Source: Thecamonas trahens ATCC 50062
Taxonomy: Eukaryota > Protista > Apusomonadida
DNA: 51,709 nucleotides
Direction of reading: 5' to 3'
NCBI RefSeq assembly: GCF_000142905.1
Contig: NW_013657614.1
Coordinates: 1 to 51,709 of the forward strand
The notes under the pieces were generated by a model. That model ran no database searches and was not told the DNA's origin. It was given only the letters and a program-made list of their open reading frames with translations. Position numbers and translations under genes: made by a program. This document shows, in pieces, positions 1 to 51,709 of this stretch. Position 1 is the first letter of the stretch; the number at the start of each line of letters is the position of its first letter.

Positions 1-1411
1 TGCCTCGTCGACCACCAGCCGCAAGCCGTCGCCCGCTCGCCCGACCAGCCCACCTTCACCACTACCTAGCGTCTTCCTACTACCAGCTACACAACCCGCG
101 ACCACACCCAAGGTCATCATACATCCCACACGTGCTCCAGTATCAATATCGCTGTCGTCGATTCTCATCTTCCTCGGCTCACTTTCGCGTCGACTTGTTT
201 GCCCTAGGTGGTTGAGCACGTCCTCGACCGCCCCACCCCGCACACGCCCCCCACCACCCTCATTGCAAGATATGACCAATCCGATTTCACTACTACTCTA
301 CTACATACACACACGATGTTCATGCGCAGTTTCCGATCCACAGCTGCTGTATTCCGGAATCCGAGTTTCGCCGGCTCAGGCCCAAGTTGTTGGCCCTGTG
401 TCCCTTCGAAGGTGCTGACCCCCCCTCCCCGGGCCCATCTCCGACCCCCACTCCCGACCATGTCCACCCACAACCACCACACCCACATCACACGTACTCA
501 CTACCCCTGCAAACATATCCACCGACTCCTTGCCCGTCGATATTCACATCAGCCGACGCCAACCCGTCAACAGCATCACTGCCGACCGCCGGCTGCTCGC
601 CGCCGACCACCGCCCGCCGCCGACCGACCACCTCCGGCACCACCGAGGGCAAGCTAGCCATCGACAGGGCATTGGAGGCAATGCATATAGATAGCTATAG
701 CAATGGCAATGCCTACCAGTGCGCCCTCCAACCCAATCCTTCCCTCCCTCCTCCGGCCTTGCCCATCACAGCCCCCACCGGCCTGCTCATCGCCAGCCGC
801 CCCTGCTGCCGATCACCGAGCCAGACGACGAGGCCACCGGGCTGGCCAAGACAAAGAAGAACAAGAGAGGGCAAGTGCAATCGATAGGTAATGCAGTGGT
901 GGGCTAGAGTGCAGTGGCCTGCCTCGTCGTCCAATCTCAAGCCATCGTCCCCATCGACGTCCATCTCAATCCAATCCCGTCCGCCCTCCTCTCCCTTGCC
1001 GCCCAAGCCCCTCCACCCTCATTGCCCCCACTCCACACCCACCCATCATCCTCATCTTACCCATCCACATCAATCCTCCACCGCAATCTCCATACCCACC
1101 ACCTCTTCGCCAGTCCCGCCACCCACGTCACGACCCCCCTCATCCTCCCCTACCATACTCATTACACCCCATCACCATCAACCACCACCCTCACCCCCTA
1201 CTCCGCCACCATCATCCATCGCGGCCATCAACGCCCACTTCCCACCGTGCTGTTCTTGGCAATTGCTCCGCCGCCTGTAGCCGCAGCTGCTTCCCCAATC
1301 TCTATGGTCGCTAGCATGTGCTCACGAGTTGATTTGGTTGAGTGACGCACCTGCCCACCGCTCGCCCTGGCCCTTTGCCGCATTTTCCCTCTCACCCGCA
1401 GCCACCTGTCC

Positions 1412-3319
1412 ATGACGCCAGAGCACCGGCTTGCCGCTCTGGAGCGAGAGCTTGCTAGCTACTCTGTCCATCCTCGGCTACACGGTCTGGTGCCTGTGTC
1501 GCACCTCCGTGCTGCCAATGGCCGTGCCCGTGCAGCCGAAGCTGCAGCTACCACCGCCACGGCCCAGCTCGCCGATGCTCTAGCCCGTGTCGATGCCCTC
1601 TCTGCCCGCCTTGCCGCACGCACAACCTCCGCTGCCACACCTTCGCCGCGGGCTCTCCCTCGAAGCCCACCGCGGACCCCAAGCTACTCACCGTTGCGGT
1701 CTCCGATGTGGTCTTCCCCAGACTGTGCGAGCCCGACCCATACAGCGCACACACGCACGCCGACTCGGCCACCTACCAGCCCAGTTGCAGTCGCCCTCCG
1801 CGCTGCCGATTCAGAAGACCGCGCTCGTGTTGCAGAAGCCCGCGGCCACAGGCTTGCTGCCAAGCTTGAGGCCGAATCAAGAGGCCGCATGCGTGCTGCT
1901 TCCCAGCGCGACGCCGCCGAGGCCTCAGCCGCTGATCTCGAGCTCCGAGCCTCGCAACTCGCCACCGAGCTGGCAGCTGTGCGCTCGGATCGGGACTCTG
2001 CCGAGGCTCGCGTCCACAAACTGGAGTCTCAGCTCGGTGCTGTCCATGAGAGGCTGCGCGTGTCGACCACCAGCCTGGCCCAGCTGCGCGAGAGCAATGC
2101 CGTTGTGGTCCAAGAGCGCGACGATCTCGCTCGGAGCCTTGCGCTCGAGGAGGAGACCGTCGCTGATACCCGTCGTCAGCTTGATGACACCAAGCGCCGC
2201 ATAGAGCATGAAATGGCGCTAGCGGAGACAGCCGCTGCCGCTGAGGAAGCTGCCCGTCGCGAGGCGGACGCCCATGCCGCGGATTGTGATGCTGCCAACG
2301 CTCGCGCTGCAGATGTTTTGGCTACCGCGAAGGCGTCTGTGGCAACTGCAGGAGCAAGAGCGGCAGCGATGGAGACAAAGTGCGCCGCTTTGGCTACTCA
2401 GCTTGAAGCTGTCGTTGCCGAGCGCGACGCCTTGGTTGCGTCTGCTACCATACCGCATCCTGTTGCCGCAGTTGTCCAGGATTCGGAAGCTACCCTTTCA
2501 CAGGGCCCCGCCAGCGAAGATCTTGAGCTTGCTCTCTCCCTCGCACGCGCTGATGCTTCTGCTCTCCGTGACCAGCTGGCTGCTGTGCGCGCTGAACTTG
2601 ATTCCACACGCGACCGCTGCGACTCACTCTCGGCACATCTTAATGCTGCCGAGCGTGCTCGTGAAGATGCCGTCGCTGCTGCCGCGGAAGCCGATGCTCG
2701 AGCCGCCGAGCTCCTGGCTACTTCTACCGCTGCCCTCGAGCGTGCGGCTTCTGCAGAAGCCTTGGCCACATCTTTGTCAACTTCCCGCGACAATGCCAGC
2801 GCTGCAGTCTGCGACCTCCAGCGCGCTCTGGCAGAGGCAGAGTCTCGCGCTCGGGCTGCTTCCGTTGACGCCACCACAGCCGCCATTTCCCGGTTATCGC
2901 CTCCTCCTTCGCCCCAGCCGGAACCGCCTCAACCCTCGTCTGATGACGATGTCGATGCTGCAGTTGCCGCTGCTGTTGATGCCGCGACAGTCGAGCTTAC
3001 TGCTTCTCACAATCGCGAGATCGCCGAACTGAGTGAGCAGCTGGCGTCTCTCAGACATGCGCACGAATCTGCGGCAGCCGACCTTGCCGAGTCCCGAGCT
3101 CTATTTGCAGCCATCTCTGCCGAGGCTGACCTTCTGCGCAAGGCCAATGCCGATGCCGCGACAACTCGTGCTGGCCTCGAGCGCGAGCTGGCTGATCTGC
3201 GCGCGGCGCTTGAGCGTTCCAACCATGAGCGCAAGCGCGCACTCGCGGCAGGACAATCATCCGCGCCGGCAAAGTCGTTCGAGGTTCTTGCCCTCGATGG
3301 CGGTGACAGTGACGAGTAA
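1412..3319 (+). CDS. Ala/Glu/Arg-rich long coiled-coil protein, function unknown
   Basis: 635-aa ATG ORF with heptad-like composition and an SP/TP-rich patch; stop lies 20 bp from the convergent neighbour. Confidence 0.75.
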   Translation: MTPEHRLAALERELASYSVHPRLHGLVPVSHLRAANGRARAAEAAATTATAQLADALARVDALSARLAARTTSAATPSPRALPRSPPRTPSYSPLRSPMWSSPDCASPTHTAHTRTPTRPPTSPVAVALRAADSEDRARVAEARGHRLAAKLEAESRGRMRAASQRDAAEASAADLELRASQLATELAAVRSDRDSAEARVHKLESQLGAVHERLRVSTTSLAQLRESNAVVVQERDDLARSLALEEETVADTRRQLDDTKRRIEHEMALAETAAAAEEAARREADAHAADCDAANARAADVLATAKASVATAGARAAAMETKCAALATQLEAVVAERDALVASATIPHPVAAVVQDSEATLSQGPASEDLELALSLARADASALRDQLAAVRAELDSTRDRCDSLSAHLNAAERAREDAVAAAAEADARAAELLATSTAALERAASAEALATSLSTSRDNASAAVCDLQRALAEAESRARAASVDATTAAISRLSPPPSPQPEPPQPSSDDDVDAAVAAAVDAATVELTASHNREIAELSEQLASLRHAHESAAADLAESRALFAAISAEADLLRKANADAATTRAGLERELADLRAALERSNHERKRALAAGQSSAPAKSFEVLALDGGDSDE

Positions 3320-3339
3320 CATACATACTGGCTCCTCAT

Positions 3340-6300
3340 TTACTCTCTTGGCATGACCATGCTCGAGATGGCATCCATCATTCGCGCCATCCACTCTGAC
3401 TGCGCGGCCAAGTAATGCTCCAAGTCGTTGGCCGTCGGCGCTGACGCCGCGGCGACAGGTACACCGAGCTCCTCGGCTGGCGCCGGGATCGTCGCTGTTG
3501 TCCAGCTTGCTGTTGGTTCCGTCGCCCCGCCTGCCACTGGCGCCGTCGCTGTGCTTGCCACCGACGATGTGCTGGAGCTCTCCGGCGCAGGCTCCTTTGC
3601 TTTGGCGTCGGCCTCGCGTCCGGGGACCGAGAACAGGAGCTTGAGCTCGTTGAGCTTGCGCTGCGCCAGCTCCTCTGGCGACGTCATGCACAGCACACCG
3701 CGCGCCATGTCCTTCTTCTGCTGTTGCAGCTCGAGGATGTTGACCTCGATTGTGTTGCGGGCGGCGAGGTGGACAACCGTCACTGGCTTTGTCTGCCCGA
3801 GTCGGTGAACCCGGTCGATGGCCTGTTCCGACACGAACGGATTCCACCAAAAGTCCATCAGCACCACCTTGGTCGCCGCCACCAGGTTGAGCCCGACCGC
3901 GCCAGCGCCTAACGAAACGAGAAAGATGTCGGTCTTGCCTGTCGAAAACTGCTTGATAGCCGCCGTCCGCTCGTCGAGACGCATCGACCCATCAAGCCGC
4001 ACAAATCGTAGCCCCCTCTCGATAAGCAGCGGCGAGATGAGGTCGAGCATCGACGTCCACTGCGAGAATACAACCGTCTTTGCTTCCTCGGCCGCATATT
4101 CCTGTAGAAGCCCGAGCAGCCGCCGCACCTTTGCCGATGAAAACAGCATGTGCGTCTCCGGATCACGGATGTTCTCAAACGGATCGCCCGATGCGCTCTC
4201 AACATCTAGGTGCTGCTTGAACACCTTGTTCCGCACATACCGCAGCAGTCCAGTCCGCAGCATTTCGCGATCGTCCCCGCCATCGTACACGCTACTGTCA
4301 ATGACCTCCTCCTTGCACGCAGCCTTCTCTTCCATGGTACGCTCTTGCCTCGGCGCCGGCGAGCTGGCGTTGACAATCGGTTTGTCACCAAACGCATTGG
4401 CCAGACTTTCGAAATCGACCGAAAACACAGTCTCGAGGTCCACCACCTCGCTGCATCCACTCGCCGGGCACGTTACATGGCGCGAGCCCGACTGCCGTTG
4501 CAGCGCCATGCACTCTGGGCAGAGAAAATGTTGACACTTGGGAACGAATGCGTGCTCCATCTTTTCGCGACGCAGCGGGAGCAGGCACACCACGCAGTCG
4601 GTCATCGTCGCCTCGAGCTGCTTGCACACACCGACCGCCAGCCTGGCTAAATCCTGCATCCGCGCCAGCGATGCCACAGATGACACCGAACGGTCCTTGA
4701 GCGCAAGCCAGAGGGTGCGCGCGGCGCGCCTAGCCCGTCGCGTCTCTTCGTCATCCTCATTCCTACGAGACCGCGTTGCGCCCTCGGATGACGTCGCAAG
4801 TAGAGGGTGGCACGCAATCTGTCGCAGCCTCAGGATCTGTTGGAGAAAGTACATGTACTCCTTGAGCACCAGCCCGCGACGGAGGAACTTCTGGAAAACA
4901 AGCTGTGTCTTGTGAAAGACCGCATCATACAGCTTTTGCTCCTCACCAGCGAGCGTCACATACTCGATCGTCTCCTCCTTCGGCGGGAGATCCAGGATCG
5001 ACTTGGTTCGCCGAAGGAGAAAGTATCGCACAATCTCCTGAAGCCGCGAGTACCCCGCCGGATCGTTCCGCTTGATAGGCACCAGAAGATGGTGCTTGAA
5101 CTCACGCGGGTCGCTCACAAACGGCAGCTTGACGTACCGCACCAGCGCGTACAGCTCGGACCACCGGTTCATCACAGGCGTGCCCGAGAGGCCCCACCGC
5201 CGCTTCGACCGCAGCAAGCACGCAGCCCGCGACCGCGCTGACCGTGAGTTGCGCAGAATGTGCACCTCGTCACACACCACCCGCCGCCACGTTGTCATCA
5301 GCAGTGGAAACTGCTCTGCAAACTCGGATCGGAATCCAAGGTCCACCTCCTCGCGCGCCTGTGTTGTCACATGATCGTACACCGCACGCGACCCGGCCTC
5401 GGGGGGAACCGCCCCCGTTGAAGTATCATGTTCCGCAGCTTGTTGTACTCGGACGCCAGGGTACCGTACGTTGTCAGCACAATGTGACGTCGTGTGAGCT
5501 TTGCACGCCCGGCACCGGTCAGGATTTCGCGGCGTCCTTGCCCATGGTACCGCAACGTTGTGAACACACCCTGTGCTCCGTGCTTTTCCACTTCGTCCTC
5601 CCAGTTCTGCAACAGCGACGCCGGTGCCACAATCAGCGATGGATGCCAAAACTCCTCGTCGCGCACATCGCCACGGTACACGTCCGATGCGATGAGCGAA
5701 ATGACTGTAATAGACTTGCCGAGGCCCATGTCATCCGCAAGAATGCCGCCGCGTGCCCGCTGGGGTGGCTTGGTGTGCACATCCTTGGTGAGCGAGTTGA
5801 TCCACACATCCTGTGCCGGCTCATGCTCGAAAAACAGATGCGGGCTGTTGGCCGGCGGGCGTTCGCGGCGGATCATCCACAGCAGTGCCTTGCGCTGGTG
5901 GTCGTGCAGACGCGTTGCAAGGTATGCTGGCTGTGGCGCCATCGGCATGGCATCCGCCTCTTTTGCCCGCGCGACAGCATCAAACTCGTTCAACATTTCC
6001 TGCGAGGGCACCGCATCCTCGCCGTCGTCGTCGCCCTCGCCCTCGTCATCAATGGCTGCCAGTTCGACATCACTGACCGTGCCCGAGCTCCGGCCGGCCA
6101 CGCTGCCGCTAAACTCGCCCAGCAGGAGGTCAGACCCGCTGCTCCCGCCTTCGCTGTCGCCGCCTTTGGACCCGATCGTGACGCCCACCAAGTCGTCTCC
6201 GTCCACCAGCAAGAACGACTGCGACGCGAGCAACAGATCCTCCTCGCCATCCCCGCCACTGTCGCTCTCGATCACTCTGCGCACTGGTCGCGACGGCGTC

Positions 6301-6644
6301 GGTGTTTGCACCGCTGCGCCCCGTGTCGCATGTGGGGGAGTCACCGCTCGCGACGGCTCAGGCACCTGTGGCAGCACAGTCGCAGCCTCAGCGGCCGCAT
6401 CCCTCACCACAGTCTCGTCATCGTCGTCGCTAGTCAAATCGACAGTCACCGCGGCTCCCGACAGAATCCTCGCCAACTTGCCCCGGCCAGAGCGAAAAGC
6501 TTGGCGCCTCAGCCGTCGCTTCCGCCGCCCACTCCTTGACCCGTCCAACCCGCTGCTGCTCGCAACCACCATGACCACGTCGTCTTCTTCGTCATCGTCG
6601 CCGAGGACGACCACCTGCTTGCCGTCACCACCGATACCCGACAT
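3340..6644 (-). CDS. SNF2-family ATPase with RING finger (Rad5/Rad16/Uls1-like), split by one frameshift near 5400-5420
   Basis: GGILADDMGLGKS, IVAPASLLQNW and VLTTYGTL in ORF 5367-6713; RVVCDEVH, LSGTPVMN, RING CVVC..CQH..CPEC..CPASGC, VFSQW and EQAIDRVHRLGQ in ORF 3340-5649; first ATG 6644. Confidence 0.9.
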
Positions 6645-6671
6645 GCCACACAGAGACAAGCACGAGCACAC

Positions 6672-6716
6672 TCGCACACACACGCACACGCACACGCACA
6701 CGCACACACGCACACG
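6672..6716. repeat. (CACACG)n/(CA)n microsatellite
   Basis: direct reading. Confidence 0.85.
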
Positions 6717-7436
6717 TCAGCACAGAGGGATGTGTGGCGGTAGGGCCAAGTGGAGTGGTTAGAGCAGACAGCTGAACTCTCGCACCCGGCTTCTGTTCTT
6801 CCCCGCCTCATTGTGTGCCCTCAACCCTCCGTCCGCATCCGTGCCTCTGTCTGACCTCACCCAAACAACCCCCTGCGACGACCTCGTGTACATTCACGAT
6901 TGACCTGCCCATCATCATGTCATCCATCACAATGACGCTCGACCCATCCCTCACCTTTGGCAATCAGCAGCGACTCGTACCTGCCGCCATCGCCCCCGCC
7001 CACCCTCCTGCTATCAATCAGCCGCCACTAGGGGACTCCCTGCAGACAAAACGCGGGAAACGTGGCGCCAAACCGTGGCGACCACGCCAAGCGCCCCATG
7101 CCCCATGCTCATGTCCGTGCCCAACGCCTCCACAGGCTCCCACTACCACCTCCTTGCCGAGTATGGCTATGGACTCTACCGTCGCCACCTTTGCGGTAGC
7201 CAGCCGGCTTGCGAGGTCAGTGTGGGGCGGCGGCTAGAGCAGGCTCCCGCCATGCCAAAAAGGTCGTGGAAGGCCCCTCTGAATCTACCCCTGTCACGCA
7301 GACCCATCCACCGAGGCGACGGGCAAGCCGCGCGAGACACCCGACTTGATCGTAGAGACCAACTCGGCTCGCCGGTTGCTTGTTGCCGCGTGGTGCAAGC
7401 TCCGAGTACTGTCCATACCTCCTCGTCTCTGCAGCC

Positions 7437-10400
7437 ATGCCGCGGACCTCGTCAAAGAGTGCCGCCAAAGGTCGGAACACCGCCTCGACCAAGACGGCTA
7501 CTCGCAGATCCTGCTCCACAGCCAAGACCAAGGCCAAGGGCAAGACCAAGGCCAAGACTACGCCCAGGTCACAGGCCAAAGCCAAGGGCAATGAAGGTAG
7601 CAAGGCTACTGGTAACAACAGGAGGAAGGGGAAGCGGTCTGCCCGCGGCTTGGCATCGTCGCGTTCGTCGTCGTGCTCAACTGCCTCGTCCGAGCTCACG
7701 TCGTCGGCTAGCGACATTCCGGACTCACTGCTGGCGGATGTGACTCTGCCACCGCCGCGCTTGTTTGGCTCTGGCCTACGCCGCCCGGCTCGGCCGGCAC
7801 ACCCTGCACTCGTCTTGGATGAATCCAGCTCGGGCGCAAGTGCTGTCCCCGAAAGGTTCTCCGACTCCGATCTCGCGCCAAGCGAGCCCCAGTCGTCGTG
7901 GGAGCACCCGTCCGAGTTTGAGGACTCTTTGGACCCAAACTCCGAGTCTTCTTGGGATGGCACCGCCAAGTCGTCCAAGTCGCGAGCCGTGTCGCGGGCC
8001 AAGTCGCGGTCCAAGCCGACCAAGACCGCGGCCAAGAAGAAGACATCAACAACCGGTCGCAGCAAGAAGCCGCCGGCCAAAAAGACAGCAAAGAAGCCGG
8101 CCAAAAGGTTGGCTAAAAGGACCGCGACAAAGACAAAGTCCAAGACAAAGTCAAAGGCGAAAAGTGCAACCAAGGGCAAGAAAGCCACATCTGCTCGCAA
8201 GCGCAAGCGTGGCGCTGATAGCGACCAATCGTCGAACGAGAGCTCGGTGTCAGCCAACTCACCGCGTCCGCGCAAGCGGAAGCGCCGTCCGCGCGCTCCG
8301 CCCAAGGAGGTCAAGCTGACCGAAGAGGAGGAGCAAGCAACCGAAGCAGCACGGCGCGGTGAGCGCAAGCGTTTGCACCAGGTCGCGCGCGCCCACGCCA
8401 TGGGCATGACATCCTCGGACTCGACCGGCGCGCTGCCACTGCGGTACGCGCTGCCGAAGAAGAAGTCTGTCTCGCTTCTTGGAGTCCTTGTCGAGGCCGA
8501 GGTGAAGCCGACACCCGTGCCGACCATGGACGACGCCGAGGCCGGCCCTGCCGAGGCCGAGACCAAGATCAAAGACGAGGCCAAGGCCGAGGTCGGCCCT
8601 GCCGAGGCTCCGATGGATGTCGTGCCGGCGGCAGGCAAGCCTGTTGACGATGCCGAGGCCGAGACCAAGACCAGAGACGAGACCAAGGCCGAGGATGACG
8701 AGGACGACGAGGACGAGATGCTGACCGTCTATATCCATGACGCCATTGCGGGCAAGCTCATGCCGCACCAGCGCGAGGGCATCCAGTTCATGTGGGACCA
8801 CGTGTCAACGTCGACGGGTTTCGGCTGCCTCCTTGCCCATGACATGGGCCTAGGCAAGACGCTGCAGGTTGTCTCGCTCATTGAGGCCTTCCTCCGGGCA
8901 CAGATCGGCAAGCAGGCGCTGGTGCTTGCGCCGGTCACCGTCATTGACAACTGGGAGCGCGAGTTTCACAAGTGGCTGCCCGCAGCAGCGTGCCCCACGG
9001 TTCGGGTTATGGCCTCTTCGATTCCGGTGGCACAGCGCGCCGAGGTTCTCCGCGAGTGGCACACGGCCGGTGGCGTGCTCATCTGCGGCTTTACCATGTT
9101 TTGCAACCTGCTCTCAGTGGTGAACCCGGCAAAGGTCAAGTCGGCCAAGGCCCAGGCCAAGGCCGAAATCGCCCACAAAAAGCGGGTAAGGCGCATGGAG
9201 GCGACGTACGGAGAAGATGCGCTTGCTATCATCCGCGAATGTCTCCTCTCGCCGGGCCCAGACCTGGTGGTGGCCGATGAGGCGCACATCATCCGGTCGT
9301 CCAAGACCAGGGTCTCCCAGCTGCTCAAGCAAGTGGCCACCCCGCGCCGCATAGCACTCACTGGCTACCCTTTCCAAAACAGACTCGAAGAGTACTGGTG
9401 CATGGTCGACTGGGTCCGCCCTGACTACCTCTCGACCATTGCCTCGTTCAAGTCGATGTTTGCGGTGCCCATCACTGCAGGCCAGTGTGTCGACTCGTTG
9501 CCGTCAGAGATCGAGCTCTCGCGGGCGCGCACACACATTCTGGCCGAGCTTCTCAAGACCATTGTCCACCGTCGGACGGTGGCGCTCCTGCACGACCGGC
9601 TCAACGGTATTGTCGAAGTCTCCCTTACTTGCCAGCTCGCGCCGCTGCAAGTCCGACTGTATCAGGCCTTTCTCGCCCAACATGGCGTCAAAGGCAACGG
9701 CAAGCTCGACCGCAACATGTGCCTGGAGAACGAGCACATCGCCAACTCGCTCCTTGCTCATCCGGCCATTCTCAAGTCGGAGATCATGCGCCATGAGGAA
9801 GACCCGGACTTTTGCCGCCCGCTCGAGTTCAACACGGGGCTCAAGAAGAAGCGGCGCCGGACCGGCGACGACGACGACGATGTGTACAACGACTTTGGCT
9901 CCCCGCCGCCGGGCGTCCCGGCAACACACTGCTACGTGCCCGGTGACGTTGGCTTGCCGCAGATCGAAGGCGTAGAACTTGTTGAGGCCGACGCCGAGGC
10001 CGCTGCGGACCCGGTTGAGGCTGAGACAGCAACCGCCGACGATACCGCTGCCAACAACAAGGCGGCTGGGGATGAGGAAGACGACAAGAGTAACAAGGGC
10101 GTCGACGACGAGGACGGCGCTGAGGAGATTTCGGGCTCTGGATCTGGTGAGTCCTGGGACGAAGACTCGCTGTCGTCGTCGGTGGCAGCGGCGTTTGCGC
10201 TCTTTTCCGAGTCCGACGACGCACCGGTCTGCTCGTCGTCGGACTTTGAGCCCGAGGCAACGATGGAGGTGTGGCGACACGACGAGTACTCGTGGGCACG
10301 CCCTATTCTCAATGATTACGAGGGCGAGCAACTCGCGTCGGTGGCACATTCGGGCAAGTGCATGGTTCTACTGTGGATCTTGATTGCATCGCGGCAGGTG

Positions 10401-12218
10401 GGGGACCGGGTGGTGGTCTTCTCAAAGCGGCGGTCGACGCTGCAGTACCTGGCGGGCATGGTCCGCGACGCTGGCTTCTCACACTTTCTGATGGACGGCT
10501 CGACGCCGTCAGGCAAGCGGCAGGCGATGATTGACGAGTTCAACGGCGGCGAGCGCGACCTGTTCTTGATGGCGACGCGGGCCGGCAGCCTCGGCATCAA
10601 CCTCATTGGCGCCAACCGAGTCATTCTCTTTGATGTCTCGTGGAATCCATGCCACGACGACGAAGCCATTGTCCGGCCGTACCGGTTCGGCCAGCCCAAG
10701 ACGGTGTACGTGTACCGGCTCCTGACCCACACCACGGTCGAGGATTACATCCACCGGCGGCAGGTCTTCAAAAAGTCGATCTCGTCGGGCGTCGTCGACG
10801 ACTCGCCAGCAGCGCGGATGCTGTACACTTCGGAGATTTCGACGCTCTTTAACGCGGACCTGTTCGAGACACAGCCGGAGGTCTCGTGGACGAGCCTACC
10901 CGAGAGCAATCGCAGCGATCCCATCCTTGTGGGCCTGATGGAGACGAACCGCCGCGGCATTGCTCGCCTTGAGCGGCTGGCCGGTGATCCGGGGCTCAGG
11001 ACCAAGCCGCGGTACTTTGAGTACTGGCGGCCGATCATCTGCTCGCTCAAGGAAGTTCTTGTGGTGCTCGAGGACGAAGACGTGGCTCTCGACCCGGAGC
11101 GGCTCGAGTACCACCAGCAGCTCTTCAGGCGAGTCCTTGCCCAGTTTGCCATCGAGTCCATGGGCGACTACGAGCAGGCCCCGCCGTCGCCGCCGCGGCC
11201 AAAGCGGAGCGCCCGCCGACAGCAGATGCTCGAGGGACCCATTCTCTCGCCGGCGCAGCAGGAGGTGGCCGAAGCCTTTGCGCCGAACGCCAACCCGACG
11301 GCGATGCACTACCGCAAGCTCGCAGCGGTGCTTCGCGGTGAGGTCATGGACTGTGAAGCACCACCGCAGCAGCAACAGCAGCAGCAAGAACAACAACAGC
11401 AGCAGCAGCCGGCCAAGCCGGTCATTGACATTTCAGCATCACCCGAGGTTGTCGACCTCGAAGCTGAGAACGAGCCGGCACCAGCTGAGAAGCCAAGAAC
11501 GGCCGGTGGTTTCCGCAAGCTCGGCAACGGCGGCTCGCTGCTACCTGACGCGCCAACCGGCCCTCTGCTGTCAAAAGCATCCGAGAAGGCTGCGCTGGAC
11601 AAGGCCGCAAAGCGCAAGACACGTGCGCCGGCCCCGATCAGCGCGACGCCGTCGCCCAGGGTGGAAGGCAGTGCCGCGAGCGGCTCCAACGACAAAGCCG
11701 CTGCAGTGGACGAAGCCGCTGCAATGGACGTTGTGCAGTCGTCGACGCCTAGCGCGGGCCCCAGCAGGGGCGATGACTTTCATCGGCCGACTCGCGCGAT
11801 GCTCGAAGCGATGGCCGCTCAGCATGTGCGGGATCAGCTGAAAGCGCATGAGCAGCTTGCGGCGCAACAGGCTGGGTGGAACGTAATGCATCCGCCGATG
11901 ATGCCGCCGATGGCATTCTCGGGCGTGCCAGGGCTGGACTTTGCTACGGCAGCGGTGCCGTTTACACATCCAATGATGCCCGGGTTCGGCATGATGCCGA
12001 TGGGCCCGGTGCGCATGCCGTACCAGTACTCGGCCGAGGATCACATGCTTGGTCTGCAAGCGATGGAGCAGTCTGCGCAGCGACAGCGCGAGGCGATGCA
12101 AGCGGCGATGGCCGCAGCTCAGGCCAAGGCACAGGACGAGAGTGCGGTGGTCGCGAGCGGCTTGGAGCAGCCGGGAGAACAGCAGGACAAAAGTCCGCAA
12201 GTCGTTGTACTCGACTAG
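7437..12218 (+). CDS. SNF2-family chromatin remodeller, ATRX/ARIP4(RAD54L2)-like
   Basis: LMPHQREGIQFMW, GCLLAHDMGLGKT, GPDLVVADEAH, ALTGYPFQNRLEEYWCMVDWVRP, SGKCMVL, GINLIGANRVILFDVSWNPCHD, YRFGQPK; Lys-rich N-terminus, polyQ near 11370-11408; first ATG 7437. Confidence 0.9.
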   Translation: MPRTSSKSAAKGRNTASTKTATRRSCSTAKTKAKGKTKAKTTPRSQAKAKGNEGSKATGNNRRKGKRSARGLASSRSSSCSTASSELTSSASDIPDSLLADVTLPPPRLFGSGLRRPARPAHPALVLDESSSGASAVPERFSDSDLAPSEPQSSWEHPSEFEDSLDPNSESSWDGTAKSSKSRAVSRAKSRSKPTKTAAKKKTSTTGRSKKPPAKKTAKKPAKRLAKRTATKTKSKTKSKAKSATKGKKATSARKRKRGADSDQSSNESSVSANSPRPRKRKRRPRAPPKEVKLTEEEEQATEAARRGERKRLHQVARAHAMGMTSSDSTGALPLRYALPKKKSVSLLGVLVEAEVKPTPVPTMDDAEAGPAEAETKIKDEAKAEVGPAEAPMDVVPAAGKPVDDAEAETKTRDETKAEDDEDDEDEMLTVYIHDAIAGKLMPHQREGIQFMWDHVSTSTGFGCLLAHDMGLGKTLQVVSLIEAFLRAQIGKQALVLAPVTVIDNWEREFHKWLPAAACPTVRVMASSIPVAQRAEVLREWHTAGGVLICGFTMFCNLLSVVNPAKVKSAKAQAKAEIAHKKRVRRMEATYGEDALAIIRECLLSPGPDLVVADEAHIIRSSKTRVSQLLKQVATPRRIALTGYPFQNRLEEYWCMVDWVRPDYLSTIASFKSMFAVPITAGQCVDSLPSEIELSRARTHILAELLKTIVHRRTVALLHDRLNGIVEVSLTCQLAPLQVRLYQAFLAQHGVKGNGKLDRNMCLENEHIANSLLAHPAILKSEIMRHEEDPDFCRPLEFNTGLKKKRRRTGDDDDDVYNDFGSPPPGVPATHCYVPGDVGLPQIEGVELVEADAEAAADPVEAETATADDTAANNKAAGDEEDDKSNKGVDDEDGAEEISGSGSGESWDEDSLSSSVAAAFALFSESDDAPVCSSSDFEPEATMEVWRHDEYSWARPILNDYEGEQLASVAHSGKCMVLLWILIASRQVGDRVVVFSKRRSTLQYLAGMVRDAGFSHFLMDGSTPSGKRQAMIDEFNGGERDLFLMATRAGSLGINLIGANRVILFDVSWNPCHDDEAIVRPYRFGQPKTVYVYRLLTHTTVEDYIHRRQVFKKSISSGVVDDSPAARMLYTSEISTLFNADLFETQPEVSWTSLPESNRSDPILVGLMETNRRGIARLERLAGDPGLRTKPRYFEYWRPIICSLKEVLVVLEDEDVALDPERLEYHQQLFRRVLAQFAIESMGDYEQAPPSPPRPKRSARRQQMLEGPILSPAQQEVAEAFAPNANPTAMHYRKLAAVLRGEVMDCEAPPQQQQQQQEQQQQQQPAKPVIDISASPEVVDLEAENEPAPAEKPRTAGGFRKLGNGGSLLPDAPTGPLLSKASEKAALDKAAKRKTRAPAPISATPSPRVEGSAASGSNDKAAAVDEAAAMDVVQSSTPSAGPSRGDDFHRPTRAMLEAMAAQHVRDQLKAHEQLAAQQAGWNVMHPPMMPPMAFSGVPGLDFATAAVPFTHPMMPGFGMMPMGPVRMPYQYSAEDHMLGLQAMEQSAQRQREAMQAAMAAAQAKAQDESAVVASGLEQPGEQQDKSPQVVVLD

Positions 12219-12250
12219 ACGCGGCGCTTTCTAGTAAAGTGTGTACACTT

Positions 12251-15171
12251 TTATGCGCGGGGGGTATGGTCGACGTAGTACTTGCGCCAAGAGCCCCGCT
12301 TGCGTGCAAACGGCATGCGAACATGGAGTTCGCGGAAGGAGCGGAGGAACCAGAGGACGTCAAAGACCGAGTCTCCCTCGGGCTTGAGCGTGTTGGGTAG
12401 CTTGGCCTCCAGCGTGAACCAGGTCTCGACGCGGAGATCCATCATGTACGACGAGAGAAGAAAGTCGAGGACAGCGTCAGGATCATAGTGGTGCCAAAGG
12501 TAGGCGGCGGTGTGGGCAAAGAGCGAGAATATGCGCAGGTCGTTGGCGGCGTGCAAGCCGGCCCAGGGATCCATCTCGACAAGGAGTTTGAGCCCCCGCT
12601 TGGTCGACGCCCGGGGGTTGGCGAGATAGCGGACGACGCCCTTGAAGAGCGAGGCTGGGACGCGGGCGAGGTCAAAGACTGGAAGCTCGACCGGAATGCC
12701 GGGGCCGAGTTTGGCACGGCGCCGGCGGTACTCGGACTTGACGAGGCCAGCCTTCATGGCAAGCGGCAGTGGAACGTACAGCTCGACCGAGTCCGAGGTG
12801 ACAAAAGTGACCAGCGAAGCGTCCGGCACAAAGTCACCGCGGACAAGGCGGGTCGCGCCCGAGTCGGCCGAGACAATAAGACGTGCCGACGCGGCGGTCT
12901 CGTGTGGCGGCGGCAGATCGGAACGAGAGCGAGCGCGCCGGGTGGTGCCAAGACGGAGCTCAGTAATCGAGCTCGAGCTGGCCAGACCTGGTTGATCGAC
13001 CTCGTGTAGCGACTCTGTCCGGATGCCGTCTTCAATCGCCTGAAGCAGCGATGTCGATGCAGCAGCGAGCGACTTGTGGTGCGACGCCGACGATTGAATA
13101 GCAGCTGAGAAAGGCGTGGCGGCGGCGGTGGTCGCTGTAGAGGCAGAGCCTCCAGCAGCGAGTGGTGGTGTCTCGGCAGCAGCGGCAGACATCTTCTTCA
13201 GCTTCTTCAGCTTCTTCGCCTTGCTCTCATACGCTTCCGAGAAGGCGAGAACGGCGGCGTCGAGAGCCAGCACGGCGGCCGACTCGGCAACGAGATCATC
13301 CACAATGGAGACCAGAACGTCATCGGCTGAAACTGCGATTGGTGTGGGGCTAGGTAGCCGTTTGGTGGGATCGGGTGATGCCGGCGCGGCTGTTAAAGCC
13401 ACGGAAGCGAGCTCCGAGTCAGCGCGGGCAGTTAAGAGCTCGGCCTCGAGGCGGGCGATGGTATCTGCGGCAGCGGCGACGGTGCGCTCGAGCTCGTCAA
13501 TGCGATCCGATGTGGTATCCGGCATACCTTGGGCGGCAGCAAGCGAGGTGACGGCTTCCTCGCGGGCTGCGGCGACAGCAGCGTCGAGGTCCGCCTGTGT
13601 GATAACAGGCGTGGCGTTGGCCGCGGCCTTTGCAGTAGCTTCCTTGCGGGCTGCGGCGACGGCAGCCTCCAACTCGGCCTCAGCATCAGCCTTGGCCTTG
13701 GCCACAGCAGCATCCACATCTGCTTGCGTGATTGCCGACGCAGCTTCAGCAGTAGCTTCGCCCGCTGCCTCTTCCTTCGCCTTGGCCACAGCAGCTTCGA
13801 GCTCCGCCTCGGCATCAGCCTTGGCCTTGGCCAAATCGGCCTCAGCATCAGCCTTGGCCTCAGCCTTGGCCTTGGCCACAGCAGCATCCACATCTGCTTG
13901 CGTGATTGCCGACGCGGTTTCAGCAGCAACTTCGCCCGCTGCCTCTTCCTTCGCCTTGGCCACAGCATCTTCGAGCTCCGCCTCGGCATCAGCCTTGGCC
14001 TTGGCCACAGCCGCCTCCAACTCGGCCTCAGCATCAGCCTTGGCCTTGGCCACAGCAGCATCCACATCTGCTTGCGTGATTGTCTTGGCCACAGCAGCCT
14101 CCAGCTCAGCCTCAGCATCAGCCTTGGCCTTGGCCACAGCAGCATCCAGCTCAGCCTCAGCATCAGCCTTGGCCTTGGCCAACTCGGCCTCAGCATCAGC
14201 CTTGGCCTTGGCCACAGCAGCCTCCAGCTCAGCCTCAGCATCAGCCTTGGCCTTGGCCACAGCAGCCTCGAGCTCAGTCACAGCGACTCCGCCACCATCG
14301 GTCGCGGTCGTCGTTGCCAGTGTCGCTGTTGTTGGCGGCGGCGGGGGAAATTGTTGTCGCCATCGTCGCCAAACGCATCGTCAATCATACCCAGCAGCGC
14401 GTTCGCGTCTCCGTCTGCCGGCGGCTCCTCTGCCGGCGGCGGCGGCGCAACATCGTCGTCGTCGCCAAACGCATCGTCAATCATACCCAGCAGCGCGTCC
14501 GCGTCTCCGTCTGCCGGCGGCTCCTCTGCCGGCGGCGGCGGCGAAACATCGTCGTCGTCGCCAAACGCATCGTCAATCATACCCAGCAGCGCGTCCGCGT
14601 CTCCGTCTGCCGGCGGCTCCTCTGCCGGCGGCGGCGGCGCAACATCGTCGTCGTCGCCAAACGCATCGTCAATCATATCCAGCAGCGCGTCCGCGCCTCC
14701 ATCTGTGTCAGCCTTCGCGCCGCCACTCTCTCCCGGCCTATCCACAGTACACGCCGTCGCTTTGCCCTCTCGGGACGGCGCATCTTTGGCATCCCCGACA
14801 TGCAGCGTCCGTTTGGTGATCAGCATCAGTGTCGTCTTGACCATCCCCAGCCCGGCCGGGGTCTCGCTGTCTTCGACTACATGCGCCACAACGTTGCCAG
14901 GCGGATCCAACAGATACACATGCACCCCATCCCACGCCCCATCGCCCTCCAACCCGACTTTCTTGCCGAGTCGTCCAGTCTTGTTCGACGCAAAATCCTT
15001 CTGCTCGCACAACAATATATCGATGAGTGCATGCCTCCCCCCCCCCCCCCCCCCCCTCCCCTCCCTCCGCCACCGCCGACTCTCATCACCACCTACCTTG
15101 TCAAGGAGAAAGATATACGAGACTTTCTTCAGCGACCCATCATCCTGCTCCACAAACGCCGTCACAATCAT
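12251..15171 (-). CDS. Repeat-rich protein with C-terminal SKP1/BTB-POZ-like domain; frameshift near 14345; probable in-frame intron 15001-15096; 5' end uncertain (possible upstream exon from ATG 15482)
   Basis: VTFVTSDS..LPVFDLARVPASLFKGVVRYL..LHAANDLRIFSL resembles SKP1/ElonginC; AG|GTAGGT..G-tract..GAGCAG 96-nt intron; two ORFs abut in different frames. Confidence 0.65.
13540..14275 (-). repeat. Coding tandem repeat AAVAKAKADAEAELE (45 nt) interspersed with ITQADVD units
   Basis: direct reading of DNA and translation. Confidence 0.9.
14360..14695 (-). repeat. 96-nt (32-aa) coding tandem repeat, ~3.5 copies: DALLGMIDDAFGDDDDVAPPPPAEEPPADGDA
   Basis: tcgccaaacgcatcgtcaatcata recurs at ~14366, 14462, 14558 and 14654. 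Confidence 0.92.
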
Positions 15172-15506
15172 CCTTTCTCAGTCGATGACAGCCTACAAAG
15201 CGGTCCGAGTCAGCGCCCAACTCGTCCAACGTCTCAGCGCGCTTCCGTTGCTGGCACTTGAGCCTCAGCCAGGACAGCTTCCCAACAAGTGCAGCCAATG
15301 TAGTCACAACCACAACCACAGCTAGTGTCAACTACTGCAGACACGCCAGCCGTTGCTGTACAGAGCGCTCCTCTCGCTGTCTCACTCTCCGACTCTCGCG
15401 ACTTGCCCTCGTGCCGAGACAGCTGTGGCACGCACTCGCTGAAGGTGTTTAACACTCGGTCCACATCGATCGAGCTTGACATGGCAAACACTCGGGGCCG
15501 TCTCAC

Positions 15507-17810
15507 CTAGCCACTCTCTTCGCGTACGGCTTCAACCAGTCGGCGGAACACTTGTCGGAGAGACTTGGCGGCTGCGCCTCCGTGCTTCATGCCTGCGACC
15601 GCGGCCGCATCGCCGAGGTCGAGTCCATCCAGGACTCGAGCGGTGAGCAGGGCGCGCTCGTTGGGCTTGATCACTCCACGTGCGAGGGCTGCATCCACAG
15701 AAGCGGCGTAATCGCTAAGCCATTGTGCCAGTGCTGCCATGACTGACTCGTCGACAGCTGCCCCGTGTGCGTAGACCTCGGCAACAACCTCGTGGAGGAG
15801 ATCCGGCTCCAGCCGCTCGCTCGTCGGCGCGTCTGCCAGCAACATCTTCGCGACAGGTCTCGCCAGGCTCACCGAGGCCAGCGAGAGGACTTTTGACAGG
15901 CCGAAACCAAAGAGCTTGCGCAAATGGGCCAGCACTGCCTCGCCTTCCGGGCTCATCGCCCGCATCATCGCAATCGACGGCTCGCCCGCCCGCACTCCGC
16001 GCGTAGCCGACAGCCGGATGGCGTGGTACCCGAGGCCATGCCGAAAGGCAACGAGCCCAGCAGTCGCCCCAAACAGTGTACCAAACGCATCGGCGTCAGC
16101 GTGCACGCTGTGTACCTTCTCAATGAGCAGCGTCGCCAGCCCGCCACGCCGCAGCACCTCGACCACCGCCGTCCGCACAGAGCGCACAAGCACAAGACTC
16201 GGCGCCGCGCGACATCCGAGATGCTTGGCCATGATGTCCACCAGAACATGTCCGCGTAGGTTCATCTTGCCACGAGCAATAGCCTTCGCATTCTCGACTG
16301 GAAACCCACCCTCGCGCGCCACCACGTTGACCGCCACCACCCGCCGCTCGCCGCTCCGCTCGCGCAAAACGTGCGTCTCCATGTTCGGCGCATCCAGCAG
16401 TCGCCACAGATCGTCGGGTGTCGTCCGGTAGTGTGCGCCCACAAGGAGGCCAAAGACCTCGTCCAGTAGCGAGTCGTTGTCTGCGAGCTCGTCATGGCTC
16501 AGTACCGCGTACTCGAGCATGCCGTTGACATCGTCCAGGATCGCTCCCGCGTCGGCCTCGCCAATCGCTGCCGGCTCCACCTTGAGCCCCAGAAGCTCGT
16601 TGAAGAACGCTTCCATGCTGTCGCCGGCATCCCATCGAATCGGCGCCTTCAGCGTGTGCTTCTCCACCTCTCCTGTGTACGCCGAGCTCGAGAGCCAGTC
16701 GGCAAACCGGATGACAAACCCGCGCCCGGTCCCCTCGTAGCCGTGGACAGTCGTGGCAAAGATAAGCAGCGCACGCTGCCCGTGTACCTTGACTAGCGCC
16801 TTGAGTACACTCACCGGCACTTGCGCCGCTTCGTCGATGACATATGCCCGCACGGCTGTCGCCGCCTCCGCCGACGCTGCCTTGTACATGGCCTCAGGCT
16901 CGCTCAGCAACAGCTCAGCCGGCCCAAACTTTGCGATTTCGCTGTGTTCCCTGTCACTTCCCGCACCAACCACCATCACCTCTGCTAGGCTCAGTCCGTG
17001 CTCACTTGCTGCTCTCAGTGCAAGCCCGAGCGCCGCCGACTTGCCCCGTCCGCGATCAGCCACCACTAGCCGGACACCAGTAGCACCGCTGACCAACGCC
17101 TCGCTCAGCGCGGCCACAACCTCGCGCTGCTCACTGCTGCCCTTGAGCGTGATCGTAGTCGGGATCGAGGCCACAAGCTCTTCCAGTGCCTCGCCGCCAA
17201 CCTCGCCGTCCACCTCGACAAAGACACGCGGAACCGCGGCGGCATGGCGGGCCAGCAACCGTTCGAACCGGCGTGCAAAGGGCGAGCTGTTCCCGGCCAG
17301 CCCTCCTCCGCTGCAACCACCGTCAGCACTGTCAGCACATTGACTTGCAGCGCCAGTCGGCACGCGAGTTGTCCGTGACGGGCTGGCAAAGAGCGAGTCT
17401 GTACGGATGTGGCGGGTGCGCGGCGGGAGGCGAAGGACAAGGAGGCCGCCGGCAAGGACCAGACCTTGGACGACGCCGAGTGCGTTGGGGGCAAGCGAGG
17501 CATGTGCATGAAGGACCACAACAGCAAAGGTCATTCCCAGCTGGTGCTTCACCTTCTTCACCTTGCACACTGTCGTCGTTCTCGCCCCCATCGCTTCGAG
17601 CATCGCCATTTCGTCCGCCGCCGCCTCGGCCTCGGTCACCCACAGCACCGACGTGCCCACATCGTTCTCATCGGCAGCCCGCTCGTCCACGCCGGTCCTC
17701 ACGTCTGCTGCGGCTACTGCTGCCATGGCTGCTGCACGTGCTGTTAGCACCGCATCGTCGCCCCTCACCGCCACCACGCGACGCATCCGACTACCGCCAT
17801 CATCCGCCAT
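15507..17810 (-). CDS. tmcA: TmcA-like RNA cytidine N4-acetyltransferase (DUF1726 + helicase + GNAT), prokaryote type
   Basis: ADRGRGKSAALG, IDEAA, FATTVHGYEGTGRGF, PIRW, AHYRTTPDDLWRLLDAPN, RGH, RSVRTAV..RRGGLA; first ATG 17810. Confidence 0.88.
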   Translation of the reverse strand: MADDGGSRMRRVVAVRGDDAVLTARAAAMAAVAAADVRTGVDERAADENDVGTSVLWVTEAEAAADEMAMLEAMGARTTTVCKVKKVKHQLGMTFAVVVLHAHASLAPNALGVVQGLVLAGGLLVLRLPPRTRHIRTDSLFASPSRTTRVPTGAASQCADSADGGCSGGGLAGNSSPFARRFERLLARHAAAVPRVFVEVDGEVGGEALEELVASIPTTITLKGSSEQREVVAALSEALVSGATGVRLVVADRGRGKSAALGLALRAASEHGLSLAEVMVVGAGSDREHSEIAKFGPAELLLSEPEAMYKAASAEAATAVRAYVIDEAAQVPVSVLKALVKVHGQRALLIFATTVHGYEGTGRGFVIRFADWLSSSAYTGEVEKHTLKAPIRWDAGDSMEAFFNELLGLKVEPAAIGEADAGAILDDVNGMLEYAVLSHDELADNDSLLDEVFGLLVGAHYRTTPDDLWRLLDAPNMETHVLRERSGERRVVAVNVVAREGGFPVENAKAIARGKMNLRGHVLVDIMAKHLGCRAAPSLVLVRSVRTAVVEVLRRGGLATLLIEKVHSVHADADAFGTLFGATAGLVAFRHGLGYHAIRLSATRGVRAGEPSIAMMRAMSPEGEAVLAHLRKLFGFGLSKVLSLASVSLARPVAKMLLADAPTSERLEPDLLHEVVAEVYAHGAAVDESVMAALAQWLSDYAASVDAALARGVIKPNERALLTARVLDGLDLGDAAAVAGMKHGGAAAKSLRQVFRRLVEAVREESG

Positions 17811-17880
17811 GGCGTGCAGAGTCGAGTGCCGCTGCTTTGGCACTCTGTTATCGTCAAGACGTGTGTGTTAACAACGAGAG

Positions 17881-19860
17881 TCAGATCGTGGCCCGGAGCG
17901 GAGAGACGGCGGTAAAGCCGACGCCGGCCTCGATGTCCTTGAGAACGCGGACGACGGTCTCGTCGTCAAACGGCTTGCCGTACACCTGGACGCCGATGGG
18001 AAGACCAACCGAAGAGGCGGTGGCGGCGCGAGCGGCAGAGTGGAACGGCTCGAGCGAGAACACCGGGCCCTGATAGATCTGCTCGTCGACGTCAACAACA
18101 GTGACCGGGACGGTGCCTGCGGCGGTGTTGAGGAGATTGATGAACATGGTGTACGAGGCGGCCGACGGGTTGAGCTTGGCCGAGTCGCCGAGGACAAACG
18201 GGGCGACGCCAAAGCCCGGGCAGAGCATGGCGTCGATGCCGGCCACTGCCCACGAGTCGTAGAACGCGTGCACGTACGCCGCCCGCTGCGCTTCGAGCTT
18301 CTCAGACTCGATAACTGTGCGCGGATGGGCTGTGCCGGCAAGCTCGGCCGTCCGGCGCATGCCCAGCGCCCACATGAGCGCGCGGGCAACGCCACGGACC
18401 GCCGCCGGTGCCCGAGCCGACGCCATCATCAGCAGATACTGCTTGATGAAGGTCTCGCCGCCGGCAGCCTCCACAAAGCCGTCCATGCCGTCCGCGACTA
18501 GGATGGAGCACCAAAGGTTGATGGCGGTGTCGATGGCCGGCGGTTGGAACGGGACCACCGTGTAGCCGGCGCGCTCGAGAGCTGCCACCGCCATGGCCAC
18601 CGCCCGCTTGTATGCAGCCGAAGCGGGAAAATAACCGTCGTCGTCGTAGTAGCCAATCACGGGCTTGGCATTGCCGGCCTCCGGGTCAGCCCGCGTCATG
18701 TCGTACGGTAGCGGCACCGTCGTCACGTCGTGGGCAGCCATGATGCCCGAGTTGATGATGGCGGCAAGGAGGGCTTCCGCATCACCCACCGTCCGCGCCA
18801 GTGGGCCCGCAACCGGTTGAATGTAGCTCTGCGCGGCGGTGGCGGGCTTGACGACTCCGCGCCGGGTCACCCGCGCCGGCGTCGGCTTGATCGTCGCCAG
18901 CCCGTTAAAGGTCGCAGGGATGCGGAGCGAGCCGCCGATGTCGGTCCCGATGCCGACGATCGAGCCACCGGCGCCAATCAGTGCACCCTCGCCGCCGGAC
19001 GAGCCACCGGGCGTCCGCGCGCTGTTCCACGGGTTCACCGTCGTTCCGAACAGGTGGTTGGTCGTCTCGGACGAGATGAGCGACTGCGGCACGTTGGTCT
19101 TGACAAACGGGATGGCGCCAATAGCGCGGATAGCCTGTGTGAGTAGCCCGTCGTCGTCAGAAGGGCCAGCAAGGTAGAAAGCTTTGAGCCCGCACGTCGC
19201 CCGTGTCCCACGGACCACGATCTGGTCCTTGAGCGAGATGGGGACGCCAAAGAGCGGCTTCTCCGCTAGCACATCATCCTCCGACGAGAGCCCCGACGCT
19301 AGCAGCTTGTCCAGCACCTCGTCCGCCATCCTCGCCTCCTCGAGCGCGTCGTCAAACATCGAAGCGGTGAGGCAGTTGGTCGCCGCATGCGCACGCAGCG
19401 CGAGAAACACATACGCCTTCATCACCTCCTCGGCCGAGTACGATCTGGTCACGATGGCCCTCGCCAGCTCCTGTGCGCTCGCCGCCGCGATTTTGGAAAT
19501 GACCTCTGCCGAGAGCCCCGTCCCTGCCTCGTCCTTGCACACGTGATCGCCGTCGACCTGCGGCTCAAAGGCGAGGGCAAAGGACGAGGTGATGCGGAGC
19601 CACTTGAGGGTAGCCACAATGGCGGTAGACGAGGCCTTGGCCGTCACCCCTGCTACAACCACTGCGCCTACCACAGCAAGCACAGGCTGCAATGGCGTTG
19701 GGAGGAGGCTCGTCGCCCGGCTGGCAAGCTCGGTAATTTGCTGCATACCGAATGAGTGGTGAGTCAGGTTGTGCGCTGTGTCTGCGTCAAGAGTCTGCGT
19801 CTGCATCTGCACCTGCATCTGCCTGTCCTGGAAGCCGACCTGCGCCACAGATGTGGACAT
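17881..19860 (-). CDS. Amidase-signature enzyme (FAAH-like); probable 99-nt in-frame intron 19741-19839
   Basis: PLFGVPISLKD (catalytic K), TPGGSSGGEG, GTDIGGSLRIPA (Ser-cisSer-Lys triad), GLPIGVQV; N-terminal hydrophobic segment; CAG|GT..CTGAC..TGCAG. Confidence 0.92.
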   Translation of the reverse strand: MSTSVAQVGFQDRQMQVQMQTQTLDADTAHNLTHHSFGMQQITELASRATSLLPTPLQPVLAVVGAVVVAGVTAKASSTAIVATLKWLRITSSFALAFEPQVDGDHVCKDEAGTGLSAEVISKIAAASAQELARAIVTRSYSAEEVMKAYVFLALRAHAATNCLTASMFDDALEEARMADEVLDKLLASGLSSEDDVLAEKPLFGVPISLKDQIVVRGTRATCGLKAFYLAGPSDDDGLLTQAIRAIGAIPFVKTNVPQSLISSETTNHLFGTTVNPWNSARTPGGSSGGEGALIGAGGSIVGIGTDIGGSLRIPATFNGLATIKPTPARVTRRGVVKPATAAQSYIQPVAGPLARTVGDAEALLAAIINSGIMAAHDVTTVPLPYDMTRADPEAGNAKPVIGYYDDDGYFPASAAYKRAVAMAVAALERAGYTVVPFQPPAIDTAINLWCSILVADGMDGFVEAAGGETFIKQYLLMMASARAPAAVRGVARALMWALGMRRTAELAGTAHPRTVIESEKLEAQRAAYVHAFYDSWAVAGIDAMLCPGFGVAPFVLGDSAKLNPSAASYTMFINLLNTAAGTVPVTVVDVDEQIYQGPVFSLEPFHSAARAATASSVGLPIGVQVYGKPFDDETVVRVLKDIEAGVGFTAVSPLRATI

Positions 19861-20025
19861 CGCACATGCTGATCGAGATGTACCAGGCAAGGAGAAAGCC
19901 AACACCTAGCATTCGAGCTATTTTCTCAGCCCGATATGATCAGCCAGGTCAGGTTGCCCGGCAGCACCTGACAGTGGGAGTGGGTGGCAGGCACGACACG
20001 ACTCTTGAAGCTCAGTTTGGACGAG

Positions 20026-20406
20026 ATGCAGACGCAGTACCTGGAGATTGTGACGACGGATGTGGAAGGTGTGTGTGCGAGCTATGCTGTGGCATATGGC
20101 GGTGGCCTCGAGTTTGAGCTTGTACCCATGCTCGGCAACGCTCAGGTGGCAAAGATGGCTGGCGGCGGACTGCTGGGCGTGCGGGCGCCGCTGCGTGAGA
20201 CCGAGCTCCCTGTTGTCCGCCCGTACTGGCTTGTTGACGATGTGGAGGCTGCCATCGCTGCTGCCGTCGATGCTGGTGGCGAGCTCGCTCATCCCCCGCT
20301 CCTCATCCCGGGCTACGGCACCTTTGCCATCTTTACCCGTGGCGGCATCGATCATGGCCTGTGGCAGCTCGAGGCTGATGCTGCCAGCTCCCCGCCCGAG
20401 CAGTAA
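20026..20406 (+). CDS. VOC/glyoxalase-bleomycin-resistance family protein, bacterial type
   Basis: YLEIVTTDV, VRPYWLVDDVEAAIAAAVDAGGELAHPP..IPGYGTFAIF..GGIDHGLWQ; AATAAA at ~20446. Confidence 0.85.
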   Translation: MQTQYLEIVTTDVEGVCASYAVAYGGGLEFELVPMLGNAQVAKMAGGGLLGVRAPLRETELPVVRPYWLVDDVEAAIAAAVDAGGELAHPPLLIPGYGTFAIFTRGGIDHGLWQLEADAASSPPEQ

Positions 20407-20606
20407 CCGCGTAACCCATCCCCCCCCTGGCGCCAGCCACCAGCAAATAAAGGCATATGGTGATGTGGTGGTGACGTAGTCGAACTCGACTGCGGGCAAA
20501 ATGGATTCACCGCGGGCGGAGCCACAGGCACCGCCACCACTGCCACCACCACTGCCACCGCTGGCAACCACCACCACACAACTCCAAGCCACTACCCGTA
20601 TCAACC

Positions 20607-22740
20607 ATGGCTGCCACTTCCGAGAACCCTCTCAAGCGCAAGCTCAGCGCAGATGTCATGACTGAGGGTATGTTCCCCATCCCCTCCCCACTTCCCCCCC
20701 CCCCCTCCTCTCCCGCCCCCCCCCCCTCNNNNNNNNNNNNNNNNNNNNNNNNNNNNNNNNNNNNNNNNNNNNNNNNNNNNNNNNNNNNNNNNNNNNNNNN
20801 NNNNNNNNNNNNNNNNNNNNNNNNNNNNNNNNNNNNNNNNNNNNNNNNNNNNNNNNNNNNNNNNNNNNNNNNNNNNNNNNNNNNNNNNNNNNNNNNNNNN
20901 NNNNNNNNNNNNNNNNNNNNNNNNNNNNNNNNNNNNNNNNNNNNTTCCCCCCCCCCCCCCATACCCATACCCATACCCCACCACCACCACCCTGCACAAC
21001 CAATAGTCGGGCAAGTCAAAATGTTTTATTTATATTTCGCAACATAGCACATGCTGCTCCATCATCCCCATGAGCATGGCCAAGCGCTTGCACTGCGGCA
21101 GCAGCAGTGTCGGTCACCGGGCACCGCTTGCTCTGGAGCTCGACTCCGCCAGCTTAAACTCGGCCCAAGCTCGGCTCGATCAAGGGCATGACTCACATCA
21201 TCGGCAACGGGCTGTAGACATGACGCCGACCAAGCGGGCCAAGGTGCGTGCGTTCTACATGTCGGAGACGTACGGGCAGACGATGGAGGTTCCGTTCTCT
21301 GCCGAGGTGCGGACCAAGATCATCTGCACGATCGGCCCGGCGTCTGCCAACGAGGCGATGATCCGCGGCCTGGTCATGTGCGGCATGTCTGTGGCGCGGC
21401 TCAACTTTTCGCACGGCAAGCACGAGTGGTTTGCTGAGGTCATTGCCACGGTCCGGCGCGTGGCGGCCGAGCTCAACCGGACGGTGGCGGTCATGCTCGA
21501 CACCAAGGGCCCCGAGGTGCGGACGTGCTCGCTGGCCGGTGGCGAGTCGGTCATGCTCCACAAGGACACAACGTTCACGCTGCTGACCGACACGTCGGTG
21601 GACGGCGACGACACGCGCGTGGCGACCACATACCCGGGCCTCCCGCAATCGGTGGAGGTCGGCGATTACATCCTCATCGACGACGGGCTCATCCGCCTCC
21701 GGGTCACTGAAGTCCACACCGACTCGGTTGTCACCACCGTGCTCAACTCGGGCCAGCTCGGGCAGAACAAGGGCGTGAACCTGCCGGGCAAGGAGTACGA
21801 CCTGCCTGCCGTCACCGCCAAGGACCGCGCCGACATTGCCTTTGGCGTCGAGCAGAACGTCGACATCATTGCGGCGTCGTTCATCCGCAACAAGGCCAAC
21901 GTCGACGAGGTCCGCGCCCTGCCGGGCGTTGCCGACGCCGGCATCCACATTGTGTCCAAGATCGAGTCGACTGAGGGCCTCACCAACTTTGACGAGATCC
22001 TGGCCGCCTCGGACGGTATCATGGTTGCCCGCGGCGACCTCGGCGTGGAGATCCCCATCGAGAAGGTGTGCAACGAGCAGAAGAAGATGATTTCCAAGTG
22101 CAACCAGGCCGGCAAGCCGGTCATCACCGCCACCCAGATGCTCGACTCGATGATCCGCAACCCGCGGCCGACCCGTGCCGAGTGCACCGACGTCGCCAAC
22201 GCTGTCTTTGACGGCACTGACTGCGTCATGCTCTCTGGCGAGACCGCGTCGGGCCTTTACCCGCTCGAGGCCGTCCAGGTCATGGCCCGCATTTGCGTCG
22301 AGTCGGAGGCCGCGCTCTCCTTCCGTGAGCGTTTCGAGAAGACCCGCGCCACCCAGCTCGCCCTCACCCCGGTCATCAACCACGCCGAGGCCATCGCCTC
22401 GTCGGCCGTCAAGACCGCCACCGACATCGGTGCCAAGCTCATCGTTGTCCTCACCGAGACCGGCCGCACCGCCCGCCTCCTCTCCAAGTACTTCCCCGAG
22501 GCTGTCATCCTCGCCATCACCGCCTCGCCCAAGACCGCCGCCCAGCTCCTTCTCACCCGCTCCGTCACCCCCATCAAGGTCAACCAGATCGACGTCAACG
22601 ACAACGTCATCCGCGCTGCCCTCTTTGAGGCCGTTGACTCGCAGATGATCGAGTCGGGCGACGCCGTCGTCGTCGTCTCGGGCACCATCGTCGGCCAGTC
22701 GGGCGCGACCAACACCCTCCGCACCCTTGTTGTCCCGTAG
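20607..22740 (+). CDS. PK: Pyruvate kinase; inferred exon 1 20607-20667, intron 20668-21217 (contains N gap), exon 2 21218-22740
   Basis: RTKIICTIGP, ARLNFSHG, LDTKGPEVRT, KIES, DGIMVARGDLGVE, ATQMLDSM, DCVMLSGETA; G|GTATGT donor and ACTCAC..TGTAG acceptor in matching phase 1. Confidence 0.95.
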
Positions 22741-22849
22741 TTGGCGGATCATGTTTTAAAGCTATGCCTCTCCCCTTTGCTCTCCTTTTCCCGTGCGCTC
22801 CGGTCTATATTGGTGCGCTGCGGTGTGAGATGGTCTCGGCCCAGCCCAT

Positions 22850-23575
22850 TCACAGATCATCGTTGAGGATGAACCTGTTGCCCTCCGACTGACGGCCGTA
22901 GTACACATACTTGGAGACGCCAAAGCGGGCGCCGCCGGGCTTGTTCTGCGGCTTGTCGTCGGGCAGGGTGTCGAGGCCGGGAGCGGCAGCGGGATCGTCG
23001 CCGGGCGGCTGCGAGTCGCCGGTTGAGGCGACGACGGGCGACTTTGGCCTTGCGACGCGCATAAACTTGCCGATACGTGCCGCCTCGTCGCGCTCGCTTT
23101 GCGTCACCTCTGTCGAGTCGAGAAAGCCGAGGTTGGGGATGCGATGCAGGACGTAGAGGCGGTAGCGGGCATAGTCCGAGTCGTCCTTCTCCGAGTTGAA
23201 GATCGGCGTGGGGCAGCACGGGTTCTTGAGCAGCGAGAGGTAGCGGAGGCGGGGATAGTGCGACTCGATAAACTCCAGCAGCGTATCGATGTCGGTCACA
23301 TGATTGTTGTTGAGGGTGAGGGTATCCAGCTCGGGGGCGTTCGGAGGGAGGCAGAGACCGTCATCGGTCACCTCGTTGTTGTCCACCACCAGCGACTTGA
23401 GCGCCACAAATCCATCCAGCCCATCAAGCGACTGCAGACAGTTGTACGAGAGGTCAAGCGTCGCCGCATCGCCGCCATACGCGTCGCCAAAGCCTTCGGG
23501 AACAGCACTCCAGTCCAGCCCGGCGCAATTGACCTCGGCCCCGCTCACGCGCACGCCCTCGAACCCAGCAGACAT
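22850..23575 (-). CDS. LRMDA: Leucine-rich repeat protein, LRMDA (C10orf11) homologue
   Basis: LDLSYN and LTLNNN LRRs, LRR cap YRLYVLHRIPNLGFLD, characteristic C-terminus YVYYGRQSEGNRFILNDDL. Confidence 0.85.
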   Translation of the reverse strand: MSAGFEGVRVSGAEVNCAGLDWSAVPEGFGDAYGGDAATLDLSYNCLQSLDGLDGFVALKSLVVDNNEVTDDGLCLPPNAPELDTLTLNNNHVTDIDTLLEFIESHYPRLRYLSLLKNPCCPTPIFNSEKDDSDYARYRLYVLHRIPNLGFLDSTEVTQSERDEAARIGKFMRVARPKSPVVASTGDSQPPGDDPAAAPGLDTLPDDKPQNKPGGARFGVSKYVYYGRQSEGNRFILNDDL

Positions 23576-23576
23576 G

Positions 23577-23710
23577 GCGGTGGGGGGTGGGGGTGGGGGT
23601 GTTGGGGAGTGGGGGTGGTGGGGAGTGGGGGGGGTAGGGGGGAGAGGGTAGGGGTGAGGGGTACGGGGGGAGGGGGGGGGCGTCGGGAGAGGGGTTGGTG
23701 GTGGTGGTGG
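23577..23710 (+). repeat. G-run tract with G-quadruplex potential, immediately upstream of LRMDA
   Basis: more than 15 runs of three or more G. Confidence 0.75.
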
Positions 23711-23723
23711 GTGTCAAGGAGGT

Positions 23724-23768
23724 CGTCGGTTGGTCGGTCGGTCGGTCGGTCGGTCGGTCGGTCGGTCG
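23724..23768. repeat. (GGTC)n microsatellite
   Basis: direct reading. Confidence 0.9.
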
Positions 23769-23833
23769 CAGCCGGTTGGTCGCGGCCAGATGGTCGGTCG
23801 CGGCCAGGTGGTCAGAGAGTCGGCTGAAAGCTT

Positions 23834-24901
23834 TTACGAAGAGAACATCTTGGCGTACATCTTCTTCTGCTGGGCCTTGGCCTTCTTGCGGTGGGCGGCA
23901 ATCTTCTTGAGCTCGCGCTTGACGGCGGCAGACTCGGGATCGACGGCGAGCGCGGCCTTAAAGTCGGACTCGGCGGCGTCGTAGTTCTTGAGCGCGGCGT
24001 GGCAGCAGCCGCGGCGGTGGAGGGCCTTGACGTTCTGCGACTGACCGGCGAGAGACTCGAGGACCTCTGTGGTGTCATCGATGGCCTCGTCGTACTTGGC
24101 AAGGTGGAAGTAGCACATGGCGCGGTTGATGAGCGGCGAGACGAGGGCGGCGTCGCTGTCGGCGTCGTCGGACGACTTGAGGTAGCGAATGGCCTTGGCG
24201 TACTTTGCGATGGCGGCATCAAAGGCCTTGGCCTTGAACAGCTCGTTACCCTGGAGGCGGAGCGTGTTGGCGATGTCAACGGCCTTGTCGGAGCCGTCGT
24301 AGTCGTCCGGGTACTTGGGGTACGGGTCGTTGGGGTCCGACGAGTTGACGATGCCGTCGTCGGCGCCCGGCGCGAGCTCACCGCAGTCCTCGATGACGAC
24401 AGCATCGATGGGACGGTCGTCGGCGGTCTCGAGGGCCTCGATCTCGCGGACGACGCCCATGCCCTTGAGGACCTCGCCAAAGACAACATGCTTGCCGTCG
24501 AGGTGTGGCGTGGGAACGGTGGTGACAAAGAACTGCGAGCCGTTGGTGCCCGGCCCGGCGTTGGCCATGGAGAGCAGGCCCGGCTTGGTGTGCATGACCT
24601 CAAAGTTCTCGTCCTCAAACTTGGCACCGTAGATCGACTCGCCGCCGGTTCCGTTGTGGTTGGTAAAGTCGCCACCCTGGATCATAAAATCCTCGATGAC
24701 GCGGTGGAAGGTCGAGCCCTTGTACGACAGAGCCTTGCCGGACTCGCCAACGCCCTTCTCGCCGGTGCAGAGCGCACGGAAGTTCTCCGACGTCTTGGGC
24801 GTGATGTCGGTGTAGAGCTTGAACACGATGCGGCCGGCCGGCACGCCGCCGATGGAGATGTCGAAGAATGTCCGCACGTCAGACTTGGACTCGGCAGCCA
24901 T
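23834..24901 (-). CDS. PPID: Cyclophilin-40 type PPIase with TPR domain
   Basis: [65 protein letters not shown], TPRs (GNELFK, KALHRRG), terminal YAKMF. Confidence 0.95.
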
Positions 24902-24954
24902 GGTTCTGTGTTCGAGGGTCAGAGTTAGGGTCAGGATTGGCAGTAGACGTATCG

Positions 24955-25460
24955 CAGCCGAGGCCGAGGCCGAGGTCGAGGTAAAGGAATGCATCGCAGC
25001 CGCGGCCGACGCAGAACGCATCGCATCGCAGCCAACACAGGGGACGCATCGCAGCCGACACAAAGGGCCGACACAGGGGACACAGGGGGGGGATGCATCG
25101 CAGCCGACACAGCCGACACAGCCGACACAAAGGGCCGACACAGCCGACACAGCCGACACAGCAGACACAGCAGACACAGTCGACACAGTCGACACAGCAG
25201 ACACAGCCGACGCAACGCCCACCGCAACGCCCACCGCAACGCCCACCGCAACCAGCACCACATCCACATCCACATCCACATCCACATCCACATCCACATC
25301 CACATCCACATCCACATCCACATCCACATCCACCACACACCCCAACCATGGCCCAATCCCCAACCATCTCCCAATCCCCATGAGTTCCCCTTCCCCTTCC
25401 ACCTCTTCCCCTTCCACCAGTGCTTCACGAAGACTCGATCCCCCCTCCCCCTCCCCCTCA

Positions 25461-25531
<71 letters not shown>

Positions 25532-25535
25532 GCAC
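24955..25535. repeat. Compound low-complexity block: (CAGCCGACA)n, (CAACGCCCACCG)n, (CACATC)n, (CA)n; probably inside a 5'UTR intron of PPID (~24906-25568, minus strand)
   Basis: direct reading; GTATGT donor at ~25568 and CCCTAAC..ACACAG acceptor 4 nt before the ATG. Confidence 0.8.
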
Positions 25536-25680
25536 ACATGTGACCATCACTGCGTCACCAACACATACATGTACTGCGAGATGGTATCGAGTTGGGTGAT
25601 GGTCCCCGTCGCAGTCAGCTCGCTCGACTGGCCTCATTGTGGTCGACGTCGTTGTTTACGTTTGAGCGAAGGTGCCTCTC

Positions 25681-27999
25681 TCACTCGGTCTCCAGATCCT
25701 CGACGGTCATGCCGGCGAGCGCGTTGTCAATCTGGCCCTCAAAGGCATCGAGCGCCTCGAGCTGGGCTTGCTTGTCGGCGGAGAGGGTCGGTGCCGGTGA
25801 GGGCTGCGGTGGCGGGCCGGTCCGTGCGCCCATGCGAAGCTCGTCGAGCGCCATGAGCACCTTGCTCTTGAAGGCCCGCAGGTCGGCGTCGCGCTCGCGG
25901 AGCTTGGCAGTGTACTCGACCTGCACCGCCGCCGTCCGCCGCTCCACCGCCGCCGCAATCGCCGACTGGACGCCCGGCGAGAGCTCGACCGCCGACGCTG
26001 CGCCGGAGCCGGCCCCGCCGCTCGACGCGAGCATGGAGCTCACCCGCGCCTCCACCCGCTTCTCCAGCACCTTGAGGTTCGACTTTTGGTTCTCGTGAAG
26101 CTTCTTGAGGTTGGCATACTGCTCCTTGCGGACGTCGCGGAGCGAGGTCTTGAGCGTCGCCACGGCAAACCGCAGCTCGTCGAGCTCGCTGCTCGCCCCC
26201 GCAGCACCCGCAGCACCGCCGCTCGACGCCGCCGCCACCTCGAGCTCGTCCATCCGCGTCTCGACCCTCGCCAGCTTGGCCTCGAGCGCCGCAGTCGCCT
26301 CAAAGCTGCCCGCGCCGGCGCCCGACGACGCCATCGACGCGTTGGCCGCCTCGGTCTGCAGGCTCGCCACCGTGTCCTCCACCAGCTCGAGCCGCGACGC
26401 GAACTCCGCCACTGACTCCTCCATGGCCCGGATCGAGGCCCGCGACGGCGACACGCCCGCTCCACCATCTCCACTTCGCCCGCCGCTGCCGCTGCCGCTC
26501 GCTCCGCCCGCCGCCGGCACAGACACTGCGTGGCCGTGCCGGAGGAGGACCAGCCGCATTCGCAGGTCCTCGATCTGGGCCTGGAGCGGGACAACCCGTG
26601 AGTCGACCTCGGCCTTGACCGACTCCTCTACAACCTCGGTCGTCTCGGCGGTGTGCGACTGGAGCAGCCGCGCGACCTCGTCGATAAAGGCGTCGCCGCG
26701 GAGGCCTGCCAGGTTCGACGCCAGCTCGGTCGCCGCCTCGCCGCTTCGGCGCTCCGGCTCGGTCGACAGGTACCACACCGCGCCCGAGAGCGAGTTGGTC
26801 TCGCTCAGCCCGCCAAAGGTGATAAACGAGCCGTCGACCACCGTGGCAGCGTGGTCAAAGACCGGCGACGGTGAGAGCACCCCGCCGGTGACCTCGACCC
26901 CGCGCGCCGTCGCCTCAACCCGCTCCCACCGGTTCTCGGCCACCCGGTAGAGCCACGCGTCCTCGAGCACCGACGCCCCGCGCCCGCCAAACACAACCAG
27001 GTTGCCGCCCACCTCGGCCGCGACGTGGCCCGTCCGCCGCTGCGGCCGCTCGCCCACAGGGTCCAGCACCTCCCACGCAAACGTCACCGGGTCCAGCCGC
27101 CACAAGTCACCGAGCCGGCCAGCCTCCGAGAACCCGCCAAAGCAGTAGACCGAGCCGGCCACCACCGTGAGCGTGTGCCCGTACCGCGGCGCAGGCGTGG
27201 CGCCCATCGGCATGACCTCAGTCCACGACTTGGACGCCACGTCGTAGGCCCACAGTTCGCCGTCGAGCGCTGTCCCCGTGCTCACGCTCGGGAACCGGTC
27301 CGCCCCGCCGTGCACAAGCATCACTCCGTCGTAGTACACCGCCGCGTGCCCGTACCGCGGCGACGGAACCGGCGCCGACGGCTGGACCGCAAACCGGGTC
27401 CACTCCCACTCGTCGATGTCCAGCCGCCACAGATCGTTGAACGCCCGCACGCCCGACTCGCCGCCAAAGACCAGCATGCCACCAGCGCCGTCGCCCACGG
27501 CAGAGTGGCCAAACCGCCGCGATGGCGTCGCCTGTGCCGTCTGCGGCGCCACCCGCCGCCACCGCAGCGTCTCCGAGTTGAACACCCACATGTCCTCCTG
27601 CGCCGACGCCGCCCATCCGCCAAACACCACCACCTCGCTCCCGTGCGCCACCGCAGAATGCCCTCTCCGCTTCACCGCCGTCATATGTGCGTTCGGCACC
27701 TTGTGCCACGACAGCGCCGCGTGTCCCACCCGCGCCTCACTGTGCCTCCGCCCGTAAATTCCCGGAATGCCCCAACGCCCGAATGTCCGCACACCACACA
27801 TCCCCAAAAATAATCCATCAATGAGTCGTGCATGTACACACCTCCGCCCCATGTCCACCAAGTCAGCCGAGCCGTCTACCTGGGTCAGCAGAGCCGTGCC
27901 CGTCGTCGGCACCTCCCCCCCCCCTCTCCCCTCACCCTCCACCTCCCCCCCCTCCCCTCACCCCCCCTCGTACTGTCCACAAGCACACACGTACGACAT
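25681..27999 (-). CDS. Kelch-repeat beta-propeller plus C-terminal coiled coil; inferred 5-nt exon 1 (27995-27999) and intron 27740-27994
   Basis: six kelch repeats (RRGHSAV..VFGG, RFGHSAV, PRYGHA, PRYGHT, RTGHV, FDHAA); ATGTC|GTACGT..CACAG|T gives in-frame MSEARV. Confidence 0.85.
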
Positions 28000-29300
28000 G
28001 GTGTTCTTGGTCACCACAGACAGTGGTGGGTCAAGTGGCTGGCGGCAGGGGTGCGGCTTGCAGGGTGCGGTGTGAGGGGGGGGGAGCGGAGGTGCCAGTG
28101 GCTGGGAGCCGTTCGCACTGAAACTGCTACCTTTGTACGCAATGGCAAATTAATCGTTGCTGACGGAGCGCTGGCTTTGGCGAGCAGGCAAGCAGGCGAT
28201 AGACGTCAAGGTGGACTAGTCAGGGTCAGAGGGAACGACGGCAAGGGGGAACGGGGGGGGGGGGGCGGGGGGGGGAGGGGAGGGTAGTGAGTGATATTGG
28301 ATNNNNNNNNNNNNNNNNNNNNNNNNNNNNNNNNNNNNNNNNNNNNNNNNNNNNNNNNNNNNNNNNNNNNNNNNNNNNNNNNNNNNNNNNNNNNNNNNNN
28401 NNNNNNNNNNNNNNNNNNNNNNNNNNNNNNNNNNNNNNNNNNNNNNNNNNNNNNNNNNNNNNNNNNNNNNNNNNNNNNNNNNNNNNNNNNNNNNNNNNNN
28501 NNNNNNNNNNNNNNNNNNNNNNNNNNNNNNNNNGCGACGGTGGGGGGGGGAGGGGGAGGGGTATGATGATGTGATGCTGGTAAGCATTGCAGCTTGCGAG
28601 CAATCGTGGTGCTATCGTCAACGATGTGAGGTGAGCAAAATCGCCTCACCGGCAGTAGAGGCAACGATGAGAGCAACTACAAACGTGTCAAGCGAAATCA
28701 AGACACTCGCCCACGTTCCAGCTGTTGTAGTCTGACTTGCCAAGCAACTGGTGATGGTAACAGAGATACATCAGCAGCCTTGCAAGAGGAACGGTTTGGC
28801 TTGCAAATAATACCACAAACCCGCCGACAGTTGATCATGCGCTTGCAGCCAACACCACCCCCCTCTTCCGCCCACACCTCTGCATCTGTTTCTCATCGCC
28901 TCCCTCTGCTCCCTCCACTACCTCGATGATGCGATGGGGAAGCCATTGATGTGCACAGCGCCACCATCTGTGTCTCTATCCCGCCGCTAGATGCCATCGA
29001 TCTCTTTCAACGCCACCTTCTCACTGCCACAGATGCCCACCATGTTGGTGATCGCGAGCACATCATGATCACATCGCTCTGGTGCCACTGTGCTGGCTAT
29101 GGCTGATCTGATGTGCTGATGTCGTCCACGATGACTCGCCCATGTGCAGACAGCAATGCACACTGATCGCATTCGCCAGCCTACCGACGGCCAGCGTCGG
29201 GCACCCGGGCCGGGCGGACTCCTGTCAGCTGCCACGGCTGGAGGGGTCAGCTGGGGTAGAAGGCCACCACTGCACTCTGAGAGAGTGTTCTCTGGCGGAG

Positions 29301-30205
29301 ATGCAGGTATCTGACGATGTTACCCTCGGCCTCTCCTTCCTTGGCTCTAACATGATCACAGACGACGGGACAACCGCCCTTGTCCAGGCTGCCTTTGCCG
29401 TCCTCACCAAGAAGCTGGACGAGTCGGCCATCTACGGTACAACCTCCACAGACTCACCCACAGCACCCACATTCCTGCCACACATACCATGTCATTCTCC
29501 ACACAATTCTCTATCTTCCCATACCCCCTACATACACTGTAACCCCTTTACGTACTCACACCAACCGGCTCGCCCCCCCCCCCCCCCCTCCCGCCTCCCA
29601 CGTCCGCCTCGTGACCGCCCGCCTCCCCGACCAACACGCTGGAATCGGACTGCGTATCAACAGGCTCGGCTGCGCTGGGAGAGGTCGACCCTGCGGCACT
29701 CAAGCAGATGTACCACGCCCTGACGGCGGTGATTCTCGAGGGTGCCAAGCGCAATCTCGATGCTGACGTCGCATGCGCACCGCTGGAGGAGGCGGGCGTG
29801 CCTGAGGCGCGCATTAACGCCTTCTCCACACTCTACGGCAAGTGCCTCGGCATGCTCCGCGAGATCTTGTTCTCGGCCGGCTTCAACTACCCGCACGTTG
29901 TCGACGCCCAGTGGCGCCTCGACTACGTGATCAAGGACTCGAACCTCGAGAAAATCGACGAGATCCACTACGCCGTCGCCCTCATCACCGAGAACGGCGG
30001 CGACTTTGAGGACGAGCTCCTCGCCGGTAACCCGGCCACTCTTGACGGTATCGTCAAGCTCGGCTCCGAAGCCTCCTCCTCCCACGTCGGCAACGGCACC
30101 GGCCGCAAGGTCGAGTTCACCTGCTCCCGCGAGCAGCTCGAAGACCTCGTCATCACCCTCCGTGATGCCACCAAGCAGATGGAGCGCATCATCGAGGACG
30201 AGTAA
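29301..30205 (+). CDS. COMMD3: COMM domain protein 3; intron 29437-29663
   Basis: spliced product MQVSDDVTLGL..DPAALKQ..ILEGAK..PHVVDAQWRLDYVIK..VEFTCSREQLEDLV..LRDATK is collinear with COMMD3 as I recall it; G|GTAC..AACAG phases match. Confidence 0.88.
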
Positions 30206-30422
30206 CACCTCCTCCCCACCCCCCTTCTCCATACCCCCCTTCCCGCCCCTCCACACCACCACTAAAAAATTTAGGCTCTGCGCCCCCCCACCCCCCCTCC
30301 CCTCCTTGCCCAACCATCGGTAGAAACGTCCACCCCGACAAAGCGACTCGCCGGCCACCCGCCGACTGGCCCGGCCCACCCCTCTCCACCTCCCCACCCC
30401 ACCCCCCCCACACACCAGAGTC

Positions 30423-33400
30423 ATGACCCGTGACTCTGAGCTCCTCACCCTCGTGGTGCAGTATCTGGAGGAGCTTGGGCTCACCTCTTCCGCAAGACAT
30501 GTGGCTGACTCGGCTGCTGCTGCCCGCCTCCTCACCGCTGGTCGGAGCTGGACTGGCGAGGGCATACCACTGACTGTGCCTTCTCCGTCATCATCATCAC
30601 CATCATCATCACATACCAATGCTATGGACATTGTCTCTGCCAGCTCGAACGCTCCTCGTATCGCTCCTCGCCTCGCCCCGCTCCTTCCAAAGGGCCGCCT
30701 CGTCGCTATGGCTGACGCCGTCCTCGCTGCGGCGGCTCGCCTCAACTCGGCCTTTCCTCAGAACCTGGCCTCACTGCTGGCGGTGGGTAGGCTTGATCCG
30801 ATCACCGCTATTGTCGACACAGAGGCGACAAAGTCAAGCTCGTCTGCCAGCCCATCGGCTGCTCTTCTCTCTGCGAGCAAGATGCTCCGCCAACGGAGCG
30901 TGTACGGACAGGCTGAGCGCGGACAGGCGTGGCTTAACCCGACACGGTTTGTCTCACGCCTCCAGCGGGTCTACTCGACTCGTGGGCACATCAAGGATGC
31001 GTATTGTCTCAAGTTTGACCGGTCATCGCGGCGGATTGTGACCGGTGCCGACGACAGACTGGTCAAGGTGTGGAACGCGAGGACTGGCCGACTGCTGCTC
31101 ACTCTCCGCGGCGCCATCCATGACATCACCGACCTGGCATGCTCGCTCGACAACAGATTTGTGGCGGCATCGTCCAACGGCGAGGGCCTCGTCAACGACA
31201 TCCGGGTGTGGGACCTGGCCACTGGCGAGGCCAAGGCTGTGCTCCTCGGCCACTCTCAGGACATCAACAGTATCGCCTTTGTCCCCTCGCCGCTTGCCGA
31301 CACGTACCGTCTCGTCTCCATCTCGTCCGACGGCTCGGTGCGGATCTGGACCTCGGGTCCGGACGGCGAGTTTGCCGCCCATCCGCTGGTGGTTCTCCCC
31401 ACTGGACCGGGCGCCGAGCCCATCCGCGACTCGCAGCTGATGGCGCTCGACGTCGACCCGACCGGGACTCGCTTGGCGGTCGGCAACCACCTCGGCCACG
31501 TCTTTGTCTACAACCTTGCCTCCCGCCGTCCGACCCTTCTTGCCGCGCTTCCGGCTCACGCCCACCGGATCATGTCCATCAAGTTCTCGCCACGCGGCGA
31601 TGCGCTCCTCACCGCCGCCCGCAACTCAACGGCCGCCGTATGGACCGAGGATCCAGACGCGCCGGGCACCTTTGCCGTAGCCCGCTTTGGCGAAGGCCGT
31701 GGCTACGACACGATCGTCGCCGAGTGGGCTGGCCGCCACGCCTCGCTCGTCATCACCGCCACGTCAGACCACGCTGTTCGTGTCTACGACGCCACCACTG
31801 GCGCCCTGCGCCACACCCTCCGCGGCCACGAGCAGGATGCACTCGTCATCCAAGCTCACCCGACGCTTCCCAACCTGGTCGCCACTGGCGGGCAGGCGGG
31901 CGAGTCATCCTGTGGGACGTTCAGCGCGGCTCGCAGCTGACCATCTTTGAGGAGCTCGATCCCATCGACGACATCTCGTTCTCGCCCGACGGCACCTCAC
32001 TCGCCGCCATCTCACTCCTTGGCGTCATTTTCTTCTACCAAGTCGGCCCCTGTCTCCGCGACTACCGCGACATTCCGCCCGAGCAGTTTACCACCGATGA
32101 CTACAAGCCGCTTGTCCGTGACATCAACTCGTGGGTCCTCGACGCTGCCTCCCAGCGCCCACCACATGCTCTTCCGCCGGCACCGCGCTGCGACATGGCG
32201 GGCGTCGAGTACGATACCCAGCCGCACCCGAGCGAGCTCGTGCCGTCGCCGTCGCTCGCGCTCGCTCCCACAGACCTCGCCCGTGCAGCCGCCCGCCTCG
32301 CGGCGCTCCGAAACTACCGCGGCTCTGATGACGATGTGGCACACCGCCGCGCGGTGATCGCGACTGTCCGTGCCGCTGCAGCCGGCACGCCCTCTGCACC
32401 ATCGTCCCGCAGCGGAGAGACCGACGTGCTGACCGCACCATTTACAGTTGTCGACGCTGCGGCCGCCTTTGCCGCGCTGCTGCGCAATCCGCCGCGCCGC
32501 CGGCAGCGCGCTTCACCACGCCGCTCCGCCGCCGACCGTCGTGTCACCGCCGAGGAGGAAGCCATTGCCGAGGTTGTCGCCGCGGGGCGGCGGGTCCACA
32601 CCACCCGCTCAGGCCGCGTGGCACGGACCACGTTCTCGGCCGAGGAGCTCAACCGGTTCGAGGGTCTCTCCGGCTCGGGCTCGGGCTCGGGCTCAGGCTC
32701 GGGCGGGCGCGGATCACGGGCGAGCGAACCGGCGGCGGCGCGNNNNNNNNNNNNNNNNNNNNNNNNNNNNNNNNNNNNNNNNNNNNNNNNNNNNNNNNNN
32801 NNNNNNNNNNNNNNNNNNNNNNNNNNNNNNNNNNNNNNNNNNNNNNNNNNNNNNNNNNNNNNNNNNNNNNNNNNNNNNNNNNNNNNNNNNNNNNNNNNNN
32901 NNNNNNNNNNNNNNNNNNNNNNNNNNNNNNNNNNNNNNNNNNNNNNNNNNNNNNNNNNNNNNNNNNNNNNNNNNNNNNNNNNNNNNNNNNNNNNNNNNNN
33001 NNNNNNNNNNNNNNNNNNNNNNNNNNNNNNNNNNNNNNNNNNNNNNNNNNNNNNNNNNNNNNNNNNNNNNNNNNNNNNNNNNNNNNNNNNNNNNNNNNNN
33101 NNNNNNNNNNNNNNNNNNNGACATGGCGCTGTCGGCACTCTCGTCGCGGCGGAGAGAGGGCAGCGCGGACGGCGGCGCGGGCGGCGGCCGCCGCCGAGCC
33201 TACTCGACGGTCGTCACGGCGGCGGGCAGCTCGGTCGTGGCGTGATGCGCTCTCGTCGAGTTCGTCGTCCGAGTCGTCGTTTGGCTCTGCGCCGCGCCGC
33301 GAGCGGAAGCGTGCGCGAACAACGACAACAGCAACGACTGCACGCGGCGGCGCACGCGGTGGCGGCGCACGCGGGCGGGCCCAGCCATCGGCCATGCTCG

Positions 33401-34833
33401 TCTTCCCCGACTGGCTGACCACCCGCAGCCCGCCGCACCGCTACGTGCCGCAACTTGGCGACCGCGTCATCTACGCCATTCAAGGCCACACAGCGTACCT
33501 AGAGAGCCACCCGTCGGATTTTGTCCCGCTGTGGGACCTTGCGCCGTCCCTCCCAGGCACCGGCGTCGTTCCAGCCGAAGTTGTCGAGCTCAAGTGGCAG
33601 TGCAACGAGCGGCGGACAGTCCACCTCGGTCTGCGCATCGAGAGCGACGAGATGCCGCGGGCCTCGCGGGCGCTGCAGAACATCGATGTGCTCTGGATCG
33701 AGTACGATCCGGGCGTCGAGGGCGTGGCCGACTTTCTCCTCCTCCGCGAGCAGGTCCTCGCCGCCGAGGCCAGGCTCGGCGCGCACAACGCCGCGCAGCA
33801 GCCGCCGCTCGTTGCTGTCTACTACGAGGACATGGCCAAGCTGTACCTGGGGCGACTCGCGGGGCGGACCGTGGCCGATCCGCGGTACCCGCACTCGCCG
33901 TGGGAGTCGGTCGAAATCAATTGGCTCTCAGACGCAGCGCCAACCGCCGTCTCGCCGTGGGAAGTTGTGCCTTGGACCGCGGTGGCGGCCGTCCTCGGCG
34001 CCGACGCCGACAGCACCGCGCCGGAGCTCGATTGCAGCGAGGCGCAGTACGCTGCGCTCCAGAACCACATGTGGCAGCGCGCCGAGCTGGACCGAGCGCG
34101 CGCCGAGCGCGTCACGACTGCCATTGCTGCCGCCCTCCAGGACAACGACTTTGCCATCGCGGTCGACGCCTTCCGCATGCCGGTTGACGTCTCCGACTTT
34201 CCGCTCTACCCCAACCTCGTCACCGCTCCGTCTGACCTCACCACCATTCTCGCCCGGCTCCGCTCCGGCTACTACCGCACCTCGCAGGCGCTTGAGTTTG
34301 ACATGCGCCGCATCGGCGCCGCCGCCGCAGAGTTCAACGCGCCCGACTCGCTCATTGTCCGCGTCGCCGCTGCGCTCTCGGACGGCCTGCTTGCCCTCGT
34401 CCACAACAGTGACGCCACCTTGCTCCGGGTCGACTTTGCCACCGCCGAGGGCATCGTCGCCTCGGACGACTCGGACAACGAGCCGCTCTCTGCCCCGCCT
34501 GCCCCGCCTGCCCCGCCGTCGGAGCGCCCCAAGCGGAACCGCAGCCCACCAGCGGACGCCGTGCCCGCCGATCAACCGCCAGCCAAGCGGGCACGTCCGC
34601 TCTCGCCCGCCGCATCCGTGCCTCCGGTTCCCGCCGCCGCCGCCGCCGCCCCACCTCGTCGCGCAATCAAGCTGCGCCTCCCCGCGCAGGGCAATGTCGC
34701 CGCCGCCGACTCGGACTCGGAGTCATCAGCCTCGATCTCGTCGTCGTCAGCCTCGTCATCTGCTGGCGAGTCCTCGTACGGCCATGCCGACGGCGACGAT
34801 GATGACGACGCCTCAGAGTCATCATGGGCTTAG
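30423..34833 (+). CDS. BRWD/PHIP-family WD40 + bromodomain protein; frameshift near 31893; N gap 32743-33119
   Basis: LisH-like SELLTLVVQYL, GH..YCLKFDRS..IVTGADDRLVKVW..GRLLLTLRG, PPEQFTTDDYKPLVRD, YVPQLGDRVIY..QGH, one bromodomain (PVD..Y..PSDLTTI..RL..GYY..FNAPDS). Confidence 0.9.
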
Positions 34834-35473
34834 CGACCGCAAAAAATGAAGACATTGTCATCGCCGTCCTCACCAAAACTGTTGCCAACAACTGGCATAA
34901 TGTGTACGAACAACCGCCACCAACAATAATTGTAAGCGCATTCGACCAATTTTTTGGTCATCCCCCCCCCCCCCCNNNNNNNNNNNNNNNNNNNNNNNNN
35001 NNNNNNNNNNNNNNNNNNNNNNNNNNNNNNNNNNNNNNNNNNNNNNNNNNNNNNNNNNNNNNNNNNNNNNNNNNNNNNNNNNNNNNNNNNNNNNNNNNNN
35101 NNNNNNNNNNNNNNNNNNNNNNNNNNNNNNNNNNNNNNNNNNNNNNNNNNNNNNNNNNNNNNNNNNNNNNNNNNNNNNNNNNNNNNNNNNNNNNNNNNNN
35201 NNNNNNNNNNNNNNNNNNNNNNNNNNNNNNNNNNNNNNNNNNNNNNNNNNNNNNNNNNNNNNNNNNNNNNNNNNNNNNNNNNNNNNNNNNNNNNNNNNNN
35301 NNNNNNNNNNNNNNNNNNNNNNNNNNNNNNNNNNNNNNNNNNNNNNNNNNNNNNNNNNNNNNNNNNNNNNNNNNNNNNNNNNNNNNNNNNNNNNNNNNNN
35401 NNNNNNNNNNNNNNNNNTCACACAATGGCCAACCCCCAACACTCCGGTCACCGCTCCGGACACGGTTGAGAAC

Positions 35474-38400
35474 ATGGCCAACGACAACCAGGTCGACCAG
35501 GTCGACCAGGACGAGCAGGACGACCAGGACGACCAGAACGAGCAGGACGAGCAGGACGAGCAGTACAACGACCACGATGGCGACCAGGGCGATGAGTCGG
35601 GCCCGAGCATGGAGGAATACGTGCTGGAGATGGTGGACGCAGGGCTGTATGCGCTGGGCAATGGCGACAGTGAAACGGCGCTGAGGACACTCTCGGCGGC
35701 GGAGAGCGTGACGAGCATCAAAAAGTGGCGGCGACGGACAGACGAGCCGGCTGTCATCCGCAAGGCTGTGCGAGCACAGGCTCTTCTTGCTCTGGCTCGC
35801 TATTATGCTGAGCGTGCCCAGTGTCATGCTGCTCTTGAGTATGCAAACAAGGCGTACAAGATCGAACTCGGCTTGGACGAGTGCTACGCTCCCGAGCGGA
35901 CGCATCTGCTGCTGGCCTCGCTCCTGGCCCGGACTCGCAATCCGGCCGCTGCTATTCGCCACTACCAGATGGCTCTGGTTGCTATGGGGCCAGAGCCGCA
36001 TCCGGAGCTTGCTGCCATGGCTCATCACAACATCGGGCTCGAGCTGGAGCGGATGGGCAACATCCCTGCCGCGCTCAAGGCCCACGCCAACGCCGTCGAC
36101 GCCGCGACCTCGGCGCTCGGCGCAGACCACCCCACCACCGCTGCGGTGGTTGCCGAGGAAGCGGCGGCCAAGGCTCGTGCAGCTGCGGCCCGCCGCCGCC
36201 GCGACAAGTCGTCGGCGGTCCCGCGAGTTGCGCATGGGCACCCCCTCGCGCCCATTGACTCCGCTACCGCCGAGGTCTCACCCTACGCCGGCGAGGGCGG
36301 GAGCCCCGACGAGAGGCCGCGGACCGGGCGGATCGACGTCGAGCCGCCGCTCATTCCGCTGCTCGGCGTCGAGGCCGACGACGCTGTCGGCGGCGGCACC
36401 AGCGACGAGACGAGCTCGCCGCAGCGGCGGCAGACCCGCCCACGGCCACCGGCCGGACAGTCGAGCGGCCGGCCGGCTGCCCGGCGGCGCCGGCAGCGGC
36501 GCGTCGGGCTGCCCGGCCGACGAGCAGCCGATACTGCAGGCGGGCCAGAGTCGAAGCGGCTGATTGGNNNNNNNNNNNNNNNNNNNNNNNNNNNNNNNNN
36601 NNNNNNNNNNNNNNNNNNNNNNNNNNNNNNNNNNNNNNNNNNNNNNNNNNNNNNNNNNNNNNNNNNNNNNNNNNNNNNNNNNNNNNNNNNNNNNNNNNNN
36701 NNNNNNNNNNNNNNNGCTTTATCTCTATCGCCGGCGGCGCGGGCCGACGAGGCAGCCGACACTGCAAGCGGGCCAGAGCCGAAGCGGCTGATTGGCCAGT
36801 TGCGGGTCCACATTGTCTCGGCCAACATCTTGTCTGCTGCGGCGGCGCGCGCATCGGTGGAGACCGACGCGTCGGGCAAGGTCCTCGCCAACAGCTTTTC
36901 GCCGTACTGCGTAGCGTTTGTGGGCAGCGCGGAGGAGCGGACGCCTGTGGCGCGCGACACGCTCACGCCGCAGTTTGGCGGCGACGACATGGTGTTTGAG
37001 CTGAGCGGCGGCGCAACCGCGCTCGACCTCGCGCTCTTTGACGCACAGGACGACGCCAAGGACCCGTGCCTCGGCGCCGGCTCGATCGCGCTGTGGGAGC
37101 TGCATCTCGATGGGCGGCGGAACAACGTGGTGGTCGACCTCGACGCCGACGCTGGCCAGATCCGCGCCTGGACCGAGCTTGTGCTTGCGCCGGAGGCCTT
37201 TGCTGACGAGGAGGAGGTCTCGGCAGCCGAGGCCGACGCGGCGGCGACTCGGATCCAGGCGACGTGGCGCGGGCATGCGGCGCGGTCGCGGCTGCGTGCT
37301 GCGCGCGCGGCAGCGGCACGGGCGTCGTGGCGTGGTCCAGTGCTGGTCAACGTCATCGAGGCTCGCGACCTGCCGACCAAAACGCCGGTCCTCTGCACGG
37401 CGACGGCAGGCAAGGTGACGTTTGCCACCGAGCGGCGCGGCCCGCCAACGGCGCCGGTGTGGAACGAGGCCTTTGTGTTTGGCCTCGCCGGCACCGAGGC
37501 TGCGCTCGACGTCTCGCTCTATGAGGCAAACAAGGTCAAGGGCAAGCCATTGGCGCGCGGGCGGCTCGAGCTGAGCGGGCTTGAGACCCGTGGCGTCCGT
37601 AATGATGTATGGCTGGCCATGGCCGGTCGGAAGAAGAATTCGGCCGCCGGCGAGGTCCGCGTAGCCATCATCCACCGTCCGTCGCGCGAGCAGGTGCCGG
37701 CTGGCGCGCATGTCCGCACCTCGGAGCGCGTGGCCGAGTCAGAGACCGGCGAGGAAGTGGTGTGGGAAGGCAAGATGCTGGTGCGGGTCATCGAGGCACG
37801 GTACACCAATGGCCGGGTCGGAGCGTGCAAAGTTGACGTCCAGGGCCAAGCCGAGACAACCCGGCTGGTGACCAAGACGACGACGCCCGAGTGGAACGAC
37901 GCATTTATCTTTGACCTCGACGGCACCGACGGCGTCATCAACGTCCGGCTGCTGGACCTCAAGGGGAAGAAGAGCCTGGCAGTGGGGCATATTCCGGTCT
38001 CGATGCTCCTCGACAACGGGGCGTCCAACGACCTGTGGTTTGAGTTTGACGGCTACGACGGGCAAGTCCGACTCGACATTGTCCACAACCCGACACAGGC
38101 GCAGATCGACGAGGCGCTTCTTGCCGGCATGTGGTCAGGGCGGATTCTTGTCCGGGTTCTCCGCGCCTCCAAGGTGGCGACCAACGTGGCGTGTGCGGTC
38201 GAGCTGAACGGCGACCGCCAGCGGACGCGGCTGACCGAAGAGGCCGAGTGGGACGAGGGCTTCATTTTTGAGCTGGAGCCGACCCGCGAGCCTACCGTCG
38301 ACTTTCGGGTGGTCAAGGTCGACGACGGCGTCATCGCGTCGGGCGTGCTGGAGCTGACCGAGCTCAAGCGCGACGGCGTGGTCAACCGGTGTAACGTCAA

Positions 38401-41400
38401 ACTGACCGGCGGACGCAAGGGCGCGGCACTTGACGCCATTGTTGTCCACGACCCGTCCGAGGAGGAGCTCCGCGGTGTGACGGCACGGCAAGAGGAGCTG
38501 GCGGCGCAGGCGGCGGCCGAGGTGGCCGTCCGCGAGGCCGCCGCCCGTGCCGCGGCCGAGGCTGCTGCTCGCGCTGAGGCTGAGGCGGCAGCACGGCGGG
38601 CTGCGGCCCAGGCTGCATGGACCGGTCCGGTACTGGTCCGGGTCCTCTCTGCCCGCAATGTCCCCCAGGGCGACACGTTCAGCAAGTCGGATGCATACTG
38701 CGTGGTGCGGGTCCAGGGCGAGAAGGCGCAGACGCGGGTGGTTGGCAATGCCGCAGATCCGGTGTGGAACGAGGCCTTTGAGTTTGAGCTCGACGGAACG
38801 GACTCGACGCTCGCGGTGGCGCTCTACGACGAGGACGCCGACGGCGACGGCGACGATGCGCTTGCGCTCGGGCACATTGACCTGAAGAAGCTGGACAAGG
38901 ACGGGGCCGAGAACGACGAGTGGTACGCCATCGGCGACGACGGCGGCGAGGTTCATCTTGTCATTGTCCACCATCCGACCGAGGAGACGCTCGCGGCAGC
39001 CCGCAAGGCATCCGAGCCGCTTTTGCGTTCGTCGCCGTCGACAGCAGCTTGGACCGGGCCGATCACGGTCCGTGTTGTTGAGGCCAAGAACGTGCCAAAG
39101 GGCGACGCGTTCTCGCAGTCGGACGCGCGGTGCGTGCTCGAGCTGCAGGGCGAAGAGCGGCGGACGAGCGTGGTGGCCGACACTGATGCGCCGACGTGGA
39201 ACGAGGAGTTTGGCTTTGAGCTGGACGGCTCCGACGACACGCTGGCGGTCAAGCTTGTCGACGACGACAACGGGAGCGACGACGTGCTCGCGGTTGGCCA
39301 CGTGCCGCTGAGGTTGCTCGAACGTGACGGTGTGGTCAACGATCAATGGTATGGCTTTGACGACAGCGATGCTATGGTCCGCCTCGTGGTCGTTCACGGC
39401 GCGGAGGCTGCGGGCGAGTCGGCGATGGAGGCCGAGCCCGAGGCCGAGCCCGAGACTGAGGCCGCGCCACAGTCGCAGCCGTGGACCGGACCGATGCTGG
39501 TGCGCGTGGTTGAGGCCACGAAGGTTCCCAAGGGTGACACGTTTTCCAAGTCAGACGCGCGGTGTGTGCTCGAGCTGCAGGGCGAAGAGCGGCGGACGAG
39601 CGTGGTGGACGACACTGATGCGCCGACGTGGAACGAGGAGTTTGACTTTGAGCTGGACGGCTCCGACGAGACGCTGGCGGTCAAGCTTGTTGATGATGAC
39701 GATGGAAGTGACGACGTGCTCGCGGTTGGCCACGTGCCGCTGAACATGCTGGAGCGTGATGGCGAGACCGACCAGTGGTACGGATTCGACAACTGTGACG
39801 CCATGGTCCGGCTCGTTGTGCTTCACGGCGCAGCCGCCGAGGCACGGCTGGCGGCCGAGGCTGCGACCAAGGCCAAGGCCGAGGAAGAGGCGCGGCTGGC
39901 GGCCGAGGAAGAGGCACGGCTGGCGGCCGAGGCTGCGGCCAAGGCCAAGGCCGAGGAAGAGGCACGGCTGGCGGCCGAGGCTGCGGCCAAGGCCAAGGCC
40001 GAGGAAGAGGCGCGGCTGGCGGCCGAGGCTGCGGCCAAGGCCAAGGCCGAAGAAGAGGCACGGCTGGCGGCCGAGGCTGCGGCCAAGGCCAAGGCCGAGG
40101 AAGAGGCACGGCTGGCGGCCGAGGCTGCGGCCAAGGCCAAGGCCGAGGAAGAGGCACGGCTGGCGGCCGAGGAAGAGGCGCGGCTGGCGGCCGAGGCTGC
40201 GGCCAAGGCCAAGGCCGAGGAAGAGGCACGGCTGGCGGCCGAGGAAGAGGCGCGGCTGGCGGCCGAGGCTGCGGCCAAGGCCAAGGCCGAGGAAGAGGCA
40301 CGGCTGGCGGCCGAGGAAGAGGCACGGCTGGCGGCCGAGGAAGAGGCGCGGCTGGCGGCCGAGGAAGAGGCGCGACTGGCGGCCGAGGCTGCGGCCGCGC
40401 CCGAGCCCTGGACTGGACTCACTCGGATCCAGGTTGTCGAGGCCAAGAAGGTGCCCAAGGGTGACGCTTTCTCCAAGTCTGACGCCCGGTGCGTGATCGC
40501 GATTCAGGACCAGGAGCGGCGGACCAACGTGGTGGACAACACCGAGGCACCGACATGGAACGAAACGTTCGACTTTGTCCTCGACGGCAGCGACGCCACG
40601 CTGGAGGTCAAGCTTGTGGACGATGACGACGGGAGCGATGACGTGCTCGCAGTCGGTCACGTGCCGCTGGGCATGCTGGAGCGCGACGGAGTGGTCAATG
40701 ACCAGTGGTTCGGCTTTGATAATTGCGAGGCCATTGTCCATCTCATCATCACCCACCGCCCTGCGGCAGAGCCAGCGCTTGCAGCGCCCGCGGCGCCCGT
40801 CGCGGCGTCGAGCAGTGCCGAGTGGGCAGGCGACGCCATGGTCCTCGTAGCGTCGGGGAGTGAGCTCCCTGTCGACAGCTACGTTCGGTTGGAGATGGGC
40901 GAGACATCGGTGCGAACGAGCCCGGTGACCGGGGCGGCGGCCGAGATCAACGAGGCGTTCCTCATTCCGTCGGACGGAGCAGACACGTCGCTGGCCGTCT
41001 TTGTGTGCGATAACAAGACCGACGAAGTCATCTCAGCAGGACAGGTCCCGCTCGAGTCGCTCAAGGCCGACAGCGAGGAGAACGAGCTACAGGCCGGCTT
41101 TTCTGACAGCAGCACCGCAGTTAAGCTGTTGGTCATCGCCAACCCGACGGAGGAGCAGATGGCCATGTACATGCACTCGGCGAACTGGACCCCGTGGACC
41201 GGTCCGGTTGAGCTGCGGATTGTGGAGGCACTGCATGTCGAGAACAGCGAAGGCGACGATGCAGCGTTCTGCGAGCTGGCCATCCAGGGCCAGACCTTCC
41301 TGGCCGGCCCGGCCGTGGTCGGTGACGACCGGCACCCGGTGTGGGACAAGTCGTTTGTGCTCGAGCTCGACGGCTCGACCTCCAAGCTCAAGCTCCGGCT

Positions 41401-41656
41401 CCTCGACTCAACCAAGAATGCGCTCACCCATGGTCGCATCTCGCTCAAGTACCTCAACCGCGGTGGCGCCGTCAACGACTCATGGCTCGGCTTTGACAAG
41501 AAGGACACCCGCATCCACATCATCATCACCCACTATCCGTCGCTGGAGTATGAGTCGGAGTATGGCGGCGACGAAGCAGCCGCGTCAGCGTCGGCATCGG
41601 CGTCGGCGTCGGCTGCCGTGTCACCAACCAAGACTGTCGAGTCGCGAGTTTACTAA
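35474..41656 (+). CDS. Large protein with acidic N-terminus, TPRs, IQ motif, ten C2 domains and an EEEARLAA helical repeat; N gap 36568-36715
   Basis: AMAHHNIGLELE TPR; IQATWRGHAAR; repeated WxGx(L/V)xVxV(I/V)EA..PxWNExFxF C2 signatures. Confidence 0.85.
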   Translation: MANDNQVDQVDQDEQDDQDDQNEQDEQDEQYNDHDGDQGDESGPSMEEYVLEMVDAGLYALGNGDSETALRTLSAAESVTSIKKWRRRTDEPAVIRKAVRAQALLALARYYAERAQCHAALEYANKAYKIELGLDECYAPERTHLLLASLLARTRNPAAAIRHYQMALVAMGPEPHPELAAMAHHNIGLELERMGNIPAALKAHANAVDAATSALGADHPTTAAVVAEEAAAKARAAAARRRRDKSSAVPRVAHGHPLAPIDSATAEVSPYAGEGGSPDERPRTGRIDVEPPLIPLLGVEADDAVGGGTSDETSSPQRRQTRPRPPAGQSSGRPAARRRRQRRVGLPGRRAADTAGGPESKRLIXXXXXXXXXXXXXXXXXXXXXXXXXXXXXXXXXXXXXXXXXXXXXXXXXXALSLSPAARADEAADTASGPEPKRLIGQLRVHIVSANILSAAAARASVETDASGKVLANSFSPYCVAFVGSAEERTPVARDTLTPQFGGDDMVFELSGGATALDLALFDAQDDAKDPCLGAGSIALWELHLDGRRNNVVVDLDADAGQIRAWTELVLAPEAFADEEEVSAAEADAAATRIQATWRGHAARSRLRAARAAAARASWRGPVLVNVIEARDLPTKTPVLCTATAGKVTFATERRGPPTAPVWNEAFVFGLAGTEAALDVSLYEANKVKGKPLARGRLELSGLETRGVRNDVWLAMAGRKKNSAAGEVRVAIIHRPSREQVPAGAHVRTSERVAESETGEEVVWEGKMLVRVIEARYTNGRVGACKVDVQGQAETTRLVTKTTTPEWNDAFIFDLDGTDGVINVRLLDLKGKKSLAVGHIPVSMLLDNGASNDLWFEFDGYDGQVRLDIVHNPTQAQIDEALLAGMWSGRILVRVLRASKVATNVACAVELNGDRQRTRLTEEAEWDEGFIFELEPTREPTVDFRVVKVDDGVIASGVLELTELKRDGVVNRCNVKLTGGRKGAALDAIVVHDPSEEELRGVTARQEELAAQAAAEVAVREAAARAAAEAAARAEAEAAARRAAAQAAWTGPVLVRVLSARNVPQGDTFSKSDAYCVVRVQGEKAQTRVVGNAADPVWNEAFEFELDGTDSTLAVALYDEDADGDGDDALALGHIDLKKLDKDGAENDEWYAIGDDGGEVHLVIVHHPTEETLAAARKASEPLLRSSPSTAAWTGPITVRVVEAKNVPKGDAFSQSDARCVLELQGEERRTSVVADTDAPTWNEEFGFELDGSDDTLAVKLVDDDNGSDDVLAVGHVPLRLLERDGVVNDQWYGFDDSDAMVRLVVVHGAEAAGESAMEAEPEAEPETEAAPQSQPWTGPMLVRVVEATKVPKGDTFSKSDARCVLELQGEERRTSVVDDTDAPTWNEEFDFELDGSDETLAVKLVDDDDGSDDVLAVGHVPLNMLERDGETDQWYGFDNCDAMVRLVVLHGAAAEARLAAEAATKAKAEEEARLAAEEEARLAAEAAAKAKAEEEARLAAEAAAKAKAEEEARLAAEAAAKAKAEEEARLAAEAAAKAKAEEEARLAAEAAAKAKAEEEARLAAEEEARLAAEAAAKAKAEEEARLAAEEEARLAAEAAAKAKAEEEARLAAEEEARLAAEEEARLAAEEEARLAAEAAAAPEPWTGLTRIQVVEAKKVPKGDAFSKSDARCVIAIQDQERRTNVVDNTEAPTWNETFDFVLDGSDATLEVKLVDDDDGSDDVLAVGHVPLGMLERDGVVNDQWFGFDNCEAIVHLIITHRPAAEPALAAPAAPVAASSSAEWAGDAMVLVASGSELPVDSYVRLEMGETSVRTSPVTGAAAEINEAFLIPSDGADTSLAVFVCDNKTDEVISAGQVPLESLKADSEENELQAGFSDSSTAVKLLVIANPTEEQMAMYMHSANWTPWTGPVELRIVEALHVENSEGDDAAFCELAIQGQTFLAGPAVVGDDRHPVWDKSFVLELDGSTSKLKLRLLDSTKNALTHGRISLKYLNRGGAVNDSWLGFDKKDTRIHIIITHYPSLEYESEYGGDEAAASASASASASAAVSPTKTVESRVY
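39835..40400 (+). repeat. Coding tandem repeat AEAAAKAKAEEEARLA (48-nt and 24-nt units)
   Basis: direct reading. Confidence 0.92.
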
Positions 41657-41945
41657 CCCTGGCCCGCAACACAGTACAGTTATCCAAGCACGTTGTTGCG
41701 CGCCTCAAATTGAACAACACAGCACACAGGCAAAGTGGGGGGGCGGAGACCGGCCACTTGCACTGGCATGACGGCGGCGGCTGCGCCCACGGCCATGATC
41801 ACGCCCACGGCCACTCGAACGAGCCGCATGCCCACGAATCGGACGTTGGCACCAAGACCCTTGTCGGTATCGTGTGCTTTTGTCATCGAGAAGATTGGCC
41901 GGGCAGGCACGGCCATGGGCACAGCCACGGGGCGCCGACCCCAAA

Positions 41946-44669
41946 CTAGTGCGGTCCCGCCTCGGCTAGAAGCGCCCAATCGGTGTGGCGGCAGTTCCGC
42001 TCAAAGCGGACAACCCAGATGCGAGAGAGCGGACGGGAGCCAAGGACAACCACGAGCTGGGGGGTAGACATCCACGCGCCGGCGATGGGCTCGTCGAGCG
42101 CGACCGAGACGGAGGCGGTCGACGAGCTTGCCGGCGACGACAGCTCGATGCCAAAGCGGTCTGCCGAGACAGCGACGTCGAGGTCTGTGGACCGAGGAGA
42201 TGCACACGAGAGTGAGGCGAGGAGCTCGTCCGACGGCGGAGCAAAGTCGAGCACAAGTGTTTCGCGCACCTGGGAAACAAGCGTGTCAAACGAGGCGACA
42301 AGCCAGGCGCCCGAGGCATCACAGACGCCGACCGAAAACTCCGTGCGAAGGCCCGAGACGATGAGAGCGATCGGCTCAACAGGGGCCTGCCACGCACCGC
42401 GCCATGTGTGCTGTGCGAGGTCAAAGAGGTGGATGCGGTTGGCTGCGTCGAGGGCAACGGCGACCGCAGCAGCGTCCGAGGCCGCCGGCGCCACGTCGGT
42501 CCGCCAGCCGGCGCGGGCCGCCGAGGCTCCAAGATGCAGGCCGCGGACAAGGATCCGGTTCCCTGTGTTCTGCTCCGGCTTGGTTCGGGCCTCGCTGAGC
42601 GAAGGCGGCGGGAGCGGGAGCGGAGAGTGTGGGCCGAGGTTGACGCCAAACACTGTCTCGGCCATGGTGGAGACGGCGGTGGTGACCACCGGCGTGATGG
42701 CTTGCGACGATCCGAGCGACGAGGCCTCGCGTGGCTTGTCGACCCGGAGCAGGGCGATGCCTGCGTCACGGATGCGGGTCTCAAAGGTCTCGGCCATCGA
42801 GACAAGCCCAATGTGCCAGTTGGCGATGTGCTGGGTGTACGAGGTGGCGGAGCGGAGCGGAATGTGGACTGGGTTGAGGACGAAGCGAGGCCGCGCGGCG
42901 ACAAGCTCGTCAAAGACGTCGCGGTTTTCGGCATCAAAGCAAATGAGGATGCCGGCTCGACCAAAGGCGGTGTCGACTACAGTGGTAGATGACCCGGCTT
43001 TGAGCGAGGAGGCACCGACGAGCTTGCGCTTGCGGTACGTGGCGAGGACGCAGCCCTCGGGATCAAGGAGGATGGCCTGGCAATAGCTGGCGCCATGTGG
43101 CGCGGTCTCGATCCGGGTCCCAAGCAGGGCATAGACACCGTAGCGGCGGATAACACCTGCCACGGTGGCGATGAACGGGAGCTCGTCGAGTGGGGCGCCA
43201 CGGGCTTCGGCTTGAAGGTCGCTGCGCGAGGCGGTCACCCAGCCCTCGGGAAAGACGACGACGGCTGGCGGTGGGCCGCGGCCGGAAAAGATGGCATCGA
43301 GCTCGCGGGTGATAACGTCTTTGGCGTCTGCAGCAAACATGTGGCGGACTTGAAAGGCGAGCGCGTGGACGGCGCCATCGCTGGTGATGGCGGCGGCGTC
43401 CGATTCGGAGCTGCGAGCCGCGAAGAGCTCCGATTGATAGGCTGTGAGCTCGTCGAGCGAGATCGGGAAGAGAAAGCTGTTCGATGCAAACGGGGACGAT
43501 GCAAAGGTGGCCTGGAGCGCCGCGAGGGTTGTGAGCAGCGTGTCGGTGGAGATGACGCTCATACCCGATGCCCAGACCTCGCCCCAGTCGCAGGCGGGCG
43601 GAACAGCGGCGCGGACAGCAGCATCAGCGGCAACGAGGTCATCGGCGGTGACTCGGCGGGTGAGGTACGCGAGGGCGCGAGCAATGCCGCGGACAATGGC
43701 GGCTTCCTCGTCCGGAGCGAGCGGGACGCCGGCGCAGCTCTCGATAAAGGCGCGGGTCGAGTCCGGCAAGGCGCGTGCGTCGAGGACAGTGGCGACGGCA
43801 GCGGTGACCCGGGCGATGTACGCATCAGCATCGCAGGAGGTGCGAGGCGTAGTGACCGCCGAGTCGATGGCGACAACAACGCCGTCGAGCGCGCGGAAGA
43901 GGACGTTGCCTGGGTTGCCGTCATTGTCCCACACCTCGCCAAACGGAGCACGGTCCGAGTTGTTTGTCAGCAGATCGGCGACAAGCATATATCCGAGAGC
44001 CTCAAGTTGACGCGGCGCAAAGGGACAGTCAGAGATGGCGGCGACGGCCGTCGGCGGAAGATCAAAGTGGGCGAGGAGGCGGGCAGCAAAGTCCGGGCGG
44101 AGCGGGAGCTTGTCGAGGGTCACACCGGGCACGTACTCCATGACGGCAAAGTATGGGCGATTGAGATGCTTTTCAACAGCACGAGCAGTGGCATCAGATC
44201 CCGTGGCAGCCGTCCGTTCCTTGATAAGCGCCCACTCGCCCGAGTTGTCGGTAAAGCGCACCAGGCGCATGTCCGGCACAGGCATCAGCGGCAGGAGGCT
44301 GGCCAGGAGACGATTGGCGAAATACTCTTCGGGCAAAGTGGTTGCCGATTTGACGACAACTGCCTGATCGGCGTGATTGACAACCAGCAGAACACTGCCG
44401 GCATCATTGAGCGTCTTGCTTGCGCTCACTGATTCCCATGACCACTCTTGCGGGGCAATGGCTGCCGGTGCGAGGCTGACGGCAGCGACATGCGGAGAGG
44501 CAGTTGGCTCGGATGCCGTCGGTGGGCGGTACGTGGCCTTGATGACCCCATCAGGCGGTCCGGGTGGGGGTGGGGGTGGGGGGCCAGAGGTGGGACGCGT
44601 GGACGTGGCGGAGGCTGGGCCTGGGCCTGGGCCTGGCGGTGGTGGCGGTGGTGGTGGGGGGGCTGACAT
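41946..44669 (-). CDS. Polyproline + actin-fragmin-kinase-like catalytic domain + carbon-nitrogen hydrolase (nitrilase-fold) fusion
   Basis: VVVKS..EYFA, RPYFAVMEYVPG, ADLLTNNSDRAP..WDNDGNPGNVL..VAIDS; then VVFPEG, YRK, GILICFD; ATG 44669 gives 907 aa. Confidence 0.8.
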   Translation of the reverse strand: MSAPPPPPPPPPGPGPGPASATSTRPTSGPPPPPPPGPPDGVIKATYRPPTASEPTASPHVAAVSLAPAAIAPQEWSWESVSASKTLNDAGSVLLVVNHADQAVVVKSATTLPEEYFANRLLASLLPLMPVPDMRLVRFTDNSGEWALIKERTAATGSDATARAVEKHLNRPYFAVMEYVPGVTLDKLPLRPDFAARLLAHFDLPPTAVAAISDCPFAPRQLEALGYMLVADLLTNNSDRAPFGEVWDNDGNPGNVLFRALDGVVVAIDSAVTTPRTSCDADAYIARVTAAVATVLDARALPDSTRAFIESCAGVPLAPDEEAAIVRGIARALAYLTRRVTADDLVAADAAVRAAVPPACDWGEVWASGMSVISTDTLLTTLAALQATFASSPFASNSFLFPISLDELTAYQSELFAARSSESDAAAITSDGAVHALAFQVRHMFAADAKDVITRELDAIFSGRGPPPAVVVFPEGWVTASRSDLQAEARGAPLDELPFIATVAGVIRRYGVYALLGTRIETAPHGASYCQAILLDPEGCVLATYRKRKLVGASSLKAGSSTTVVDTAFGRAGILICFDAENRDVFDELVAARPRFVLNPVHIPLRSATSYTQHIANWHIGLVSMAETFETRIRDAGIALLRVDKPREASSLGSSQAITPVVTTAVSTMAETVFGVNLGPHSPLPLPPPSLSEARTKPEQNTGNRILVRGLHLGASAARAGWRTDVAPAASDAAAVAVALDAANRIHLFDLAQHTWRGAWQAPVEPIALIVSGLRTEFSVGVCDASGAWLVASFDTLVSQVRETLVLDFAPPSDELLASLSCASPRSTDLDVAVSADRFGIELSSPASSSTASVSVALDEPIAGAWMSTPQLVVVLGSRPLSRIWVVRFERNCRHTDWALLAEAGPH

Positions 44670-44739
44670 GGCCGAGTCAGGTGTGGAACGTCCGAGAACA
44701 AATAGTCGATGTTCGAGAAGGAATGGCTGGGTCATGGCT

Positions 44740-45411
44740 TTACTGCCCGTAGCAGCGACGCTTCCGCGGGCGGCAGGTGCTGCAGCGGGGTGCGGGGGTG
44801 TAAGGAGGTGGGGCGGGTGTGACGGATGGCGCAGCGATGTCCATGTCGGCAATGTCCATGTCGGCGAACTCCATGGCGGCAAGGAAACGCTCGACAAGAG
44901 CGTCATGCTTGGCGTTGAGGCGCGCAACGCACTCGTCGGCGTCATGCTGGTCATAATCGGCCTTGACGCTGGCCTCGATCTTGGCACGCAAAGCAGAGAG
45001 GTCCTTCGGAGTAATGTCCTGCTTCTTGGCGGCCCTGTCAACGCCGGTCCTGGTCGCTCGGTGATGCTTGTCACAGATCTTCAAGGCGAGGACGCCCATG
45101 TCGACCACGCCGACCTCGAGAGCAAGCACGGCCTCTTCCAGGCCACTGAAATCAGTGTAACCATCGTAGGCCTCGCGCACAAAGTCCTTGAAAGCGCCCT
45201 TGGAAAGGGGCCAGTCACAGCCGGTGTTGTCTTTGGCCAGTTGCAAGCAACGTGCGTGGGCAGCAGCGAGTGGGACAGAGTCCTTTCCGAGGCGCGCCTT
45301 TAGCTTCTCCTTGTACATCAAGCCCTCGTCGCCCTGAGTGAGCGGCACAAGCGCGCGCTTGAAAGGACGTGAATCCGAGGCGTTGCCCTGTCCGCGCTTC
45401 GAGTTGACCAT
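44740..45411 (-). CDS. Orphan helical protein, 223 aa
   Basis: ATG 45411, GC3-biased codons like neighbouring genes, no motif recognised. Confidence 0.55.
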   Translation of the reverse strand: MVNSKRGQGNASDSRPFKRALVPLTQGDEGLMYKEKLKARLGKDSVPLAAAHARCLQLAKDNTGCDWPLSKGAFKDFVREAYDGYTDFSGLEEAVLALEVGVVDMGVLALKICDKHHRATRTGVDRAAKKQDITPKDLSALRAKIEASVKADYDQHDADECVARLNAKHDALVERFLAAMEFADMDIADMDIAAPSVTPAPPPYTPAPRCSTCRPRKRRCYGQ

Positions 45412-46135
45412 CTTTGATCTGGAGGTGGGTGAGAGGTTGAGGGACGGTGAGTGAGGATGAGGGGGGGTTTGAGGGAAAAAAATCAACCGGCCCTGTGCGG
45501 AGAATTTTCAGTGTGAAAACTTGCCGCACCGCCGGACTCTCAGCCCGCAGTCGTACGGCCCCCGAGCGCAAAAGTGCAAGGGCACACATAGCAAAGTGCA
45601 AAAAAACGGCCAGTTTCGACTGACTGCATGTTCTGCAGCCACTTGGTGTGTACACACCGGCCACCACAACCATGACCATGGTCGAGGAGACCACAACCAA
45701 GGAAAGAGGCGCATGCCGTGACGCACATGGAGGGAGGAACATGGCCGACTACCATGGCATCCACCATCACTACCACCCCCACATCCACACCACGTACATG
45801 CTCTGTAACCGAGTGAGGTGTTGGCGAGTTGGGGTGTGAAGATTATTGCCCTATGGTGTGTGGCATGGCGGGGAAGCGAGGCCATGGGTGGAGGGCAGGA
45901 GTGAGGAGGAGGCAATGGTGACGGAGAAGGGACCAGGCACCCAGAGGACGCCCATGGGGTAGGACTGTGGCTTGTGGATGGACTGTGGTGGAGGGTGATG
46001 AGGGTGCGGGGGGGGTGTGTCGTCACAGCAAAGAATGACCGGCTTTCTACTGCTGCGGGTGGGCGCAGGCAAGGAGGGAGACGACGGCCTCGTGTCCGTG
46101 CAGCACAGCATGGGTACCGGAAAAGCCGGTTGGGG

Positions 46136-46721
46136 GAGGGGGGAGGGTGGGTGTGTCGTACGGGTGGTGTAGAGGTCATAGGGAAGGCATTGTGTGACTT
46201 TCACCTCTACGGCGCGTATACTTGCCGCGCTGTGGCCATGGGGGGGCGTTGGTGTGGTCGTCAGGGTGCCGTGGTGTGCCTCGTCGCTGCCGCAGGGGTC
46301 TGCTGGTGGTGCTGGGGTGCCTCTCCGCGCGCAGAAGGCCACGTTCGGCGTACGGCCCGGAATTGCAAATTATTCCTTCCAATGGCTGGGCCACCATTTT
46401 TTTGGTCATTTGTTCCATTATTTGTCACTCGATTATCACTCGTTCATTTCGTCATTGTCCAGTTCAATCGTTGGATTTCGGCCATCTTTGCTTGCCAATC
46501 GACGCACGGCCGCGAACGCAGCCGTCTGAACGCCAAAACGACGCCGCTGCTGCCACTGACGCCTCCGCAAGGTTAACAACACACACCACGGCACCCTGGC
46601 GACCACGCCGAGCCCCCCATGACCATAGCGCGGCAAGTATACGCGCCGTAGAGGTGAAAGTCACATAATGCCTTCCCTATGACCTCTACACCACCCGTAC
46701 GACATACCCACCCTCCCCCTC
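46136..46721. repeat. Long inverted repeat: arms ~46136-46278 and ~46582-46721, ~300-bp spacer; right arm runs into an N gap
   Basis: manual alignment shows ~140 bp with 7 substitutions and 3 single-base indels. Confidence 0.93.
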
Positions 46722-46989
46722 NNNNNNNNNNNNNNNNNNNNNNNNNNNNNNNNNNNNNNNNNNNNNNNNNNNNNNNNNNNNNNNNNNNNNNNNNNNNNNN
46801 NNNNNNNNNNNNNNNNNNNNNCGCTCTTTGTTTTCGAGGTGGTGGCTCCAGACACCTGTGGCCGCCGTGCGGCGAAATGGTCAACCAAGCTGGCCAAGGG
46901 GGGGGGTGCAGCACAAAAAATATTTTGGCACCCCCCACCCAAACCTTGCTCACCTTTCCCCCCCCCCCCCCCCCGCCGTCCAGTCCAGC

Positions 46990-47852
46990 ATGACCAAGTC
47001 TTCCACCTCATCCAAGGCCTCGTCTGCGACACTGAATGAGACATCCGAAGAATACCTCGCAGCTGTGTCTCTCGCTGGGCTTCTCGTGTGGGTATTCAAG
47101 GACATCGCTGGTCTGGACGCAATGCCCGTGGTTGTTTTTGTCCCGGCAGCTGTTGCTTGCTTTGCACACGTTTCTCCCCACGTATGGACCCCAGAAGGGC
47201 AAGGCTAACGACGCCTTTTCCAATGCACTTCGCTTGGTCAAGCCTGAGATGATCCAGATCTTCCTGTGCGTGCTCAGCCCCGAGTGGAATAGGGATGACG
47301 TCATGGTGAGCGGCGCCGATCGCGATGAAGGCTATCAAGGCCATGCTGAGCGACCATCACGGTACCCTGGCCAGCGCGTGCGCCCAGCCGTGTACCAAAC
47401 AGCTCAAGGCGATTGTCAAGTACCTGGGTGGTGGCTCGCCCAAGGCTATCGAGACCGGGGGCAGCAAGACTGTTACTGGTGGCCCACCGGTGCCGGCTAC
47501 CTCGCCGCCATCCCAGCCTCTGGACTGGGCCGCGCTGAGTGCTTTAGCGAACAAGTCCGACTGCCGCACTGATGCCGACCCAGCACAGCCTCCGGGCCCG
47601 TCTCTGAACGGGGCCTTGGTCGGAGTCATCTTGGCCGAGTTTGACAGCCGCTCTGCTACCTTGGAGGCATGGACACTCTCGTCCACGTCCTCGCGATCAG
47701 GCTCGCATGCCTTCACTGGCAGAAAGCGCGGCCGGGATGACGACGACGACGGCAGGCGAGAGTATGAATGCATGGACAAGGAGCTTTGCGAGCTCCAGTC
47801 TGACATCCCGCGTTTGGTTATGGAGTCGGTTTGTGTCCTGAAGCACAGGTGA
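46990..47852 (+). pseudogene. Probable frameshifted orphan gene (three overlapping ORFs in successive frames)
   Basis: ATG 46990 after a C-tract; coding-like segments switch frame near 47150 and 47320. Confidence 0.4.
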
Positions 47853-48007
47853 GCCTGGCATGACTGTGGCATCGCGCGATGTCCTCAGTCGCCAGTGCGC
47901 AGCGGCCAGCCTGTAGCCGTGCCGTCGCCCACAACCGGTTAAACCTGTCATCTACACCGTCGAAGCAGGTGGTTGGTCTAGGTACAGAGGGGGGGTTTAA
48001 GACTAGC

Positions 48008-49518
48008 CTAGAGCTCTGAGGTCGCCGAAGCAGGTGTCGAGCTCGCACTCGAGCCCGAGCTCGAGCCCGAGCTCGAGCCGGAGCCTGAGCCCGAGCTCGA
48101 CGAGCATGTTGCCATCCTATACCCATCAACAGTGACATCGTGATGGTCGCTCGAGGTACTCGCCGAGTATGAGAACGAGGCTTCGTCTTCGTGCGACCCG
48201 CCATGGGCAGCCACCCGCATCCGCTGCGGGGTGGCGACGTTGAGGTTGAGCAAGAGGTCGACAGCCGAATCAGAGTCTGCGCCGCCAGGCGACGAGGCTT
48301 GGAGCTCGCGGAGGCTAGATTGCGAGCGCATTTGGCTGGTTGCCTGCCGCAGCAGCGACGACATGTCATGGTTGCTCCGGTTGGGGACCATGCCATCGAC
48401 CGATGCCGCCGATGCCGAGTCGTTGAGCATGTCGCGGGCAAGCGTTGCCGAGTCCTCCCGCTGGAGCAACGCGATGGCGTCGACGTCGAGGTCGAGCTGC
48501 TCAAGATCAAGGAGCGCGGCGTCGATGTCCTCTTCTGAGCTCGACGATCCGCCCGACCCGGGCTCCTTCCCCGCTTCCACCCGCGCCGCTCGCCGCAGTG
48601 CCTCCTGGTGCATGCGGTCGCGCTCCTCGGCCTCCTTTCGCATGTCGGGCACCAACATCCGGTTCTCAAACAGATGCAAGTCGCCGCCGGTCCGCACCTG
48701 AGCCGGACCGGGACTCGCGCTCGCTGCCGCCGCACTCGCCGGCGCCACCGGTGCGGTGGCATCCGGCAGCGTCTCGCCACTTGCCGCCCGCGCGGTCTCG
48801 GCCGACTGCGCTGCGCTGACTAGTCTGCGGATGGTGTCTTGCCCGCGTGCTTGTGCGGCCACAGCCCGCTCCTCACGCGTCTCCTTCTCTCTTTTCGAGA
48901 TGGTGCGGATGCAGCACAAGGCAACAACAATGATGATGCAGATGACAAGCGCGAGGATGTACACCATGTGAATCCACCAAGCCATGCCGATGTACGCGTC
49001 AATCCACGCGCCCATGCTTTCGCGGCCCGATCCGCCGTCGAGTGGCGTCGAGTCCTTGCAGTTGATGCGAAAGGTAAACAACGCCGATGTGTCGGGGCAG
49101 TCGCCTCGGAACACGCCATCGATCAGCTCAAGCCCCACACACGACGCCGTCGCGTTGCACCATCCGCACGTCGTGGTCTCCGCATTCGCTGCCGTACAGA
49201 GTCCGCAACGAGGCACCAGCGTACAATCTGATCAAAGCCCGCCACATCGCCCGACAGCCCGCCACACACACACACACACACACACCCGCGAGCACAGCAC
49301 CCACATCCACATCATCTCCCATGGATGAGTCCAGGACCCCCTCCGCCGCTAACGATTCTGACTATGTTCCACAATCGATGGCAGACGGCGAGCTGATCCC
49401 CCCTCTGACGCCCGACTCATCGCCATGACGTACTTGTGCCAGCCGCAGGCACTGTCATGACTAGCAAGCCTAACAGCAACAGCATCACACATATGCGCGG
49501 CTGTAAGCCTATAAGCAT
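48008..49518 (-). CDS. Type I membrane protein: signal peptide, PSI-like Cys domain, TM helix, acidic/Ser tail (PTTG1IP-like architecture); intron 49228-49433
   Basis: exon 1 MLIGLQPRICVMLLLLGLLVMTVPAAGT; A|GTACGT..ATCAG|AT in phase; C..CGLC..CGWCNATASC..C..C; ILALVICIIIVVALCC. Confidence 0.8.
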
Positions 49519-49621
49519 GCCAACTTTCGCTAGGCCAAGTGTAGTATCACTCTACTCTAACTCCTCTGTCTCGACCGCCGCGTGGGTGATGTGGTGAACA
49601 GCGGCGCCAAACCACCGCAAT

Positions 49622-49925
49622 GCCACAACCAACCGCCCGCCCGCCAACCAGCCAACCAACCAACCGACCGCCCGCCAACCAGCCAACCAACCAACCAACC
49701 GCTAACCAGCCAACCAACCAACCAACCGACCGCCAACCAGCCAACCAACCGCCAGCCAACCAGCCAACCAACCGCCAGCCACCCGTCGGCAGCCAACCGC
49801 CCACCACTCTACCGCCAACCGCCCACCACTCACCCAACCCGCCAACCGCCCACCACTCACCGTCAGCCAACCCGCCAACCGCCTGCCACTCACCGTCAGC
49901 CAACCCGCCAACCGCCTGCCACTCC
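49622..49925. repeat. (CCAA/CCAG/CCGC)n degenerate microsatellite grading into ~36-nt units
   Basis: direct reading. Confidence 0.85.
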
Positions 49926-50086
49926 CGACTCTGTCCATGACCACCGCCCGCCGGAGAAAGGGACGCACGACGACACCCACGACGACAACCCCCACCACCA
50001 CCACCACCACTACCACTACCACCGTCCGCACCCCCACCCCGTCCACGCCGGCCACGCCCCACACCCCAACCTCGCCCATCCCCAAC

Positions 50087-50866
50087 ATGTCCGGGAACAA
50101 CACCAAGACTTCGGACAGCTCTCTCGCCCGCATGCATCTCGCTCGCTCATCGCCACCCGCTGCTGCTCCCGTCGTCGTCTCGGGCGTGTACTCGGCTGCC
50201 AAGCTCTCCATCACTCGCCCGCAGGCGTATCCGGTTCCGAGCCGGGCAGACATTGATGACATCGCCGCTCTCGGATCGTTGCCCGTCCCGAGCTCTGCGC
50301 CTGGTCTGCCGGGAGATGCTTATGATCCGCCGGCTTCGGCGGCTCTTGCGCAAGACGAGCTGGATGAGCTTGCTGCCCACATCCATGTTGTTGCTCCCGC
50401 GCTCGATGCCAAGCTCACTGTAGAGCCGTACTCGCAGCCGGGCCAGAGCCGCGCTCTGCTGGACGCCAGAGGCGTGACTGCCACTGTGGACGATGCTGGC
50501 GTTGCCTTTCCGTTTCCAGCTGACGCTGCTGCTGCCGATCCGCTCCCGCTCGCCTTTCGCCTCCCTCCTGCCCGCGTCCCGCACAGCAAGATCAACGCGG
50601 CCGCTCCGCGCGCCGGCTGCTGGGACGTGCCGGCGAGTGTGTTGAGCCAGCTGCAGGCCGCCACTGCCGCCCACGTCGACGCCGTCGCCGCTGCCGCCAA
50701 CCCCAACTCCTCGCGCTCAAAGCGCGACCGCCGCGCCCGCGACGACCACCGTGACGACCGCAACGCTGCGGGCGACCGCGACCGCGATGACCGCGATCGC
50801 GACGCCGCCGCCGACGCCGACCCGCGCCGCGGCCCGCGCTCCAAGCGCGAACGTCGGCGATTCTGA
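50087..50866 (+). CDS. Hypothetical protein with Arg/Asp-rich C-terminus
   Basis: ATG 50087, 259 aa, ends SKRERRRF, convergent with the next gene. Confidence 0.6.
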   Translation: MSGNNTKTSDSSLARMHLARSSPPAAAPVVVSGVYSAAKLSITRPQAYPVPSRADIDDIAALGSLPVPSSAPGLPGDAYDPPASAALAQDELDELAAHIHVVAPALDAKLTVEPYSQPGQSRALLDARGVTATVDDAGVAFPFPADAAAADPLPLAFRLPPARVPHSKINAAAPRAGCWDVPASVLSQLQAATAAHVDAVAAAANPNSSRSKRDRRARDDHRDDRNAAGDRDRDDRDRDAAADADPRRGPRSKRERRRF

Positions 50867-50921
50867 CCGCCCTACCACATGCGTAAAGCTGAACCATACT
50901 GTTGTGCTTGTTATTCTGCGC

Positions 50922-51709
50922 TCATGCCGGCGCAAACGAGAGCCGCAGATGCCGCCCGCCGAGCGCGACGTCGTTAAGGAGCGCGAGCGCGTTGACCGCG
51001 TTGGCGAGAGTAGCAAAGGTGATGAGCGCCCGCCGCTTGCTCTTCATGTGCACCGTGGTCACTGTTCCGCCGCACTGCTCAAAGTGCTGCGCGAGAAGCT
51101 CCTCGGTCACGCCAGTCTTGGGCAGGTGCGAGACGAGGAGCATTTCCGACGGCGGCCTGATGCGCTTCTCGAGCGAGTGTGACGCCATGTTGGCCGCAAA
51201 CGGGTTGAGCGGCGACGCAGAGTACTTGGTCACGATGTACGCGTTGCGGACTGCCTCCAGCGACGTCACGCCGTCCGGCCCGGCCTCCACGCGCAGCATG
51301 CCCGAGAAGAGCGGCATGCCGTGGAGGTGCTTGGCCACGAGCTGTGCGTGTTCGGTCATGCCCATCTCCACTAGCACCTTGTCCGGCACTCCGTCGTCGG
51401 CCGGGAACCCGATGGCCCGCACATGTCCAAAGCCGCAAAAGATGTTGAAGAGCGTGTCAGCCTCGACCCGAATCTCGTCGAGCCCGGTCACCGCCAGCAC
51501 CGGCGTCGAGACTCGCTTAAGCGGCTTGATTGGCACCGTGTACGAAGAAATGCCGAGCTTGGCTGGCAGCGACGAGTTGCGGTATATTGGCGGCCGCGCA
51601 CGTGGGTCCGCGCTTGCGCCACTCACACGCCGCCCACTCTCAGCCCGAGCCGCCGGCCCGGGCGCGTATCCGCTCTCGTGGATCGGCGCCAGCGCCGACG
51701 CCACCGGCC
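50922..51709 (-). CDS. PTB/hnRNP-L-like RNA-binding protein, last two RRMs (5' part outside the window)
   Basis: PVLAVTGL..DTLFNIFCGFGHV..VLVEM..HLHG, SPLNPF, PPSEMLLVSHLP..VTEE..ALITF..LRLSFA. Confidence 0.82.
   Translation of the reverse strand, partial: PVASALAPIHESGYAPGPAARAESGRRVSGASADPRARPPIYRNSSLPAKLGISSYTVPIKPLKRVSTPVLAVTGLDEIRVEADTLFNIFCGFGHVRAIGFPADDGVPDKVLVEMGMTEHAQLVAKHLHGMPLFSGMLRVEAGPDGVTSLEAVRNAYIVTKYSASPLNPFAANMASHSLEKRIRPPSEMLLVSHLPKTGVTEELLAQHFEQCGGTVTTVHMKSKRRALITFATLANAVNALALLNDVALGGRHLRLSFAPA

Follow-up and report, generated by a model that had tools for sequence, protein, structure and literature searches.

The actin–fragmin kinase (AFK) of Physarum polycephalum has long been regarded as a curiosity of that organism. 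It carries a C-terminal kelch-repeat propeller and phosphorylates Thr202/203 of actin in the actin–fragmin complex. Actin is phosphorylated by AFK only within this complex (PMC4758236, PMC1261164). The same kinase fold phosphorylates tubulin in plant PHS1 (PROPYZAMIDE-HYPERSENSITIVE 1), a protein of plants and green algae in which the AFK-type kinase is likewise fused to a second protein-acting enzyme (PMC8783414). The partner in PHS1 is a MAPK-phosphatase-like domain. In the apusomonad Thecamonas trahens ATCC 50062, a marine flagellate, the partner is a nitrilase-like hydrolase. The gene lies in a 51,709-nucleotide stretch of contig NW_013657614.1 (the window), and all gene coordinates below are positions in the window, on the minus strand. 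A pyruvate kinase encoded elsewhere in the window has 100% identity to its NCBI entry, in agreement with T. trahens as the source.

Gene model and N-terminal tracts

The whole coding sequence occupies 41946..44669 (-), with 907 codons plus a stop. The initial annotation, made from the letters of this DNA, had described one uninterrupted ORF here, with two polyproline tracts, an AFK-like atypical kinase, an intact CN-hydrolase and a beta-rich tail. The translation agreed with the first of these points, giving 907 residues and a stop with no internal stop. The ORF starts at ATG 44669, with ATG 44735 as an alternative, and the open frame runs upstream of ATG 44669 as far as GTG 45074. GC3 was 0.74 within the ORF versus 0.61 in the upstream extension. 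The codon-position GC pattern was kept throughout 41946-44669 and lost upstream, where the frame also overlaps a different ORF that ends at 44740. The loss of the pattern and this overlap indicated that the start is ATG 44669, or possibly ATG 44735.

The single protein could in principle be spurious, either two neighbouring genes read as one or an ORF that arose by chance in GC-rich DNA. Long spurious ORFs arise in GC-rich genomes, and many overlap this locus. An environmental contig from the same organism (L004) also has a different 5' end and begins mid-gene. Against such an artefact, homology to relatives spans the entire length of the protein, and about 20 clusters, as well as assembled transcripts of relatives, have the identical domain order. 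These transcripts (Polykrikos, Pigoraptor, Mastigella, two dinoflagellates and one MMETSP sample) contain both domains in a single ORF; indirectly, this answers the condition under which the initial annotation would have given up the fusion, a split of the ORF between transcripts. The closest relative, P0002, aligns from about residue 85 to a few residues short of the C-terminus. As for L004, the genome has no match to its odd first 220 bases and contig coverage is 1.3x, so its 5' end was rejected as a sign of a split gene and is most likely a misjoin; beyond these bases, L004 is 99.6% identical to the window. An artefact is extremely unlikely.

Both polyproline tracts were confirmed. Tract 1 is a P9 run at 44634..44660 (-) (residues 4-12), and tract 2 is a P7 run at 44562..44582 (-) (residues 30-36). 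N-terminal proline runs were present in 9 of the 14 family members with a full N-terminal extension, which come from distant lineages, and an AFK-only paralogue (L002) also has an N-terminal polyproline. P0002 has no polyproline runs. Polyproline runs that recur in this way are characteristic of actin regulators. Runs of at least six prolines are common in this GC-rich genome, with 14 in the six frames of the window.

Kinase and hydrolase domains

Fold comparisons were performed with an alignment-based model (mean pLDDT 83.6), for which a single-sequence AlphaFold model (mean pLDDT 36.9) was discarded. The AFK-type atypical Ser/Thr protein kinase domain, including its helical C-lobe, is at 43512..44498 (-) (residues ~58-386). 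Pfam Act-Frag_cataly (PF09192) matched residues 75-261 with an E value of 2.8e-22 and 79.9 bits against a cut-off of 24. By sequence, the single protein matched the solved structure of Physarum AFK (1CJA) with an E value of 4.4e-7 and the family profile did so with 7e-53, and Foldseek matched the kinase part to AFK with an E value of 3.1e-12. VIA-align superposed the model (18-346) on 1CJA with Z 28.0 and an rmsd of 2.5 over 289 of 327 residues; the next kinase, CtkA, had Z 13.2. Profile, solved-structure alignment and fold thus all agreed with the AFK-like assignment of the initial annotation.

All the kinase motifs that had been named, among them VVK, NSDR, GNPGN and IDS, were present at the catalytic positions of 1CJA, whose own motifs there are VK, NNSDR, GNxxN and IDS. 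The catalytic residues aligned to 1CJA are K107 (VVK, 44349-44351 (-)), D239 (NNSDR, 43953-43955 (-)), N255 (GNPGN, 43905-43907 (-)) and D269 (IDS, 43863-43865 (-)), and they were retained in most relatives. The window protein and Physarum AFK therefore have the same catalytic Lys, Asp, Asn and Asp, together with the same kinase fold and specialised helical C-lobe. They also have in common an AFK-specific insert between the catalytic Asp and Asn (DR...GN), which is of similar length in 1CJA and was described in PMC1261164. In both proteins, the catalytic part is succeeded by a beta-rich domain at the C-terminus. The differences are that identity is only about 20%, that in the window protein a nitrilase-like domain of about 260 residues separates the kinase from this C-terminal domain, and that the window protein has N-terminal polyproline and a tail not recognisable as a kelch propeller. 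PHS1 was set apart by its description, and no phosphatase domain was found in the window protein with Pfam at E values up to 1.

A low-confidence linker, probably disordered, lies at 43386..43466 (-) (residues ~402-428; pLDDT <50 at model residues 362-388). The nitrilase-superfamily (CN-hydrolase) domain is at 42603..43382 (-) (residues ~430-689). Pfam CN_hydrolase (PF00795) matched residues 470-632 with an E value of 1.1e-11 and 45 bits against a cut-off of 23.2, so that both profiles named for checking in the initial annotation exceeded their curated cut-offs. The family profile matched Nit2 (2w1v) with an E value of 1.6e-19 and with the triad aligned, and Foldseek matched the hydrolase part to Nit2 with an E value of 1.5e-12. 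VIA-align gave Z 23.0 and an rmsd of 2.6 over 225 residues for mouse Nit2, and Z 18-23 for more than 20 further nitrilase-superfamily structures. A formamidase cluster in the ESM Atlas had a TM score of 0.71 over model residues 390-649.

The predicted catalytic triad consists of E475 (FPE, 43245-43247 (-)), K547 (YRK, 43029-43031 (-)) and C577 (ICFD, 42939-42941 (-)). It aligned to E59/K134/C166 of aliphatic amidase and, residue for residue, to E43/K112/C153 of mouse Nit2. Among 99 aligned hydrolase sequences with 20-45% identity to the window protein, the triad was kept in 77-92%, or in more than 90% of those with a residue at the column. Two family-specific motifs, ICxDxE (D579, E581) and NP (N599-P600), were also kept. 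The E/K/C residues and D579/E581 were further kept in 57 clusters where the kinase part was not found.

The second glutamate of some classical amidases (Nit2 E128, amidase E142) had no counterpart, and the sequence from K547 to G559 holds no acidic residue. The stretch of Nit2 that contains E128 is absent from the fusion family, and amidase E142 aligns to Ser. An Asp or Glu anywhere from K+4 to K+10 was present in 44 of 83 family members, with no fixed position. This glutamate is essential in some nitrilase-superfamily enzymes (PMC6946656). As it is absent here and unconserved in the family, the sequence does not assure full hydrolase activity. The intact CN-hydrolase with a complete active site that had been annotated therefore stands for the Glu-Lys-Cys triad, but not for the second glutamate.

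Nit1, Nit2, yeast Nit3 and NitFhit (2W1V, 1F89, 1EMS) have the same alpha-beta-beta-alpha fold as the window hydrolase (Z 20.9-23). The window hydrolase differs from Nit2 in a shorter second-glutamate loop without an acidic residue and in its Lys-to-Cys spacing of 30 residues versus 41. It is about 15-17% identical to Nit-type amidases, and the fusion family has its own ICxDxE motif. The N-terminal amidase Nta1 (5B62) and the apolipoprotein N-acyltransferase Lnt (8AQ2) have the same fold as well (Z 19.4 and 18.3). They are precedents for superfamily members that act on the N-termini of proteins or on acyl groups, as in the chemistry proposed below, but they have no specific sequence relationship to the window hydrolase (NCBIfam lnt, 21 bits against a cut-off of 133). 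All NCBIfam equivalogs scored 12-21 bits against cut-offs of 133-503, with none near threshold. PDB profile matches of the hydrolase were scattered over many branches, with Nit2 and Nit3 the best.

The remainder of the protein, at 41949..42602 (-) (residues 690-907), begins with a junction motif (R695, N701, G703, R705), followed by a beta-rich C-terminal domain. About 15 strands were predicted at residues 690-907, with pLDDT mostly 60-90, in line with the beta-rich tail of the initial annotation. This tail is about 30% identical to that of P0002. It had no Pfam match, and no kelch or WD40 match was found in the window protein. Self-comparison of the tail found no internal repeats, and when short tails were compared by hhalign with the WD40 tails that relatives have, only the 25-residue junction motif aligned. 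An ESM Atlas feature search with the tail returned only unnamed clusters (0.79). In whole-model fold searches, the matches were taken up by the two enzyme domains. On these comparisons, a propeller is not demonstrable in the tail, and the kelch propeller of Physarum AFK is not recognisable in the window protein.

Distribution of the kinase–hydrolase fusion

Word-indexed homologue searches returned only two proteins, with low-complexity words filling the candidates, and an exhaustive phmmer search was used instead. It found 520 relatives. Both domains with both residue sets intact were present in about 20 clusters (<50% identity), from Mastigamoeba, Mastigella, Pelomyxa, Pigoraptor, dinoflagellates and marine metagenomes. 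With the apusomonad sequence from the window, the fusion spans Amoebozoa, Holozoa, dinoflagellates, an apusomonad and marine metagenomes. The AFK-type kinase–nitrilase fusion is a widespread, conserved eukaryotic enzyme family and not a one-off.

The listed fusion relatives are from Pelomyxa schiedti (KAH3761370.1, deposited as 'actinfragmin kinase'), Mastigamoeba balamuthi (EP00727_P011700, 'putative actinfragmin kinase'), Pigoraptor chileana (EP01137_P008440), Polykrikos kofoidii (EP00927_P060120) and a Tara Oceans metagenome (P0002, the closest relative). They are 26-48% identical to the window protein, and in them, too, the kinase is followed by the hydrolase and then by a C-terminal beta domain. 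Both sets of catalytic residues are intact, except in Polykrikos P0019, which has Met at the Lys position of the triad. A weak match came from Salpingoeca rosetta PTSG_09534 (XP_004989963.1), with both Pfam scores just below the cut-offs. The initial annotation had known of no AFK–nitrilase fusion. This holds for the literature searched, where no match was found that pairs AFK with a nitrilase or CN hydrolase or Thecamonas with fragmin, or that names the accessions of the relatives, but not for the sequence databases, where the roughly 20 clusters are found and some are deposited. The fusion is thus new to the literature searched, though already in databases, and no published function for any listed fusion relative was found in that literature.

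Most fusion relatives add a C-terminal beta-propeller (WD40, tectonin or kelch), of 370-450 residues in most, and many have N-terminal polyproline tracts. In the window protein and a subset of relatives, the tail is about 210-245 residues. The hydrolase was almost always joined to a protein-binding propeller, with or without the kinase. In the sequences examined from the non-flagellated amoebae Cavostelium and Paradermamoeba, the family hydrolase occurs without the kinase part. One hydrolase–propeller relative, P0042, has a CAP_C domain where the kinase would be. CAP_C is the actin-monomer-binding end of cyclase-associated protein. Its fold is common to tubulin cofactor C-type domains, so P0042 is not a pointer to actin alone. 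In a tree of 76 hydrolase domains that addressed whether the fusion had a single origin, fused and unfused sequences were interspersed, with 15 changes, at least 9 of them forced; many 'unfused' sequences may be fragments, and the motif label used for fused and unfused missed two known fusions.

Possible targets and activities

Both catalytic domains probably function as enzymes, and selection probably keeps them joined, because they have the expected folds in the model and their catalytic residues are kept across relatives less than 50% identical. Judging by this residue conservation, both active sites of the fusion family are under selection. The best explanation, drawn by analogy and held tentatively at somewhat less than an even chance, is that the T. 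trahens protein, a member of a conserved kinase–hydrolase family, would act on cytoskeletal monomers or small complexes, most likely actin. Its polyproline tracts would recruit profilin–actin or an SH3/EVH1 partner, and its beta-rich tail would hold the target or an adaptor, as assumed for the kelch domain of Physarum AFK. The kinase would phosphorylate the target. Cys577 would attack an amide (C-N) bond, either of that target or of a bound partner, via a thioester intermediate, and the reaction could be deamidation, deacylation or acyl transfer. Four observations point to the cytoskeleton. Physarum AFK is by far the nearest solved kinase (Z 28 versus 13), N-terminal polyproline runs recur in distant family members and in L002, and P0042 has CAP_C in the place of the kinase. 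In addition, Thecamonas has genes for actins, for a gelsolin/fragmin-type protein with three repeats (G000:C9 near 467184-468086) and for profilin (G000:C18 near 54826-55927).

A bulky or protein-borne hydrolase substrate seems more likely than a small metabolite, since the second glutamate, which positions small amides in some classical amidases, is missing from the sequence. Possible but doubtful is a hitherto unrecognised class of two-headed enzyme that modifies the cytoskeleton: one head, the hydrolase, would take an amide-linked group off actin, tubulin or a bound partner, or pass it on, and the other, the AFK-type kinase, would phosphorylate that complex as well.

With both enzymes active, the target may instead be tubulin or another non-actin protein, the kinase being PHS1-like and the hydrolase removing an amide-linked tubulin modification, such as an acetyl group or a residue attached through an isopeptide bond. 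Many organisms that carry the family, Thecamonas included, are flagellates, and P0042 fits a tubulin target through the CAP_C-like folds of tubulin cofactors. The recurrent polyproline runs, however, argue for an actin regulator. PHS1 shows that an AFK-type kinase fold can phosphorylate tubulin (PMC8783414), but the window protein does not have the MAPK-phosphatase domain of PHS1. The occurrence of the family in Cavostelium and Paradermamoeba also counts against tubulin, though the hydrolase there is without the kinase. We consider such a target rather unlikely, and somewhat less probable than a hydrolase that acts, like Nit1 or Nit2, on a small metabolite. In the latter case, which is itself unlikely, the protein would be a 'Rosetta stone' like NitFhit, its activities coupled by regulation or co-localisation only (for example, a metabolite-gated kinase), with no common protein substrate. 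NitFhit (1EMS), in which a Nit domain is joined to a signalling enzyme unrelated to it, is a precedent, and the proteins that match the hydrolase best in sequence and fold are amidases of small molecules (Nit2, yeast Nit3, formamidase and a Pyrococcus amidase). Yet the glutamate that positions small amides is the one missing here (PMC6946656), the hydrolase is tied to a protein-binding propeller in nearly all relatives, and no NCBIfam equivalog came near its cut-off.

The nitrilase-like domain may also be non-enzymatic, acting as a scaffold through which the kinase dimerises or oligomerises, or sensing a ligand for it. Proteins of the nitrilase superfamily form obligate dimers or larger assemblies, and the lack of the second glutamate is consistent with a structural role. 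We regard this as improbable, as the triad, D579, E581 and N599-P600 are kept even in diverged sequences, which is hard to explain without catalysis.

If the two-headed enzyme exists, it would bring a further enzyme superfamily to the known writers and erasers of cytoskeletal modifications, and the family would predate the split between Amorphea and alveolates. A hydrolase acting on a cytoskeletal protein would give the nitrilase superfamily a new kind of post-translational chemistry in eukaryotic cells; a metabolite amidase would make this a more ordinary Rosetta-stone fusion. The family may be testable in organisms with genetic tools, for example S. rosetta, if its weak, sub-cut-off match is a member.

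When the kinase domain (residues 60-400) and a Thecamonas actin were predicted as a complex, the score was 0.00, which weighs neither way; the actin used was an intronless paralogue (L011:1492-2616) and not the conventional L010. Within the conventional actin gene L010, a proline-rich stretch inserted in frame resembles an intron.

Gene model, domain layout and active sites

Thecamonas trahens is a marine gliding apusomonad flagellate, and its genome assembly comprises 28.7 Mb in 131 contigs with about 63% GC. Window 41946-44669 on the minus strand was found to be a single unbroken frame, as the initial annotation had it, with 907 codons plus stop. The open frame extends upstream as far as GTG 45074. 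GC3 was 0.74 within the ORF versus 0.61 in the upstream extension, where the codon-position GC pattern was lost; the extension also overlaps a second same-strand ORF ending at 44740. Judged from these features, translation would start at ATG 44669, the start chosen initially, or possibly at ATG 44735.

L004 (ENA ERZ505273 contig NODE_7901), a low-coverage environmental contig that belongs to the same organism, was 99.6% identical over window 43759-41398. Its 5' end (L004:1-220) consists of unrelated bases that stand in for the kinase half in a hybrid gene call, P0001. Because coverage was 1.3x and these 220 bases had no match when searched against the T. trahens genome, the 5' end is probably a misassembly (misjoin), and the split gene suggested by this contig was set aside.

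The protein consists of a polyproline N-terminus (residues 1-40), an actin-fragmin kinase (AFK)-type kinase including a helical C-lobe (~58-386), a low-confidence linker (~402-428), a nitrilase-like domain (~430-689) and a β-rich tail of about 15 strands (690-907). The two polyproline tracts and the β-rich tail had been noticed from the sequence; the tracts are nine Pro at residues 4-12 and seven at residues 30-36. The proposed combination of an AFK-like kinase and a CN hydrolase in one protein held, and both enzyme domains are real. Both Pfam profiles scored above cut-off, with Act-Frag_cataly at residues 75-261 (E 2.8e-22, 79.9 bits versus 24) and CN_hydrolase at residues 470-632 (E 1.1e-11, 45 bits versus 23.2). 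The top solved-structure sequence match was Physarum AFK 1CJA (E 4.4e-7), followed by chains of aliphatic amidases and of further nitrilase-superfamily members. When 110 relatives were combined into a profile, 1CJA was matched at E 7e-53 and mouse Nit2 at E 1.6e-19.

Both folds were also matched with a structure model built from the 110-sequence alignment (mean pLDDT 83.6); the single-sequence model was unusable (pLDDT 36.9). In a structural search against representatives, model residues 18-346 matched 1CJA with Z 28.0 (rmsd 2.5 over 289 residues), whereas the second-ranked kinase reached Z 13. Model residues 391-644 matched Nit2 with Z 23.0 (rmsd 2.6 over 225 residues), and more than 20 further nitrilase-superfamily structures matched at Z 18-23. 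Foldseek and ESM Atlas searches agreed with the kinase and nitrilase-like folds.

The kinase motifs named initially aligned to the catalytic motifs of 1CJA, with K107, D239, N255 and D269 falling on VK, NNSDR, GNxxN and IDS. The AFK-specific insert described between the catalytic Asp and Asn (PMC1261164) is present in the protein as in 1CJA. In the hydrolase, E475, K547 and C577 aligned to E59/K134/C166 of aliphatic amidase and to E43/K112/C153 of Nit2 (counted on the pairwise alignment). A second glutamate beside the triad is essential in some superfamily members (PMC6946656). Alignments to Nit2 and aliphatic amidase gave no counterpart of it in the protein: Nit2 E128 falls within a stretch missing from the fusion family, and aliphatic amidase E142 aligns to Ser. 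No acidic residue lies between K547 and G559, and only 44 of 83 family members have an Asp or Glu anywhere in this loop, at no fixed position. The nitrilase had been called intact; this stands for the Glu-Lys-Cys triad and fails for the second glutamate. The family has its own near-invariant hydrolase motifs, ICxDxE and NP.

Distribution of the fusion and its tails

When the protein was searched exhaustively with phmmer against 1.84 billion cluster representatives, it had 520 matches at E ≤0.001, 115 at ≤1e-10 and 16 at ≤1e-30, and many aligned in one stretch across both domains. Among the best 150 of the 520, about 20 clusters were dual-domain with the four kinase residues, the hydrolase triad and D579/E581 in place. 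In 57 clusters, some of them fragments, the hydrolase residues were intact and the kinase part was not found; 50 were kinase only. Each dual-domain cluster was <50% identical to the others. Pfam confirmed both domains in every dual-domain candidate scanned, and most of these carried a C-terminal WD40, tectonin or kelch propeller. Fusions of this kind make up a conserved family and are not peculiar to the T. trahens genome.

Fusions came from Mastigamoeba balamuthi (annotated "putative actinfragmin kinase"), Mastigella eilhardi, Pelomyxa schiedti (KAH3761370.1, "actinfragmin kinase"), Pigoraptor chileana, Polykrikos kofoidii, two other dinoflagellate transcriptomes and one MMETSP transcript. 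The dual-domain Polykrikos protein (P0019) has Met at the triad Lys position. Salpingoeca rosetta PTSG_09534 was a weaker case with sub-threshold Pfam scores. Cavostelium and Paradermamoeba had hydrolase sequences without the kinase part, the Cavostelium one with a propeller. Several relatives are assembled transcripts with both domains within one ORF, so for the relatives the concern that transcripts split the ORF is answered.

The closest relative, encoded on Tara Oceans marine metagenome contigs, has 790 residues and 44-49% identity (BLAST or phmmer), 51% over the hydrolase domain, with homology through the tail as well. The two grouped with support 99 in a tree of 76 hydrolase domains, in which fused and unfused forms were intermixed. 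This hydrolase type is single-copy within the Thecamonas genome.

Tails of the dual-domain family fell into two size classes, ~205-245 and ~370-450 residues, and only the long class was recognizable as WD40, tectonin or kelch propellers. The T. trahens protein and a subset of relatives belong to the short class; only a brief junction motif aligned between the classes. Pfam, an ESM Atlas feature search and self-comparison detected no repeats or known families in the T. trahens tail. Across very distant lineages, both enzyme folds have kept their catalytic residues and have stayed joined to each other and to a β-rich or propeller domain.

Candidate substrates of the two domains

The target would be cytoskeletal, most likely actin monomers or small actin complexes. 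AFK, the sole characterized close kinase homologue, has actin as its substrate, within the actin-fragmin complex (PMC4758236, PMC1261164). Polyproline runs at the N-terminus occur in 9 of 14 family members with a full N-terminal extension (from Archamoebae, one dinoflagellate, metagenomes and Thecamonas) and in the AFK-only paralogue of T. trahens. Profilin typically binds to long Pro runs. In P0042, an 875-residue metagenomic hydrolase-propeller relative, an N-terminal CAP_C domain replaces the kinase (E 6.7e-7, above cut-off), and the T. trahens genome encodes actins, profilin and a gelsolin/fragmin-type protein with three repeats. The actin reading draws on these four lines together. One weak point is that polyproline runs are frequent in the GC-rich window, with 14 in six frames; the runs are also missing from the Tara relative. 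The target might instead be tubulin, which this kinase fold phosphorylates in PHS1 of plants and algae (PMC8783414), but Pfam found no PHS1-type phosphatase domain in the protein.

For the hydrolase, the preferred reading is an amide substrate that is bulky or carried on a protein, which Cys577 would attack via a thioester. The domain lacks the glutamate by which small amides are positioned, and it nearly always occurs with a protein-binding propeller; the preference rests on these two features. It might alternatively be a small-molecule amidase whose substrate is not common to the kinase. Its best structural matches are such amidases, and in NitFhit a Nit domain is fused to an unrelated enzyme without a common substrate. 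A purely structural role is unlikely since the triad is strongly conserved across the family.

Novelty and other genes

The literature search found no paper pairing AFK with a nitrilase or CN hydrolase, mentioning AFK for Thecamonas, or citing the relatives' accession numbers. Older literature restricts AFK to Physarum, or Physarum and Dictyostelium (PMC1261164, PMC1420674, PMC4758236). The fusion, initially taken as undescribed, is so in the literature searched; in databases, relatives are already deposited under generic names. As a variant that builds on two known kinds of enzyme it is genuine and undescribed, widely distributed and not unique to T. trahens.

The AFK-only paralogue (L002:937-2415, G000:C23, plus strand) has 492 residues, with Act-Frag_cataly at E 2e-13 and a seven-Pro run directly before the kinase domain. 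T. trahens has a third AFK-domain gene, in which the partner enzyme differs: a 3130-codon frame (L009, G000:C43:274068-283457, plus strand). Its AFK-type match is weak (residues 309-457; 22 bits by hmmscan, 27 bits when the genome was searched), and residues 1840-1985 match an adenylate/guanylate cyclase catalytic domain (E 1.2e-5). The best-scoring conventional actin gene (L010:1498-2700, G000:C39, minus strand) has an in-frame Pro/His-rich insertion of ~25 codons near codon 36 that resembles a read-through intron; the locus contains a long N run.

The convergent neighbour of the fusion gene (window 35474-41656, plus strand) is an ORF of 2060 codons that contains many C2-like repeats and a long Ala/Glu-rich repeat and is interrupted near its N-terminal part by ~50 unknown codons (assembly N). 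Other window genes encode a 753-residue kelch-repeat protein (25684-27942, minus), an amidase-signature enzyme (17884-19905, minus; Pfam Amidase E 1e-93) and two SNF2-family helicases (3343-5649, minus; 7380-12215, plus), with no evident link to the fusion gene. The pyruvate kinase at 21070-22737 (plus) is 100% identical to an NCBI T. trahens ATCC 50062 entry.
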